Assembly (NCBI RefSeq): GCF_020085105.1
Contig: NC_058053.1
Coordinates: 24,541,196 to 24,605,195, forward strand
From: Siniperca chuatsi
Lineage: Eukaryota
Direction of reading: 5' to 3'
Length of the DNA: 64,000 nucleotides
Part shown: positions 1 to 64,000 of the stretch, piece by piece
Layout: every line of letters begins with the position of its first letter
Position numbering within the stretch: position 1 is the first letter of the stretch
Position numbers and translations under genes: made by a program
Notes under the pieces: model-generated
The model's input: only the letters and a program-made list of their open reading frames with translations
The model's database searches: none
Told to the model about the DNA's origin: nothing

Positions 1-1377
1 CTTTGGAACACATGATTATATATATTATCATCACATAATTGTAATCATCCCTAGAGCATTTTGTGTTGACATAATAGATTTAAAGTGGTTTAAACTAACG
101 CACATTTTTGATCTTACTTTATAAATCTGTTCATACAGTTTTACAGTCCTTCTTGAATTTAAAATCCATATAGGACCTCATTCCTTTCTCTTTCACTGAA
201 TCAGAGAAAATGTGTCAGCTCAGCAGGGCTTCAGCAGTGAGGAATCATAAATGGAAGATATTTTATGGTCCAAATGTACAGTATATCTGCAGATTCAAAA
301 CAAGACCATTAGTGAACCTTGCAGTTATTCTTTCTCTCCATATCATAACTAGGAGGGATATGGAAATGTGTGCTCCCCCATCAGCCACACTTGCAGTTAT
401 CAAAAATATAATAAACAGACGGAAAACCATAGCAAGCCTGATGAGAAAGAATTAGGAGTTAAACATGTAAGGAATCATGCCCAACTAGGCTCCACTGCTC
501 TGTGTAGATGAAAGCACAAGATTTTCTAAGTCAGATCAATAACTGAACGGATTACTTCAGGGTCGTCTAACACAGTTTAAAAAGCACATTTACTGGAACG
601 CTAAAGCTACAGAGCACAATAGATGATCTGGCAAAGAGCTGAGGGAAAGGAGCTGGTATATATACTGAGTGATTAATGAGAGAATGAGGGGCAGGTGCGC
701 GGGTGGGTGTGGGGATCATGTGACTGGAGATGGTGGGAATACATGGAGGGCAACTACTGAGGTGGAGAAAGGCAATCTCTGCAATGACAGGAGAGGTTTT
801 TGACAGCTGGCATGAGAAATGGACAGAATGTGTAAAACGAGTAAATCTGAGGTTGACGCTTTTTTGGAAACTATAATCAGAAAACATTGAATGTAATGGT
901 TGCCATGTTGCCATGGACTGTTCATGATGTTTTGAGGTTGTTTGAGATTTTCCTTATGGTAGAAATGGTACCCAGTAGTGTTTTTTTTAATTTCTATTCT
1001 ATTTTTAACATATATTGTTCTTGCTATTATGTTTTAAGTTTACTTGTGCCCCCTCAAATAAAGGTGGTGTATCATACTGAGACGCTATCAGTAATTTTCA
1101 TTACTTCATGATTTGCCTACCTTACAGTAACACCTGAAGTTTTACTGGGAATCCACACTTAGTTCCACAATTGTAAAAATCAGAGACAGCAGAATTCTCA
1201 AAAAAATATTTTAACTATCACATTAAGACCACATTTACATTGATATTCACATCCGTATGTCTAATACAGACACACTAGATGCTAACAAGCTAACTCATAA
1301 GCACATCACATATTATTTCAGTATTAATATTATAATGTTATAAAGGAAAGTGAGAAGAAGGAGGGGTTTCAGAGGGA

Positions 1378-1500
1378 GGACAAGACAGGTGGTGGTCATG
1401 GTTTGGGTTAAAATAAGTACTTATATAAGGACAGGGGACCTTTGTCATCATGGTTACAATAATAAATGTGGCTAAGATTAGGGAACGATCATTCTGATGG
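1378..1500. repeat. Interspersed repeat fragment (family B) with degenerate TTAGGG-like subunits (ggtttgggttaaaa ... aagattagggaacg)
   Basis: Shares the ggtta(g/a)gg / gattagggaacg motif blocks with copies at 33290-33500, 57440-57520, 59740-59935 and with the internal part of MITE family A. Confidence 0.45.
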
Positions 1501-3160
1501 TTGGAAACACCAAACAGACAGTGGTCTCCTCTGTTAAAGTCTGGTGTTTTTTTTACCCATCCATCCACCGCGATCTCCCATGGACGTATTATAAGAACTC
1601 AAAGATGACACCCATTCACCAAAAAAGGCTTGCGGCCCACTGCTCATGCACATTGGTGTTTCTCCCACTGGACCCTCCCACGTGTTCCCACTCGGCCCAT
1701 AGACTTTACATTGGGATGACATCAAGCAAAAGAAAAATAGGCTCTGAGAAAGTTTAACAAATATTAAACCTAAATGGATTCAATATCCATAATACAAAGA
1801 GTCCTGTAAACAGTTTTACAAATGTTTACAAATGGTGGTCTATGGAGAAATAGATTCTTGGGCTGCAGGGGATTTTGTGTTGCAATACCACGAGTGTCCA
1901 CTGGGATCAATTGGCAGCAAGACTGAGTGGTCACGCCTTAATACATCTAGGCTATGCAACCACTTCCCTACAGGAACTTTGTCGCTCTATAATAACGTCG
2001 CCTTACTTCCTATTTTTCTCTCGCCATAAATACCATGGCCGCTAGAGGACGTTGTTAATTGAACATAAACTTGTCTTGGGAGGACCGTCTCAATTACTTT
2101 TATCCAGCCAAATGACTGAGCATAATGAAACTGACAAGCAGACAGAATGACAGGATAATGTAAGTGAACCAAACATGATTAGCAAGTTGGATTTACTTTC
2201 ACACATTCAAACATGAACCCAGAGCAGGATTTTCTTGTCTCTCTGCGGGGGTATGGTGGTTGGCCACTAATGCTTTACTAATTCCTCCCCATTTTCTCCA
2301 AGCCAAAGAGTGTAGATGGGAGGTCAGACCAGCTTACTGTCTTCCTTTGTCCTTTCCCTCTTAAACCCCAGTTTCTTCTTTCCATCAGCACTGTCTGCAC
2401 GTTCCAACTGAAAAGGTTAAACTAAATCTGAATCAAATTTAAAATGGATGCCATTTAAAATATTTCCCTTCTATGCATTTGATGATTCTTATACATAAAA
2501 ATATGTTTGGATCATTTAATACATTTTCTGTCTGAGTGCCCAATACTTTGCTGGGGATTGTTATAGTTGAGGCAGGTTCATGTTAATCATTCATAGCAAT
2601 TTGGTCTTTCACTGCATGCACATTTTACATAATGAACTTGACTCATTCTCTTGCGTAATTTGTGCACATCAGCAGTAAATGTTATACATTTAAAAAAAAT
2701 GTTCATCCGACTTTTAAGATAATTGACTAACTAATAATTGAATACATTTTAATTGACATTATCATTAACTTGCCAGCTAGAATGCTAAGTCCCTGCTATG
2801 TCCAGTGTGTAAGGAGACTTTGGGGTCAACCTGGCTTCTTAAAGTGACAAACACACACAGATCTGTACGCCAACTGCAACACAAATAGGTATTGTGCAAT
2901 TTACAGTTCAAGCAAAGGCATCTTTATCAGGTCAATGCAAAAAAGTTGATGTCAAAATTGAAAGCTGTTAAACTGGAAGCAAAATTTCTTTAAACATATG
3001 AATACAAATACTCTTTTGCTCTTTGACTCTACTGTATAACTTAAGTCTATAACCTCATGTTCTACATTAATATACAAATATTGAATCAACATAACCTCAT
3101 TATATTTTCTCTTGAGCAGAGTCTCAGCAATTAATTTAATCAATGCACTGACATAAGCAT

Positions 3161-3659
3161 AATAATAATAATACAACTTTATTTATAGAGCACTTATAAA
3201 AACGTACCAAGTGCTTCACAAAGAGAGAAATAAAATACCACAGTGAATGATAAAAAATAAAATACATAAAAACAATAAAATAAACAGACAGCTCAGGTAA
3301 AATGAGGATATGCTTTCCGATAAAAATGTGTTTTGAAAAGAAGACACTGACTTAGACAACCTAATTTCTTTGGGCAAGTTGTTCCAGAGCCTCGGGGCCC
3401 TGATAGCAAAAGCTCTGTCCCCCTTAGTTTTCTACCTGGACTCAGGAACAGACAGGAGACCCCTGCCTGAAGATCTCAAACTACGTGAAGGTTCATGAGG
3501 GATGAAAAGGTCTAAAATATAGCCTGGAGCCAGGCCAAGGAGAGCTTTAAAAGTAATCAATAAGATCTCAAAATCAATCCTAAAACAAACAGGGAGCCAA
3601 TGTAAAGAGGCTAAAACAGGAGTGATGTGATCGTACCTCTTGGTCCAGGTTAACCATCA
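3161..3659 (-). mobile_element. L2/CR1-type LINE, 3'-terminal fragment (ORF2 C-terminus + 3'UTR), 5'-truncated
   Basis: Near-identical to the 3' end of the LINE at 43722-45720 (aataataa..ctttatttatagagcacttat...ggccccgaggctctggaacaacttgcccaaagaaattaggttgtctgagtc, here in reverse complement); ends in a (TAA)n-like tail. Confidence 0.8.
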
Positions 3660-4821
3660 TACAGTATATGATCGTAATGACTTGAGACTGCCAAAGAAAG
3701 ACAAGGAATGTATCATGTGATCATACATTTTTTTACTTTAATGAATAGTTAATTTGCTCTATCACCAAAAAAGTACAATATCAAGTTAACATGTCTTACC
3801 ATGTTCTTGCTATGTCACAAGACCCATTTTTCTGTCACTACTTTTCATGAATGTAGCTAGGTAGCTAGTTAGCTATATAGAAAGATGACATCACCATTCT
3901 CAACCCCACCTACAAAGCTCTGGTTGGTTTGGGGAAACAGACAAGCACAACACCAGATCTTTGAAGTAGTTAGAAAATTGAACAAGTAGCATATTGTGAG
4001 TCCATTCACATTGTGCTAGTGAATTTCTCTTCATTCATATGCACCCTTAAATGTCTCACTGGAATTATTCATAATCATTCTTTAATATCTGTGTGATTAA
4101 TGGGACATACTTTGAACGACTTAGGTATCTTGGAAACTGGTGTTAAGAAAGGTCCTAACTGTGACTCTCAATGATGCAATACTGTGACATCGTACATGTA
4201 GTGCTGTGCCACAGGGCTCAGCATGCCTTCCACTACCCCTCCTCCTACACTCACTCACAATACAGAACTGCACACATAGCTTTAAATATCTAACAACATA
4301 TTGTAGAGGGCAGCTTCTTTAACCAGTTAAGATGAATATCAACTAGTGCACATCACATTAATGCCATAAAAGCCGATAAAAGGAATGGCTTTTAGATGCA
4401 TTTTGAATTTTGAGTACTCCATCTCTGCCCCCTCCATGACATTTACAAACGCCAAAGTGTTTGAGTAGTCCTAATGTGTTTATCTTTGTGTTTCATCCCT
4501 CCAGGTAATGGAAAAGGACAAACCATTGGCACTGATATCAGAGGAGGGGGTCGAGCAAGGTTTCCTTAATAAGGTAACTGACATAATGAATTCAATTCAA
4601 GTTTATTTATATAGCGCCAATTCATAACAGAAGTTGTCTCATTGCACTTTTCCTATAGAGCAGGTCTAGGCCGTACTCTTTATAATATTATTTACAGAGA
4701 CCAAACAAATCCCACCATGAGCAACCATTTGGAGACAGTAGCAATAAAAAACTTCTTTTAAAAGGCAGAAACCTTGGACAGAACCACACTCAATGGTGGG
4801 CGCTGCTGTGTTAGGTTTTGC

Positions 4822-4856
4822 GAGAGAGAGACAGAGAGAAAGAGAGAGAGAGAGAG
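4822..4856. repeat. (GA)n imperfect microsatellite
   Basis: Direct reading: gagagagagacagagagaaagagagagagagagag. Confidence 0.95.
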
Positions 4857-6918
4857 GGGTTTTGGGGGAGGGGGAGAGGGAAGAACAATGCAAATACCAC
4901 CTAGAATAAAAAAAAAGTAGAATTGTAATTGTAGTGCTAATATTAATAAATTAATAATAATAGGAATGACAGCGATAGGAAAAATAATGCCACTATTAGT
5001 AAAAGAGCCAATAACAACAACTGTAGTAGCAGTTGTCGAGCAGGAACACGGGGGCAGCAGGTAGCCCATAAGCAGAAGCAACACTTTCAGATGATCTGCA
5101 GTTCCTAAAGTCCCGGCCATGTTCGTGCGGAGCTGCTCCCCTGCAGCTGGGCATTCCCTGCTCAGTTTGCTTCCCTCATAGAAGGTACTAGCAAATGGAG
5201 GAGTGGGCATCGACCGCCTGGATGTACCGTTTATCACCAGTCGAGACTGTTGAGAGCAAGGTTAAATGTTAAGTGAGCCCCAATCCCAAATTGCATGGGG
5301 CTATGTCCATGTACAAATTTCCAGAACTAAGACCTGCTAAACCTTTTTCTTGAGACAAATTGTGAGTGAGAGCAAATCATTACGTTATCATCAAATTGTT
5401 AACAAAAGACTCAGCAAGATGCATTCAGATTTTGAGGTAGACTAATGTGGCATCAGTCATGAAAACATTCAGTTTAAAATGTTGAACTATTCACTAAATG
5501 ATGGATAGGTTATGGTGATTCTTTAATTCACAGATGGAACGCACATTAAAAAATTGAAAGGACTTAAATTTCACAGTCATTTATAAATTGGTCATTGAAC
5601 AAAGAAAATGTTCACAATGACAGTGTTAACATGCTGATGTTTAGCAGGTTGATTTAAAATAGGCCTATGTAAAAAGTAAGACATAACAGAGTAACATTAG
5701 AATGAAAAGAACACATACACAATTAAAGAAAAAACTAAATAAATAACTAGGTACCACCAGGTAGTCAAGAAAAGTGCCCCAACATGTTTGAAACAGTTTT
5801 ATGTGTTTTTATGTTTAAACCAAAACACCTAAACCAAAGTATTGGACAAATTGAAATTTTGACCCGATGATGGCGCATACAAAGTCAGGGGATCACCAAA
5901 GTTATTCCAATTTATCTTCACTTCATAGTGAAGCCTAAGGAAAAGCCAGGGTATCACCAAAATCTCGGAACCATGAATGTCTGTACAAAATCTTCAACAG
6001 TTGCTGAAATATAAACCAAAGAGGTGAACGGGCCAACTGACAGACCAACATAGCCATCCTTAGAACCATGTAGCTAAGATTTGTTTGATTATTGTATTGG
6101 CACACTACAGCCTCCATATACAGTACACACCTGAGGACAGAAGCAGTGATTAATGTGTTAGCATTACAGAACCTTGCACCAACAGTACAGGTTTTTATAA
6201 CACATAATGGGGGTCTGTAAATAAATAAAACAATAAAATGTTTATTCAAGACTTTTTAGTCCTTTTTCCTCATAGGTCATCACATAGCTGGGGACCCTAA
6301 CGCCACCCAAATATCACAAAATCTGATGGGAGTGGAAGTCACAGGATCCACTCTGAGAATCCTTGGAATGGGTGTTTTGAATGTCCATTTCTCAGTGGAT
6401 GCTTACATAAATAAAACATCCTGATGATGTGTGTGGTTGCTTGAATTGACTTCCTCTGGGATGCCTCTAGTCTCACAACCAAAATAGTTGTGTTCAAGAT
6501 AACATTCAAAATAATGCTGTGCATATGTATAAAAAATAACACTTAAGGACGTTCTTAAAATGAACAGGGCTAACAGTCTATCTGCATTACATTTAGATTT
6601 ATCCATGCATAGAAATGTGCAGACAAAAACAGGCATGATCTCTGAAACTACCTGTTATGCTATCTGTAAAATTACTGAAGGGTGTTTTCACCAGAAAAAT
6701 AAAGAAATTGGAAGCCTTATCTCGGACTTATGACTTCCATATCTCATAATCATAAGGAAAGATTATAAGAACCTAGCCTGGATCTGTCCAAAGGTTAAAG
6801 AAAATCCATCTACCAGCATCTCTAAAGCTCGCTAATAAACACGTTAAATCTCGTTTGTTCAATCCGTACAAAAACCTAAGTGACTGTTTCTGCTCTTGTT
6901 TGCTTTAATGCTGTGCAG

Positions 6919-7045
6919 GAGTGGTGAAGATGAGAAGGCAGTGGGAGTGAGTTACTGTGAGAGCCTGGATGACCTGCTAAAGAGGTCAGACTTTGTCCTG
7001 CTGACACCTGACACAACAGGGCTCATGAAATCCACAGCAACCTGA
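6919..7045 (+). pseudogene. Exon-like segment resembling the D-isomer-specific 2-hydroxyacid dehydrogenase family (closest by recollection to GRHPR), with a 3-residue gap and an in-frame stop; probable relic/pseudo-exon
   Basis: Preceded by a polypyrimidine acceptor (ctgtgcag|). It translates to SGEDEKAVGVSYCESLDDLLKRSDFVLLTPDTTGLMKSTAT*. This aligns with the GRHPR segment [44 protein letters not shown] (recalled from memory). The ACS triplet is absent and a TGA falls at 7043-7045. Confidence 0.4.
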
Positions 7046-7712
7046 ACCTTTACCAAGGTCTCATCTCAGAATCACTTTATTGTAAAAGTGCAACAAATGT
7101 TACTTTAACTGTAAAAAAAACACATCAATTGACAGAAAAACATAGTATGTACAGGCACGAGGCATTCAGGGATCTCACTAATTTAAAATGCGATACAGTT
7201 GTTTTCAGCTTGGGGTCAGAAGCCAGTTATGTACTTCTGTTAGACACTATGGTACATGTATATGCTAAACTGCTTTAACCATTTTACTTTAGAGGACTTC
7301 ACATAATCCATGTTGCGTTTAAGTCTCTCTTTGGCTATGTACCATAGAATTTATGGATATAAAACAAGTGAGACTTGATGAGATGATTTTACAACTATAA
7401 AAGATTAAATGCTTTTATCTTTTCACACATTTGTATTCACTATGTTTCAAAGTCATCACTCTTCTGTAAACATAACATATTACAGTAATATGAACTCCAT
7501 ATTTTGTTACAACTGATATGAAACAATGTTAAAGTGTCTTTTATTTTGGACTGGATGATAATAACTGAAGAAAAAGAAAATGAGGCCAAGCATGAAAGTT
7601 CATTCTTGACCATGAAAATAGTAGTTTGACAAAACACTCTAACCTTGAGGTACAATTATTAGCTTTGAAATTAGTATTAGAATTAATTTACAGAACAATA
7701 AACCAATGTAGT

Positions 7713-8298
7713 GTAACCCTGTCTCCTAGAAATTGAATTTATACGTATATTACTAAATTATTTTCCCAATTACATTTTACTGACAAACTTTATTGCTGCT
7801 TGGATTGTGTTATGTTTTGAGTAAATGCACAGTCTGTGGTTGGGTTTAGGCTGCAAAAGCACTTTGGTTAAGGTTGGGAAAAGATTGTGGTTTTGGTTAA
7901 ACGTTAATAGACACGCTGTGTCTCAAGTCACTGCAGACATTTTCTGTATTAAACCAAGACCATGATCTTTCCCTAACCTTACCCAAACGCTGCCATGTGC
8001 CTAAACATAAGCATGACAAGTTGAATAATGCTTTAGTCACTGAGTGTGTATTGTATTGCAATGTCGGCTATTTTGGCAAAAAAACAAATAAAATATGTTG
8101 TCAGTGAACACATTAGTGATACGTTCAGTATCAACGTTATTGCGACTTGCCATATGGGTTAATTAACAACATTTCCTCATTATGTCAATAGAGAACATAA
8201 TCCGGCCTGCATTATGTTTCCTTCAAAACATGTTTGCTGTTGCAAATTAATTGTACATAAATGAAATTTCTAGGAGACAGGATTGCAACATGATACAT
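7713..8298. mobile_element. MITE-like non-autonomous DNA element (family A), full-length copy with 21-bp terminal inverted repeats GTAACCCTGTCTCCTAGAAAT / ATTTCTAGGAGACAGGATTGCAAC
   Basis: The TIRs are read directly at 7713-7733 and 8275-8298. No coding capacity. The internal sequence recurs at 9072-9490, 38390-38914 and 50746-51225. Confidence 0.6.
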
Positions 8299-9071
8299 AC
8301 AAAATAAACAAAAAACAAGTTGCAAAATGTACAGCATGAATAAATGCAGCTATGACTATTTTCTGGAGCTTCCAACCGCACCATATGCATCAAACTTCCT
8401 CTGCTGATGAAGACTATGTGATATGGCGAAAAGCTCCAGAAAAAAAGCTAGTGGTAAGTGGTGTTTGTTTGGCCAAACAATTTCGCTGTCATCTCAATGC
8501 AAATACTCTGCCTTTCAACAACAAAGTAATTTGTTGGAAAGGTTACAGCACATACAGTAACTTGCCAAGTTTCAATCCCTGTCATATCTCATTAGTTAAT
8601 AACAAACTGAGCCTAACATTCCTCCCCCTGCCACCTCTTTATGCCACAGGGGGAATATGGCACTCAGTTTCTACCTGAAACAGAAGTGTTGAACCTCAAG
8701 CTCGGGTTAAAAAGGTGAGTCTTTGACGTAAAACTAACTAAACAAACTTAAATGTAATTTCATAATAAGAGAAAGAACTATGTAATTTGGTGTTATCTGC
8801 TAAATCATTTTTCCACAATCATCAACTTGCAAGATCCTTGATGAAGATCCATGAATGGTTGTTGGGCCGACAATGTTAATGTTACTGAAACGCATTCTTA
8901 AGAATCCAATACCAAAATATTCTTTTTATATACTTGTTATAGACCTAAGTCTGTGAAGCAGGAAAAGAAACACTACAGTTTTCCTTCTGCTTAAAATGAG
9001 TACAGTGCAAACACAAAGTATGTGTTACCACATTGATCATAAATGAGCGCAATGTGACACAGCTGCATCCA

Positions 9072-9490
9072 GTTATCCCTGTCTCTTAGAAATAACTTCT
9101 ATATTCTACTAATTTGCAAGAGCAAATATGTTTGTAAAGGAAGGTAATGCTGCCCGGATTAAGCTTTTGATCAACAAGAGGAAACTTTTATAATAAATGT
9201 ATCTGCCAAGTTGCAAAATGTTGATACTGAAAGTATCTGCAAACTTTCACTGACAACACGTTTCACTGTTTTTCACTACAATGTCCACTCTTGCAATACA
9301 ATATCTGCTCGTAGCAACTAAAGCATGATTTTGTTATGTTTAGGCACTCACAGCACTTGGTTAATGTCAGGGAAAAGAATGTGTTTTTGGTTAAATATTG
9401 AAAAAGCCCACAGTGACATGAAGCATGAGACAAGATGTGTTTACTATATTAACATTTAACTAGTACACTTTTTCCCTAACCTTACAGTGT
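9072..9490. mobile_element. MITE family A copy, left TIR present (gttatccctgtctcttagaaat), right end truncated
   Basis: The left TIR and the internal block (gttatgtttaggcactcacagcacttggttaatgtcagggaaaag ... ccctaacctta) match copies A1 and A3. Confidence 0.5.
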
Positions 9491-9829
9491 TTCCCACATT
9501 ATGACAGTGAATCTGTATATATAAATATTTGAAAGAATATATTAATACATTACCCTATTTCTAGCAGGTTATTTCTTATTTCACTATTTTAATTCTCCTT
9601 AATTCTCATTCTTATTTCAGCAGACTGTCCTCACCAGAAAAATGTCTATATAGGCTGTTTTGTGCAAGCAGCTTATTACGACCCATGTTTACGTTTATTG
9701 TAGGATGATAGTTATGACAGGAGCAAACCAGGAAGTCAGGTGACGTAGTATAAAGAACTAAAAAGTCTGCTTATGGAAGTGATGTGATGGAATGGATGGA
9801 CGGCACAAACAAATGGGGGGCTTTCAGCC

Positions 9830-10110
9830 AGAAGACCGGGGTTCGTTTCCCGTTCTAAAACCAAAAGTCAGCGTTGACTTATTTATGGTTTTAAGTTACA
9901 TAACGTCACGTATGTGACTTACGTACTTACATTAGTTACAAGACATACGTGACTTACGGAACATACTTAACTTACGTTAGTTGTGTAACTTACGTAACAT
10001 ACTTATTTTAACCAAAACCATCATCTTTTCCTAGGCCTAACCAAGTAGTTTTTTTTTTGCCTAAGCCTAACCAAACTGCGACAGTTTCACAACGTTAACC
10101 ATGTGTTTAA
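9830..10110. repeat. Family-B-type repeat containing an ACGT-core palindromic motif cluster (acttacgt units) and cctaaccaa(g/a) blocks
   Basis: Reiterated units: acgtcacgtatgtgacttacgtacttac ... gacttacgg ... aacttacgttag ... aacttacgtaac. Flanking cctaggcctaaccaag / cctaagcctaaccaaac resemble the CCCTAACC blocks of family A. Confidence 0.4.
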
Positions 10111-10950
10111 CGTTGACTTATGTATTCTCACCTTACAGCCCGTCCTCAACTGCCACGGTAGGGCCGCTAATTTAGGAAACGCTTCTGTGGGTCGTATTAG
10201 AGGGTAGGAACCAACGACCTATGTGGTCGTATGGGTTGGAGGACTTGTTATATTTTAGAGTTTACTCACAAACTACTTTAATCTGCTCACCTTGCTTTTC
10301 CTTTCAGTTTTCAATAGCTTGGCCTCCAGTATTGCTGCTTTCTCGAGAACCGCTAATCCAAACTACTTAACACTCGACACTGCACTTCCTTGGGTCCTCA
10401 GCAATACGAATGTGAAGTCGATCAGCAACGGTTGTCGAGAAAATCGAAGGACAGACATACAGACAGACAGACAGAGGCTCCTTCCATTTTAGTTAGATGT
10501 GGGACTCAGGATGTGTGCGCCCAAATGAGGCTCTTGAGGCCATGTGTGTGAGTGAATGTAGCAATGGTAAGGCTGCCACTCACTCTCTATCTATGATTGT
10601 ATTTTAAAAAGGGCACGCTGTCTAGAAATGAAGGGCACCCTTTCAGCAGGCAGCCCACACAGGCCTCCCTGAAGCCCACAGAGCGCCTGACTCCGGCTGG
10701 CCTTTTCCCTCAAGGCTACTCCTATAAACTGTGAAGGTGATCCTGATGGTGAGAGCTACATTAGTCCAACACTGATGTGACCTCACTGAAAGTGTCCTTG
10801 AGATCTTTTGATTGTCCAACACCTCCTTAGTTTAATTTACTCGACAGTCTTTTCCATTTACGCATTAAATCACTATAAGGCTTTGCTCATATAGGCATAT
10901 TTGCACCTGAACATGGTGGATGGTGTTATAAATTATGTTTGTATTCCATA

Positions 10951-11045
10951 GCCCTATTCAGACAGGATTAACATGAGGGGAATAAAAAATTCTCTGTGCT
11001 CCTCTGTAATTTAACTCATTGTTCAGGACGGCATTTTAACCACTG
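10951..11045 (+). repeat. Short dispersed element, copy 1 (gccctattcagacaggattaacat ... gtaatttaactcattgtt ... ggcattttaacc)
   Basis: Shares three conserved blocks, in the same order and orientation, with 61604-61700. Confidence 0.35.
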
Positions 11046-12842
11046 CGAAATGTGGTCTGTAACAGACTTGGACATTCTGCAGGACTAGCCAAAAGAGAAT
11101 ACCTGTACCTGACATTATGACAGCACACTGGATGAGCTTTTACAGGGTCTGGCTCTGCTGATGGCATTTTTCCATCTTCACATTGGTTCCCAAATAGGCC
11201 TAAATGTTGTGCTGGTGGTGTTAACATGTTTCCGTCCATCATTAGCAAAAACATTTTTCATTTCCTCCATTTTCACACAAAAGTAAAATTTTACACTGAA
11301 AACAATAAAAAAAATTAAATAAAAGGACAAGAGCTCTTCACACAGAAAAAACTCAGAGATTCGCTTTAAAATACAAGGATGTCGCTCTGGATGATAATTT
11401 AAATTATAGGAGGACCAGCGAGATCACTGAAAAACAGCAGGTAATTGCGGCTGTAATTATTATTGGGGTGTGGGTGAAGAATTATCTGCATACACCCTCT
11501 GGACCGAATTAAAATCACTGGTAATGTTAAAATCACCCCATTACCCCTAGAGAAATAAATCCAGCCTTAATGGGGCTTTAGTTCAAGTATTGTTTCCAGG
11601 TTTTCTGGAATCTCCAATTCCCCATTCGTTGCAGTCTTGTAACAGCTGATTTATTAAATATATTACATTATGGCTCTATATTTCACAAGAGTCTGACTTA
11701 GTGGGAGGGTCTTATTTAAGTGTCACAGCAACAGCTTCAGCTTAGTTTATTTTTTCACCTTTCTGACCATTTACAAGGCCTGCCAGTTTTAACACTCTAA
11801 TTATTCCAGATCCTACGCATCCTGTTTGTCTTCAGCTCCTTTACCTTCCATTACTCACCTGATCAGTGCACACCTGCCTCTCATTCCCCCTAATCAGTCA
11901 CTCCCTATATATAGCTGCCCTCTAGCCTTAAGGCCCAGTCACACCAGAAAGTGGCACAGTGAAATTTATCTGGGTATCTTTGCAAACTATGTGCTTCTAG
12001 AAGCCTGGTGACATAGTGACTACACACAGGGCTAGTTGGTAGGCTAATGAATCTGGTGAGCTAACAACTAAAATGGTAGCCAGCCAGGAACCTGCTAGCG
12101 CTTGTCTTTTACAATGGTAAATGCCAGTGGGACCTCACAATGTATTCAAGAGACGTATTTGTACCATCATCTCTTCTCTCATAACTGCCTTGCCTCTTTT
12201 GTGGAACAGTTTATAAGTTAAATGCTTCTCCTGATTTGGACTCTCTGGCTTTCTGTTGCCTCAGAGTCCAGCAATGTCAAAACAATTTGCTATTGGTCAA
12301 ATTTGGGTGTCACCAAAGCTTACCAAAGTTGAACTCAGTGTGAAAGATTCATGCAAATTTATTTTGCCCCTGCAAGAAAATCCACTGATCAGGGCGATTC
12401 CATTATAATGAATTGATTTTGCAGGAAAAAATGCTGGTGTGACCGTCTATTGTGCGTCCTAGCCTCAGTGGTCCCGCCCTTGTTCTGACTCTTCTGTTAA
12501 AATATTCCTAAATACCAATGCGCAGTTAAAACAGTCCTTTTTTCAATTAATAGGATATAAAATTCCTCATGTCACATTGTGGGGAAACTTTTTCTGTGGT
12601 TGGAGACTATCTAAACATGGCGGTTGCAAAAATGTTGATCAGGTTTGATGAGTTGCTCCTGTAATGGCAACTTGATCACTTCTGTCAATATATAGATTTT
12701 GGCACGATTACATCCTTCTCACATTAGAGTCAGTTGAATCTGTGTTAATATCCAAAATGTGGATTAATGCAAGGCATTTCTCTTGCTCTCTTTTTTTTGG
12801 TACAAATCAACTGAAACATATTTGGTGCAAATAAGTAGACAT

Positions 12843-12876
12843 CATGCTGGTATGTATGTGTGTGTGTGCTTGTGTG
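12843..12876. repeat. (TG)n imperfect microsatellite
   Basis: Direct reading. Confidence 0.9.
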
Positions 12877-15581
12877 TGTGTGAGTGAGAAGGTGGGTGGA
12901 TAAGTGGGAGGATAGTGTGTGAAGAAAAGCTTAATGAACTGTGCTTCAAGTGTGACTCAGTGCGCAGTGTCCTTCACACATGAAATTAACATAATTTTAA
13001 CTTTTATCTGTGAAAAAGGATGAAAATAATAAGAACCTACACATCAGAAATATTGAAATCTGGTGGGAATTGAAGCGCTCTCGGTGAGTCACGTATAGGA
13101 ACTGCCTGAACCAAAAACAGACATCAATCCCTCTCTTCCTGTTTTCTCTCAGGCTCCACTAGATGCTTTTATTTGTTCATGGCTTTGTCAGTGGCCCATC
13201 CTCATGTTCCACTTCTATTTTTGCATGTTCAACTACAGTAGATGAAAGCATATCAAGATTTTTTTTTTTGCATCAAAGCTCAAGTTCTTCGGCAAGAGAA
13301 CTTTTTTGTGAAAACAGCCAACTCTGTATTATTATCCAAATGAGGAGGAGGAATATGCCATTCTTTATTAAAGCATGAGAGCACACAAGAAAGTACAATT
13401 AGTGGAAATTTGCCTTTGAATTTTTTTTAATGAAAAAGCTAGAAGCCTTGTCTCATTTGCACAAGGATACTGAAAATACTTGTTTTAAAAATGGGACTCA
13501 AAAAGAAAAAAATAGATATAACCTCATGTTTAGACTATTGTGTTCACACCCAAACTCCAACTGTCATCTGTTATAAATGTAAAAACAGAACAGACCTGAA
13601 TTTTAAAAGATGTTAACACTGTATTAGCTGAACATGCTTTTCTGAAGTGCTGTGCAAAGTAGCTCAGCTCTGCTCTTGACACTTTTTCTCCTCAGAAGTG
13701 AGAGAATAATCACTGCCAATTTTCACAAAGAATAAAAAATGCCTGGCTTTAATTATAATATAAAATCCAGGCTATTAGGACTACATTTTTCAGGTCTCCT
13801 GGTAATTTTAATTAACACTTTTTTGAAACTATTAACAGTGTGGATGAATGTAAGAGGGCTGTTATTTATGTCACTCCCAAGGGAATTGGTGAGCTTTAAG
13901 GGAATTAATCATGAAGTTGACAGAGCTGGTGAGGCAAAAAAGTGCAAAGATGACAAGTTTTCTATTTTCAACTGCAAGCATAATACAGTTACAACATTAA
14001 AATAACAAAAGCAGAGTCCAGGTGTAGACAGCAGATCCTGGTAAATGATACGATTCAGCACCAGCCTCTTGAACGTCTTCATGTCGGATGTCTGAAAGCC
14101 CCTTCTGGGCAGGCCTTCATCCATGTTGACTAAAAGTTTGTCAACCTTTATATAAATTTTGTAACATACATATTTCAAGCATCCTATTGCCTTCATTCAG
14201 GAGTAGCAAACCAAACTGCAATCTGTTCCTGTCTTTCACTGAACCCTGCTATGTTTTCTTTGAGCATCTCCTTGCACACCTTATTGTTTTGATTTACTTT
14301 TACGTCCTTAGTGGCATGGTTTTTTTTTTTCCGTGACGGAGGTGTCTCCCTGCTTTGTAGAGTTACACCAAGATGCAGTTAGATGTAGTGAGTAAGACCT
14401 TCAGTGTGTCCTCACAGCTGTCAGCTACAGCATGTGCTGACACCAGAATCATACAAAGACCCTCACTGCTACCACAGAGCTCATGCACTGTAGACACCAT
14501 CCAGACACATAAGCAAAGATTATGTAGTAAATTATAACTTTCACATCAGCACAGTATTTTCATTTCAAGGGGATTTTAAGGTCAAACAGTTAAGGCTATA
14601 TTTTTAGCTTTAGCTTCATCTGTTTGTTAAACCTTTAAAAGCAGGTGTGTGTTTTAAAAAGGGGTGTGTTGCCACAGATCACCACGAGAATACTGAGGGT
14701 TGGTCTGTGAGGAGCCGACGAGTCTCCAGGCAAATGACATTACAGTCACCCCCCTCTCCTCTCCTCTCACCACCCTGCCTCATGTTTCTGTCAGCTCAGA
14801 TTGTGTAGGAGCCCATCAGTGTTGTGTCTGAGAGGAGAGTCCAAGGAGTCAGACACCTCTTGTTATCTTGGGGACTGAACTTGAGAGAGGAGCGGCTGTC
14901 AGAATTCGTTGACAGAGTGCATGAGGCCGCTAAGGTCAGTCTGAGTGGGTAGGGGTTTCTTTTGTCCAAAATCACTTTATAAAGAATGAGGCAGAAGTGC
15001 CCCTGCTTTTGCCCCAGCCACTCAGTCCATTTATTATCATTTATCCTGTTATTATAATTATTATTATTATACAGTATTTTATTGTCCAAGGACAACCTCC
15101 ACCTGCCAACCCAAACTCCTGAGGCTCAGCAGAAATGTCTTCTTGTAAGGATGAGTACTTAAAGATTGATGAAAGAAATTCTGAATTACAGAATTTAATT
15201 AATTATCAAGTTACAGAAGCTAGTGGAACAGAGGCCAGCCCAGACATGACGTCATGGGATATCTTAGCTCCGTTGTGTCTAATTTATTTTGATACGGTTT
15301 ACTAATATTGGGACTTATTTTACTTTGCTAATTGGTGAAGTGCACTGATATATTAAGTTATTGTAATTAATTTCAAACAGGTCTATGTTTTAATAATCAT
15401 TTCAAATTAGTATGGCACAATATTGTTTGTAAATCCAAACTAAACTGTCAGTAAAACATTCTTTTTATTTATGATGTTGTCTGGGGTCATTTATTGGTTG
15501 TGATACTTTCACTTAAAACAGGTAAACCTTGGTGGTAGCATGTGGGTGTGTGAATGTGCATAGGTGTGCAGGTTTGTGTGT

Positions 15582-15583
<2 letters not shown>

Positions 15584-15672
<89 letters not shown>
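15584..15672. repeat. (GA)n microsatellite, ~44 units, immediately 5' of the LINE
   Basis: Direct reading. Both strands give the artefactual ORFs 15487-15798, 15509-15721 and 15529-15714 (SLSL.../RERE...). Confidence 0.98.
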
Positions 15673-15675
<3 letters not shown>

Positions 15676-16175
15676 CAAGACCATCAGAAAAGACTTGAGA
15701 AAAATAGCAAATGAAAAACACTGGAAACCAAACAACCCAGCTTTACGCATTAGGTACAATGACATTTTAAACAAATATAAGCGTACAATTAGGAACAAAA
15801 AACTAAATTATACCCACAAGAAACTTGAAGATACTGAGCATGCCATTAATCAAAATCAATTCTGGGATATGTGGAACAACTTCAGCACAAAGTAACAACA
15901 AGCACTGCCCATCCAAAATGGTGACATCTGGAGAGCACATTTTGAAAATCTGTACAAAGACAAACCAATAAATCTAATTAATTCAGATCAATGTATTATA
16001 AAAGAAAAACTCCAAACATTAGAAGAAACAATTAAAGACAACCAAAACCCCCTTGATTTCCCAATTACATGGGAAGAACTGACCACACAGACAAAGTCTC
16101 TCCAGCAATGAAAAGCTTGCGGTCCAGACGGCATTAAAAACGAAATGCTCAAATGCAGCACCCCAGAGACGCAAG

Positions 16176-16935
16176 GTGCAGTGTTGTAGTTGTTGTACTA
16201 CAGTGAGGATGTTTTCCCGACATCTGGTGCAAAGGGCTCATTTCTGGAGTGCGCATGCGCCAACATGCATGCTGCCTGTTGCCATAGCTCCGTCTCGTCA
16301 TTTGAGGGTGGAGCTGGACTCTCTGGCGGTGGTGTCAGAGAGGAGGAGGCTGGCCAAACAAAGGAGCACCTTCAGCGGAAGACTCATCCCCCCAAAAAGC
16401 ACCACAGAGCGCCACAGGAAGTCATTCCTGCCTGTGGCCATCAAACTCTTGGCCATCTAACTCCTCCCTCTAAGTGTTAGTTTGTATGACCCTAAGTCAC
16501 TAAACTGGACATTGATCATTAACGTCTCTGCAATACTTGAAACAATTGTGCAATATTCTGTGTTAATACTCCTGTGCAATATACTCTTTTCTGTTTAAAA
16601 TTGATATTTATTCATACTTCTATTACTGCTGTGCAATATCCACCGTCTCATTATAATCTTAATAGACTACACTTAACTTGACAGTTCATGCACCATTACT
16701 TACTACTTGTATTATTACATTGTATTATTATACTGTATTATTATCATCAACCGGTAAACCCACTTTGTACTTTACACTTATTTTAATTTTATACCCACTT
16801 GGTACTTAATTTATCTGACCTGTATTATAGTGTATTATATTTTTTGCTTAGTACTTCTATTCCTGTGTGCACTAACATGATAGGGAGCTGCTGTAACAAA
16901 AGAGTTTCCCGTCGGGGATCAATAAAGTATTTCTG
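16176..16935 (+). mobile_element. Nested insertion: Rex1/Babar-like (CR1-clade) LINE 3' fragment inside the RT region of the host LINE
   Basis: It interrupts the host ORF2 between the GPDGI motif and the GDKSDPGNYHG motif. It encodes ...RRRLAKQRSTFSGRLIPPKSTTERHRKSFLPVAIKLL (Rex1-type C-terminus). It ends ggggatcaataaagtatttctgattctgattt, the same tail type as the copy at 42715-43640. Confidence 0.7.
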
Positions 16936-18650
16936 ATTCTGATTTCCCCCGTTCATAAGAGTGGGGACAAATCAGACCCTGGTAACTACCATGGCAACTG
17001 TGTCAGCAGTTGTCTAGGTAAACTATTCTGTAGTATTCTAAATACAAGAATACTAGATTTCCTTGAAGAACACTCCATCTTGAATAAAAATGAAATTGGC
17101 TTCCTCTCAAAACCACCGACCACGTATACACCCTTCACACTTTAATTTACAAACATGTACACCAAACAAAAAATGGTAAGATATTTGCTTGTTTTATTGA
17201 CTTCAAGAAAGCTTTTGACTCTATTTGGCATGAAGAGCTCTATTACAGACTTTTACATGGTGGTATTAAATCAATGTATTTGGAAAATAGATGTACTGTA
17301 ACAATTGGAGACAAACAAACTGAATCCTTCACCCAGAGAAGAGGTGTTCGTCAGGGCTGCAACTGAAGCCCGACTTTATTTAATGTGCAATGTAATATAA
17401 ATTAACTTGCTGTACAGTTGGATCAGTGTGCTGCTCCTGACCTCTCCCTCTTAGATAGAGAGGTGAAGTCGCTGATGACCTTGTTCTATTTTCTCCTATT
17501 GAACAAGGACTATAGCAACAGCTGGACATAGTAGAAAAGTGCTGTCAGAACTGGGCCCTGGCAGTAACTATGAAGAAAACTAATGTCATGTCACGTTTAC
17601 CATTAATAATCATATCATTGAACACAGTATGAGTTATACCTACCTTGGTATAACCATAACAGCATCAGGGAGTTTCAACATGGCAGTGAATGCACTAAAA
17701 GAAAAAGCTTGAAGAGCTCTGAATGCAATTAAGAGAAAATTTTGTAATTTTCAAATTCCAATTGAAATTTGGCTTAAAATATTTGATAGTGTCATCCAGC
17801 CCATTGCGCTGTATGGTAGTGCAGTACAGGGTCCACGCAGTCATCATAGCTATATCTGTTGGGACAAACATCCAAGAGAATTGTTACATGCAGAATTCTG
17901 CAGATACATTTTACACAGAAAAACACCAATATGTGCATGTAGAGCAGAATAGGCAGATACCCACTGATAATTAACATTCAAAGAGTGCGCTCAAATGTTT
18001 TAATCCCCTTAAATCCAGCCCCCTAGACACCCTCCATTCCAAAGCCCTCCAAACCCAAAAGCTGAGCCCAGAAAAGAGTCCCCTATGTCAGTTGGTGCTG
18101 AGACTAACTGCCCCCCTCAGACACACTCTGACCAGTCTCACAACAGCTCTGCTTAACAAACACCAATCAGAGTAAACCAAATTATAATGCAATGTAAAGA
18201 AAACTATTAGGAACATTGGAAAGAAGAAACTAAAAGCCAAAGTAGCTCAGAATATTATCTGGCCCTAAAAAGAGATTATGAATTGGCAGAATGTCTCTCT
18301 ACTATCAGAGATAGAAAGCAGAGACAGATCCTGACCAAGTGCAGCCTCGGTGACCACAAACTGACAGTCGAAAAAGGAAGACACAAAAAATCCTGGCAAC
18401 CAAAAGAAAACAGAACATGTGGTCAGTGTTCGATAGCTGAGGTTGAGACAGAGATGCACTTCCTCCTACAGTGTACAACATTCGATGAAATAAGGAATGT
18501 TTACTGTAACAAGTTCAACTCTGTAATCTCAGATTTCAAAGAGCTAAATGATCTCTCAAAATTAAAAATACTCCTAGGAGAAGGAGACAGGGCATATCTT
18601 GCTGCACAATATGTATCAACATGCCACAACCTGAAGGACAGTGAATGACC

Positions 18651-18652
<2 letters not shown>

Positions 18653-18684
<32 letters not shown>
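18653..18684. repeat. (CA)n microsatellite in the LINE 3'UTR
   Basis: Direct reading. Confidence 0.95.
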
Positions 18685-18685
<1 letters not shown>

Positions 18686-18746
18686 TTAAAAAAAATGTTG
18701 CAGATGTTTTCACTTTTTGTATTTGTATTTTAACTGCAAGTCTACA

Positions 18747-18748
<2 letters not shown>

Positions 18749-18797
<49 letters not shown>
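18749..18797. repeat. (ATT)n microsatellite in the LINE 3'UTR
   Basis: Direct reading. Confidence 0.95.
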
Positions 18798-18906
18798 CCT
18801 ATCTTAGTTAATCTGTATATAGTTTAATATCACACTTCTTCTGTTTATGTCTTTACACATGCTTTGGCAATGTTAACATCTGTTTCCCATGCCAATAAAG
18901 CCCAAT

Positions 18907-18912
<6 letters not shown>

Positions 18913-18959
<47 letters not shown>
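18913..18959. repeat. (GA)n microsatellite immediately 3' of the LINE
   Basis: Direct reading; artefactual ORF 18873-19070. Confidence 0.98.
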
Positions 18960-18962
<3 letters not shown>

Positions 18963-21900
18963 CATGTAACAAACAGACTCACTGTATAGACAAATGGTCA
19001 AACTAAGGCTTGATTTAATAGTCAAACGAGTTGCTTGAGGAGCATTCGTTAAAGTGCAGACGATGTGCATCTATTAAGGCTTTTCTTGTAACAGATTAGA
19101 TTAGATATATAGGCCTGTCACAATTATTACCTGATTATTTCAGCTGACTGCGATCATTTTGCATAATCTTTAGTTTCTACAATCAAGGGATGTGTTGCAG
19201 TTGAATATTATTTATTATTATTTACATTTTGATGTTGAGTCATATTTGCTTCTTTCCTTAATAACATTTAATCCAGATTTACTCTGAATAATTACAATTA
19301 TATTTGATTTGCTTGTTGCCTGTAATGCAAAATAAAGAAATACACGCATGTCCCTTCAGCGGCTTCCGACACTTAACGACACTTTGGGGCAGTGAGTAGC
19401 TGCAGGTGCACAGTGGAGCTGCTCAACTTTCCGACCGTGTTGTGGAAAAACATGGAATTAAAGAGCTCTGCTGTCTAGACCTTACTGCTATTGGACAGCT
19501 TCTTTTGTTTCAGCTATGAAACCATATTTCTTGCTTTCCGAAGCAAGATGATGACAGAGAGGTGCCAATAACGGGTCTCTTTATAGCGGAGAGTCCCCCC
19601 CTTGAGTGCAGCAGTGCGTTTGACAGCTCTGGGGAAAGTTATGCTGGAGATCATTTACAGGCAGACCTTTGCTGCTTAATGTCAGTATATTCATTTTGAG
19701 TGATATTTTGGTTTTTGATATAAGTTTTGTCAAATTTTATTGCTTCCATCCAGCTTTTCTAATGAGATAATTTGCATAAAAAACATGCAAACATGGCTTT
19801 GTGTTTCCCCGTTGCATATTAACTTTTGAAAATAAAAAAGAAGCATCCTTCTACATTAGTTAACTGTCTTGAACCACTTTTTCATTACATTAGGTAGGCC
19901 TACACAACATGTTCAGAACAAGCTATTTAAAATAACTGCAGCAGAGCAAGAGGTGAAACCTTGTTTCAGAACACGCATGTGCTCTTTGAAGATTAACTGA
20001 CACTAGTTTGCCAACTACCGCATAATTTCGACATTGGCATAAAATTATCAGAAAAAGACAATTAAATCATTAATCACAATTATTTACAATTAATCGTCAT
20101 GACAGCCCTATAGGGGGGCTGTCCTTCTGTCACAGAAGAGTTGTCTGTCAATGTACAATTTGTCAACGGAGATTACAGCTTTTCTTCTTTTTCTTGAGGA
20201 ACTGTTTTCTTCTTGGCAAAATCATTTTGCATCTTCTATCAGTATTTCCTGAGGGAAGGGGTCATAAATGCAAAAGATGGTTCATCTCAGGTCCTTCCTT
20301 TGGGTATAACCAGCTCACTGTGTTTAAAGTGTTAACATTTGATAATAATTGGTGTCTGATGTTTTGTATTTGTGTTGAACCTGATGGAATGGGATTTTAT
20401 CGATTGGCATCTTAAATGCGATTTTTTTATCTGTTCCTGGCTAAACTCCAAACTCTGTTCAATAGCTTAAAAAGTGAAATCCTTGTATCGAGAGCCAAGA
20501 GTTTCTGGCCTACTTGATATCAGAGTGTCACTAACCTCAGGGCAGAAGCCTCTGTCTGGGTGGTGTACAGTTTTATTCCTTCTTGCACAGTGAAAACACC
20601 AGCCGAGATACTGTTTGATTGTCAGTGGTAAACAGGAAGATTTATGTCCTTGGCTATTTGCAGAAGGGTGCCCCAATGTTGATTCTTGCCCAAGGGCCAC
20701 GATGTCATTAATCTGATCACATATTACGAAAAACCCCTGTTTACAGCAGTAGTAATATTTGCTACTTTTCAGTTCATTTTTTCGGTACATCAAGTGGCAA
20801 TGTCATGCTTTGTCTGCTTTAAACTAAATGTATTCCTTATCAGCACGTGCCACTAGGGTTCACTGTGTTGAATGAGGCTTCCAGTAATGGTTCTTTTTGT
20901 TATGCAATTGGCTGGAAAGTGTTGCTGCTTCAGAAACCCTCACTTGAATGTCAGTAGTCAAGAATGGCCATGAGCTGCCCTCTATTCGGGGTCTGATTAC
21001 TAATGTGAAAGCGTAAATCTTCATAAACTGGTCTCAAATATGTTAGTTTTATGTTTTAAAGAGATGAAATCACTTCCTAAAATAGATGGGCACTGTAATC
21101 TTGTAGCAAACATCACTCTAAGGAGTGATCGAGGAGTAAATTGTGCATTTTTGGGGGGGACAATTTTCAAATGCAGATTAATACACATTTGGTGCTCTAG
21201 TGACTATTTACCTCAGCAGGATGGTGCATGTGGGTACAACTCAAATAAATCGAAAGTGCACATGTTCACAGTAAAGAAGGGATATCGCACCCAGTGCAAC
21301 CGTGTGGCTCATTTATGTCTTTTATAGTTTTTGGACAACAATGGAGCTTTATGACACAGAGGAATAAGATATTTTTTTGCCACAAAGACAATACTTGGTA
21401 GTAAAATCAATAACTGGTTGTGGTCTTTTCATGAGATTTGTTGACAGTAAGAAAAATATCACTATACTACACTGTTCTTAATTCTCTCCAGTCATGAGTA
21501 ATTATATTGCAAAGTATTTAATTATAGATGAACATTTATTATTCTTGGGATTCATCACTGAAACCGACCAGCAGTTTTTACCCTTGTAAGTGTCAAGTGT
21601 ACTTTCTGATGCTACATTTTCATTAGTGCAAAATGTCAACACTTCTGAAAGTTAACTTGACCAGGAGGCTTTTGGGAACATTTTGCTCATATTGTGGGGC
21701 TCTCTGTGGAATATTAGGGTGGCTTTTTCCACATGAAGGTGGTGCATTTCAAGTAAAAATATTTCAGTCAGTTCAGCAGTGAGAGCGATGACTTCTAGAC
21801 CTCATGTGTATTTTAGAGAATAGGCAAATTTACATTGTGGAGGTTAACAGAGGGAGGGCACTGTGCCAGTCCCTCTGAATGTGCCAGCAGGGCTACAATT

Positions 21901-22699
21901 TATTTCAGCAGAATAGAGACGTCCAGCTGTCATTTTTTATACTTCTGCTTTCAAGTGTAAATAGCTTTCCAATGGCCAAAAAAGTATTTGAATTAAACTT
22001 CAGACTGTTCCAGTACAATTTTTCTTTCTTGTTTGTGTTGTGTGCAGGGTGCAAACTACAGGAGATCCAGGGGGAGCTTGGCTCCACTTAATAAGACATG
22101 AGTTCCCCTGAAAAGTTTGGTTGGTCACTAAAATACTGACAATATGCTGTTTTCTATTTTTCTGTATCTTCATAATCACGGATCATGAGTAAAATTAGGC
22201 TATTGATATATGATTTATGCATGAGGGTGATTCATCACTAATTAACACTAAGAAAGATACCGGCATGCATGCTGTTCTTGCTGAGGTAAGGTAAGGGCTA
22301 TTCCCAATTAACCGTATTATTCACTGTTAGCACTGTATTTATGTGATGGGTTTTGATGAGGACTGGATCCCTTGTAGGCAGCCTGGACTGTTTTAGTTGG
22401 TATTTACAATGCTCATGCATGTGTCTGTTGTTAAAGGCTGGTTTGTTGATACATGACCCCCGTGTTTGATGTCTTAATTGTACTGAGAAATTATTGTGCT
22501 CATCTGTATGTGATGAGTAACTTTAACTCCCCCCCCACTCGTAAAAAAAGCGAGCCCCCCGAAAGCCATGGTATAGTTTGCACACTGGTTGTGTGGTAAT
22601 TGTAAGTGTGCAGAAACATTTGTAGTTGCTGTATGTGCTGTGCAAAAAGATGATGAAAACAGCCCAGTATATTAAGTACAATTGAATTTTAAATCTAAA

Positions 22700-22870
22700 A
22701 TAATAAATAATAATAATAATAAAACTTTATTTATAGAGCACTTATCAAAACAAAGTACAAAGTGCTTCACAACAAGAAAAATAAAATAACACAGTGAATG
22801 ACGAAATATAAAGAAATAAAACACATGAAATACAGAAAAGCAATAAAATAAACAGTAAAATAAACAGCCA
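22700..22870 (-). mobile_element. L2/CR1-type LINE 3'UTR fragment (same family as 43722-45720)
   Basis: ataataataataaaactttatttatagagcacttatcaaaacaaagtacaaagtgcttcacaacaag...gcaataaaataaacag is ~90% identical to 43741-43900. Confidence 0.75.
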
Positions 22871-22989
22871 GTAAAAACAATGGTGGTGAAAGTACAATGA
22901 GATTGTTATATAAGATCATCGTGTTTTTTATGTAAAATCTTAGCAAAGCTAGTAATATAAATGTAGTGAAGTAAAGAGTACAATGTTTC

Positions 22990-23110
22990 CCTCTGAAATG
23001 TAATGGAGTAGAAGTATAAAGTAGCGTGAAATGGAAATACTCAAAGTACTTCAAATTAGTATTTTAAGTACAGTACTTGAGTAAATATACTTTGTTACAT
23101 TCCACTGGTG
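22990..23110. repeat. AT-rich interspersed repeat with tacttgagtaaa / aagtacttcaaa motifs (unclassified)
   Basis: Resembles 35095-35260 (tacttttacttaagtaaggttg...gagttttacttgtagtggagtatttgtacag). Confidence 0.3.
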
Positions 23111-23924
23111 TTTACCCAGAAATAATCTGTAGGTACTCTTTCACTGTTTTTTTTAAAATTAGTGATTTGTTAATTTAATTTTTCTGTGACCAGTTTACTG
23201 CTAACAAGCTACTGAGGCTAATGTGTTACTAATACAACATTCTCGCTAACTGTTAAATTACTGTTGAGCTATTGTTACTTTTTTCCCCACTTTTACTCTT
23301 GTGGACTCTACTGCATGTACTCCATATGTTTACATGTAGTAGCTACTTCCTGCGGGGACTTTGTTTCCTCCTGGCACGAGGAACAGCCAATTAATTTTTA
23401 CAGTGTGTTTGGTCGAGCTTTTGTTTATGGTATCTCATCTTTTTCTGATTTGTAATCAGTATCATTGAATTTGTTGTTTTATCCAACAACGATGACAATG
23501 TTTCCCTAACCTTATCTAAGTGTTTTAATTGCCTAATCACACCCAAACCTTTATTTACCATCTTTGCATAACTTTAACCAGAAGACGCACATTTTAAAAA
23601 CATTGGATATAAAAAAAACCAACAACAACACTGAACATAATCTGGGATTTGGCAGAAATTAGAAATATTGAGGCTCTTGTCTGGCAATGACCACAAGATC
23701 AGGTCAAATGCAGCAGCCACCTTAAATATAAATATTGTACTTAAGTGGTGCAAATTCCCGAACAAATTGGCAATTAGCAAAGTATTAAAACAAACTGACA
23801 TGCAGTGAACCTGGGGCTTTTTGGGGCCCTTGGGCAGTTGCCAGCTTCGGGCAGTTGGTAATTCAGCCCTCCCTGTAGTACTACTTCTACCACTGCTGCA
23901 GCCACTGCACTGCTAATATCAGTA

Positions 23925-24118
23925 GTAAAGTGCTACCTGTATGGCTAATGGGAGGAGGTAGAGCTGGTCATCCGCTAATCACAGGGTTGGCAGTTTGATA
24001 CCCAGCTCCTCCTGTCCACATGTTCAAGTGTCCTTGGGCAAGATGCTGAATCCCAAATTGTGGTCACTGCTAACATGAAACCCCTTTGAATAAAAGCTAT
24101 ATAAATGCAGCCATTTAC
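23925..24118 (+). mobile_element. tRNA-derived SINE (head with box A/B-like tRNA motifs, body ...gtgtccttgggcaagatgctgaatcccaaattg..., tail gctatataaatgcagccatttac), internally deleted
   Basis: ggtagagctggtcatccgctaatcacagggttggcagtttgatacccagctcctcc matches the head of an abundant percomorph SINE (gtagagc..gtcgtccattaatc..ggttcgatccccggctcctcc) that I recall. The tail motif is gcgctatataa..ccatttac. Confidence 0.75.
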
Positions 24119-24744
24119 GATTTATTTATTTATGGCTTACATAGCAGCTAGAACAGTAAACAAAAGTCATAAAATAATCTCAGTATGAAACCAACCACAA
24201 AGGTTATTCAGTATTGTTTATAATGCTATATTTTTATCTTTTACTGTTTGCTCTAAAATGTGAGAGATACCTGGGTATCTTAGGAGGATGGCACTAAGTC
24301 AACAGGAATTGTAGCTTGTGAGAGAGGTTTGGGAACAAAGATAAGGGCCCTGGTAACAGGGTGCATTCTCGAGCAAAGCGCAGTTGTCGATGAGATTTCA
24401 AGCTTCCGCTTTGGACTCTTTTGCATTAAAAAAGACACTTACACTACAAGATAAATGTGACAGTACAATTTGTGATGTAGTCTGTTCAAAAATCACATGA
24501 TCAACCAGGGGCATAAAAACAGACAGTGAGGTTGCACTGGGGACCGTCTAGATTGCTGATCACACAACAACGTGCAGGGACAACGGGGCCCTTAGAGATT
24601 TAAATTACCACTGTGGAATCACACCTGTGTTAAAAGAATAAGCAAACCTATCTCCATCATGGTTTTCATTTATTTTGGTAAAATAGTCAGTAGCAATCTA
24701 AAACAAAATGATATGCTTATTCTACATAAACTATAAATAAACGT

Positions 24745-25330
24745 TTGGTGCACTTTGGTTGTACCTGGTTCCTGTTCCCAGTTCCCCGGCATTCTTACCG
24801 TGAGTCTGTTTTGGATTTTTTGTCTCCCTTGGGCCGTGTCTGGAGTCTGGATTTTGAACTTTGCCTGCTCCATATTGGACTGGTTAGCCTCATTGGACTT
24901 ACTTCCCTGTTTCCACCACTGCCAGCCGGTAACCCATTTCCTATTACTTGGACCTGTGTCTGCCTACCGGTCTGTCTGCCTGTACCTGCCTGTAAACCAC
25001 ATCACCCACAATAAACACTGTAGCCATCTTAGCTACTTCACCCTCATACCGCTTCCTGGTCATCTGCATTTGGGTCCACATACCACTACACAGCACATGA
25101 CAACAAGTGGATTTGGCAAGGGGACAAGGGGATTTGGGGTATCTGATGGGCTGCCCCTATTTGTTATCAGGTTGATATCATTTCGGAGTCAGGTTTTCCG
25201 CCTGTTTCATTGTGTATGTGTTTTTCAGTTGTTTTTCATCAGTGTTTTATCACTATTAGTATTAGCTACACTTAAAAAAACTAATAATAATAATTCTTAT
25301 TATTGTTATTTTACACAAGCTAATTAATGA
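24745..25330. repeat. Unclassified repeat, possibly a solo LTR fragment (contains an AATAAA signal ... ctgcctgtaaaccacatcacccacaataaacactgtagcc)
   Basis: The 190-aa ORF 24755-25327 has no coding features; the segment has TE-like texture. Classification uncertain. Confidence 0.25.
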
Positions 25331-28300
25331 TTTTGCCTGGTGCTTGTAAATTGTATAGGTAGATTATGAGTAGTATAATGTTACAACAGCATGTCCAGGC
25401 CCTGTTGGTGACAAACCACAGGCCCAAAGCGGTACTAAAACACAATTTAGAAAAGTCATATTGAGAATTATAAAGGCACTTACCACTGGCCCTGGGTGAT
25501 ACATTGTTAGTCTCGTTATGAATAATAAGAGGGTATTAAGGTGATTTTAGCTGAACTGACAACGAGTGACATTCTGGTGTCTAGACCCTACACACAGTGT
25601 ACCGGCAGGCTAAATTCATAGATGTCATTAATGCGGAGTATATATGGCAGAAATAAGGCTGTTTGTTGTGCAGTAAAGTCGTCATTTGATGGGATTTATG
25701 CAGACTGTGTGTAGCTGGCCAGTTTCCGGGACATGGTGGTGTTTTTTGTTAAATATTGCAGGTCTCTTCTCTCTTGTCGTGCGCTATAGGCTTCATTTCA
25801 CCATCATCTCTTGACAAATAGGAGTGCACTCGTGAGGTTATTGTTGCACCAAAAAATGCCTTTTGTTAAAGTCAGAGGTCATTTCAGCACCACAGTGACA
25901 CCGACAGCTCCTCTGCTCTCAGGAGATGATGCTTGTTTTCACGTTTCAGCACTTTCACCTTCAAATAACTCATTCAACTGTAAAATACAACACATTGTTG
26001 GTAAAATATATATATATATATTCCATGTGTGTGTGCTTCATAACTAGCGTGCACTAGGGCCCATTGTAAGTACCTTACGCCACTGGAATTTAACCATCAT
26101 AGAGACCTCTATAGATAACACAGAGACTACCAGATACTGTTACCAGACAAGTAGGATTGATAAATAAGTACATAAAAAATACTGCCATAGGGATTATAAT
26201 AATAGCTTATAAATGATTTTCTTTGACTATGTTTCAGTTTCCGTACCTCTGCAGCCATTCATTTTACAGCCTTTATCTTTCTGTAACATGTGTTCTCATA
26301 TTCAGTCTTAGTCTGCAGTTTGAATTGCTTTCAGCTCTGTAGATGAAAAAGCATTGATTGAACTTATATAACTACCATATGAATATGGATGTAGGTACCT
26401 CTTATGCATCTCTTTGTCCTTGAATAATAAAGTATTCCCACAGTTATTTAAATTACGATCAAATACTGAATGTTTCTCTACACAGCCAACAATTGTGAAA
26501 GAAATGTTCTTATCCCCCTGTGATTTAAATCACAATATTGTAGATGGTCACAAGAATGCGATTGCACAAGGATGTAGAGCCATTTATGATTTCTTTTACA
26601 GATAGAAAAATAGAGCTCTTTTTATAATAGGGTGGCCAGATGTAGCAATTGAATTGTAACAGTTTTGATTTGCAAGTTGTCCTGGCATCCTGATAAATTT
26701 AATAATTGATTTGATATAAATTATTTGATATTTACTCTGAATGTACGTTTTTTTTTTTGCTTTTCAGGAAAGTAAGAAAGCTTTTAAAAGCACTGGTGTA
26801 GAGCTCTGCTGGGAGCAGGAAATGCCATTTTCTTCCTCAAAACTCATCATTGAAAACTATTTTCATCCTTGGAATTTCAGGTTGGTAAAAGGTTTGGACA
26901 ATTTGTCTGCCTGCTGTCCTCTCAGGAGCTGTGCTGCTGACACGGCAGCTGATTCTCAGGACAGTGACGGCCCGAAGGGAGGGCAGAGTCGGTGTGGACT
27001 GAACGGGTGGAAGCTTCAGTGGTGCTTATATGCCACTGATGTCTTGTGTCTGATGTGAAGCTCACAGCCAACATCTGAAAAGAAGGGGACATGTCTGTCT
27101 GCAGCCCTATACTACATAAGTGGAAAACTGCATTTGTACACAATACAGGAAGCGTACGCTTTTGGATGACATTAGTGGCCTTTACTGTAATCATGATAAA
27201 GCACATCTGCTCTGTTCACAGCTCCATACTTGCAAAACTATTGTTTTATATGTGGCAGACAATTTTTTCCTTTCTTATTCTTTCCCACTGCTCGTCAGAA
27301 TTTCTAGAGGAAGTCTACTTGTTCTGTTCTTTAATCCTCACCTGCTCACAGTGATGTGTTGCAAAATGTCAGTGCAGATTTTGTATATAAAAAGGATTTG
27401 ATGGGTCATTTGACCAGGAGACTTAGTGTTTTCATATACATATTGACACGTTTTTAGATATTGATAGTGTGTACACCAGTTATAAAGATGATTTAGGTAT
27501 GAGATGTGTTCAAATTCATGTGGAATTCCAGTGTAAGTAGATATGGAAACCCAGTATGTATAATTGCAGGGGTGATGCTCAGTAAATCAATCAATTTGTG
27601 TCTGTGGGTGGAGGAGTTTGGTTGTACATCTACCTGAGAAGCTTTTCTCTAATCATTTTATGCACAATGACCTGCAGAATAGTCACCAGGAAACAAGCTG
27701 CATATTTATTTTGTGTTGCAACAGAGATATAGAAATATTATGCAGTCAGAAGACAATGCTGTTGATGATCCAGGTTGTGAATTTTCTTCTGGGGAGGATT
27801 TGGTGGAAGAGTGGTGCAAAGCTTTGCGTACAGTTGAATACACCCCTTTCAGACGTGCGCTTCTCTCAGAATACTGGCAATTTGAAATGTTGGCTCCGTG
27901 TTTTTAAACAGATCCAGATTTAATTTTTCTGGAAAAGTCACAATGACAGTCTGACTAGATAGGACCACGTAACATTTCCGTAATTCTTCCAACACACCTC
28001 AAGTCTTGACTGAATGCAGTCGCATCAACGGAAAGGCTAGAGTACACACACAAATACACATTAGAGAAAGAGATATTAACTGCACATATGTTCCTTATGA
28101 CAGTGTAATAAGTACACTTCTCACATAAATATAATTTCTTTTGCGCAAGAAAAAAAAAATCAGTACAGTAAGAAACTTGTTTAGAAAACAATTACTGTGA
28201 GTGAGCTGTAAGATGTTCTTCTAGCATTACGTGAGCCTATAAATACATTTTCATCATGATGTTTTTTCCTTGCAATATAATGCAGCAGAAGAAAAAAAAA

Positions 28301-31300
28301 ACCCCATTAATCAGCCATGTCCTTCTAAATTTTCTATTTCCGTTGATGCCCACTTACAAGAAGAAAATCTAGTAAAATAGTTTACTCACAATATCAACAT
28401 AGGAATGAAAGCCTATATTAATTGTACCTGTTGAAACGGTCTTGTAGTAAAAGCTGCAGGGACAAATCTGTATATGGAGTGATCATTAAATGAGAGGAAC
28501 AGAGTGGTGCTGTTGAAAAAGCATGAGTAGTCTGACGCTTGAAATCCTATACAAAATGTTATACTATGTCTGATTGAGATGTAAGGAGAAATTCTTCATA
28601 CAGTCAATACAGAATCAACTAACCTCTTCTCATTAACTTCATATAAATATACTGAACACTGCAAAACTTATAAACATGAGTTGTTCTAACTAAGTCTTTT
28701 AACTTAAAATGATTTTGAATGAATATACTCCTGAGTGTTCACTCTACTCATTAAGTGTCTAAAGAAGCTTGATCAGCTTACTAGCAGACTTCCCAGTGTG
28801 TATTGTTTGAGACTCTCCAGAGACCCCTCTTTTTGTTTGAAGAAAACACTCATGATGGAAACCTGCTGTGTCTTTACATTTTTTTTACTCTATACGAGTT
28901 CGCTTTTTCAAAACTCAGTCACAGTCAGCACAGCACTCGATATGGCGTTTGACCGTTCTCTTCCAGTCACAGAGTGGTTTACAGCCCATCCCAGGATGGT
29001 GTCACTTTTCCTTCCACCTGACCTTACTCTCCATTCCACAAACCCGCAGAGCAATTATTTTCCTCATGGAAGTGGAAAGTTTATCACCACCAGCCACATG
29101 ATCAGATGAAACAATGGCCACATTGAATGCTGGATATCTGGCCATATCTGCAGAAGATTGTCAGGGAATGGATCAAACGTAAAAATTTCCCAGGTGTATT
29201 GTAAGAGAGGACATAAGGTGTCATGTGGATGAGAACTTGTGGCCAAATGCAGAAGACAGGGTTGACTAGCACTGTTGTATTTTTGCATCTGTAACTTTTC
29301 TATTCAAGTATGTTTAGTGAATTTGTATAGTTTAGTATTGCATAACTGGAATTACTTTAGTTTCATTTTGTGCACTTGGAATTAATTGCTGCAAAAAAAA
29401 CAAACATTGAAGCATATTCCAGCATTTGATTCATTTCTGTGACATGTTCTGTTAGGAAGCACAATTCAGGCAATAAAGATGTGACCTTATTTGTAATGCT
29501 ACCTGTTGTTAGTGATTTCTATGATCAATATGAGTGTTACTATTGGCAGACAAATGCTGTCAGTGTTCGGGTAAACTAGTTGCTTTGGTTGCACTAATGC
29601 ATTCTGGATGTGAGATCTGTTGCGCTGAGCTGCATGTCGGTATAGAGAAATGTGACTTAGCAATTGAAAAAAATGAATACATGTTAAGCAGGCGCGTCAT
29701 GCCCATTCAAGCTGTGGGGGCATGTGCCCCACCAGATTTTTGATATCTGAATATATTATTTTATTTTACTATTATTGTTTTTATAATATGTAGTTATGAT
29801 CATTTTAAATTATGAGTCAAACGTATTCTTCTAATTTTATGTCATACATCATACCTCAAAAATCCCCCCGTCTAGTTAGGCCCTATATCAGTGTGTGTAG
29901 GTGTGGTTACAGGTTATATGTACTTAGGCTAGTGGTGATGGTGGATCTTTCAAGGAGGCTGAGCAGTTTGGAAAATAAGTTACTGCTGCTCAGTCTGAGC
30001 TTTTATTGGCAATGGAGCATCTGTACTCATGCTGCTTCCTATGCATTGTGTTTGAAAATACAGCTATTACCATGTTGGCAGGTTCCTTGTATCTGTGGCT
30101 TTATTGTCTCTGTTCTTTAAATCTCTAAATAAAAATCAACAATGTTAACCCTAATATAAAGTGGGAGATTACTGAGCTAAAATGGATTTAGTTAAAGGTT
30201 GGGTATGCGGTTCTGGAGAAATCCAATACCGTGACAAATACCATGATAAAGAGCGAACAACGACACAGCAAGTAATGTAATTAACGTTGTAACGCAGCTA
30301 GGTTGTGTGTTAGCAAACTGTCCCTACAGTTGCTGCTGCGAAGCTAACAGCCAGAGAGGACGAGGCGGTTTACCAGAGCCAGCACAGCAGCTCCAGACAG
30401 CGATGCTCACAACTCTCATGCTACTATAGCTAACATCACAACAGCAGTATATCTTGGTAAACTAGAAAGTAAGCTGAATGTCCACAAGCAAGTCATTTAT
30501 CATTACCTGACGCAAATCATGGCTGGAATGGCAGGAATAGTGTTGTGTGGCCCGGTCTGAGCCACTGTGTTCATTTCCCATTTACAGAGCCAGGGCTCTG
30601 TACAAACACTGGAGTTTTCTATCAGCACACACACTGAATGGACTGCTAGTGGACCGTGAGGAGATATTAGCTGAATCTAATAAAAAGAAGTGTATTGGAT
30701 TAGAATTGCACACCCCATGTTTAAGTTTAAAAAATAATCCCCTCAAAAGTCTTTGAATATATAGGTTAAATTGCAGAAAATTGCGTAATTATTTTCTTTT
30801 TTTTCTGGGGATTGACCCCTTATAATTATATGAAACCCCTGATGTTAAGTCATGCTGGTTTCTTTTCAGAATTGTAGAAACAATGCTAAGCACAATGAAG
30901 GTAAGTATCAAATTCAGTCACTACCCAAGTACACTTACAATGTAACAGGGTTAGTAGGAGCAGCCTCACATGCTGACTTTGTATTATCTCTGGTACAAAG
31001 TGGCTCTAACAGGAGCAGCGGCAGCTGTAAGTTCTTCTTGTCAAACTAAGAACTGACTCTTTAAACAGAAAATGTAAATTGAAAGCAAATCTGTCCGCAA
31101 CATGTGTCAGATTGACTGAACAGTTGTTGATTCAACTTAATATCTTGAGTTTATTGAACTTATTTTCTCAGTTTCAGTGAACTAACCTCAGTTGGTTTTA
31201 TATTTTCAAAACTCATAAGACGACTTTGAGCTTACAAATTTAAGAAAGCAGGGGAACTTTTTTCAGTTGAACAAGCTTAGGGTAAAAGTTAACCTTTAAC

Positions 31301-32085
31301 GACCCTTGGCAGCAGTTGGCAGCAGTGTACTGTCACTGGGGATTTAAGCTTTATTCTCTTACTGGCGCATAAAATCACTGTTGACCAAAGGAAAATAAAT
31401 ACAAGCTACATTCCTTTAAACATTGAACACCGTTTTCAGTGGTAAACTCTTCTGCACATTGTATCTGGATTATTTTTTACAATAGAGTTTTTTTTTTTGG
31501 AAAAGACCACGATGATGGAAAAAAAGTCTCATCTATCAATGAATGTATCACATGTTTATATTCATGTAACGTTTCATTGTTCAACCAGTCCATCAAAGTT
31601 CGTGTTACAGTGATGCTGGCAGAACAGTGGGTGGAAAAGGGCTTCGCCTCATGGTTTTTGTATTTTGCTGGGATTGTTGAGCAGTGGAGCGGCACAGGAG
31701 GAGGATGATCAGCTACGTCCTGCCCAGAAGGAGCTGATGACCCCTGAGTCAACCTCATCTGTTTCCCCCTGTGGACAAACACTGCAGGAGCTCAGAGCAG
31801 GCTGCTGCTGAGCTGCTGTTCATGTATCACCAACAAAATCTGCTCACAGCAGCCCGCAGCACTCCACACATCACACTGTAAAGACAGCTGTGGAAACAGC
31901 TACTGTGTCATGTACACCTGTAAGATACAGTAAGTCAGGTAAAAAAATACTTAAAACTGATGGAGAAAAAAACCTCAAAACGTGTAGATAAAGTGTAGCT
32001 GGGATTTCATTAAACTCTTGACACCATGAACAGCAAGTATGCAGTGTACTGATTTCATAGTCATAGATTACACCTGCTTCTTCGC

Positions 32086-32135
32086 TGTGTGTGAGTGTGT
32101 GTGTGTGCGTGTGTGTGAGAAAGAGAGAGAGAGAG
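32086..32135. repeat. Compound microsatellite (TG)n(GA)n
   Basis: Direct reading; artefactual ORF 32061-32261. Confidence 0.95.
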
Positions 32136-33289
32136 CAAGACTACAGGTTTCCATTTCTCAAAAATAAATAACCAGTCAACATATGAAAAATGATACTCCC
32201 TGGATAATATTTTCATAAGAAAATGGCTCATATTTTGTATCATGAATTTGAGAAGGTACATTATTCATAAAAAAAAATTGTGTTTCAAATGATGATCACT
32301 CAGTAAAATACTGTTAATAATGCACTCATGCTTCGTAGATCCACCTGACAACACAAAATGAAAAGTACAATGCAACTCTAGTGGTTAATGTTCTGTGGCT
32401 GTATGCTAAGATATTATGTGACCTTCAAAGGTTCATGGATGAGCCAGTTTGGCGCCTCTCCATTCTCAGTCCTCTTTTCCTGCATACAGAAGAGCAAGCT
32501 CAGCAGACAGCAGAGAGGAATAAAAAAAGAAGAGCAGAAGAGAGATGGAGAACTCATTAAGAGAGAATTGATCAGGTCTGGTTCTACCCAGCACTAATGC
32601 CAATATTCTTCCAAGGCTGATGTCTTTGCTAGCACCAAAACAAGTAATCAGTGGCCTTATTACACAGACTACAGAAGTCTACAACAGCCCACTAATGATT
32701 TTGTTTACAGACACAAGAATGATAATTATCGTGCACACGAGCAGGCTGCAGTCTTAATTTATTCACAAAGGGAAAAATCTTTTGGTTTAATTTTTTCCCA
32801 CCCTGCAAAGTAAAATAGGGCGTCACTTAATGTGCTTTGAATTATCTAAAGGACAAAAATAATGTAGACTCTTATAAAGCCTTAGTTTGGGTTTTTGGGG
32901 GAACCCGTGGCCCAAATAAGAAACTAACAAGACTTTGCCTGAAATAAAACCACAAAATAAATTACCATAAGTTAAGGTCTCCCGAACTACACACACAAAA
33001 AAAACCCCAGGACAACAGAGTGATGGAAACAAAATGGCAGCTGCAGCCTCTACAGAGCTTCCTGGCAAGGAGTTAAGGGTAGGATTTAAAATAATTAAAA
33101 TAATTAACTGATTAACTGAAAATGGCCAACTGACCCAAAAGTTCAGCTCCTCAGCCTTTTGGTGCCCCCAGATGGTCTGTGATTGCCTGCAGGTCCAACA
33201 ACTCCTGTAAATTGAAAGACAAAAGAACACATGTGCTTTTTTTTCCTGATCTAACGCCGATCAACACGACAACAATGTCCATGTCTTCC

Positions 33290-33500
33290 AAAACCGTTAC
33301 AAAGTACTAGAAAAAGAAAGGTTTTGGCACTAAAACCACTTGGTTAGGTTTAGGGAAACACTATAAGTACTTTGCTAAGGTTAGAAAAAAAAATCAGGTT
33401 GAAATTACTACTTTGTTAAGGTTAGGATACATTTGTTGTCATGTTTACAATAATAACCTCTTGGTTAAGATTAGGGAACGATTGTGGTCATGGTTAAAAG
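33290..33500. repeat. Family-B repeat copy with tandem TTAGG(G/T)-like units (ggttaggtttagggaaacac ... aaggttaga ... aaggttaggatac ... aagattagggaacg)
   Basis: Direct reading; related to 1378-1500 (shared gtcatggttacaataata ... aagattagggaacgat). Confidence 0.5.
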
Positions 33501-36500
33501 AAACCAAAGATGAATGTAGGAAAGGGCAAAGGAACAGCGGTCTCCTGTCCAATCCAACCAACCCGACCTCTGTCTGCGGACTTTGTTACCCTATAATAAC
33601 ATCAAGAGTCATGATTCCTACTGGTGCTAGAGGTCTTTGTCACTTCCACGCAATCATATGTCGTTTTTGGAGATTTACTGAAATGATGCGTTAATACGTT
33701 TGAAAATTTACACATCCATCTATGGGAGGATGTAAAAAAAGAAGGAAAGGAAGAAACAAGGAAGGAAAGAAAGTAGTTAAAAACGGAGTGACTAGAGAGA
33801 GAGTAGTCACTCTCCCTCTCTACACTGCAGGCAACCCATACAACCCTCTCTATCGCTGATTAAGTCAATAATAGTGTTCTGCATTTTTTTTCCATCAAAA
33901 GATTAATTTTACAAAAGGAAAATTGACTAAGACCAATGAGAGACATTTTGAAGTATGAAATATTAAGGCATTATTTACACTCTCAAAGATTTCCTGAGCT
34001 TTTGTAAGAAAAGTAAAGGCATTGTGTGGAGTAACTGTGTGATGTCAGTTATAGTGTGTACATATGAAAGATTAACAGTTTATTTAATTATCTGCAGATG
34101 AACAGCATCATAGTTGGCAAAAAAGCACAAACAGTGACTCACTATTTACAACAGCAGGCTGTATTTTTTTTATCATATGGCTCCATATGACTCACATGAC
34201 AAACAGATGAAAAATACAGTAGCTGAGTGACATAACGCATAGAGTCTCAATATCTCAGCTGTGAAAAACATTGCCAATGCTGGTTTTGTGTTTGTGTGGG
34301 TGTGTTTCTACAAGTACTGGTGAGGAAGTACAGTTGGAGTATTACGTCCAAGTGTGAAGGCTTAACATGCCAAAACACTGCACTACTCTGGAAAGTTATA
34401 ACAGCAGAAATCATTTTCTCCTCCGTCTTGACGATTGTGAGGTGCACTAGAATTACCCCGTTACCCCAGGTTCAACTTTTTTGAAGGACGACCCTGTGTT
34501 TTGCATACAGTGTATATGCACATTGTTCAGATACCAAAATAAATGAACCAGTCAAGCTTCCAATAGTCCAACCCCACACCCTCGCTGTGGGAGGTGGAAA
34601 CAAGAAAAGTACCAACAAGTCCTCCAAAGTAAACGACACAGCTGTGATAATTAGCTCTCCCTGACGCTGCTCACCTGAGCCACTCCCCCACCTCTCTCTC
34701 TGCTAACCATGCCCACCTCCACACCATGTATCTCCAAATTTGGTGATTTTGAATGTTTGTGAGAAACAGAAGGATTAAGTGTTCCTTTACGGGTTGAGAA
34801 AATTTGCCTCCTTCTTAAACTAAATAAACGCTTTAACCCCCCCCCCCGGATTAGTTGGAAAATGCATCATCACAAAGCTGAAAATGGCTGTTTTTCTGAG
34901 TTTTCTGACTTTTTAGAGATACGTGGTTCGAACAGGACAGCGACACTACAAACATATGATGATCTTATAGAATATGATCCATTGCTGTAGATTAAACTAC
35001 CCAACAGTATTTAAAGTAGTTAAAATTAGTACAACCGTAAACATCTACAGCAGTAAAATGCAACATACACACTAATGTACCAGTATCCAAAAACATAATA
35101 TATAATAGTAAAACACTGACTTCTGCATAATGAGTACTTTTACTTTGGATACTTTAAGTAAATGTTACTGATAATACTTACTTTTACTTAAGTAAGGTTG
35201 TCAATGCAGGAGTTTTACTTGTAGTGGAGTATTTGTACAGCGGTGTTAGTACCTTTACTGGCGACACAGCTGGCTCACAGGGCTCTGGTGAATCTTAAAT
35301 GGGGCCCATTTAATAAGATTATGGCCAATTCAAAAGATTATAGAAGCATCTGTAATGATGTAAGGACCACTGTGGTGGAACTATGCTCCAGTAGATCATC
35401 AAAAACAGCACATTCAAATTGTTGCTACAAAAAAACATGTATATTTTCTTTTCTTATACAGTTTTTAATGAATAAAATTAAATAAATAAATAAGGATTAG
35501 AATATATAAAAAATATTGGCAGTCTATGTGTGGTTCTATCAATGAATGAATCACTGAAAGGTACATTTAAAGCACAATGGGACAGATTTTTTTTCATCAG
35601 TGCTAGAGGCTGGGGGAAAGTTACTGGACTAAGGAGACTTATAAGCCTGATAGGCTGACGGCAAAAATGTATTAATATTTTGGGTGTACTCTTGACCACT
35701 TCCATTAACCATGCATGCCAGTGTGTATTTCAAGTTTTGTCTTTATATTAACATCTTTTGTATCTTAAAATTGTTTTTATCTGCATAAATGAATTGTGTG
35801 ATTTTTTTGTTTGCAAATCTACTTGCCTCAAATTGCATCTTGAGTGGCAAATAAAGTATTTTGAATTCAGTTGAATCTAATTTTTCCAGTAGTATGAATA
35901 ACTTTGAAATTCAAAGGATTCTGCTGGGCTGCTATTATCATTTAAAAGGCTAAATTATTCAACTGACCCCAGTCTGACAGAGATCCAGCTTTCATTGGGT
36001 TAATGAGGGATTTATACATCAACAAACAAGAAATCTGGATACTGCTGATGCTGGAATCAAAGAAACAGCATGCCAATGTGAAAAACAAGGATAGCCCACA
36101 GAGGCAAAAACAATTACTTTCTGTTCAAAAGGATGGACTAACATGAGAAATGATCAAAGTGTGAAACCGAAACACATACGTTGGGGCAGGAAAGACTGCA
36201 GGGACTGTTGTTGGTTGCAGGGTAACAGATGAAAAAGCCTCTGCAGTTCCAGGCATCTTCTAGCAGCCAGAGGAGGGATGTCACATTACTTCTGTGCTCT
36301 CCCAGCTGCTGCAGGGAGAATGTAGCTTGGTCTGTCAACAGCAGCAGCAGCAGTCAATCTGTTTCCAAAGCCCTGCAGCTCAGACAAAGAAAAGGATTTG
36401 GAGGGTACAAGTCTGTGTGAAGCACCATCAGTTGTTGTATAAAGGCTGTTCATGCCCAGCATCTTCGCCAAGGATACTTGATATGTTCAAGACTCAAGGT

Positions 36501-38389
36501 TAGTACACAACTACCAACTGAAGGCCAGTTTACTAAGGCTTTAGCACCTGTTTCTGCTATAAGAGGAGGTTTGAGCAAAAGGTCAATTTCATGTCAAAAT
36601 GGGTCCCAAAATATGCTGCCTTTTCCTTATGAAAATACCATATTTGCGCTACCACTGACTTAGGGCCGGGTAGGTCAGAATCAGTAAACTTTGAAACAGG
36701 AAAAATAAAATAAACTTTTTTACAGAAAGGTAAAGTTGATACAAACATGCATCTGTGGTCTGTAAGAATAAATAACAACAAATTAATATGTGAATTCACA
36801 AGAATTGAGCTATTTCAAGCTATTTTAACCCCTGTATAATTATAAAAATAACCTACCCAATTACCCAGTTTTTATGGCACACTTTCTCCTCAGCAGCTAC
36901 ATTAACCTTAGGTAATAGTCAACAGCCTGAGGTATTAAGTGACTATGAGCTCCAAGGTATTAGTAATGAAGTTAGTTTCCATATTATGGATATGAATACT
37001 TAACACATTACATTCAAAACTAAAACTAAGTACATTACAGTGACCATAAAAGCAAACACAAATATACATTCACGTAACACACTCTGTTAATTAACAGATT
37101 AATGAAAACCAACTATGAATGAAACACATATGCAGTACAATATTCAAGCAAATGCACTAATCAGCCATGACTGATGAGTGGATCACCTTCCCCCTCAGTT
37201 CAGTCACTGTTGCTGCATATACTGTAGTAAAAGTGTACACACAAGAAGTGCAGCTAGCTGAGTGCTACTTTGTGCCACTTTGGATCATCGAGTCTGACTC
37301 AAGTTCAAATCATGTGACTCAATTCCATACCTTTGGCAACTGTGTGTAAGATCAGTAATGCAGATCAGCAATGTGAGGTTTATATAGTATCACCTTAACC
37401 AAGTGATATTGATTCAGTCATTTGTTGTTGCTTCTCCTCACCATATGTTTACCATTCTGTTGCCGTTGCAGATATCGAAGGGATATCCAGTAGACCTTTT
37501 TCACAGAACTCGTCACAGTGGGACAAGCAGTAAATAATAAAATTAATGAGGACTGAATTCCATTTAGCTGCTTTGATTTCAGGCTGCTCGTATTTTTGGA
37601 CACTCATGGCTTACTGGGACACTTGAATAGAATAGAGCCATTGTTAATGTTATTAGTAACACCTGTGCTTTTCCTGCTATAAGTCAAAATGTCTGCTGTG
37701 AACGAACAATTCCAGTGTAGTTAAGATCACAGCAGCGACCTCCTATCCAACAGGCATGCAATCTCTCTGAGGTACTGAGCACAGCTCACACGTTTCAGTG
37801 GACCCCACTGCACAAACACCCATTTATCATCATCATTATTCTGAAGGGCTGAAGATCAGTGACAGGAGGGCATACAGCCAAATCACATCACAAGTGACAT
37901 GATAACACAACAGAGAGAGGTCATCACAGTGGGGAATACTGAATCACTGCAATGTGATGGCGCTTACACAGCTGAGAATTAACTCTGTGCAGAAAAAAAA
38001 TTATGGGGAAGGACAGTTCATCTGATTTATATAAATAAATGAAACACAATTAGATGGAGGGCATTGGTCACCTTGCTTAAATCAAGGATGTCAACGATCT
38101 GGCAAAATTGCTTTTTCTTCTCATTTGCAAGGGTCACACATCCCAGGAAAAGCTGGTGCTGGTGGTTAGTGGAACAAATTGAAGTATGATTCTATAACGA
38201 GTGGAGTTTTTGTTCGTTTCCTTGTTCCTGTTTTATGTTTATATTAATATGTTGTTTTACAGGTCTTTTATTTAACCCTGTCTTCTTGATATTACGCTTA
38301 TATACAGCTAACAACAGCAGATACGTTGTGGGAGAAATGTAAGGCTGGCCCAGTTAGAATATTTTATCAACATAATTAGGAAACAGTTT

Positions 38390-38914
38390 AATATCCCAAG
38401 TCGCTAATGTTAATACTGAATGTGTCTGGAAAATGTTCACTGGTAATGTTTTCCCTACAATATTCACTCGCAGCAATTTCAGCATGACTAATGTTTTTCA
38501 TGGTTATGTTTAGGCACTCACAGTACTTGGTTGAGGTTAGGGGAAGGTCATGGTCTTGGTTAAATATTTGAACAATCAACAGTAACTTGAAGGATGAGAC
38601 ATGCCATAGATACTTGATTAACACTGAATCAAAGTCACAATTTTTCTCTAACCTTAACCAAAGAGCTTTGGTTGCCTAAACCTGACCACACGGGTCTCAA
38701 ACCCCAGTCTCTGAGGTCAATGCCCTAAGTCTTGTAGACTCACCATCAACATCTTGTACAAAAACGCATCACGTTCTTTATTAGAAAAGTCATTGCCAGT
38801 GAACATTATCTAGGCACCAATTATATTTCACTCAAAATGTATTTGGGAAAACAAATAACTGGTGAATAAACATAATTTCTTGGAGACAGGATTGCTTTCA
38901 TAAACTGAGATGTT
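38390..38914. mobile_element. MITE family A copy, right TIR present (atttcttggagacaggattgc at 38894-38914), left end truncated
   Basis: The internal block ggttatgtttaggcactcacagtacttggttgaggttaggggaagg ... ctctaaccttaaccaaag matches A1/A2. Confidence 0.5.
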
Positions 38915-41765
38915 CATTGGCAATTTTTCCTCAGACGTTATTCCACAATGAATAGGCCATTTCAGAACATGCACTTTGTAAATATTATTATGTAGGGTAC
39001 ATCCAAAAAAGATGCCAAGCTTTTTGTAAAATATCGCTTTTTTTATATTTTACATCTTGCTTTGTTTTGTGTTGGCTTTACTTGATTGGAATCGGTGGTG
39101 ATTGTACTGGGGATCTTCAAAAACCAAGCAGCTGCCCCTCTAGTCCGTTATAGGGTGCAGCTGCTTGAAAACCTCTTCAGAAAAATCTGTCACAGTGAAT
39201 ATCTTTGATCTGATATCTTTGATCTCTGATCATGCGTTTTGAGAGTCTGCTGCTGAACAGCGTTGCACTGACAATCTTCCCACAAGATAGCCAGTCAATT
39301 AAATGGAACGCAGACTTTTACAACAATGATATCTTGGAACATCCCTGGTCCCCATGGTTTTTGGCATAACAAATTCATCAAGGCATTTATGGTCACTTGA
39401 GACAGCATCACAATATTGCTGCCAGTGGTCACACCTTGATCTGAGTGCTTTCTGAAGGCCTCAGTACATCCAACATCCGTCAGCATTCACCATCAGACTG
39501 TGACAGCACAGCAGTAATGGTGTAGTGTTTCTATTGTGAAGGTCACATACCAGTTTAAAGTGACAGGGGAAAGTGAGGGGCTTGTGTGTCATTCTGGGCC
39601 AATAGCAGTTTGACATCTGCTTCCCTTGACGTTCAATCACTGTGATTTTCTGTTTCCCACTCAGGCTCTGTGATTCTGCAGTCCAGCTCTGCTTAGGCAG
39701 GTGGGAAGTGATGAATGTGGCTCAGACTCAGGCAGGTGGAAAATGATGAATGGCAACAATCACGCCTGACCATCAGTGGAGGCTGCAAAAAGCAGCAACA
39801 CAAAGAAAATGATTACCAGAGGAGTTCTGTTAAATAAGTAACTCCTTTATGATATATATATATATATATTTATAACCATTTAATGGACTTGTCCCTTTGC
39901 CCTACCTATGTTGTTTCTTTGACTAGCAAGATCAACGTATAAGCAATGATTTGATGTTGAATGTTCAAATACATAAATTGAGGGATCATTTTAGTGGTTT
40001 TGGCCTAATGATTGTATATTTTACAGTGAAAAGCTGCATTAGAAAAAAAATGCAGCTGTTCTTTCAGTCAGAATCCCACATTATCACCCAGTCACATCAT
40101 GACATCCAATCACCACTAACTGAGATGCCATAGATTCCCTCCTTATACTCCTAATGAAATTCTAGCGTCTTTATGGACACTGACAGGAATTAAGGAAGTG
40201 ATGGTTTTAAACTAAATTCGCTCTGTCCAGAGAACAGTGAATTCACCACGATCTCTAGCCTCTCTCATTACAGCCAAGAATACCTAAGGAATCGTGATTG
40301 TGATATGTGCATTTTCCTGACAATGTCCTGGGGATTTGTAGTAATGCTGTTTTAAATTTAAAATACTTACTACAAAGTTCTTGAACACTTGAATCAAAAC
40401 TTTTGACTACAAAAAAACAAAACAAATCCTGCATACTATGAACTCATACGTGGGAGTTGAACCAGAACATTACAAATTAAATACATTCAAGAGCTCAATA
40501 GTGTGGGAAACTTAAAATGCTAAAAGTAGATTTTTTAGGCACCTTATAATTTGATAGGATACTGACAAGAGCCTTATTAGTAATAGAGCTGAAAATTTTT
40601 TTTCTGATAGTGACAGTATAGACTGAATCACTGTGACGTTGCGCTAACAACGACAGTCACTTCCGGCTAGACGATTGGCAGTTGATTTTAATTGCAGCAA
40701 TATGTAAAATCTGTAAATTTGTTGATTTCTGTTGTCATTTCTAGCCGTAACTGTAACGCTTAAAGATATATATTAAACACGATGATGAATTGTGAATTAA
40801 TTAAATTGTATGTAAAAACCATATGTGACGCAGGGGTTTTCTACCCGCAAATTATTGTAAACAAACATTGTGATTTGGTCTATAGGAAAGGCCATTTGGT
40901 CAAATTCATTTTATCCTGAGGGTGGCGCACCAGAGAAAATGGAGCTAATCCAGTCTTTGCTGGATCTCTATCATTTTAGCCAGATGGTGCCACTGCAGAA
41001 AGATCCAGGTGACACCAAGATCATTAGGGTCCATTCTCTAGGTGACAAATATTCACAGCAGATGTCATAGAAACCTGGCTTGTGGTTTAGTAGATACCTT
41101 GCTGTGAACCAAAGACAGAAATTTTGGCTAGATGACAATCTGTGTAGCAGTGGTTGAGATATCTCGCTCTCAACCAAAGTGTTCCTTGAGCCCTGGGAAA
41201 AATTCTATTGCTATTTCAAGCCAGCAACATGCAAATTTGTCTTCTAAAGCTTTAAGCCTTATTACAGATTGCAGAGCCCTCCTCAAGCAGCTTTGGAGCC
41301 TCTTGAAAAAGAGCAATCTGAAAAAGTGAAGTGTGATTATCTCGTCTAGCTACTGCTTAAAATTCCACAGTATGGTCTCAATCTTCACCAACCTGAGATT
41401 CATGCTTGCAGCTGGAGAACTGACAGGACTCAGCTAGCCATATTTGTCTGGTATGCAAAGCGATGATTTAATTCCAAGGCTTATATTTTCAAGATTTTAC
41501 ACAGTCAGATAGGTAGTGCATAACAGTACTTCATTTCTATAAAAAAATAGTAAAAGAATTCATGTGGTAAGGAAGAGTGGTGCAAATTACTGTGTAAGAG
41601 CCAATTGAAAACTCTCACAAATGGTGCCTTTGAGGGACCAGGTAATTAAACACTGAACCTGAGGAAACATGCAAATATTAATCCTAATTATCATCTAAGA
41701 GTTATAATCAATACTGAATAAATGACAAATTAGGCCCCCAAATTAACTGAAATATTTCTGGATTC

Positions 41766-41766
<1 letters not shown>

Positions 41767-41809
<43 letters not shown>

Positions 41810-41810
41810 C
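41767..41810. repeat. (GATA)n microsatellite
   Basis: Direct reading, 11 units. Confidence 0.98.
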
Positions 41811-42714
41811 AGCAATCCTATCTAACTCCTAGAAATTATGTTTATATATTATAAATTTGCAAATACATTGATAATACACAACACAGTGAGAGAAACGTCA
41901 TCCCACCTGAATTCTGTTTTTTATTAATATAATGAGAAAACTTTTTTTTACTGAACTTATCTGCAAAATCTTCACTTACAGTATATTTAATTTTTTCAAC
42001 AATATTCGCTCATAGCACCTAAATATGAACACCTTTTTGTATGGATTGCACTTAAAGCACTTGATTAAGTTTAAGGAGATTAACCTGCGGCCTTGCACTA
42101 AAAAGATTCACATTCAACCATTCAACCATCCGCCTCAACCAGCTTCCAGCAACCAGCATGTAATACAAAAACATAACACTTCCTTCACTCAAAAAACATT
42201 GCCACTGAATGACAAAGAGAAAAAGGGAAAGAGAAGGAAATAAATAAATAAAAAGGAAGACCAGCTACAGGACTTTAAGTTAGGCACATGATTGGGCCCA
42301 AGGTGAATTTTTAAAGGACCCTTAATTGCCATGTGCTTGTTTGGTTAAGCTTGATCCTGTGCTGAATCATTTAGTGTCACTAGCTATGAGTGAACGCCTC
42401 CATATTCAGTGCCGAGTTGTGCGTGCAGCAAATTGTAAGTGCCTCTACCTCTTTCATCTTTTAGTTTTGTTCAGTACGGCTAATTTGTTTATTTTGATTC
42501 ATGCTGTTAGCAATGATGATAGCAATTGCCATGCTAGTTCGATGTGTTTGTCACTTCAATATTTATTTGTCAGCCCTTATGCTTATGGGCCCTTTAAGTT
42601 TAACAAAACATAGACCAGACTAGTGATTCAAATATTACAAAATAATAGTCTCTTTTATTTGTAAGTTGCTGCAAATACATTTTTGGTAGCTGTTATTTAA
42701 GCTATAGGGGGCTG

Positions 42715-43640
42715 TGGCTCAGCAAGTTGAACAAGTCACTCGAACAGTTTGTGGACTAGTGTGATGCTCACCACCTTATTGTGAATGTGAAGAAAACTGA
42801 GGAGATGATATTCAATCCAAACTAAATTTATGACCATCCAGCAATCATTCACAACGTACCCATAAATCAGGTTTCTTCATATCGAAATCTCGACAGCTCG
42901 CTTACATGGCATGCACATGTTGAAAACCTTTGTTCTTGGCTACAACAGAGGATGTATTTTTTTAAGAAGGCTTAGACTCTGTGGTGTAAATAGTAAACTC
43001 ATGATTTTATTATTTTTTTAATGAAACGATTTTAGAGAGTGTAATTTGATATGGCATACAAGTATGGTATGGTAACCTGTCAGCACAGTTCTTGCACGTC
43101 TTACTGAAATGGCCATGAAGATCCTAGGGAAAAAAGAACATCACTATCTTCAGCCTTCATATGAAACATCTGCGTTCAGGGAGGCACAGAAGAATCTGAA
43201 CAACCCTACACACATTCTAAACCCAGAAGTATTGCCTTTGGGCCGACGGTTCAGAATGCCAAATTGCAGGCTAAACATTTCATTCATTCATTCCATCCTC
43301 CATCAAAATATTAAATAGCAACAAGTAGGAGTATTATATGATTTCTTTTGGGGACTAAGATATTGCGATCTGAATATTTATTATCTAGTTTGACTATACC
43401 TGGTTTTATTATTTGAAACTATTGCCTTTTATTACCTTGTATTAGTTTAAAGAACTACTGTCTCACACTCAACATGTGAATTTAAGCATGTTTATGCATG
43501 AGTGTATGTATGTATGATCTATGTTCTACGCATGTATGTGCATTTTTTGTGTTGGCAAGTGTGTTGTGTGAAGCAGCAGCTTGGAGCCCAAGACAAATTT
43601 CCCTGCGGGGCAATAAAGTACATCTTATCTTATTCTCCTG
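42715..43640 (+). mobile_element. Rex1/Babar-like (CR1-clade) LINE, 5'-truncated 3' portion (RT C-terminus to 3'UTR)
   Basis: Translations with frameshifts: ...WCDAHHLIVNVKKTEEMIFN..., ...MAMKILGKKEHHYLQPSYETSAFREAQKNLNNPTHILNPEVLPLGRRFRMPNCRLN... (Rex1-type LPSGRRYR motif). Tail ggggcaataaagtacatcttatctt. Confidence 0.75.
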
Positions 43641-43721
43641 TTCACGACAATACCTTGCATGGTGGCTTGCTGCCATCTGTGTGAGAGTGTATGCATTTAT
43701 CTATTAGGCTACATGCTAATG

Positions 43722-45720
43722 GTATATAATAATAATATAATAATAATAAAACTTTATTTATAGAGCACTTATCAAAACAAAGTACAAAGTGCTTCACAAC
43801 AAGAGAAATAAAATACCACAGTGAATGATGAAATATAAAGAAATAAAATACATAAAATACACAAAAGCAATAAAATAAACAGCCAGTTCAGGTCAAATCA
43901 GGATATGCTTGGCAATAAAAATGTTTTTTGAGAAGAGACTTAAACAAAGACACTGACTCAGACAACCTAATTTCTTTGGGCAAGTTGTTCCAGAGCCTCG
44001 GGGCCATGATAGCAAAAGCTCTGTCCCCCTTAGTTTTCATCCAGGACTCAGGAACAGATAGGAGACCCCTGCCCGAAGATCTCAAACTACGTGAAGGTTC
44101 ATAAGGGATTAAAAGGTCTAAAATATAGTCTGGAGCCAGGCCATGAAGGGCCTTAAAAGTAATCAACAAGCTCTTAAAATGAATCCTCAAACCAACAGGG
44201 AGCCAATGTAAAGAGGCTAAAACAGGAGTTATGTGGTCGTACTTCTTGGTCCAGGTTAACAGCCGAGCAGCTGGGTTTTGTACAGTCTGCAGTCGTGTCA
44301 AAGTTTTTTGATTAAGACAAGTGAACAGGCTGTTACAATAATCAAGGCGTGAGGAGATAAAAGCATGTACATGCAGTTTCTGCATCACTAAGATTTAAAA
44401 TAGATGGGATTTTTTCAATGTTTCTGAGGTGATAAAAACACGATTGGACAAGCTTAGTGATGTTGCGCAAAACATAAATTGTTATCAAACAGGACACCAA
44501 GATTTCTTGCAACAGGCTTGATATGTTGTGACAGGTTACCAGTAGATGGCAGTGTTTGTTTAGTGATGTGTTGGGGCCCAATAACAAGGATTTCAGTTTT
44601 ATTTGAGTTGAGCTGAAGAAAATTTATCGACATCCAATTTTTTATGTCAGACAGGCAGTCCTGCAGAGAACTCAGCGTACTAAGGTCAGTGGGCTTGACA
44701 GGGAGGTACAACTGTGTGTCATACGCATAACAATGAAAAGAAATACCATGTCTGCGGATTACATCACCCAAAGGAAGCATGTAAAAGGAGAACAGTATTG
44801 GTCCCAGAATTGAACCTTGAGGCACACCGTACTTGATATGGGAAAAGGATCACATGAAGTTATTAATGCTGACACAGAATTTCCTATTGGACAGATAAGA
44901 TGAGAACCAGTCTAGTGCAGTGCCAGATATGCCCACCCAGTGCCTCAGTCTATCTAAAAGAATGCCATGCTCAATTGTGTCAAAGGCAGCACTTAAGTCC
45001 AATAGCACAAGAATTGAACACATGCCTGCATCTGCATTCATTAAAAGGTCATTGGTGACTTTGAGAAGGGCTGTCTCAGTGCTGTGGTGTTGACGAAAGC
45101 CAGATTGGAACTTTTCAAAGGTATTATTGTTTTCCACAGCAGCAAGAAGCTGCTTAGATACAAGTTTTTCGAGAATCTTCCAAATAAAAGGCAATTTGGA
45201 GATTGGGCGATAGTTATCCAAGAGGGTGGGATCAAGCCCAGGTTTTTTTAGGACTGGCTGGACACAAGCTGTTTTAAAGTAATCAGGGACGCAGCCAGTA
45301 GACAGTGAGCTGTTCAAAAAATAATTTGTAAAAGGGGCGCAATACAATCTATAACTTCCAATAAAAACCTAGTTGGGATTTTGTCCAGAGGACTGGCGGA
45401 TACTCTCATAAGCTACATGATGTCTGTGTGTTCAGGCAGCATAACAGCAGAAAAATTGCTCAAAGAATCCCCGAGCGGGTGATCCACATCTAAAAAGACA
45501 TGGTTGGGGGTGACATCAGATCTTATTAACTCCACCTTTCCAGCAAAGTGCAAAACAAACTTTTCACAGTCAGCATCACAATCAGCAGGGGCACAAGGAG
45601 AGGCAGGGTTAACTCACTGATCCACAGTCTTAAATAGGAATCTGGGGTTGTGCTGATGGGCAGAAGTAAGTGCAGAGAAATTACATATTCTTGCATCCTT
45701 CACCATCCTATTATAAAGGC
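43722..45720 (-). mobile_element. L2/CR1-type LINE, ~2 kb 5'-truncated copy (RT domain to 3'UTR) with frameshifts; master-like copy of the family seen at 3161, 22700, 57984 and 63360
   Basis: Minus-strand ORFs 44850-45347 (..NYRPISKLPF..FQSGFRQHHSTETALLKV..LLDLSAAFDTIEH..), 44454-44825 ([20 protein letters not shown]...[10 protein letters not shown]) and 43888-44388 (..NPAARLLTWTKKYDHITPVLASLHWLPV..). The 3'UTR ends in a (TAA)n tail at ~43722-43748. Confidence 0.88.
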
Positions 45721-47629
45721 GTAATAACTCTTTCATATGCTAAAGGAAGGTACATTATAGATTTGACCCAGGGTTGTTGGCAACCAACAACAACATGTAT
45801 TTACCGGGTGTCTTAGGTATTTTTAAGCCTTTTGCGTTGGTGATGACAGGTGGTCTAAACAGAACTAAAACATAAGCGTAATTTCATTGCATTGCAACTG
45901 TGTTTGTGCTACAGCTGACAATACACTGGCATAAAATAGGGCCCAAAAGGTTTCAGTTTTACTTACATCTATCCATCTGTTTCGCCTCTCTGAAATTTCC
46001 AAAACCCTCTGCTTGTTGATGTAGACGTTTCTATTTTTGTTTGTTTATGTCTATTTTTTTTTCAAGAAGCTCAGCCACACTGCATAAGGAGGTAAGTCTT
46101 GATTAATCTTTGAGTTGCAATGTTTTTAACAAATGGAACGACATTTACTGTTTGAATAAACATAAGTGTAATACCACAGTCTAATCAGAACATTTTAACA
46201 ACTGCCTACAAAATGAGCTAAATGAGACCAAACCGTTGTATATCACACAAGAACATAACTGCTGGACTGCTGCTAGGATTGGTCTTAACATGTTTTGTGT
46301 ATGGGATATGAGGGATTCTCTTTTATGAACCAATTATAAGAAATGGAATAAAACATTCCTGAATTAGGCCTGTGGTCCCACAGGTTCAGAAAATACATTT
46401 CAGAGGGAAAAACGCCTTCACTCTACTGAATGACTTAAAGCAAACACAGCAACTACAGTAATGTTGCAGCAGATTTTGCCTCGCTGTATACCAGCACTGT
46501 AGGATTGCTGTTTCTTGCTAAAATGCTATTACATTTTGTGCTCAGGTAATGCAACTTTCAGTGCTAAGCTCAGGTTTGGTGTGCTATATGATATGATATG
46601 ATACATGAGCTGAGTAGCCTGGCTGGTTTTGGAGGTTATTGGAGTTTCAGCTCTAATGATACCCTGTTCTCATTGTACTCTTAGATATGCAGCACTCAGA
46701 GATTGAAACCGAGAGTCTTACAATCTACCAGCTTTGCAACTTTTTAATAACATTTCCTACTCTGCAAGATGTGCAGTATTGGACAATGTACCACTTGCTT
46801 TATCCATAAGAGGATGATTAAAACCTGCTGCCAGGAGCTGATAGCATTAGCCAGTCACCACTATGATAAATGACCTTCGCATCTATCAACGTTATTGTCA
46901 AAAAATGAGAAATTATTTAGTAATGATGTGATTACCAAGGCTGAGAGAGAAGAATGAGACAATGCAGGAGGACATCAGAGGGCTTCATTAGCATCATTAG
47001 CAGAGATCACTCTTGAAGGTCATTGTTTGAACATTGTATCTACAATTCAGAATAGCCAGATTTGTTCATGTTGACCTTCCCTTCATCATCTTCACACCAC
47101 TAATCACACTGATCTAAAATGTTGCACAGTGAACTGTGTCTCAGAAAGTACTGACAGTTTAGCGTGCTTTACTGATGATCCTCTCGTCACACATTGCAGG
47201 GTTGACTTGAAAATGCCAGATTGGGTTGTAAGGATGAACAAGCTGTGACCTTTGGTGCAACACTTCAATTTCAGATAAGCGTTTCTTACAATGCAACTGT
47301 GATGAATGGCCATCTGCCATTTAAAGGAAATATTTCCATGCATGTAATATTGTAAGAAATGAGAATAGTATCAAAGCTGGTGTGACTGCTGTTTACCTCT
47401 TCTGTGGGTGTTTCTTTATGTTAACAATAAGTGATCACATCAAAAGCAGTGGGACATATAGTCTTATACTTAACAGTATTAATAGTTCAATACATCAATT
47501 ATTTTTCAATTTTTCTTAAACGGACAATCCACCAGTTATTCCTGCTTTTTGCAGTGAGTGACCTGGTGTGCAAAAGTTAGAAAATAGGTGAAACTCCAAG
47601 TGCTCTATCCATTCCATCGTGTTTATCCC

Positions 47630-48480
47630 GTGCAGGATTGCAGGAGGCTGGAGCTTATCCCAGCTCATGCCCAGCTTGGGCTAGAGGCTGGGTACACCCT
47701 GGACAAATTGCTGGTCTATCACAAGGCTGACACATGTATTAGGCCTTTTCCACTACTGGAACTTAATGACCCCTTAACTTAAGGTGTAGCCATTGTCACA
47801 GGTTCTGCTTTTGTTTCCACTGTACTCCCCCTGCTGGGGGGCAAGTTCCTGACCCTAAATTTCAGCACTGCTCAGGAGGCGGTACTAAACGAGGGCAACA
47901 GCTGGTTTGAAACACTGCAAACACCACAATTAATAACGTAGGATGTGTTTAGATAAGCACTGCAAAGAAATGGGTTACCCAACATGTGTTTTACTGCAAT
48001 TTTGTCCATTGTTGTCTCTCCTACAACTGCACTGCACTTCATCAAGCAGCACATAAAAAAGTCAGAATTAAGTCAAGTCTAAGTCAGAATGCAAGCTAAA
48101 AAACACTTTGTGTTTCACAGTGCAATGCATTAAGGGAATGGGGGAGCTGCTCACAGCTGCAACAAATTCAAGCTGCAGATGGGGGTGAAACACCTACTGA
48201 AAATTCCTTGATCATTTCCTGTTATTACAAAACAGTAAAGTATGTTGAATCTTTTTGTATACAAACTGCAACAGTATACTATGGCTATATAGTACATAGT
48301 GTGTACAGTTAATAAGTAGTATGGTACTGGGATACAGATATAATTTAGAGCCACAAGTTAACCTAACTGGCATGACTTTAGAGGATAGGAGGAAATTCAC
48401 ACAGCTGTCCACTTCTGGATTTGGACCCAAGACCTTCTTAATGTGAGGTGACACTGCAAACCACCGAAACACTGTGACAT
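47630..48480 (-). mobile_element. tRNA-derived teleost SINE (reverse orientation) split by a ~0.6 kb internal insertion: 3' half at 47630-47745, 5' half at 48335-48480
   Basis: Plus-strand blocks ggaggctggagcttatcccagctcatgcccagcttgggctagaggctgggtacaccctggacaaattgctggtctatcacaaggctgacacat and taatttagagccacaagttaacctaactggcatgactttagagg...cttctggatttggacccaagaccttcttaatgtgaggtgacactgcaaaccac. Both match the reverse complement of a very abundant percomorph SINE (head ..gtggttagcactgtcgcctcacagcaagaaggtcctgggttcgaatcc.., tail ..gggtgtaccccgcctctcgcccatagtcagctgggataggctccagc..) that I recall. Confidence 0.65.
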
Positions 48481-49034
48481 GCACTTAGGCACACTACACC
48501 TAATTCATATGAAACAAGTTTATAAAGTTCCTTCGAAAGAAAAATTTAATGGCTCAAGAACTTGAGAAAACAGTATGTCTAAATATACTGCAATCTTGTT
48601 TGTAACAGTGTTGTGTAAGTTCACTCTTCACAAGAGCTAGTTCAAAGTTCAGTTCACACAGATTAAAATAACAAAATTTGCAGTACCCAAAAATGAACTA
48701 GTTCTTGTTTTTTTTTTCCTTTACGAACTTTGCGGCTGTTGTCTCATCTTACCCTTTGTTAATGATTTCTTGTGATCATCATTCACTCGCAGATATTTTC
48801 CAAGACTGGTCGAATGCTTCAGCTCGATGTGTCGTTTCAAATATCTGTGATCCATCAGATTCTGTGACCCAAAACACCAGCATGCGGGGTGTTGTAATTA
48901 TTGGCAGAATATGGCAAAAATGGAATATAATATTCATGTGTATGTTTTCATTAGTGTATAGTAACCTGAAAATAAGAATCGTTCTATTTTTGTTACCTTA
49001 GAATAAGCCGTTTGAATCTACAGAGGGAGTGGTT

Positions 49035-49125
49035 TTGCGAATACTATATGGCGAAGGCATGACCTGATCAGAGACAGAGTAGGGCAGGTCATGCCTTCGC
49101 CATTGTAGGATTCGCAAATTTGCGA
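49035..49125. other. Strong hairpin: perfect 19-bp stem (atggcgaaggcatgacctg / caggtcatgccttcgccat) with an 18-nt loop, extendable to ~32 bp with 3 mismatches; it overlaps a perfect 14-bp palindrome tcgcaaatttgcga
   Basis: Direct reading of both arms (49035-49066 and 49085-49117) and of the palindrome at 49112-49125. Confidence 0.6.
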
Positions 49126-49758
49126 GCGGGTCCTCTTCCACGGAGTCCGCCATGTTGCACTGCCATACAGTAGCCCAGAATGGACAAACTCTCAACTTTT
49201 GCGGCCACCGTAGGTTCTCCTACACGCTTGGAAGTGGAGGGTGATGCGAGCGGTATTCAGGTGTGTAAGCAATGGAGGAAATGACAATAAACAATAGTTC
49301 ACGTTCTAACTTTGTATATTAAAAAGTTAAATAAATAATCACATCTACAGTATGCATGGTTAAATTAAGCCCTCATGGTTAAACACCTAATTTCTCACAT
49401 TTATGTAGTCGGATAGTGTTTGAAATGAAAGCCTATTTTACTGTAATGACTGTCTGTGTTCACGTAATGACCAAACAAAGTCAGTCATATTGCCACTGTA
49501 CTCTGACAAACAACCACTGAGAAAAAGTATGGGAGTGCAGAGCTCCACTGGCTGATGGGAGCATGCAGTCAGACTGTAAGCAGATGTAGCTGTATGTTGT
49601 TGTGTAAACACTGGATTTCTATTTCACAGATAGACTGACAATATTTCAGTTTTAATTGTTATTCACAGAAGCTGAAGTGATTTCGCTGTTAACATGATGT
49701 ACAACTTCCTTCTTAGGAGCTAATTCAGGCTATGATTGAATCTCTCAGTCCCTGTCTG

Positions 49759-49775
49759 TGTGTGTGTGTGTGTAT
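49759..49775. repeat. (TG)n short microsatellite
   Basis: Direct reading. Confidence 0.9.
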
Positions 49776-50745
49776 ACACCTATCTGTGTTTGCATTTTCT
49801 TTGCTTTACTTATTCTTCATTTTTTGTTTTGTTTTCCTCACAATACCTGCAGCTATGTAGCAGTTATGTTGACTGCCAATGTAAAGCAATGTGCTCCACT
49901 GAGAAGGAAAAACTATGAATTTGAAAAATTGGGTCTTTATCTTGGGAGACCAGACAAAGAAGCAAGCTCAGCTTCGTTCATATTGACACACTCTCCCTAT
50001 AAACAGAGCGAATTCATAGTAATGGCTTCCTGAGGGACAGATAGGAAACAGATCCTACGGAGGTAGATAGTCCTCCTCTCACAAGTCCCATCTTCTTGTA
50101 AATTTGCAACAGTCTCAGTGGGGTGATAAAACAGATTCACAATTTACAAGCTGTGGGACAGCAACAACACACATATGAGTTATTACCATGAGCTCAAAAT
50201 TGGAGCAGGAGTCATGTTTTATGCAAACAACTAAAATATCCCAGTCTACTTCCAGTATCATTAATATCTGACAATTCAAAGATACTTTATTGTTTGAGGA
50301 AATAACACTGAAAAAACGAAGCCTATTATACTGTCTAAAGAAGTCTAAATAAAGAAATACTGTTGATATCAGAGCTTTACTGGTTGTAAATAGGCATAAA
50401 CTGTGTCCTAAAGGTAGCACTAGAGGAAAGGCAATGGGATCATTAAGATAAAAAAAAAGGGTTTTCCCCCTTCAGAGCATAAATGTGCTTATCGAACTTC
50501 ACAGCACACTTCATTGAAGACGCTACAGACGAAGCCCCTGTGGCTACCATATTTCATCCAACAAGTTGCAGTGAGAGATAACAGCTGAGAGACAAGCTTT
50601 CAATTCTTTCTTTTTTTTAATAAAGAAAATATCTTTTATTAAAAAAACGGGCTTATGGCAGATCATTAAAAAATAAACATTATTATAAAACAGTGTTTAA
50701 TCAACTCTGATGTGGAAAAAGCATCAACTTCAGTTCTTTTTAAGT

Positions 50746-51225
50746 GCAACCCTGTCTCCTAGAAATTACTAATATTACTAAATTTTTCTCCCAATAACCC
50801 TGTGGTGACAAACGTAATATTTGGCTGGATTATGTTCAGAGGAAATGTTTTTTTGAGTGAATAAAGCAAAGCGCTACATTTATGTACTACACTGTAATAG
50901 AAGGAAGGTGGTTGTGGGCGGGGATAAAGCGCAGGACTTTGACACCACAGAACAGGGTGGGCAACCTGAGTCCTATCTGGTTTAGACAACAAAAAGATCT
51001 TTGGTGAAGGTTAGTGAAAGAGTGGATATTTTGCCAAAAAACGAATAATATTCAGTATGTTGTCAGTGAACATTTTACTGTTTAAGTTGCCAGATACGTT
51101 AACTAACAACATTTCCTCATTATGTAAATAGAAAACCTAATTGGTCGGCATAACATTTTCTTTAAAACATTTGCTGCTGCAGGTTAGTTATATCAAAACA
51201 TAATTTCTAGCAGACAGGGTTGTTC
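50746..51225. mobile_element. MITE family A copy with both TIRs (gcaaccctgtctcctagaaat / atttctagcagacagggttgttc), internally deleted relative to A1
   Basis: The TIRs are read directly. The subterminal sequences (..ttactaaattttt ctcccaat.. left; ..tcagtgaacatt...caacatttcctcattatgt aaatag.. right) match A1. Confidence 0.6.
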
Positions 51226-53318
51226 AGTGTGTACACAAGATGCATTGGGCCACAGTACTATGTGTTGTCACCCACATTTTGGCAGCTCTGACATACCTAC
51301 AATTACTGTAGGTAGATGCTCCTGGTTGCGGTTATGTGCGTAAAGCACAAGCCATTACACAGATTGATTTAAAATAAAGATGAGCGCCTGGAAAACTCAG
51401 CTGAAACGTATCCTTTGTCGACAGGGTATAATAACTGCACTAGCGGCCCAGTGGTGCTTTGAGCTAAATGCTAATGCTGTCAGCATGCTAACTTGCTCGC
51501 CATGAAAATGTTAACATACCAATGTTTGTCCATCCAAAATAAAACACATCTCACATCTCTTCTACAATATACACAATGCTTTATTCATCAAAAGTTTTCA
51601 GCTATCTTGCCTTCAGGGTGACAATGTTAAGATGCTGATGTTTAGCAGCTAATGGTTGCCATGGTTGCCATCTTAGTTTTGGGTGTTAGCATACTAACCA
51701 ACTGGCACAAAACACACAGTACAGCTGAGGCAGATGGGGATATTTGGCAGATATTTGGTCTTATACCAAAGTATTAACACATTTTGACCTACATTGTCTG
51801 GGAACCATGACTATCTATACCAAACTTCATGGAAATCCATCCAACAGTTGTCGCGATAATTCAGTCTGGACCTAAGTGTTGGACTAACCAACCGACCAAC
51901 ATTGCCATCCCTAGAGCAACACCTCTAGTGTGGCTAAAAACAGTGCCAGCTGTCGTAAGTGTTTAGGGACGAGTGACAAACGTGTGACTTGACATCTGTC
52001 GGTTGAAGGGGTGCTGTTTCTGTTATGAACATATGTTGTCCTCCACTCATATCATACCTAGTGTTACTATTCTGCACATGGAATTCCATCAACACTTCTC
52101 ATTTAGAGACTCTTGTTGAGACAGGGGGGATTGATTAACATTAACTCAATGGAAAGAACCAGACTGGCACCACCACTTCAGCATGCACTTATTGGCTGAT
52201 TGTATTGACACTCTGATGCTGAGATGAGGTGACTGATTTGGAGTCAGAGTTGCTCTGTCAATTGTCAGTGTGGCTACGTGTCTGAGAGAGTGTTTGAGAT
52301 TAAATGGTCCACGGGCATGATCCTGGTGCTGTTAGTGTCTTTTAAGCCTATACTGGCTGGGTACCATGTGGTGAAGGGAGACTTAGATAAATCAGTCAAT
52401 CAATCAAAAAGTCTTGTTCTTTGCAAGGAGCCGATGGGTAAGACAGTAATCTGGGCATGGAAAGAAACAAGCACTCTTAACTAGTACTGCACAGCACTTT
52501 CACATTGCCTCCAGTATGTGACGTTCAATATAATTGAACAAAACTTCACCAATGTTGCATATGATTAATACAAACCTAGGGGGACAGATACACTGCTGTA
52601 GACTGACCATATTCTAAGTGGGACCCTATGAAGTCCATCAAATCCTCCATCACTCAGGCTTTTACACTGATTATGCATGTGATGTTCTTTAAGGTCTGGG
52701 GGTTTAGAACTTAGGGCTTAAAGCAGACATAACAGCAGGTCTCTTCAATGAGAACCCTACTTTTGAGCCCATGTGACGTTTGTTTATAAGCCCTGGCTAC
52801 AGTAAATAGACTGACTACTAAAATGAAAAAGTCATGTTTAACCCAGTAGTTTGTTCAAAATGAAAAATCCAAAGTGATCCTGAGGGTCTCCAAATGTGTC
52901 TTTATCTGTCATTATTTAGGTGTTTTCACATCTGGAATGTTTCTTAAGCTGGTTCCACATGTACAAATCTTAAACAAGTAGCTAATTTTGAGAATGTAGA
53001 TTATTGTACCCATTGCTCATGTTAATTATGTCTTGGTCTTTTCTGTCTGCCTCTGCAAAGCTGCTTGGAATGAGGTACTGTGCACTGCATGGTGAAGGGG
53101 GATTTACTGTAATTGGCTCCCTGTGAGTTTTGTATAGATACCAGCTGAACATGTGCTTTGTCTGCTTGGCTCCATTAGCGTAATGGTCCATTTGTACCTG
53201 TGATGTGCTGAGGTGAGCACAGACAAGGTTTATGGAACACAACTATTTTTGGCTTGTAGGAAACAACCCTCCATCCCACTGCTGTCATCAAGGGCTCATA
53301 TTTATGGTGGCCCTGAAG

Positions 53319-53400
53319 TGCAAAACACAACAGCAAAACAGAAAACCCAATGGCAAAACAGAAAACACAATAGCAAATTACAAAACACAACAGCATTGGT
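53319..53400. repeat. Minisatellite-like tandem repeat (~21-nt units: gcaaaacagaaaacacaata)
   Basis: Direct reading: aacacaacagcaaaacagaaaacccaatggcaaaacagaaaacacaatagcaaattacaaaacacaacagc. Confidence 0.6.
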
Positions 53401-53961
53401 GAGACTGAAACCGGAAAGGGTCGGTACCTATTCCACAATGCTTCCTCGTCCCTGGTTGGACACACTGTCTCTCTCAATCTGGGAAGCATTTGTGTCTGGC
53501 AGCCTACTCTGTCTGCAGTGTTTTACTTAAGGTTCAAGCTGAAGAAAATGGAGCCAAACACCGATTTAAAAAAAAAAAAAGGTTACTTTGATCAAGGCCA
53601 TACATACTCAGTCATACTTGATATGCTGTCAACTTTGCACAACATTACGAGGAGTTTGCGCACTCTGAAAACCTGGTTACAGTTTTCCTCGATTGCTAAG
53701 ACACGCTTAATGAATCTGGAACCCACTTGATCTTTATCATCACCTTCTTAGCACAGCAAAAGTCTTCTCTTGCAAATGTGTTAACATATTTTCATTGGTT
53801 TCACACATCAACCCTTATCCATTTATAAAAGATGCCACATCTGCGTTGCTATTTGCAAGCAGCCAAAGGCACATAAAGAGTCTAAGAGGTCATGGCAGAG
53901 GGGCCTGAGGAAGAGGAGTTTGCATGCGTAGTGAAGGAGCCGCAACAAGAGGAGAAAATAG

Positions 53962-54098
53962 AAAGTTTCAAATGAAATTCGGGCAACAATTATTGACAAT
54001 GTCATCAATCATGGCTTGTCCTTGAGAGGCTGGACAAAGGGTCCAGCCCATTCTGAGTCGGAGTCAGCTATTGTCAGACTTTTTCTGAATGAGAATAT
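53962..54098 (+). CDS. Transposase-like gene, exon 1 (HTH region; reading frame as used by exons 2-3); the upstream ATG at 53892 is in a different frame
   Basis: Encodes KVSNEIRATIIDNVINHGLSLRGWTKGPAHSESESAIVRLFLNEN. Followed by a consensus donor TAT|GTAAGT at 54099. The ATG at 53892 (MAEGPEEEEFACVVKEPQQEEKIESFK*) is out of frame by 1 nt, so either a frameshift or a different start. Confidence 0.45.
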
Positions 54099-54260
54099 GT
54101 AAGTCACAATGTTACTGTGTACCACTGTGTATTTCAGCTTTACTGTATTGCTCTGTTGGCAGAACAAACTGTGTCTACAGTAATGCAGTTGTTTCATCAA
54201 TCCCATTTATGTGACTGTCATAATGCCAATTTTGACATGTTTTTGGCATTTACTTTATAG

Positions 54261-54515
54261 AATCCACAGACTACCACATACTGGTGCCAGAGAAAAGATC
54301 TTTAGTGCCGAACAGGTGGCTGCTATTATAGATATGGTCGTTGCAAACAATGCAATCAGACTGTGTGAAATCCAGGCAGCAGTAATTGCAGATCAGAGAG
54401 CATTTAGGAATATCAACAGTGTAAGTTTGGCGTCAATTGATCGAGTCCTTACACGAAACCATGCTGGAATGAAGCAGCTGTACAGAGTTACATTCCAAGA
54501 ATCCAGTATGTGCAG
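54261..54515 (+). CDS. Transposase-like gene, exon 2 (second HTH / linker)
   Basis: Acceptor ttactttatag| at 54260. Encodes (I)IHRLPHTGAREKIFSAEQVAAIIDMVVANNAIRLCEIQAAVIADQRAFRNINSVSLASIDRVLTRNHAGMKQLYRVTFQESSMC. Donor CAG|GTAAGG at 54516. Joining exon 1 keeps the reading frame. Confidence 0.5.
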
Positions 54516-54605
54516 GTAAGGATTTATTATTGTAATGTCTTGTCATACCATACAGTTGCATGCAACTGGAATAATTTGCTTAATGAATTTGCTTTTTTCT
54601 TAAAG

Positions 54606-54906
54606 AATAATGGAGCTTGAAACTGAAGGGGCACATCATATTCATATATGTGCCGGCTTCAAACTCTCTAAAGTGAGGAGACACGAGAGAAACATCACTG
54701 GGCAGAGGAACGCTGTTACAGTGCCAGGTCAGAAGGGCGCCAGTATAACCATGTGTGCTGTCATCTCCAATGATGGTCTCCTTTGCCACATACCAACTAT
54801 CGGCCCATACAATACAGAACGCCTCATCACATTTCTTGATGCACTGAATGAAAGACTGGTTCCACCCAAAAAGAGAAGGTTGTTGAGGCCTGGCACAGGC
54901 ATATAG
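54606..54906 (+). CDS. Transposase-like gene, exon 3 (start of a Tc1/IS630-type DDE fold, with the catalytic DE replaced: HICAGF)
   Basis: Acceptor ttttttcttaaag| at 54605. Encodes (R)IMELETEGAHHIHICAGFKLSKVRRHERNITGQRNAVTVPGQKGASITMCAVISNDGLLCHIPTIGPYNTERLITFLDALNERLVPPKKRRLLRPGTGI*. The pattern (..(D)E.GF.L...R..GR...G.RA...VPG.RG.NIT...AIS..G.....I.G..N...F..FL..L) is typical of DDE_3 transposases. The frame is preserved across the intron. Confidence 0.5.
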
Positions 54907-57439
54907 CAAAAATTAAGGATGAACCGGTTCATATTATAGCTGTATTTTGTTGGTACTGCCGTAGATTTGTCAGGTGCATGTATTACTCCATCCATGGGTC
55001 CAAACTACATATGGCATGTAGCTGGATATGATAAACTCAAAAACATTTGGCGTCACTCTATCAAGCTGTTTAGATTCAACTTCATTGTCATTACACATGT
55101 ACAAGTACAAGGCAACTAAATGCAGTTTAGGTCTAACCAGAAGTGCAATAAGCAAGTGCAGGATATAAAGTGTGTGCATAAATGCAGGATAGAGCAGTAT
55201 TATGAAAATATTTTACAAGTGGTACTATGATATTATATACAGATGGCATTACTATAAACAGAAGTATACTGATGGATATGTACAATAAGGAATTGGACTG
55301 GGCAGAACAGTACGGCAATGAATATAAAGTAGTGCAATTTATGGAAATAGTTAACTGTGCAGTAGATGAGTTATTGCAGTATTCAGTACAGAGTACTGGA
55401 GTGCAAATGATGCAGTACATGTATAAATAAATAGTCCGGTAGTGCAAATGAACATGTGGTACATGTAGCAAAACAATATAGCAGCAATTAAGTTAAGGTA
55501 TATGAGGGGACAGTGGAAGCGGGGGGTGGTAGCAGCAGAGTTCAGTAGGAAGACAGCTCTGGGGAAAAAAGCTGTTTCTCAGTCTGTTGGTCCCTGTCCA
55601 GAAGCACCTGAGGCGCCTGCCGGAAGGCAGGGGAGAAAACAGTCTCTGGGTGGGGTGAGAGGAGTCTGGAGAGGAGATGGATTTTCAAGACGAATTATGT
55701 TCGGCTTGTTTGTGAACCTACAAACAAAAATGCGTCCGATTACATAAATCGTGTGTAGAATCTTGATGTAGTCCCTTAACGGACTGATTACGGGACAGAA
55801 AATGGGATAATGGCAGCTATACAGTGTACTCTTCACCATTATCATAACGACTATTATGCAGGTCTGTCAAGCCACAATTAGGCTCATCAGAGAGCAATCA
55901 ACTCATTGAGTCGTGTTGGTCCCTTTTCAGAAAAGGGAGGTAGGCTAAGTAATCCCTCTTGTTACTTGTTCTTAAAACATTTTTATATTTGAAGTAACTA
56001 GTGTAACATGGCAGGTGTTACATTAAACGTATTTTCTCTATGTGGTGACCTTTTCTCCATGTGGTGATCCAGCCATTCAGGAATATCTAGAGCATGCAAT
56101 GGTGCAAAATGGATTCCAATGGCCAGAGCATTGGGAGGCAGAATCAGAACTGTACTTTTAACTCAAGGAAATAGCTGGACTATAAATAAAAAATAGCTTC
56201 TACTGAGATGCAGGACACTAATGTCAGCAAAGTACACCTGTATTACTGGGATTCTGTTTAAGCACGATACAGGCTCAGATTGCTAGACTATAAATGTGGG
56301 TTTGTCTTTGAAGTGCAACTTAAACCTTGAAGGACACAACAGCCAATCAGCATAAATAAGACCTTAGTGTCAATAAAAGGTGCAATATTCCTAAATCTAA
56401 GAACAAGGCATTCCTATATTGTTGCTCTGATAGCCTAGGGAAAAATCTGTTTTTTTTTTTGTATTAGAGCAAACACGTTTACAGCAAAGGTGAGGCTCTT
56501 AAGCCATTTTTTTTTCATTGTAGTAGTTTACATACTGATTGTACCTATTCTACATCTATTCTGCTACATTGTTTGCAAATAACACAGATATGGTAATTAA
56601 AACTTGGGACACTAGCACTATTTGCTGTCTATGGGGAGAGAGAACATGGTAAAGAGTAGTTAACATTTGCTTAAATGTAAACAGAAACACGTTCTTTTGG
56701 CATAAGGTTTAAGGACACAAGTTAAAAGAAAAAACAAGCAAACACCCAACCCGCTCCATTTAGTGATTGAAATTACTACATGGTAAATCAACCAAATGAA
56801 ATAATGCATTACATGCACCCAAATCCTAGAGAATTATGGATTCCAAAATCCATGTTTGTTTTGAAGAGACAGTATGAGTATGTATTTGCCATTACGAATG
56901 GTGAATTGTTAATGAATTCAATGCATGGCACTGGTTTTATCCCTGCTGATGGTATTGATGGTAACCCTGTAGCAAAAATCAGCACATCTTCCAGGGACAC
57001 TGTAGTCTGTTTTTGTGCAACATAAAGTTAGTCACATTTGTAGTGCTTTAGTAATCGTTGTGCATTAACTTAAAAACACGTAATTATACATTTGTCATAC
57101 TCGATAGATTTATGTTAAAATCCCAGCATTTTGCCTTCCTCCTGCCTCCTGTTGCTTCCTGCTGGACTTAGTTCTGGTTTGAAGAGGGCCTCCATGTCTG
57201 CAGAAATTAGCTTGTTGACCGAGTAGCATAAGACAGGGGCTAATTATACACCGAAATCTGTGACCCATCAGATTCTGTGACCCAAAAGGAAGTTAACGTA
57301 AGTCCAGTAGACGATTTGAGGGGGAATGCAATCCCTGTTAGCAAAATGACCAAAATCCGCCTCTCTTAAAAATTAACCAATCGCCTAAGCCCTCAGGGCT
57401 TTTTGCCAGAAAGGCTTTCTAACATGTGGTTAATGTTGT

Positions 57440-57520
57440 GTAACGGTCGCAGTTTGGTTAGGTTTAGGCACCAAAACTACTTTAGGTTTAGGAAAAGAGC
57501 TCATGGTTTGGGTTTAGACT
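57440..57520. repeat. Family-B repeat fragment (ggttaggtttaggcacc ... ttaggtttaggaaaag ... ggtttgggtttagac)
   Basis: Direct reading of tandem TTAGG-like units. Confidence 0.4.
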
Positions 57521-57831
57521 CAGACTTGCAAGTCAGTCTTTGAATCTATTAGGAAGAATGGTCAGGTAACACATAGTTTTAATTTTATTTTCAAAGGAGA
57601 CATTTAGTACATGAAAAGGCAAACATTCAAATGATTGAATACCATTCAATACCATTCAATGCAAAGGGCTTTATTGGCATGAAAGAACAATGTTGAAAAA
57701 GCATCAAAATATAATTTGTCCAAATATTTGGACAGCACACAACAACAGTAATATGAACATTAACACAACATTAAGATCGATAATTATATATATATACAGT
57801 ATATCCTATGCAAGTATATCCTATGCATGTA

Positions 57832-57833
<2 letters not shown>

Positions 57834-57867
<34 letters not shown>
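57834..57867. repeat. (TG)n microsatellite
   Basis: Direct reading; artefactual ORF 57690-57905. Confidence 0.97.
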
Positions 57868-57868
<1 letters not shown>

Positions 57869-57983
57869 ATGTGCTGATGAAAGGTTTACATGTAGGGAAG
57901 GATAAAGGGGTACATTAGCCATGTTGAAATGAATCCCCAGTTAACAGTAATGTATTACGTGAATGTATTATTTGATGAAAACT

Positions 57984-58128
57984 AAGGGGGACAGAGCTTT
58001 TGCTATCAGGGCCCCGAGGCTCTGGAACAACTTGCCCGAAGAAATTAGGTTGTCTGAGTCAGTGTCTTCATTTATGTCTCTTCTCAAAACACATTTTTAT
58101 TGGAAAGCATATCCTGATTTTACCTGAC
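57984..58128 (+). mobile_element. L2/CR1-type LINE, ~145-bp fragment of the ORF2 C-terminus (same family as 43722-45720)
   Basis: ggggacagagcttttgctatcagggccccgaggctctggaacaacttgcccgaagaaattaggttgtctgagtcagtgtc... encodes GDRAFAIRAPRLWNNLPEEIRLSESVSSFMSLLK, the counterpart of GDRAFAIMAPRLWNNLPKEIRLSESVSLFKSLLKKHFY in the 43888-44388 ORF. Confidence 0.8.
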
Positions 58129-59739
58129 GCGGGACGCGAACATGATGGATTATTAAATTCAGATACTTGTGATTATGGAGGCAGTGAATAGATATTTCAA
58201 AATATTACCTTTCAATAACACTCCCATTTCTTGGGAGAATGTACCATCTGAGGTACTCCTCCACAATATCATGCTTCTCCGCCAGGTCCTTCACACGTTT
58301 GAAACATCCAGCAGTGTGGAACATGGTGCTGTTCTGCAAAATAGGATCTTGCAGAGACTCAGAGATTTTGCATTCTGAACCTGAAAAATTAAACTTAATA
58401 AGACCAAACAATGACTACTGGTTCTGATAAATGTTTCAAACTTATCTTCTCTCCAATAAACATTTTTAAAGCAATACTGAACTTTGGTAGAACTTTTGAC
58501 TTTTTAGCTATTTAGCCATGATAAATATGTTTCTTCTGTGAGAAGGTTATGGAGAATATTTTTCTCTCTCCATTCACTCACTCCCAATGTTAGCTAAAAC
58601 TCTTACAACACTTTTAGCACAACACAAAGGGAATTTTGCTAACATATAAAAAACATGATTCGCTAGCAATGGAAGTGAATCGCGAGAGAGAGGAACCATT
58701 CCAGTGGTTGCCAGTTTGTTACACCTGCATATTTCGTGGTGGGAGTGACACTCAGACTTATTGTACTCCTATCAAGTGATGAATCTTTTGTGATATGAAT
58801 TCATTAAGCAACATATACTTTGGCTATCGATTGAGGTTATTTTGTGCAGTAGTGTTTCATGTAATGTTATCTATGGTCCATCTTAGGATATGGCTAGCTA
58901 TCTTTAGGTGACCCTTTTTCCCCCATCATTTAAATGTAAATATTTACATTTTAATCCAATCAAAGAGTACAGTATATTATAGGGATGCTATTAATACCCA
59001 CAGTGCTCCACATTAGACAGACAGCTACAGTAAAAGTTGATGTTAGCTAGCGCATAGTGTTGACCTAACATTAGTCAGTGTTTTCCTGCTGAAAACAAAT
59101 CTCATAGATAGATTATAAAAAAACAGCTGAGCGCCACACAACAACAATGGCTACAGGGAGAAAGGACGACTGTATGACCATGTCATTATTTTCAGATTTT
59201 TATATTAACGTGAGTATCGTAGCTGTTGAGCATAATGCAGCAGGCTACATGGCTAGCTAGCCACAAGTACCTCAGCGAAGTGCGTCATAAAAGGGCTAAC
59301 GTTAGACTGCTAAATGAGATGACACCCTCAATAACAGTCACGTTTTGGGTCTAAACAATATAATGAGCAGATTTACAGTAGTTCTGAACTTTAATTTACC
59401 TTCGACATGCCACACTGGTAATATATTGGGATCCCACGTCCACTCCGCTCTTAAAGAAGAGCGACCGTCTTTTCATAAGCGGACCAGTCCGCCACAATCA
59501 AGTTACCCTGCACAAACTTGTAAGGGCCCCGGGCCATCGGTTATGTCAGATCCTGGCCCTATTTTTATAATTCTATTTTTTTTAGGAAAAGTGATTTTAT
59601 TTTACTTTTATTTCGCACCTTTCTAAAGGCTCTGTGGATGTATTAAAAAAAAACATTTGTCCACATAAAAATTTTATCAATATAACCTTATAACACGGGA
59701 GGCTACATTTTGATTCCCATTTCCAACCGACAGTCAACG

Positions 59740-59935
59740 TTGTTTTTTAAAAACCATGGTCGCCATTGTTCCCTAATCATAACCACATGATTATTATTGT
59801 AAACATGATAACAATGGTCCCCTACTGTTAAAAAAAGTAGGGATTTTGACCCAAACCACAATTTTTCACTATATTTAACCAAGTCATTTTTGTGCCTAAT
59901 CAAACCTTAACCATGGCGTGGTTATATCATAAAAC
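59740..59935. repeat. Family-B repeat fragment (ccctaatcataacc ... cctaatcaaaccttaaccatgg)
   Basis: Shares the catggt...ccctaa / gtaaacatgataacaatggt blocks with 1378-1500 and 33290-33500, in inverted orientation. Confidence 0.4.
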
Positions 59936-61603
59936 TAATTTACTTTTCAGCAGTGATTTGTAATGGTTTTATAAGGTTGACAAATTGTATTAGAAACAGT
60001 GCTTTTGCTAGCAGTGATGGAGGGTGGATTTAGGTGAAAAAAATACTGCTTAAAATGATTGACTGAGAAAAGAATTTGATGGGAGACTGAGTTACTGCGA
60101 CACTTGACCTGCGTCCAGGTAAAAAAGGGGAAGAGTCGGCATACAAAGGAGAGAGGTAGACACTTGCCAAAATATTTAAATCTGTGGTGGAAGAACTCAA
60201 GTCTATTGGGAAATTTTATGACGGGATTGTCTGTGGCTTCCCTGATGACATAGTATGAACATAAAGATGAGATTATGCTTGTAATGGGGAAAAATGTAAT
60301 GTACTTTGTTTGGCTTAATGTAGTTGAATGTAGAAGTTTGTGCTGTATTATGTCACTTTATGCTCTCCACAGACAGACATTCAGCACCATGGACAGTTCC
60401 AGCTGGGGCTTCGAACCAATTTGGAAACTCTCAAGTTCACATTTATTTGTTTTCAAGTCACCAATTTTGTCGTGTGTGATTTGTGTTTATTTGTAGATGT
60501 GCAGAAGTCAGCAATCTTTGCCCCTAGTGTACGTTGTGCTTTATGATGAGTTGTAATGATAATATTGTATTTGTAGGAATAGTGAATGTAGGCTATTCAT
60601 ATTTTTCATATACAGTATATGAGGGGTGTGTAAGTTATGAATTTTATACATGCATTGATATATTTTGATGTGAGCTTTAGTGTTTTATATGTAATCTGTT
60701 GGACAGTTGTCATGTAATTGTATCATATGAGAGATGTTTAATTTGGATTTGACATAAATCTGTTATGTAAATGTCATCCTGAGGTTTAATCAAATATGTT
60801 GTTTGAAAATGCCTCAAATAAAAAAGTGCCTTTTTAAAAGGCTTCATCATAGTTTTTCCCATGTTGTGCCACTTCTGATCAGTGGTCTGAATAATAATAA
60901 GTATCTACTGACAGTCCGTTCACCCCTCCATGAGCTGAATTTTGCTTGCTCATACACATATACACTTATTCCATTTTTTGTTATGATTCAATTTTCTTAA
61001 ACCTGTGTTGTACAAGTGCCTGTATTATACTTGAGGTCTTGAGGTAACTGTTGTGTAAAACTTGAGTATCATTTAGGCTGCTCTTACAGTACACCAGTCT
61101 GTTGCTGGCTGGGAGTGGCAAACTAGGTCTGATCATTGGTGTACCGAGGCACTGTTGAAATACATGTGAACACAATAATTGTGATACTACGGTCAGTTTT
61201 GGCTGTGGGAGGTAAATTTGTCTACTTCTTCTGGTCACTTGGCTGTAACATCCATTATTTAGGAGACATGCGCCTCAGTGGAACTCTATTTTGCTGCTGA
61301 AGTAGTTCAACTGAAAAGGGGTGAATTATGGCATTTAGGAGCCACTGTGGCCTGTACTGTACATTGTAATCTAGTTGTCTGACTGTGTGAAGGTGTGAGG
61401 AACAGTGTGGGAATCATTCAGTTGGTTTAATCAAGCAATCACACTATATTTTTTTTGTTTTTTCTTTTGTCAAGTGTCATCATCATTAATGTCTTATCAA
61501 AAATGAAGGCTTTTATTTATGGATAAGTTGATGTAATTTGATATTATCACTGGCTTTTTCCACTAAACATACTTGCCCAGGATGAGACCTAGGTTGTGTT
61601 AAG

Positions 61604-61700
61604 CCCCATTTGGACAGGATTAACATTATACAGGGAGGTGGGGAATGAAATGTAATTTAACTCATCGTTGTGGGTGGCATTTTAAACATCACCTTGGTAT
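61604..61700 (+). repeat. Short dispersed element, copy 2 (gccccatttggacaggattaacat ... gtaatttaactcatcgtt ... ggcattttaaac)
   Basis: See 10951-11045. Confidence 0.35.
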
Positions 61701-62684
61701 GTGTAAATACAAGAAGAGCTGGAACACAGTGAAATAATCTATGTTAATATCCGTAAATGTCCTAATTTCTGGTTGTACTTGAATAACATATTCCATATAT
61801 TTCCAGTAGTTCAACACTTCTCTCTGATCACTTTTGCACATAAATATGATAACAAAATACAAACATAAATAATGTGACTGCAGCAAATTATCCAAAGGTC
61901 TAAGTTAGAAACCCTGTGATTTCCACTCAGTCTTTGGCCTTCAGTTACACCCTTCTTCACCTTGTGAGGTTCCATTCAGTTTGACTTATTTTATTCTGTG
62001 AGTTCAGATCATTGAAACAGTGTTAGATCCTGCTGTTTCCCCTTGAGGTTTCAGGGGTTAGAGAGGCAGTGGAGAGTCCCTCTGATCCAGGAAGGCGGCT
62101 CACCATGGGGATCTGACAGACTGACCTGCCTGGCAGCTATGATAGATACACTGGGACTGGTCTGACCTTTCTGGCTGACATCCACAAGCTTGCTGTTGGC
62201 CCCGGCCATCATCTCTGGGTTGAAGTGCAGGTTTGGGAATAGTGGGGCTGCTCCAGTATATTCTGCACCATTTCTGCTGGACTCCTGAATCACCTCTTTG
62301 TGTGTCAGAAAACGATATTTGCTGTGAGGATTTCAAAGTGACTGAGTATCTATGCGCTCAACGGCCACAGAGAAGCAATATGTCCTTTCCACTTCTGTGC
62401 ATCTGAGGGTTAAATGATCAATAACCAGGAAAAGAATCAAAATATACTCTTGAAAAAGATGGTAAGACTAGACCAGACCTCAAGTAGAGCCAGTGGGGAA
62501 CATAGAGAACCAGAAACCTTTGAACCATGACTTTCTTGCCATAAATGTCACTTTGGTTTATGACTAAATACCTGTAAAGCTTCTAACAAAACTAAACTAA
62601 GATGGTGAACATGGAAAACATTATACCTTAATCAGCATGTCAGCATTGTCATTTGAGCATGTTAGCTCAACGCAGTGTCCCCTG

Positions 62685-62747
62685 CACGAGGGTGCGCGCT
62701 CTAAACATTTTTAGAGCGTGCACCCTCGTGACGTATCATGACGTATC
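62685..62747. other. Near-perfect 21-bp inverted repeat with a 4-nt spacer (cacgagggtgcgcgctctaaa catt tttagagcgtgcaccctcgtg), followed by the direct repeat gacgtatc-at-gacgtatc
   Basis: Direct reading. One mismatch (C/T) across the 21 arm positions. GC-rich and CpG-rich against an AT-rich background. Confidence 0.7.
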
Positions 62748-63359
62748 TTGCCTCGACTGTGAAGGCTCCACAGGTCGTGGAACTCTGAAATTTTGTAACT
62801 AGGCTTTTCATTTCAAGATGGAAGTGTTTGAAATAGTAGTTACTGGATGTAACTCCAGTTCTATGAGTACGTGCGTAGCCCTCTAACGGGCTTCACTATT
62901 GGTTTTGCACACTTTTTTCAAACACTGTACTGTTCAATAGTCACTAGCGTTGCTTTAGTCTTTTTAGCCATAAACAGATCAATGCATCCTCAGCATTGAG
63001 GAGCTGTAGGGCAGTGCACATAGCCATGTTGGATAATAAAGTTCTTCCGGTAACACTCTTTAACTTCTTGCTTATTCACAGAATATTTTGTTTGTATGTT
63101 CCCTGGCATTTCTGAGAAGACTGCAAAGACCCACGCGTGGAGCATGAACACTGCCGTGCATGCTCATAGCTCGTGCCATCAGCGGAGGCCACAGTTTCTC
63201 GCTTGAGTGTAAACAAAGCTTTAGTCTTGTTAAGTAAACCACAAATCAACAATGAGCAACTCCACCATCTAAACATCTTAACATTTTAGATTCTGACCCG
63301 CATCAACAGTGTTACAAAACATTGCCAAATGTGGATCCTTCCTGAACTGTAATGATGAA

Positions 63360-63720
63360 AAAAAAACATATTCATGCCTTCATTTCAAGCAGACTAGACT
63401 ATTGTAATGCATTATTCATTCACAGGCTTTCTGAAAAACTCTTGACAGACTTCAGTTGAATCAAAACTCTGCTGCTAGATTGCTTACTAAAACAAAAAAA
63501 AGGGAACATGTCATGCCAGTTTTGACCAGGCTCCACTGGCTTCCAGTATCTTTAAGGATTGAGAAGCTATTTTACTCAAAATACAAAGCACTAAAGCTCA
63601 GTTATTATTTCCCATTCTTATTTATGCCCCATCATGCACTCTCAGATCATCTCTGCCAATTTACTGGACATATCTACTGCCCTAAGAGGAAAATTGGAAT
63701 GTAGGTTCTTTATATATATA
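63360..63720 (+). mobile_element. L2/CR1-type LINE 3' fragment, diverged subfamily
   Basis: ORF 63456-63704 encodes NQNSAARLLTKTKKREHVMPVLTRLHWLPVSLRIEKLFYSKYKALK, homologous to ..QNPAARLLTWTKKYDHITPVLASLHWLPVGLRIHFKSLLITFKAL.. of the 43888-44388 ORF. Confidence 0.65.
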
Positions 63721-64000
63721 TACAATCTTGAATACAACGTGTATTTCCCTATTCTTGGATGTTTCCTATTTAATTAACTTCTTAGATGAAATTTTAAGTG
63801 GTTTGAAGTTTATTATTATATTCTGTGTTGTATTCACTTATTTCTTATTTGTATGTGTATGTGTATGTAGAGCACATTGAGCTGAATTCAATGCATTAAT
63901 TATGTTCTATAAATAAAATGTATTATTGTAATAATTGTGAATAAATTATAGCTCAGTTTTCATCTCTGCAAAGAGAATTTGCTCCCCCGCTTTGTCTTTG

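Follow-up and report, generated by a model that had tools for sequence, protein, structure and literature searches.

A putative unprocessed pseudogene of a zgc:136493-type dehydrogenase gene behind a GRHPR-like exon in a teleost genome

Vertebrate unprocessed pseudogenes at ancestral loci have the same exon-intron layout as the parental gene, remain in synteny, and carry multiple lesions, some of which are common to related species. Among the D-2-hydroxyacid dehydrogenases, GRHPR (human structure 2GCG) contains the Pfam domains 2-Hacid_dh and 2-Hacid_dh_C together with an SDF..(x)..LTP.T.GL block, and the human gene has nine exons. The parent of the relic described here belongs to the same superfamily and fold family as GRHPR and has these domains and this block in common with it but is a different paralogue, from a separate vertebrate subfamily referred to as 'probable 2-ketogluconate reductase' or zgc:136493, and the decayed gene has five coding exons. 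A subfamily profile search recovered >100 members close to full length; teleosts, amphibians, a bird, and some mammals were represented, the mammalian members being patchy in the database matches (felids, a hyena, bats, suiforms such as pig and peccary, and a marsupial). In text searches of the literature zgc:136493 was named in no paper, with one table entry for the chicken gene, and the physiological role of this subfamily is essentially unstudied. An intact gene of this type is present in Enoplosus armatus, at a locus (L001) that we took from CM093906.1. Its product, P0189, has 327 aa and is encoded by five exons (by residue: exon 1, 1 to ~127; exon 2, ~127-184; exon 3, 184-244; exon 4, 244-276; exon 5, 276-327). 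A second tandem intact copy, also of 327 aa, lies 1.7 kb downstream, and Enoplosus has a further paralogue, P0182, on another chromosome.

We analysed a 64-kb stretch of DNA (hereafter the window), in which an earlier note had described positions 6919-7045 as an isolated exon-like relic of a GRHPR-like gene. With a probability of about 0.93, this segment would comprise the decayed exon 3 of an unprocessed pseudogene of a zgc:136493-type teleost gene, fused to the final 16 nt of its exon 4. The pseudogene would stand at the ancestral position of the gene, at about 2782-7260 on the + strand, with the parental intron positions retained. Compared with vertebrate unprocessed pseudogenes that follow lineage-specific loss, there is nothing unusual in the window relic, and the same is true of its relaxed dN/dS. 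This is ordinary gene loss, and the window adds one more example to a very common class of features. 'Unitary' status cannot be claimed for the whole family, the scope of our analysis being the 64-kb window of the genome.

Read directly from the window, the frame from 6920 gives SGEDEKAVGVSYCESLDDLLKRSDFVLLTPDTTGLMKSTAT and then a TGA at 7043-7045, and a pyrimidine-rich tract with an AG at 6917-6918 lies immediately 5' of base 6919. The translation, acceptor, and in-frame TGA reported in the earlier note were all accurate on rereading, and this AG is the base-for-base counterpart of the intron-2 acceptor in the intact Enoplosus gene. The resemblance to human GRHPR was a correct lead, although statistically it could not be distinguished from noise. 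Specifically, tblastn of GRHPR proteins gave only noise-level matches here (E >= 0.12): the human query (100% identical to 2GCG) reached E = 0.98 at the segment, and the best of 120 GRHPR orthologues reached E = 0.12, which is comparable to spurious window matches at 49845-50027 and 23225-23290. The GRHPR profile scored 3.3 bits on the segment (E = 7 among 2901 ORF fragments). With all 120 orthologues at noise level and such a profile score, the segment does not behave as an orthologue or recent duplicate of GRHPR proper. The 41-aa peptide scored 14.2 bits (E = 0.029) on Pfam 2-Hacid_dh_C, below the cut-off of 25.1 bits, and its best PDB match had E = 0.015; 13/13 listed matches were D-2-hydroxyacid dehydrogenases aligned at the same place. 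Since the GRHPR-based evidence alone was at noise level (tblastn E = 0.12-0.98), the finding could not by these means be told apart from a random ORF fragment that happens to resemble the SDF...LTP..T.GL block, and the Pfam value also favors such an accident in that the peptide was chosen after the fact from a 64-kb window. Several of the best weak matches in the GRHPR-profile scan clustered on the + strand at 5.2-7.1 kb, and their order fitted that of the protein, which suggested that more than one exon was present.

Significant similarity was found with the other paralogue. An exhaustive HMMER scan of the 41-aa peptide against 1.84 billion representative proteins returned 22 matches at E <= 0.001 (best, E = 1.4e-7 with 80% identity), and the named members among these were 'Zgc:136493', 'probable 2-ketogluconate reductase', and similar. 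When subfamily proteins were searched back onto the window (tblastn), the segment matched at E = 2.3e-14 over 6917-7042 (P0121), and P0189 matched the exon 3 relic at E = 2.4e-13 with 65% identity. The similarity is therefore best, and significant, to the zgc:136493 subfamily (E = 2e-14 vs. E >= 0.12 for GRHPR); a 2-hydroxyacid dehydrogenase match was found as the earlier note had anticipated, but in this subfamily and not in GRHPR, which was not the parent. A chance resemblance is vanishingly improbable in view of this E value, of four more colinear exon relics that match the same proteins, and of the surrounding non-coding DNA, which aligns with the intact-gene locus of Enoplosus. The proof came only from the right paralogue together with synteny. 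Intact P0189 scores 202 bits on PF02826 and 69 bits on PF00389 and matches human GRHPR (2GCG) at E = 1e-49, whereas the concatenated relic scores 16.9 bits (PF02826; cut-off 25.1) and 16.7 bits (PF00389; cut-off 24.6). Because both relic scores fall below the gathering cut-offs, the family assignment rests on orthology and not on the profile; judged from sequence, membership of the zgc:136493 / 'probable 2-ketogluconate reductase' subfamily by descent is established through this orthology. For annotation, the locus is best labelled a pseudogene of 'probable 2-ketogluconate reductase'; labels such as GRHPR exon, orphan exon, or novel ORF would be wrong.

The segment is not isolated. Subfamily tblastn matches on the + strand fall at 2782-2894, 4508-4588, 5055-5099, 5104-5244, 6266-6373, 6917-7042, and 7041-7064 in colinear order, and they add four relics to the flagged one (an alternative 5' exon, exon 1, exon 2, and the exon-4 tail; Table 1). 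Across the whole 64 kb and both strands, the same search gave no other match at E < 0.08 and, up to its threshold of 0.1, a single one at E = 0.083 near 29.6 kb. Coordinates were taken from local blastn and short re-alignments, as global MAFFT misplaced segments across the large indels.

Table 1. Features of the relic and of the neighboring deleted copy in the window.
Feature	Position	Strand	Details
Alternative 5' exon relic (N-terminal extension, long isoform)	2782..2894	+	P0165 residues 1-41, 70-73% identity
Exon 1 relic, first part	4508..4590	+	ATG retained; MEKDKPLALISEEGVEQGFLNKVTDIM, codons 1-27
Insertion of ~485 bp interrupting exon 1	4591..5075	+	(GA)n run, A-rich stretch
Exon 1 relic, second part	5076..5103	+	KQHFQMIC, codons 28-35
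Exon 1 relic, third part	5104..5255	+	PKVPAMFVRSCSPAAGHSLLSLLPS, stop, KVLANGGVGIDRLDVPFITSR; codons 48-94
Exon-1 splice donor, GT to GC	5256..5257	+	L001 GAGA/GTACGG vs. window GAGA/GCAAGG
Exon 2 relic	6276..6371	+	Acceptor AG 6274-6275 retained; reads HHIAGDPNATQISQNLMGVEVTGSTLRILGMG
Exon 3 relic (flagged segment)	6919..7041	+	Acceptor retained; matches protein residues 184-237
Exon 4, last 16 nt, and GT donor (7058-7059)	7042..7059	+	CTGAACCTTTACCAAG, encoding (P)EPLP(R)
Intron 4 start and deletion junction (about 7252-7262)	7060..7262	+	blastn, three-way alignment
Missing second tandem copy (Enoplosus L001 14115-15912)	8724..9077	.	Flanking blastn

The alternative 5' exon reads MLSPCYVQCVRRLWG...LLKVTNTHRSVRQLQHK followed by a stop. 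The frame of this exon shifts between 2826 and 2835, and a TAG abuts the GT donor; its counterpart in Enoplosus P0182 reads MRSLCYVQCVRRLWGSAQASRLLKVTNMHRSVRQLQHKK. Exon 1 is broken into three parts. The first matches P0189 residues 1-27 at 74% identity (tblastn, E = 7e-8), and window 4184-4590 aligns with L001 9694-10083 at 81.7% (blastn). The adjacent L001 bases 10083 and 10084 have window counterparts at 4590 and 5076, ~485 bp apart, and the intervening DNA looks like an interspersed repeat from its composition, with a GA run at 4822-4856. Its start motif, TTTATTTATATAGCGCCAATTCATAACA..., may resemble fish interspersed repeats, and the insertion may be bounded by a degenerate ~20-bp duplication. 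After KQHFQMIC, a net 32-nt frameshifting deletion at 5100-5103 (codons 36-47) places the two flanking tblastn matches in different frames, the upstream one (5055-5099) covering residues around 20-34 at about 53% identity with the best query. The third part matches P0189 residues 48-94 at 81% identity (tblastn, E = 4e-13) and L001 10142-10283 at 89.4% (blastn). It contains a TTG>TAG nonsense change at 5179-5181 (codon 73) and a second frameshifting deletion, of 86 nt, between 5243 and 5244 (codons 95-123), after which come the last 12 nt of exon 1. We also considered the 'ag' at 5180-5181 as an acceptor for an exon starting at 5182 and rejected it, as the homologues extend upstream and the 'tag' is the nonsense codon within exon 1.

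Exon 2 matches P0189 residues 124-159 at 67% identity (tblastn, E = 5e-9, over 6266-6373) and ends at an 84-nt deletion between 6371 and 6372, with which codons 159-184, the last glycine of GxGxxG, and the exon-2 donor are gone. The reading of VLNVHFSVDAYINKTS after GMG (6372 onward) as a diverged FNMRILYHNRNRR was discarded; in the DNA alignment it is intron 2 following the deletion. For exon 3, the earlier note had reported a gap of three codons, and the gap is real but measures four codons against the orthologue (12 nt in frame, LAVN, codons 212-215, between 7000 and 7001). The divergence noted after GL was likewise seen, and its cause is a 24-nt in-frame deletion of ISHRELSL (codons 224-231), which lies between 7026 and 7027 and has a CTCAT direct repeat at its flanks; the following LMKSTAT still matches LMKPTAT. 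The in-frame TGA was created by a ~190-bp deletion that brought exon 3 up against the end of exon 4 in a different frame (...ACAGCAAC joined to CTGAACCTTTACCAAG/GT). Exon 3 lost its final 22 nt to this deletion and exon 4 lost 82 nt, and the whole of intron 3 went with them (codons 238-270 plus the intron); the coding loss of 104 nt is not divisible by 3, so that the exon-3 frame reaches the TGA at once. The surviving exon-4 tail reads PEPLPRSH against PEPLPRDH (7/8 residues; tblastn, 7041-7064), and window 7038-7090 aligns with L001 11918-11970 at 88.7% (blastn). Further downstream, window 7090-7250 is the counterpart of L001 11970-12095 and window 7259-7425 that of L001 12730-12914, and a ~600-635-bp deletion has taken away the remainder of intron 4, exon 5 in its entirety (codons 277-327, with the catalytic His), and downstream sequence. 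Two further candidate remnants of coding sequence were rejected as intron-4/junction sequence: TFTKVS after the TGA, taken as a diverged LVNISRG, and CNKCYFNCKK (7086-7142), taken as the CNKDFFQKMK of GRHPR, the real exon-4 remnant being PEPLPR in another frame.

This list of lesions is read directly from the alignments, and we infer the order in which they arose. Inactivation would have taken place in situ, by ordinary mutational decay once selection was relaxed. The nonsense substitution and the repeat insertion in exon 1 would have contributed to it, as would several deletions, at least two of which (those of 12 and 24 nt in exon 3) are flanked by short repeats, and two of which removed splice donors; the loss of exon 5 would be part of the same process.

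The orthologous position of the relic was observed directly. L001 7587-22377 is colinear with window 59-15194 (blastn; about 68-97% identity), and this alignment of ~15 kb takes in upstream DNA, introns 1, 2, and 4, and downstream DNA, with the exon 2 and exon 3 acceptors and the exon 4 donor aligned base for base. As introns and intergenic DNA align over such a length, the window represents the orthologous locus, and the comparison with a related species proposed in the earlier note led to an intact five-exon gene at this place in Enoplosus armatus. The relic is the positional orthologue of P0189 in this related percomorph, and P0189 is also the closest protein to it (115/153 alignable residues identical, 75%). 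The two genes have their intron positions in common, and their introns and flanks can be aligned. However, the Enoplosus gene is intact, whereas the window copy shows nonsense and frameshift changes, a repeat insertion, lost donors, and no exon 5. Parental introns, disabling lesions, and synteny with a functional orthologue, by which unprocessed pseudogenes are defined, are thus all found at this locus.

A processed (retrotransposed) or dispersed duplicate pseudogene might be suspected, as exon 3 and the exon 4 tail are joined without intron 3, like a spliced copy at first sight. That junction, however, lies off the splice sites (exon 3 is short of 22 nt and exon 4 of 82 nt), introns 1, 2, and 4 are present and alignable with Enoplosus, and the flanks are syntenic over ~15 kb. 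A processed pseudogene would have no introns, a poly(A) tail, and a non-syntenic position, with which these three introns and the synteny disagree, and such an origin is exceedingly improbable compared with decay in place.

The Enoplosus locus also differs from the window in its second intact tandem copy, which the window lacks. L001 13876-13922 corresponds to window 8677-8724, and L001 16314-16678 to window 9077-9484 (blastn), while L001 13922-16314 is without window counterpart, with just 8724-9077 between the flanks; subfamily tblastn gave no family match in the window downstream of 7064. We infer that the tandem duplication predates the species split and that the window lineage deleted its second copy, so that the ancestor would have had two. 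Two observations can be added on the tandem genes themselves. The alternative 5' exon (L001 9190-9330 vs. window 2740-2930) is better kept in the dead copy than in Enoplosus copy 1, where it is mostly deleted, and this fits P0189 having only the short 327-aa form. Between the two Enoplosus copies (L001 11571-11938 vs. 15245-15610), exon 3 has a dS of 0.24 and 93% nucleotide identity, against a dS of ~0.6 in exons 1-2, and this likeness of exon 3 suggests possible gene conversion.

With regard to coding capacity, the earlier note had offered as an alternative a real but divergent exon whose donor had been misplaced, that is, a functional exon of an intact gene with its donor elsewhere. Several features are compatible with this: the acceptor at 6917-6918 is intact, the 12- and 24-nt deletions keep the frame, and the ATG of exon 1 is retained. 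Nonetheless, exon 3 has lost its donor together with its final 22 nt. A nonsense codon and frameshifts are found elsewhere in the gene as well: exon 1 contains the 485-bp insertion, the codon-73 TAG, and two deletions that shift the frame, exon 2 is without its donor and the end of GxGxxG, and exon 5 is absent. In a word-indexed search of 5.8 billion proteins, none shared three 5-residue words with the 41-aa peptide, a null that reflects a limit of the index and not an absence of homologues, but from which it follows that no annotated product contains the peptide. A functional exon is accordingly extremely unlikely; a complete multi-exon intact gene, which the earlier note had named as evidence against a relic, is not what lies here, the gene being multi-exon yet broken.

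As a functional D-2-hydroxyacid dehydrogenase, the relic fails on every count. P0189 has GMGGIG at residues 157-162, and the window has GMG and then the 84-nt deletion, which leaves a broken motif. The catalytic Arg, Glu, and His of human GRHPR (R245, E274, and H293) correspond to R243, E272, and H291 in P0189. Two of these three codons are deleted, Arg243 within the ~190-bp deletion and His291 with exon 5, and the Glu codon survives, although not in the reading frame (gaa, 7044-7046). An uninterrupted frame is precluded by the TAG at 5179-5181, the TGA at 7043-7045, and the frameshifting deletions of 32, 86, and ~190 nt. To all appearance the copy is dead and can no longer make the enzyme. 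What was borne out of the earlier description is therefore a non-functional relic of a D-2-hydroxyacid dehydrogenase gene paralogous to GRHPR, starting at a genuine splice acceptor.

To evaluate the mode of evolution, we compared the relic with its Enoplosus orthologue over 152 surviving codons and obtained 88.8% nucleotide identity, dN = 0.10, dS = 0.195, and dN/dS = 0.51, a pairwise value that mixes functional and non-functional time and comes from a small sample. The two intact Enoplosus copies have a dN/dS of 0.25. A second comparison came from another species, in which P0124, one of the protein matches, was called as an ORF on a 1.2-kb contig (L002; Logan SRR33468180) that is about 82% identical to the window and represents the same locus. 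Two lesions were observed directly in both: the 12-nt deletion in exon 3, and the exon-5 deletion, whose breakpoints agree to a few bases (to about 11 nt on one side). L002 has an additional private deletion, and each lineage has private deletions. Over the first 82 nt of exon 3, which is a small sample, the window and L002 are identical at 67/82 positions (81.7%), and the adjacent intron is 82.1% identical. A dN/dS of 0.51 vs. 0.25, together with an exon identity equal to that of the intron, is what neutral or relaxed evolution would leave.

It could also be proposed, hypothetically, that the locus lost its coding capacity but was retained as a transcribed non-coding RNA or a regulatory element. 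Splice acceptors and one donor survive, and the upstream region and the alternative 5' exon are still recognisable, as such a role would have it. Exon 3, however, is no more conserved than the adjoining intron between the two pseudogene species (82% vs. 82%), and private deletions have accumulated in each lineage; both point to neutral decay, and we regard a retained non-coding role as very unlikely. The locus would have no present function. Because two lesions are common to the second species, the loss is old, and neutral decay is, by all indications, older than the divergence of the window species and the L002 species. The two internal deletions of exon 3 (12 and 24 nt) are both in frame; this could hint at a constrained period, although the chance expectation is 1/9 and one of them is common to L002.

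An old loss of a tandem gene pair, common to two species and mapped in a little-studied dehydrogenase subfamily, is of modest value in itself. That the loss is more than incidental seems doubtful, even though it extends to at least two species at ~18% neutral divergence and both tandem copies are gone, one by decay and the other by clean deletion. If the remaining paralogue on the other chromosome were also gone or altered, a vertebrate enzyme whose substrate is unknown would have been lost specifically in this lineage, and such a loss, if true, could help define the role of the enzyme.

Several other features of the window are recorded here. Window 10497-10974 and 12265-15194 (L001 16709-17219 and 19499-22377) show 77-85% identity, above that of the pseudogene introns. 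The Enoplosus record has no gene called in either L001 interval, and the blocks may belong to an unannotated gene or be conserved non-coding elements. The ORF fragment at 49845-50027 (+) is the best GRHPR tblastn match of the window (34% identity over 65 aa, without GxGxxG); this match (E = 0.012, in 1/120 queries) was rejected as spurious, as no member of the true subfamily matches there. The earlier note had placed the relic in repeat-rich DNA, and surroundings with transposon fragments are confirmed by RVT_1 and DDE_3 ORFs in the window. Transposon ORF fragments lie at 44853-45368 (-), 17094-17363 (+), and 54604-54903 (+); two of them match reverse transcriptase (RVT_1; E = 2e-15 and 4e-9), and one resembles a DDE_3 transposase (E = 2e-4, below cut-off). 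Intron 1 contains an insertion of ~700 bp relative to Enoplosus, at about 5330-6037, and the window has repeat copies, 92-97% similar to one another, at 3336-3635, 43942-44241, and 57974-58127. A perfect (AG)44 microsatellite occupies 15584-15672, and besides the GA run within the exon 1 insertion, shorter GA and GT runs occur at 18909-18980 and 57812-57873.

Follow-up and report, generated by a model that had tools for sequence, protein, structure and literature searches.

A decayed, 3'-truncated copy of a probable Hiker-like DD35E transposon with a two-intron transposase gene in a 64-kb stretch of the Siniperca chuatsi genome

Hiker (HK) is a DD35E family of IS630-Tc1-mariner (ITm) transposons, as the work describing it is cited in later papers (Shi et al., 2023, Mol Phylogenet Evol 188:107906; cited in PMC13469147 and PMC12400950), and DD35E is also the spacing of IS630 (PMC11544213). 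Traveler, a DD35E Tc1/mariner element of vertebrates, is ~1.5 kb long with one uninterrupted gene of 338 aa, is nearest to DD34E/Tc1 and has repeats ending in CAGTC/CAGCC (PMC7093834). TLEWI, found in bivalves, is DD36E, low-copy and without terminal repeats, and has been proposed to be domesticated (bioRxiv 10.1101/656579).

Here we have analysed a stretch of 64,000 nucleotides of Siniperca chuatsi DNA (the window; NC_058053.1, positions 24,541,196 to 24,605,195), in which a sequence-only reading had picked out a three-exon transposase-like gene and offered three accounts of it: an intron-bearing transposase family in decay, the 5' part of a domesticated host gene, or a gene with further exons downstream. 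We are highly confident that 53678-54895 is what remains of an autonomous cut-and-paste transposon of the ITm group, a DNA element that is IS630-like and DD35E, in a copy that is inactive and truncated at the 3' end; its family is most likely the published Hiker/DD35E. Among the three accounts, the intron-bearing transposase family stands, with this copy of it in decay, but the domesticated gene and the further downstream exons fall away. The parts of the remnant are as follows.

53678..53679, + strand: TA dinucleotide of the left flank, where the left copy of a TA target-site duplication would be expected
53680..53705, + strand: left terminal inverted repeat, 26 nt, CAGTTTTCCTCGATTGCTAAGACACG, matching the carp repeats (contig L001, 5636-5663 and 7844-7871)
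53706..53861, + strand: remnant of the 5' untranslated region, with a private 182-nt deletion after 53806 (five-way DNA alignment)
53862..54098, + strand: exon 1 remnant, first helix-turn-helix domain (alignment with four relatives)
54099..54260, + strand: intron 1, phase 2, GTAAGT...TTTATAG, 162 nt, at a family-conserved position
54261..54515, + strand: exon 2 remnant, second helix-turn-helix domain and linker, 255 nt against 283 nt ancestrally
54516..54603, + strand: intron 2, phase 0, GTAAGG..., its ancestral acceptor AG (54602-54603) mutated to AA
54604..54895, + strand: exon 3 remnant, 292 nt out of 648 nt, covering the first part of the DDE catalytic domain

The identity of the window product was obtained from a large protein search. 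Its spliced form matched 92 fish proteins, the best being carp LOC109078969 (71% identity, colinear over residues 41-283), and aligned to residues 41-283 of the carp protein P0001 at 71% identity (BLASTP E 1e-112; database E 2.6e-91), a likeness well past anything that chance would give; at the nucleotide level the copy is 82-87% identical to carp. When the window product was searched by itself against Pfam and PDB sequences, the outcome was a sub-threshold DDE_3 match and noise only. The profile check that had been proposed for the spliced product was thus borne out in part: the start of DDE_3 was matched, but at 21.7 bits against a cut-off of 28.6, and NCBIfam NF033545 reached ~13 bits (13.3; cut-off 100). 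On NF033545, the model for the IS630 family transposase (cut-off 100), intact relatives reach 117-128 bits over nearly the whole model length, and on DDE_3 (cut-off 28.6) they reach 77-83 bits; they do not match the Tc1-specific HTH_Tnp_Tc3_2 domain. The triad of the relatives reads D(88-90)D(35)E (D201, D292 and E328 in P0001), and the spacing from its second D to its E is 35 in every one of the five examined relatives of full or near-full length. The AlphaFold model of the intact relative P0003 (pLDDT 73) has two predicted three-helix bundles (helices 40-83 and 101-150) followed by an RNase-H-like, beta-rich core, and its best solved-structure match is full-length Mos1 (E 2e-11), then SETMAR and the Sleeping Beauty catalytic domain; intact relatives are accordingly modelled with a bipartite helix-turn-helix N-terminus and an RNase-H-like catalytic fold. 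The earlier assignment to an ITm transposase, in which two helix-turn-helix domains at the N-terminus precede the beginning of a DDE domain, agrees with this homology to fish DDE_3 proteins. Its suggestion that the family as such is in decay does not, as intact multi-copy members are present in many fishes. Indeed, a full-length relative matched 585 protein clusters, with up to 114 member sequences in a cluster, and fishes and a bullfrog are among the best 120 of the 585.

The carp, Logan and hake copies align to the window from exactly the TA at 53678-53679 onwards. The left repeat that follows occurs once in the window (0 chance matches expected), differs from the carp left repeat at 3 of 26 positions, and has its CAGTTTTT...TTGCT.A.ACAC ends in common with the cichlid and skate copies. 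The segment of 5' untranslated region gone from the window measures 182-183 nt in three of four relatives and 145 nt in Myxocyprinus (contig L006). At the other end, homology breaks off at 54895, and does so whether carp, hake or Myxocyprinus is compared; this base corresponds to residue 283 of 398 and lies 9 residues short of the second catalytic D. No right terminal repeat for this copy was found in the window with up to 7 errors in 27 nt allowed; the search yielded the repeat of an older fragment (29651-29677) and two non-credible matches. The suggested look for flanking repeats and a TA duplication therefore succeeded on the left (53678-53705) but found no right repeat in the window, and only the left TA can be read, the right end being missing. 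In the carp, cichlid and skate copies, both ends are seen whole, with a repeat and a TA on either side. No C-terminal homology was found on either strand of 54896-64000 (9.1 kb downstream), a self-comparison and tandem-repeat scan of 52-58 kb did not identify the sequence past the breakpoint, and an Rfam scan of the whole window found nothing. It is possible in principle that an insertion of more than 9 kb separates the copy from its missing 3' part, which would then be found past the end of the window. The only C-terminal fragment in the window, at 28924-29266, was considered as the missing half and rejected: it lies 25 kb upstream of the copy on the same strand and is much more diverged (~72% nucleotide and 43-59% amino-acid identity to carp), with its breakpoint at about residue 288 as against 283.

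The two segments proposed as introns do begin and end as described (GTAAGT at 54099-54104 with AG at 54259-54260; GTAAGG at 54516-54521 with AG at 54604-54605), and spliceosomal introns at both places are real for the gene family. A comparison of intron positions among copies, one of the checks put forward, found identical codon positions and phases (2 and 0) in carp, cichlid, hake and skate, with differing lengths (172/85, 98/132, 97/93 and 271/118 nt in intact copies). The intron 1 junction reads ..GAGAAYAG/GT...TTATAG/ARTCCACA in carp and hake and falls at the same codon position and phase in cichlid and skate; exon 2 is exactly 283 nt in all four, and exon 3 runs uninterrupted for 648-663 nt (or the equivalent) straight through the breakpoint of the window copy. 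Furthermore, three contigs (L007, L008 and L009) hold a single uninterrupted reading frame over both junctions with both introns absent, and in L007 both junctions can be read directly, the introns having been excised exactly there. By this comparison of gene structures, the family gene is one that bears spliceosomal introns, conserved in position and removed in the contigs. The contigs, which carry flanking DNA, a terminal repeat and intron-less exons, could be read-through spliced transcripts; alternatively, they could be cDNA-converted intron-less genomic copies, themselves unusual.

Lesions of the window copy were called from a five-way DNA alignment with four relatives, and each is private to the window. 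The family start codon (ATGGATCAAAGAG) falls within a 12-nt deletion after 53861, besides which there are frameshifting deletions of 4, 2, 7, 28, 2 and 7 nt. Exon 1 has lost 4 nt after 53962, 2 nt after 54023 and 7 nt after 54064, reads TGA for CGA in the ancestral frame (53906-53908), and ends in a G>T change that turns AG/GT into AT/GT; the 41 nt between its 2-nt and 7-nt deletions are out of frame and give RGWTKGPAHSESES, not REAGQRVQPILSRSTVAS. The 28-nt deletion lies in exon 2, after 54498. At the acceptor of intron 2, all four relatives have CTTAG/AGAATAATGG and the window has CTTAAAGAATAATGG, a G>A change at 54603 having converted AG to AA. The AG at 54604-54605, previously taken as the acceptor, is cryptic: it comprises the first two bases of ancestral exon 3, 2 nt downstream of the ancestral site. 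In exon 3, 2 nt are deleted after 54637 and 7 nt after 54651, the latter removing GGATGAA, which encodes the Asp-Glu of FVDEAGF and with it the first catalytic D. The sequence-only reading had rightly seen HICAGF where relatives have FVDEAGF, among peptide strings that are all present, and had rightly noted a frame that lacks the first catalytic D/E and stops short of the second D and E. Of the D-D-E triad, the first D is deleted, and the second D and the E are absent.

Private substitutions amount to 56 in 883 comparable sites, with G>A or C>T making up 31 of them. Over codon positions 1/2/3, changes on the window branch number 25/19/18, whereas the hake branch has 25/14/66; because the private substitutions are so even over codon positions, the decay of the copy is neutral, and we infer that it has been drifting neutrally since insertion. 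Its triad no longer intact, the copy is a relic and no functional member of the ITm group.

Given such damage, the length of the open frame calls for comment. Excising 54099-54260 (162 nt) and 54516-54605 (90 nt) does leave three segments in one frame, which had been offered as evidence of splicing; both segments are multiples of three, however, so that one genomic frame results whether they are spliced or not. Nor is the frame open for ~257 codons, as there are three stops in 53893-53964 and the open part runs only from 53965 to 54903 (230 codons), up to a stop at 54904-54906 that had been placed at 54893. With ~6% private substitution and six internal indels, the rough chance of a 230-codon frame nonetheless staying open is a few per cent. 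It is open because the deletions cancel (2 and 7 nt in exon 1, 28 nt with the 2-nt acceptor shift, and 2 and 7 nt in exon 3), and its openness is partly a selection effect, the frame having been chosen for being open and the cryptic acceptor picked to keep it so. The ATG at 53892, correctly described as 1 nt out of frame, was considered as the true start, as suggested by Labeo and carp models (P0020 and P0004) that begin MAEGPEEEE; it was ruled out by carp, hake, cichlid and skate, whose proteins begin MDQRG../MSGRG../MDAGR.., read in a different frame of the same GA-rich stretch, and the corresponding start in the window is the one lost in the 12-nt deletion.

This open frame is also what might recommend the locus as the 5' part of a host gene domesticated from a transposase, catalytically dead and making a helix-turn-helix-only DNA-binding protein, an account we consider very unlikely. 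With the splice choice first made, 230 codons lie open over both helix-turn-helix domains and the indels cancel pairwise; moreover, there are precedents in the Tc1/mariner group and in pogo, with TLEWI proposed as an intron-bearing co-opted case (bioRxiv 10.1101/656579). Such a gene would, however, have lost its start codon, with its first in-frame Met inside the second helix-turn-helix domain, and would have helices 2-3 of the first domain replaced by out-of-frame residues (the exon 1 stretch bounded by the 2-nt and 7-nt deletions). Read in the ancestral frame, it would also be interrupted by a nonsense codon and by frameshifts, and its ancestral acceptor is destroyed. Its private substitutions show no codon-position bias (25/19/18), a terminal inverted repeat is still attached, and the lesions were seen in none of the related proteins retrieved and inspected.

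Conservation of exon 3 as a single block in carp, cichlid, hake and skate weighs heavily against an intact multi-exon gene whose remaining exons, encoding the second D, the E and the C-terminus, would be joined downstream through an AAG/GTTGTT donor. A GT does follow AAG at 54879, and homology does stop abruptly at 54895, but the supposed donor sits within codons R-G-L-L of continuous exon-3 coding sequence in every intact relative, C-terminal homology is lacking on both strands from 54896 to 64000, and the sole C-terminal fragment of the window is the much more diverged one 25 kb upstream; we regard this account as exceedingly improbable. We would likewise give almost no credence to a non-autonomous derivative still mobilisable in trans by intact family members: the left repeat is well preserved (3/26 positions off the carp left repeat) and intact relatives are common in cyprinid-type genomes, but cut-and-paste needs two ends, the window holds no right repeat for this copy, and the repeat at 29651-29677 belongs to the older fragment, upstream of the copy's own left end.

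We therefore return to a truncated copy of an autonomous element, which, when intact, is ~2.2-2.4 kb long, has TA-flanked repeats of ~26-28 nt beginning CAGTTTTT and carries one three-exon gene, its product having a long Arg/Gly-rich N-terminus. The host spliceosome takes out one phase-2 and one phase-0 intron, as shown by comparative gene structure and by the contigs without them; the resulting transposase, of ~398 aa (398-399), has an RNase-H-like D(90)D(35)E catalytic domain behind two DNA-binding helix-turn-helix domains. If it acts as Mos1 and Sleeping Beauty do, the transposase would attach to the terminal repeats, cut the element out and insert it again at a TA. The window copy is incapable of these steps, owing to its missing start codon, premature stop, six frameshifting deletions, destroyed acceptor and missing first Asp, and has neither the other two triad residues (second Asp and Glu) nor a right terminal repeat.

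A sizeable part of teleost genomes consists of decayed DNA-transposon fragments, and the window copy is ordinary genomic debris of a kind already known, the broken front two-thirds of a common fish DNA transposon. No sign of function was seen at 53678-54895. Its biological weight is small and its value is mainly for annotation, where it ought to be masked as a Tc1/mariner-group (IS630-like, DD35E) repeat, with no gene call. In this connection, the RepeatMasker label TcMar-ISRm11 is in use in fish genome papers, and several public models, some of them "uncharacterized protein LOC..." entries and others carrying the names of unrelated genes, represent copies of the transposon. The mildly interesting point belongs to the family rather than the locus, namely a two-intron gene structure strictly conserved over distant fishes. 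It is doubtful, but conceivable, that such a structure, held strictly from skate to cyprinids, cichlids and hake in an abundant, TIR-bearing IS630-like DD35E family, has so far gone undescribed, for instance if the transposase was treated as a single ORF. If so, the conserved introns could mean that splicing regulates transposition, as with the P element.

Compared with known systems, the fish family resembles Mos1 mariner and Sleeping Beauty (Tc1) in having two helix-turn-helix domains before an RNase-H-like DDE/D domain and TA-flanked repeats beginning CAGT, but identity is 14-17%, the spacing is DD35E as against DD34D or DD34E, and introns are present. Bacterial IS630 (NCBIfam NF033545) shares the DD35E spacing and TA insertion, and the fish relatives score above its curated cut-off; the fish elements are, however, eukaryotic, ~2.2-2.4 kb long, and have two spliceosomal introns and a long Arg/Gly-rich N-terminus. 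Traveler is similar in its DD35E triad, fish hosts, TA duplication and short terminal repeats, and was rejected as the identity of the family on account of the latter's 2.2-2.4 kb length, 398-399 aa product, two introns, CAGTTTTT ends, and IS630 match without the Tc1 helix-turn-helix model. TLEWI provides a parallel for ITm-group transposase genes with GT-AG spliceosomal introns (bioRxiv 10.1101/656579), but the fish family differs from it in being DD35E and high-copy, with TA-flanked repeats. Introns are thus known, if uncommon, in the ITm group, since TLEWI carries them. Hiker is the nearest likeness, drawn by description only: the relatives of the window copy are DD35E members of the ITm group with no match to HTH_Tnp_Tc3_2, and they were met here in ray-finned fishes, one skate and a frog. 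Hiker reportedly has this same distribution.

The locus at 53678-54895 (+) is a dead and unremarkable remnant, the 5' fragment of a fish DNA transposon of the IS630-Tc1-mariner (ITm) group that is already known and abundant. Homology to the 2,236-bp carp element starts exactly at TA plus the left terminal repeat (53678-53705) and ends at 54895, the same end being found against hake and Myxocyprinus. The remaining 9.1 kb downstream of 54895 holds neither a right repeat nor C-terminal coding sequence. Measured on the 398-residue protein, the copy breaks off at residue 283, nine residues short of the second catalytic Asp.

The spliced window product matched 92 proteins in a large protein collection, a skate relative among them and the named ones nearly all from fish. 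Its best match is carp LOC109078969 (398 aa), with 71% identity and a colinear alignment over residues 41-283; the three segments thus come from a single family and stand in the correct order. The product itself scored 21.7 bits with Pfam DDE_3, below the cut-off of 28.6, and had no meaningful match among PDB sequences. A search with a full-length hake relative returned 585 clusters, many with tens to more than 100 member sequences per single genome; the best 120 of the 585 come from ray-finned fishes and bullfrog. Relatives are usually annotated as "uncharacterized protein" or "Tc1-like transposase DDE domain-containing protein". Some copies are deposited under unrelated names (keratin type I cytoskeletal 9-like, serine hydroxymethyltransferase, NLR family CARD domain-containing protein 3, SH2 domain protein 1A), through erroneous annotation transfer or in chimeric gene models.

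This copy belongs to a genuine transposon family. Its intact members score 77-83 bits with Pfam DDE_3, above the cut-off, also pass the NCBIfam curated IS630-family-transposase model (117-128 bits against a cut-off of 100, with ~280 of 299 model positions covered), and carry a D(88-90)D(35)E catalytic triad. An AlphaFold model built on 27 relatives (mean pLDDT 73) predicts two three-helix bundles (residues 40-83 and 101-150), then a linker helix, then an RNase-H-like domain; the two HTH motifs proposed from sequence alone coincide in position with these bundles. Among solved structures, full-length Mos1 mariner transposase matches the model best (E 2e-11), ahead of the SETMAR and Sleeping Beauty catalytic domains. 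The carp element ends in TA plus CAGTTTTTCTC.TTTGCT.A.ACAC inverted repeats; in the cichlid and skate copies the repeats are likewise flanked by TA and share the core CAGTTTTT...GCT.A.A. The carp locus (L001 4758-4787 and 4998-5056) bears extra terminal-repeat copies 600-900 bp upstream of the element, which may be solo ends or else MITE-like derivatives from this family. At the cichlid locus, part of the exon-1 region is matched in inverted orientation at L002 5217-5318, ~700 bp before the start of the intact copy, which suggests a second, opposite-facing fragment.

Both introns are real at the family level. Exon structures were reconstructed exactly by mapping each annotated protein to the genomic locus it comes from.

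Intron lengths in four species
Carp: intron 1, 172 nt; intron 2, 85 nt
Cichlid: intron 1, 98 nt; intron 2, 132 nt
Hake: intron 1, 97 nt; intron 2, 93 nt
Skate: intron 1, 271 nt; intron 2, 118 nt

In all four, intron 1 is in phase 2, splitting an Arg codon after ..EN/..TN, intron 2 is in phase 0 between YVQ and R, and exon 2 is exactly 283 nt; the intron lengths are mostly not multiples of 3. Furthermore, three short-read assembly contigs (L007 from SRR33708465, L008 from SRR14563183, L009 from SRR14563181) run from flanking host DNA through TA and the left terminal repeat into one uninterrupted frame over both junctions, and thus lack both introns. Read directly in L007, the junctions show precise excision (GAGAACAG|AATCCACA and GTGCAG|AGAATAATGG). 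Such contigs come either from spliced read-through RNA or from genomic copies that lost their introns by cDNA conversion; whichever their origin, exact GT..AG excision shows that the spliceosome processes both introns. The strictness with which the family conserves its two introns is the only point that may merit a specialist's glance, if not already described.

A five-way alignment of the window copy with carp, hake, Myxocyprinus and Logan contig L005, the closest available copy (93% identical), shows that all lesions are private to the window.

Lesions of the window copy (+ strand) in the five-way alignment
After 53806: 182-nt deletion, 5' UTR
After 53861: 12-nt deletion, takes out the family start codon
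53906: CGA>TGA, ancestral frame
After 53962: 4-nt deletion, exon 1
After 54023: 2-nt deletion, exon 1
After 54064: 7-nt deletion, exon 1
After 54498: 28-nt deletion, exon 2
54603: G>A, intron-2 acceptor AG to AA
After 54637: 2-nt deletion, exon 3
After 54651: 7-nt deletion, exon 3, loses GGATGAA (Asp-Glu of FVDEAGF)

The splice-like signals of the sequence-only reading are present (GTAAGT at 54099 with AG at 54259-54260; GTAAGG at 54516 with AG at 54604-54605), and its join ..54098/54261-54515/54606-54906 does give one frame. The second AG, however, is cryptic, 2 nt downstream of the ancestral acceptor that is now AA. The frame, put at ~257 codons, is open only from 53965 (230 codons, stop at 54904-54906), with three stops within the 24 codons 53893-53964. 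Because the removed segments (162 and 90 nt) are multiples of three, the three pieces share a genomic frame spliced or unspliced, and the 1-in-9 argument from frame preservation has no bearing on splicing. The 230 codons stay open because 2 + 7 nt, 28 nt plus the cryptic AG 2 nt downstream, and 2 + 7 nt are each divisible by three in total, and because short out-of-frame stretches are stop-free by luck. "HICAGF", read at the first catalytic position, is the product of the 7-nt deletion after 54651. The sequence features and homology that were claimed hold, but not the open-frame length or the meaning given to frame preservation. The ORF MAEGPEEEEFACVVKEPQQEEKIESFK at 53892-53975 (+) is the +1 frame of GA-rich DNA that also encodes the Arg/Gly-rich true N-terminus (..RGHGRGARGRGV..); two public gene models, P0020 and P0004 (Labeo rohita and carp), begin with an alternative-frame peptide matching this ORF and are probably mis-predictions made on frameshifted copies.

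Three explanations had been offered: a decaying copy of an intron-bearing transposase family, a domesticated host gene, or a gene with further exons downstream. The last finds no C-terminal coding sequence in the 9.1 kb available. Against domestication stand the substitutions assigned to branches by codon position, with hake as third taxon.

Substitutions by codon position (1, 2, 3)
Window branch: 25, 19, 18
Hake branch: 25, 14, 66
Carp branch: 8, 7, 12

Constraint is absent from the window branch; on the hake branch third positions are in excess, as expected of selected coding sequence. Among 883 sites where at least three relatives agree, the window copy departs from them at 56 (6.3%), 31 of the 56 being G>A or C>T, and none of the related proteins retrieved and inspected carries its lesions. 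The window copy is in neutral decay. The earlier interpretation is partly right: an intron-bearing ITm transposase with a decaying copy holds, and neither domestication nor further exons find support.

The window as a whole is AT-rich eukaryotic sequence (36-42% GC), without long ORFs except retrotransposon remnants.

Other mobile elements and repeats in the window
28924-29266 (+): older relic, the second from this transposon group, C-terminal part only (~residues 288-398)
29651-29677: decayed right terminal repeat (TGTGACTTAGCAATTGAAAAAAATGAA) of that relic
43888-45347 (-): three consecutive ORFs, frameshifted non-LTR retrotransposon
53322-53395 (+): 20-nt tandem repeat, 3.7 copies, AAAACACAATAGCAAAACAG
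53568-53580 (+): 13-nt A-run

The older relic, 25 kb upstream of the 5' fragment and far more diverged, is spread over three frames with 43-72% amino acid identity to various relatives. Its breakpoint falls within ~5-7 codons of that at 54895, a near-coincidence we take to be chance. Two of the three retrotransposon ORFs match Pfam RVT_1 (E 1.7e-15 and 8e-11), making this another dead mobile element. The tandem repeat and A-run, shortly upstream of the transposon's left end, are outside the element and possibly the tail of another repeat.

As to its name, the family is likely Hiker/DD35E. The Hiker study reportedly found hosts mainly in Actinopterygii, plus Chondrichthyes and Anura, a range matching the hosts found for the window's relatives. 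Hiker is a published family (Shi et al., 2023, Mol Phylogenet Evol 188:107906), referred to in citing passages of PMC13469147 and PMC12400950 as a lineage separate from Tc1, beside Gambol. The RepeatMasker class TcMar-ISRm11 (IS630-like), reported from teleosts, may be the label given to copies like this one. Traveler, the other vertebrate DD35E family, was rejected, being 1.5 kb, 338 aa, intron-less and Tc1-like with CAGTC ends (PMC7093834). The DD35E spacing of the relatives is the classical IS630 one (PMC11544213), and in bearing introns, uncommon yet known in the ITm group, the fish family resembles TLEWI of bivalves.
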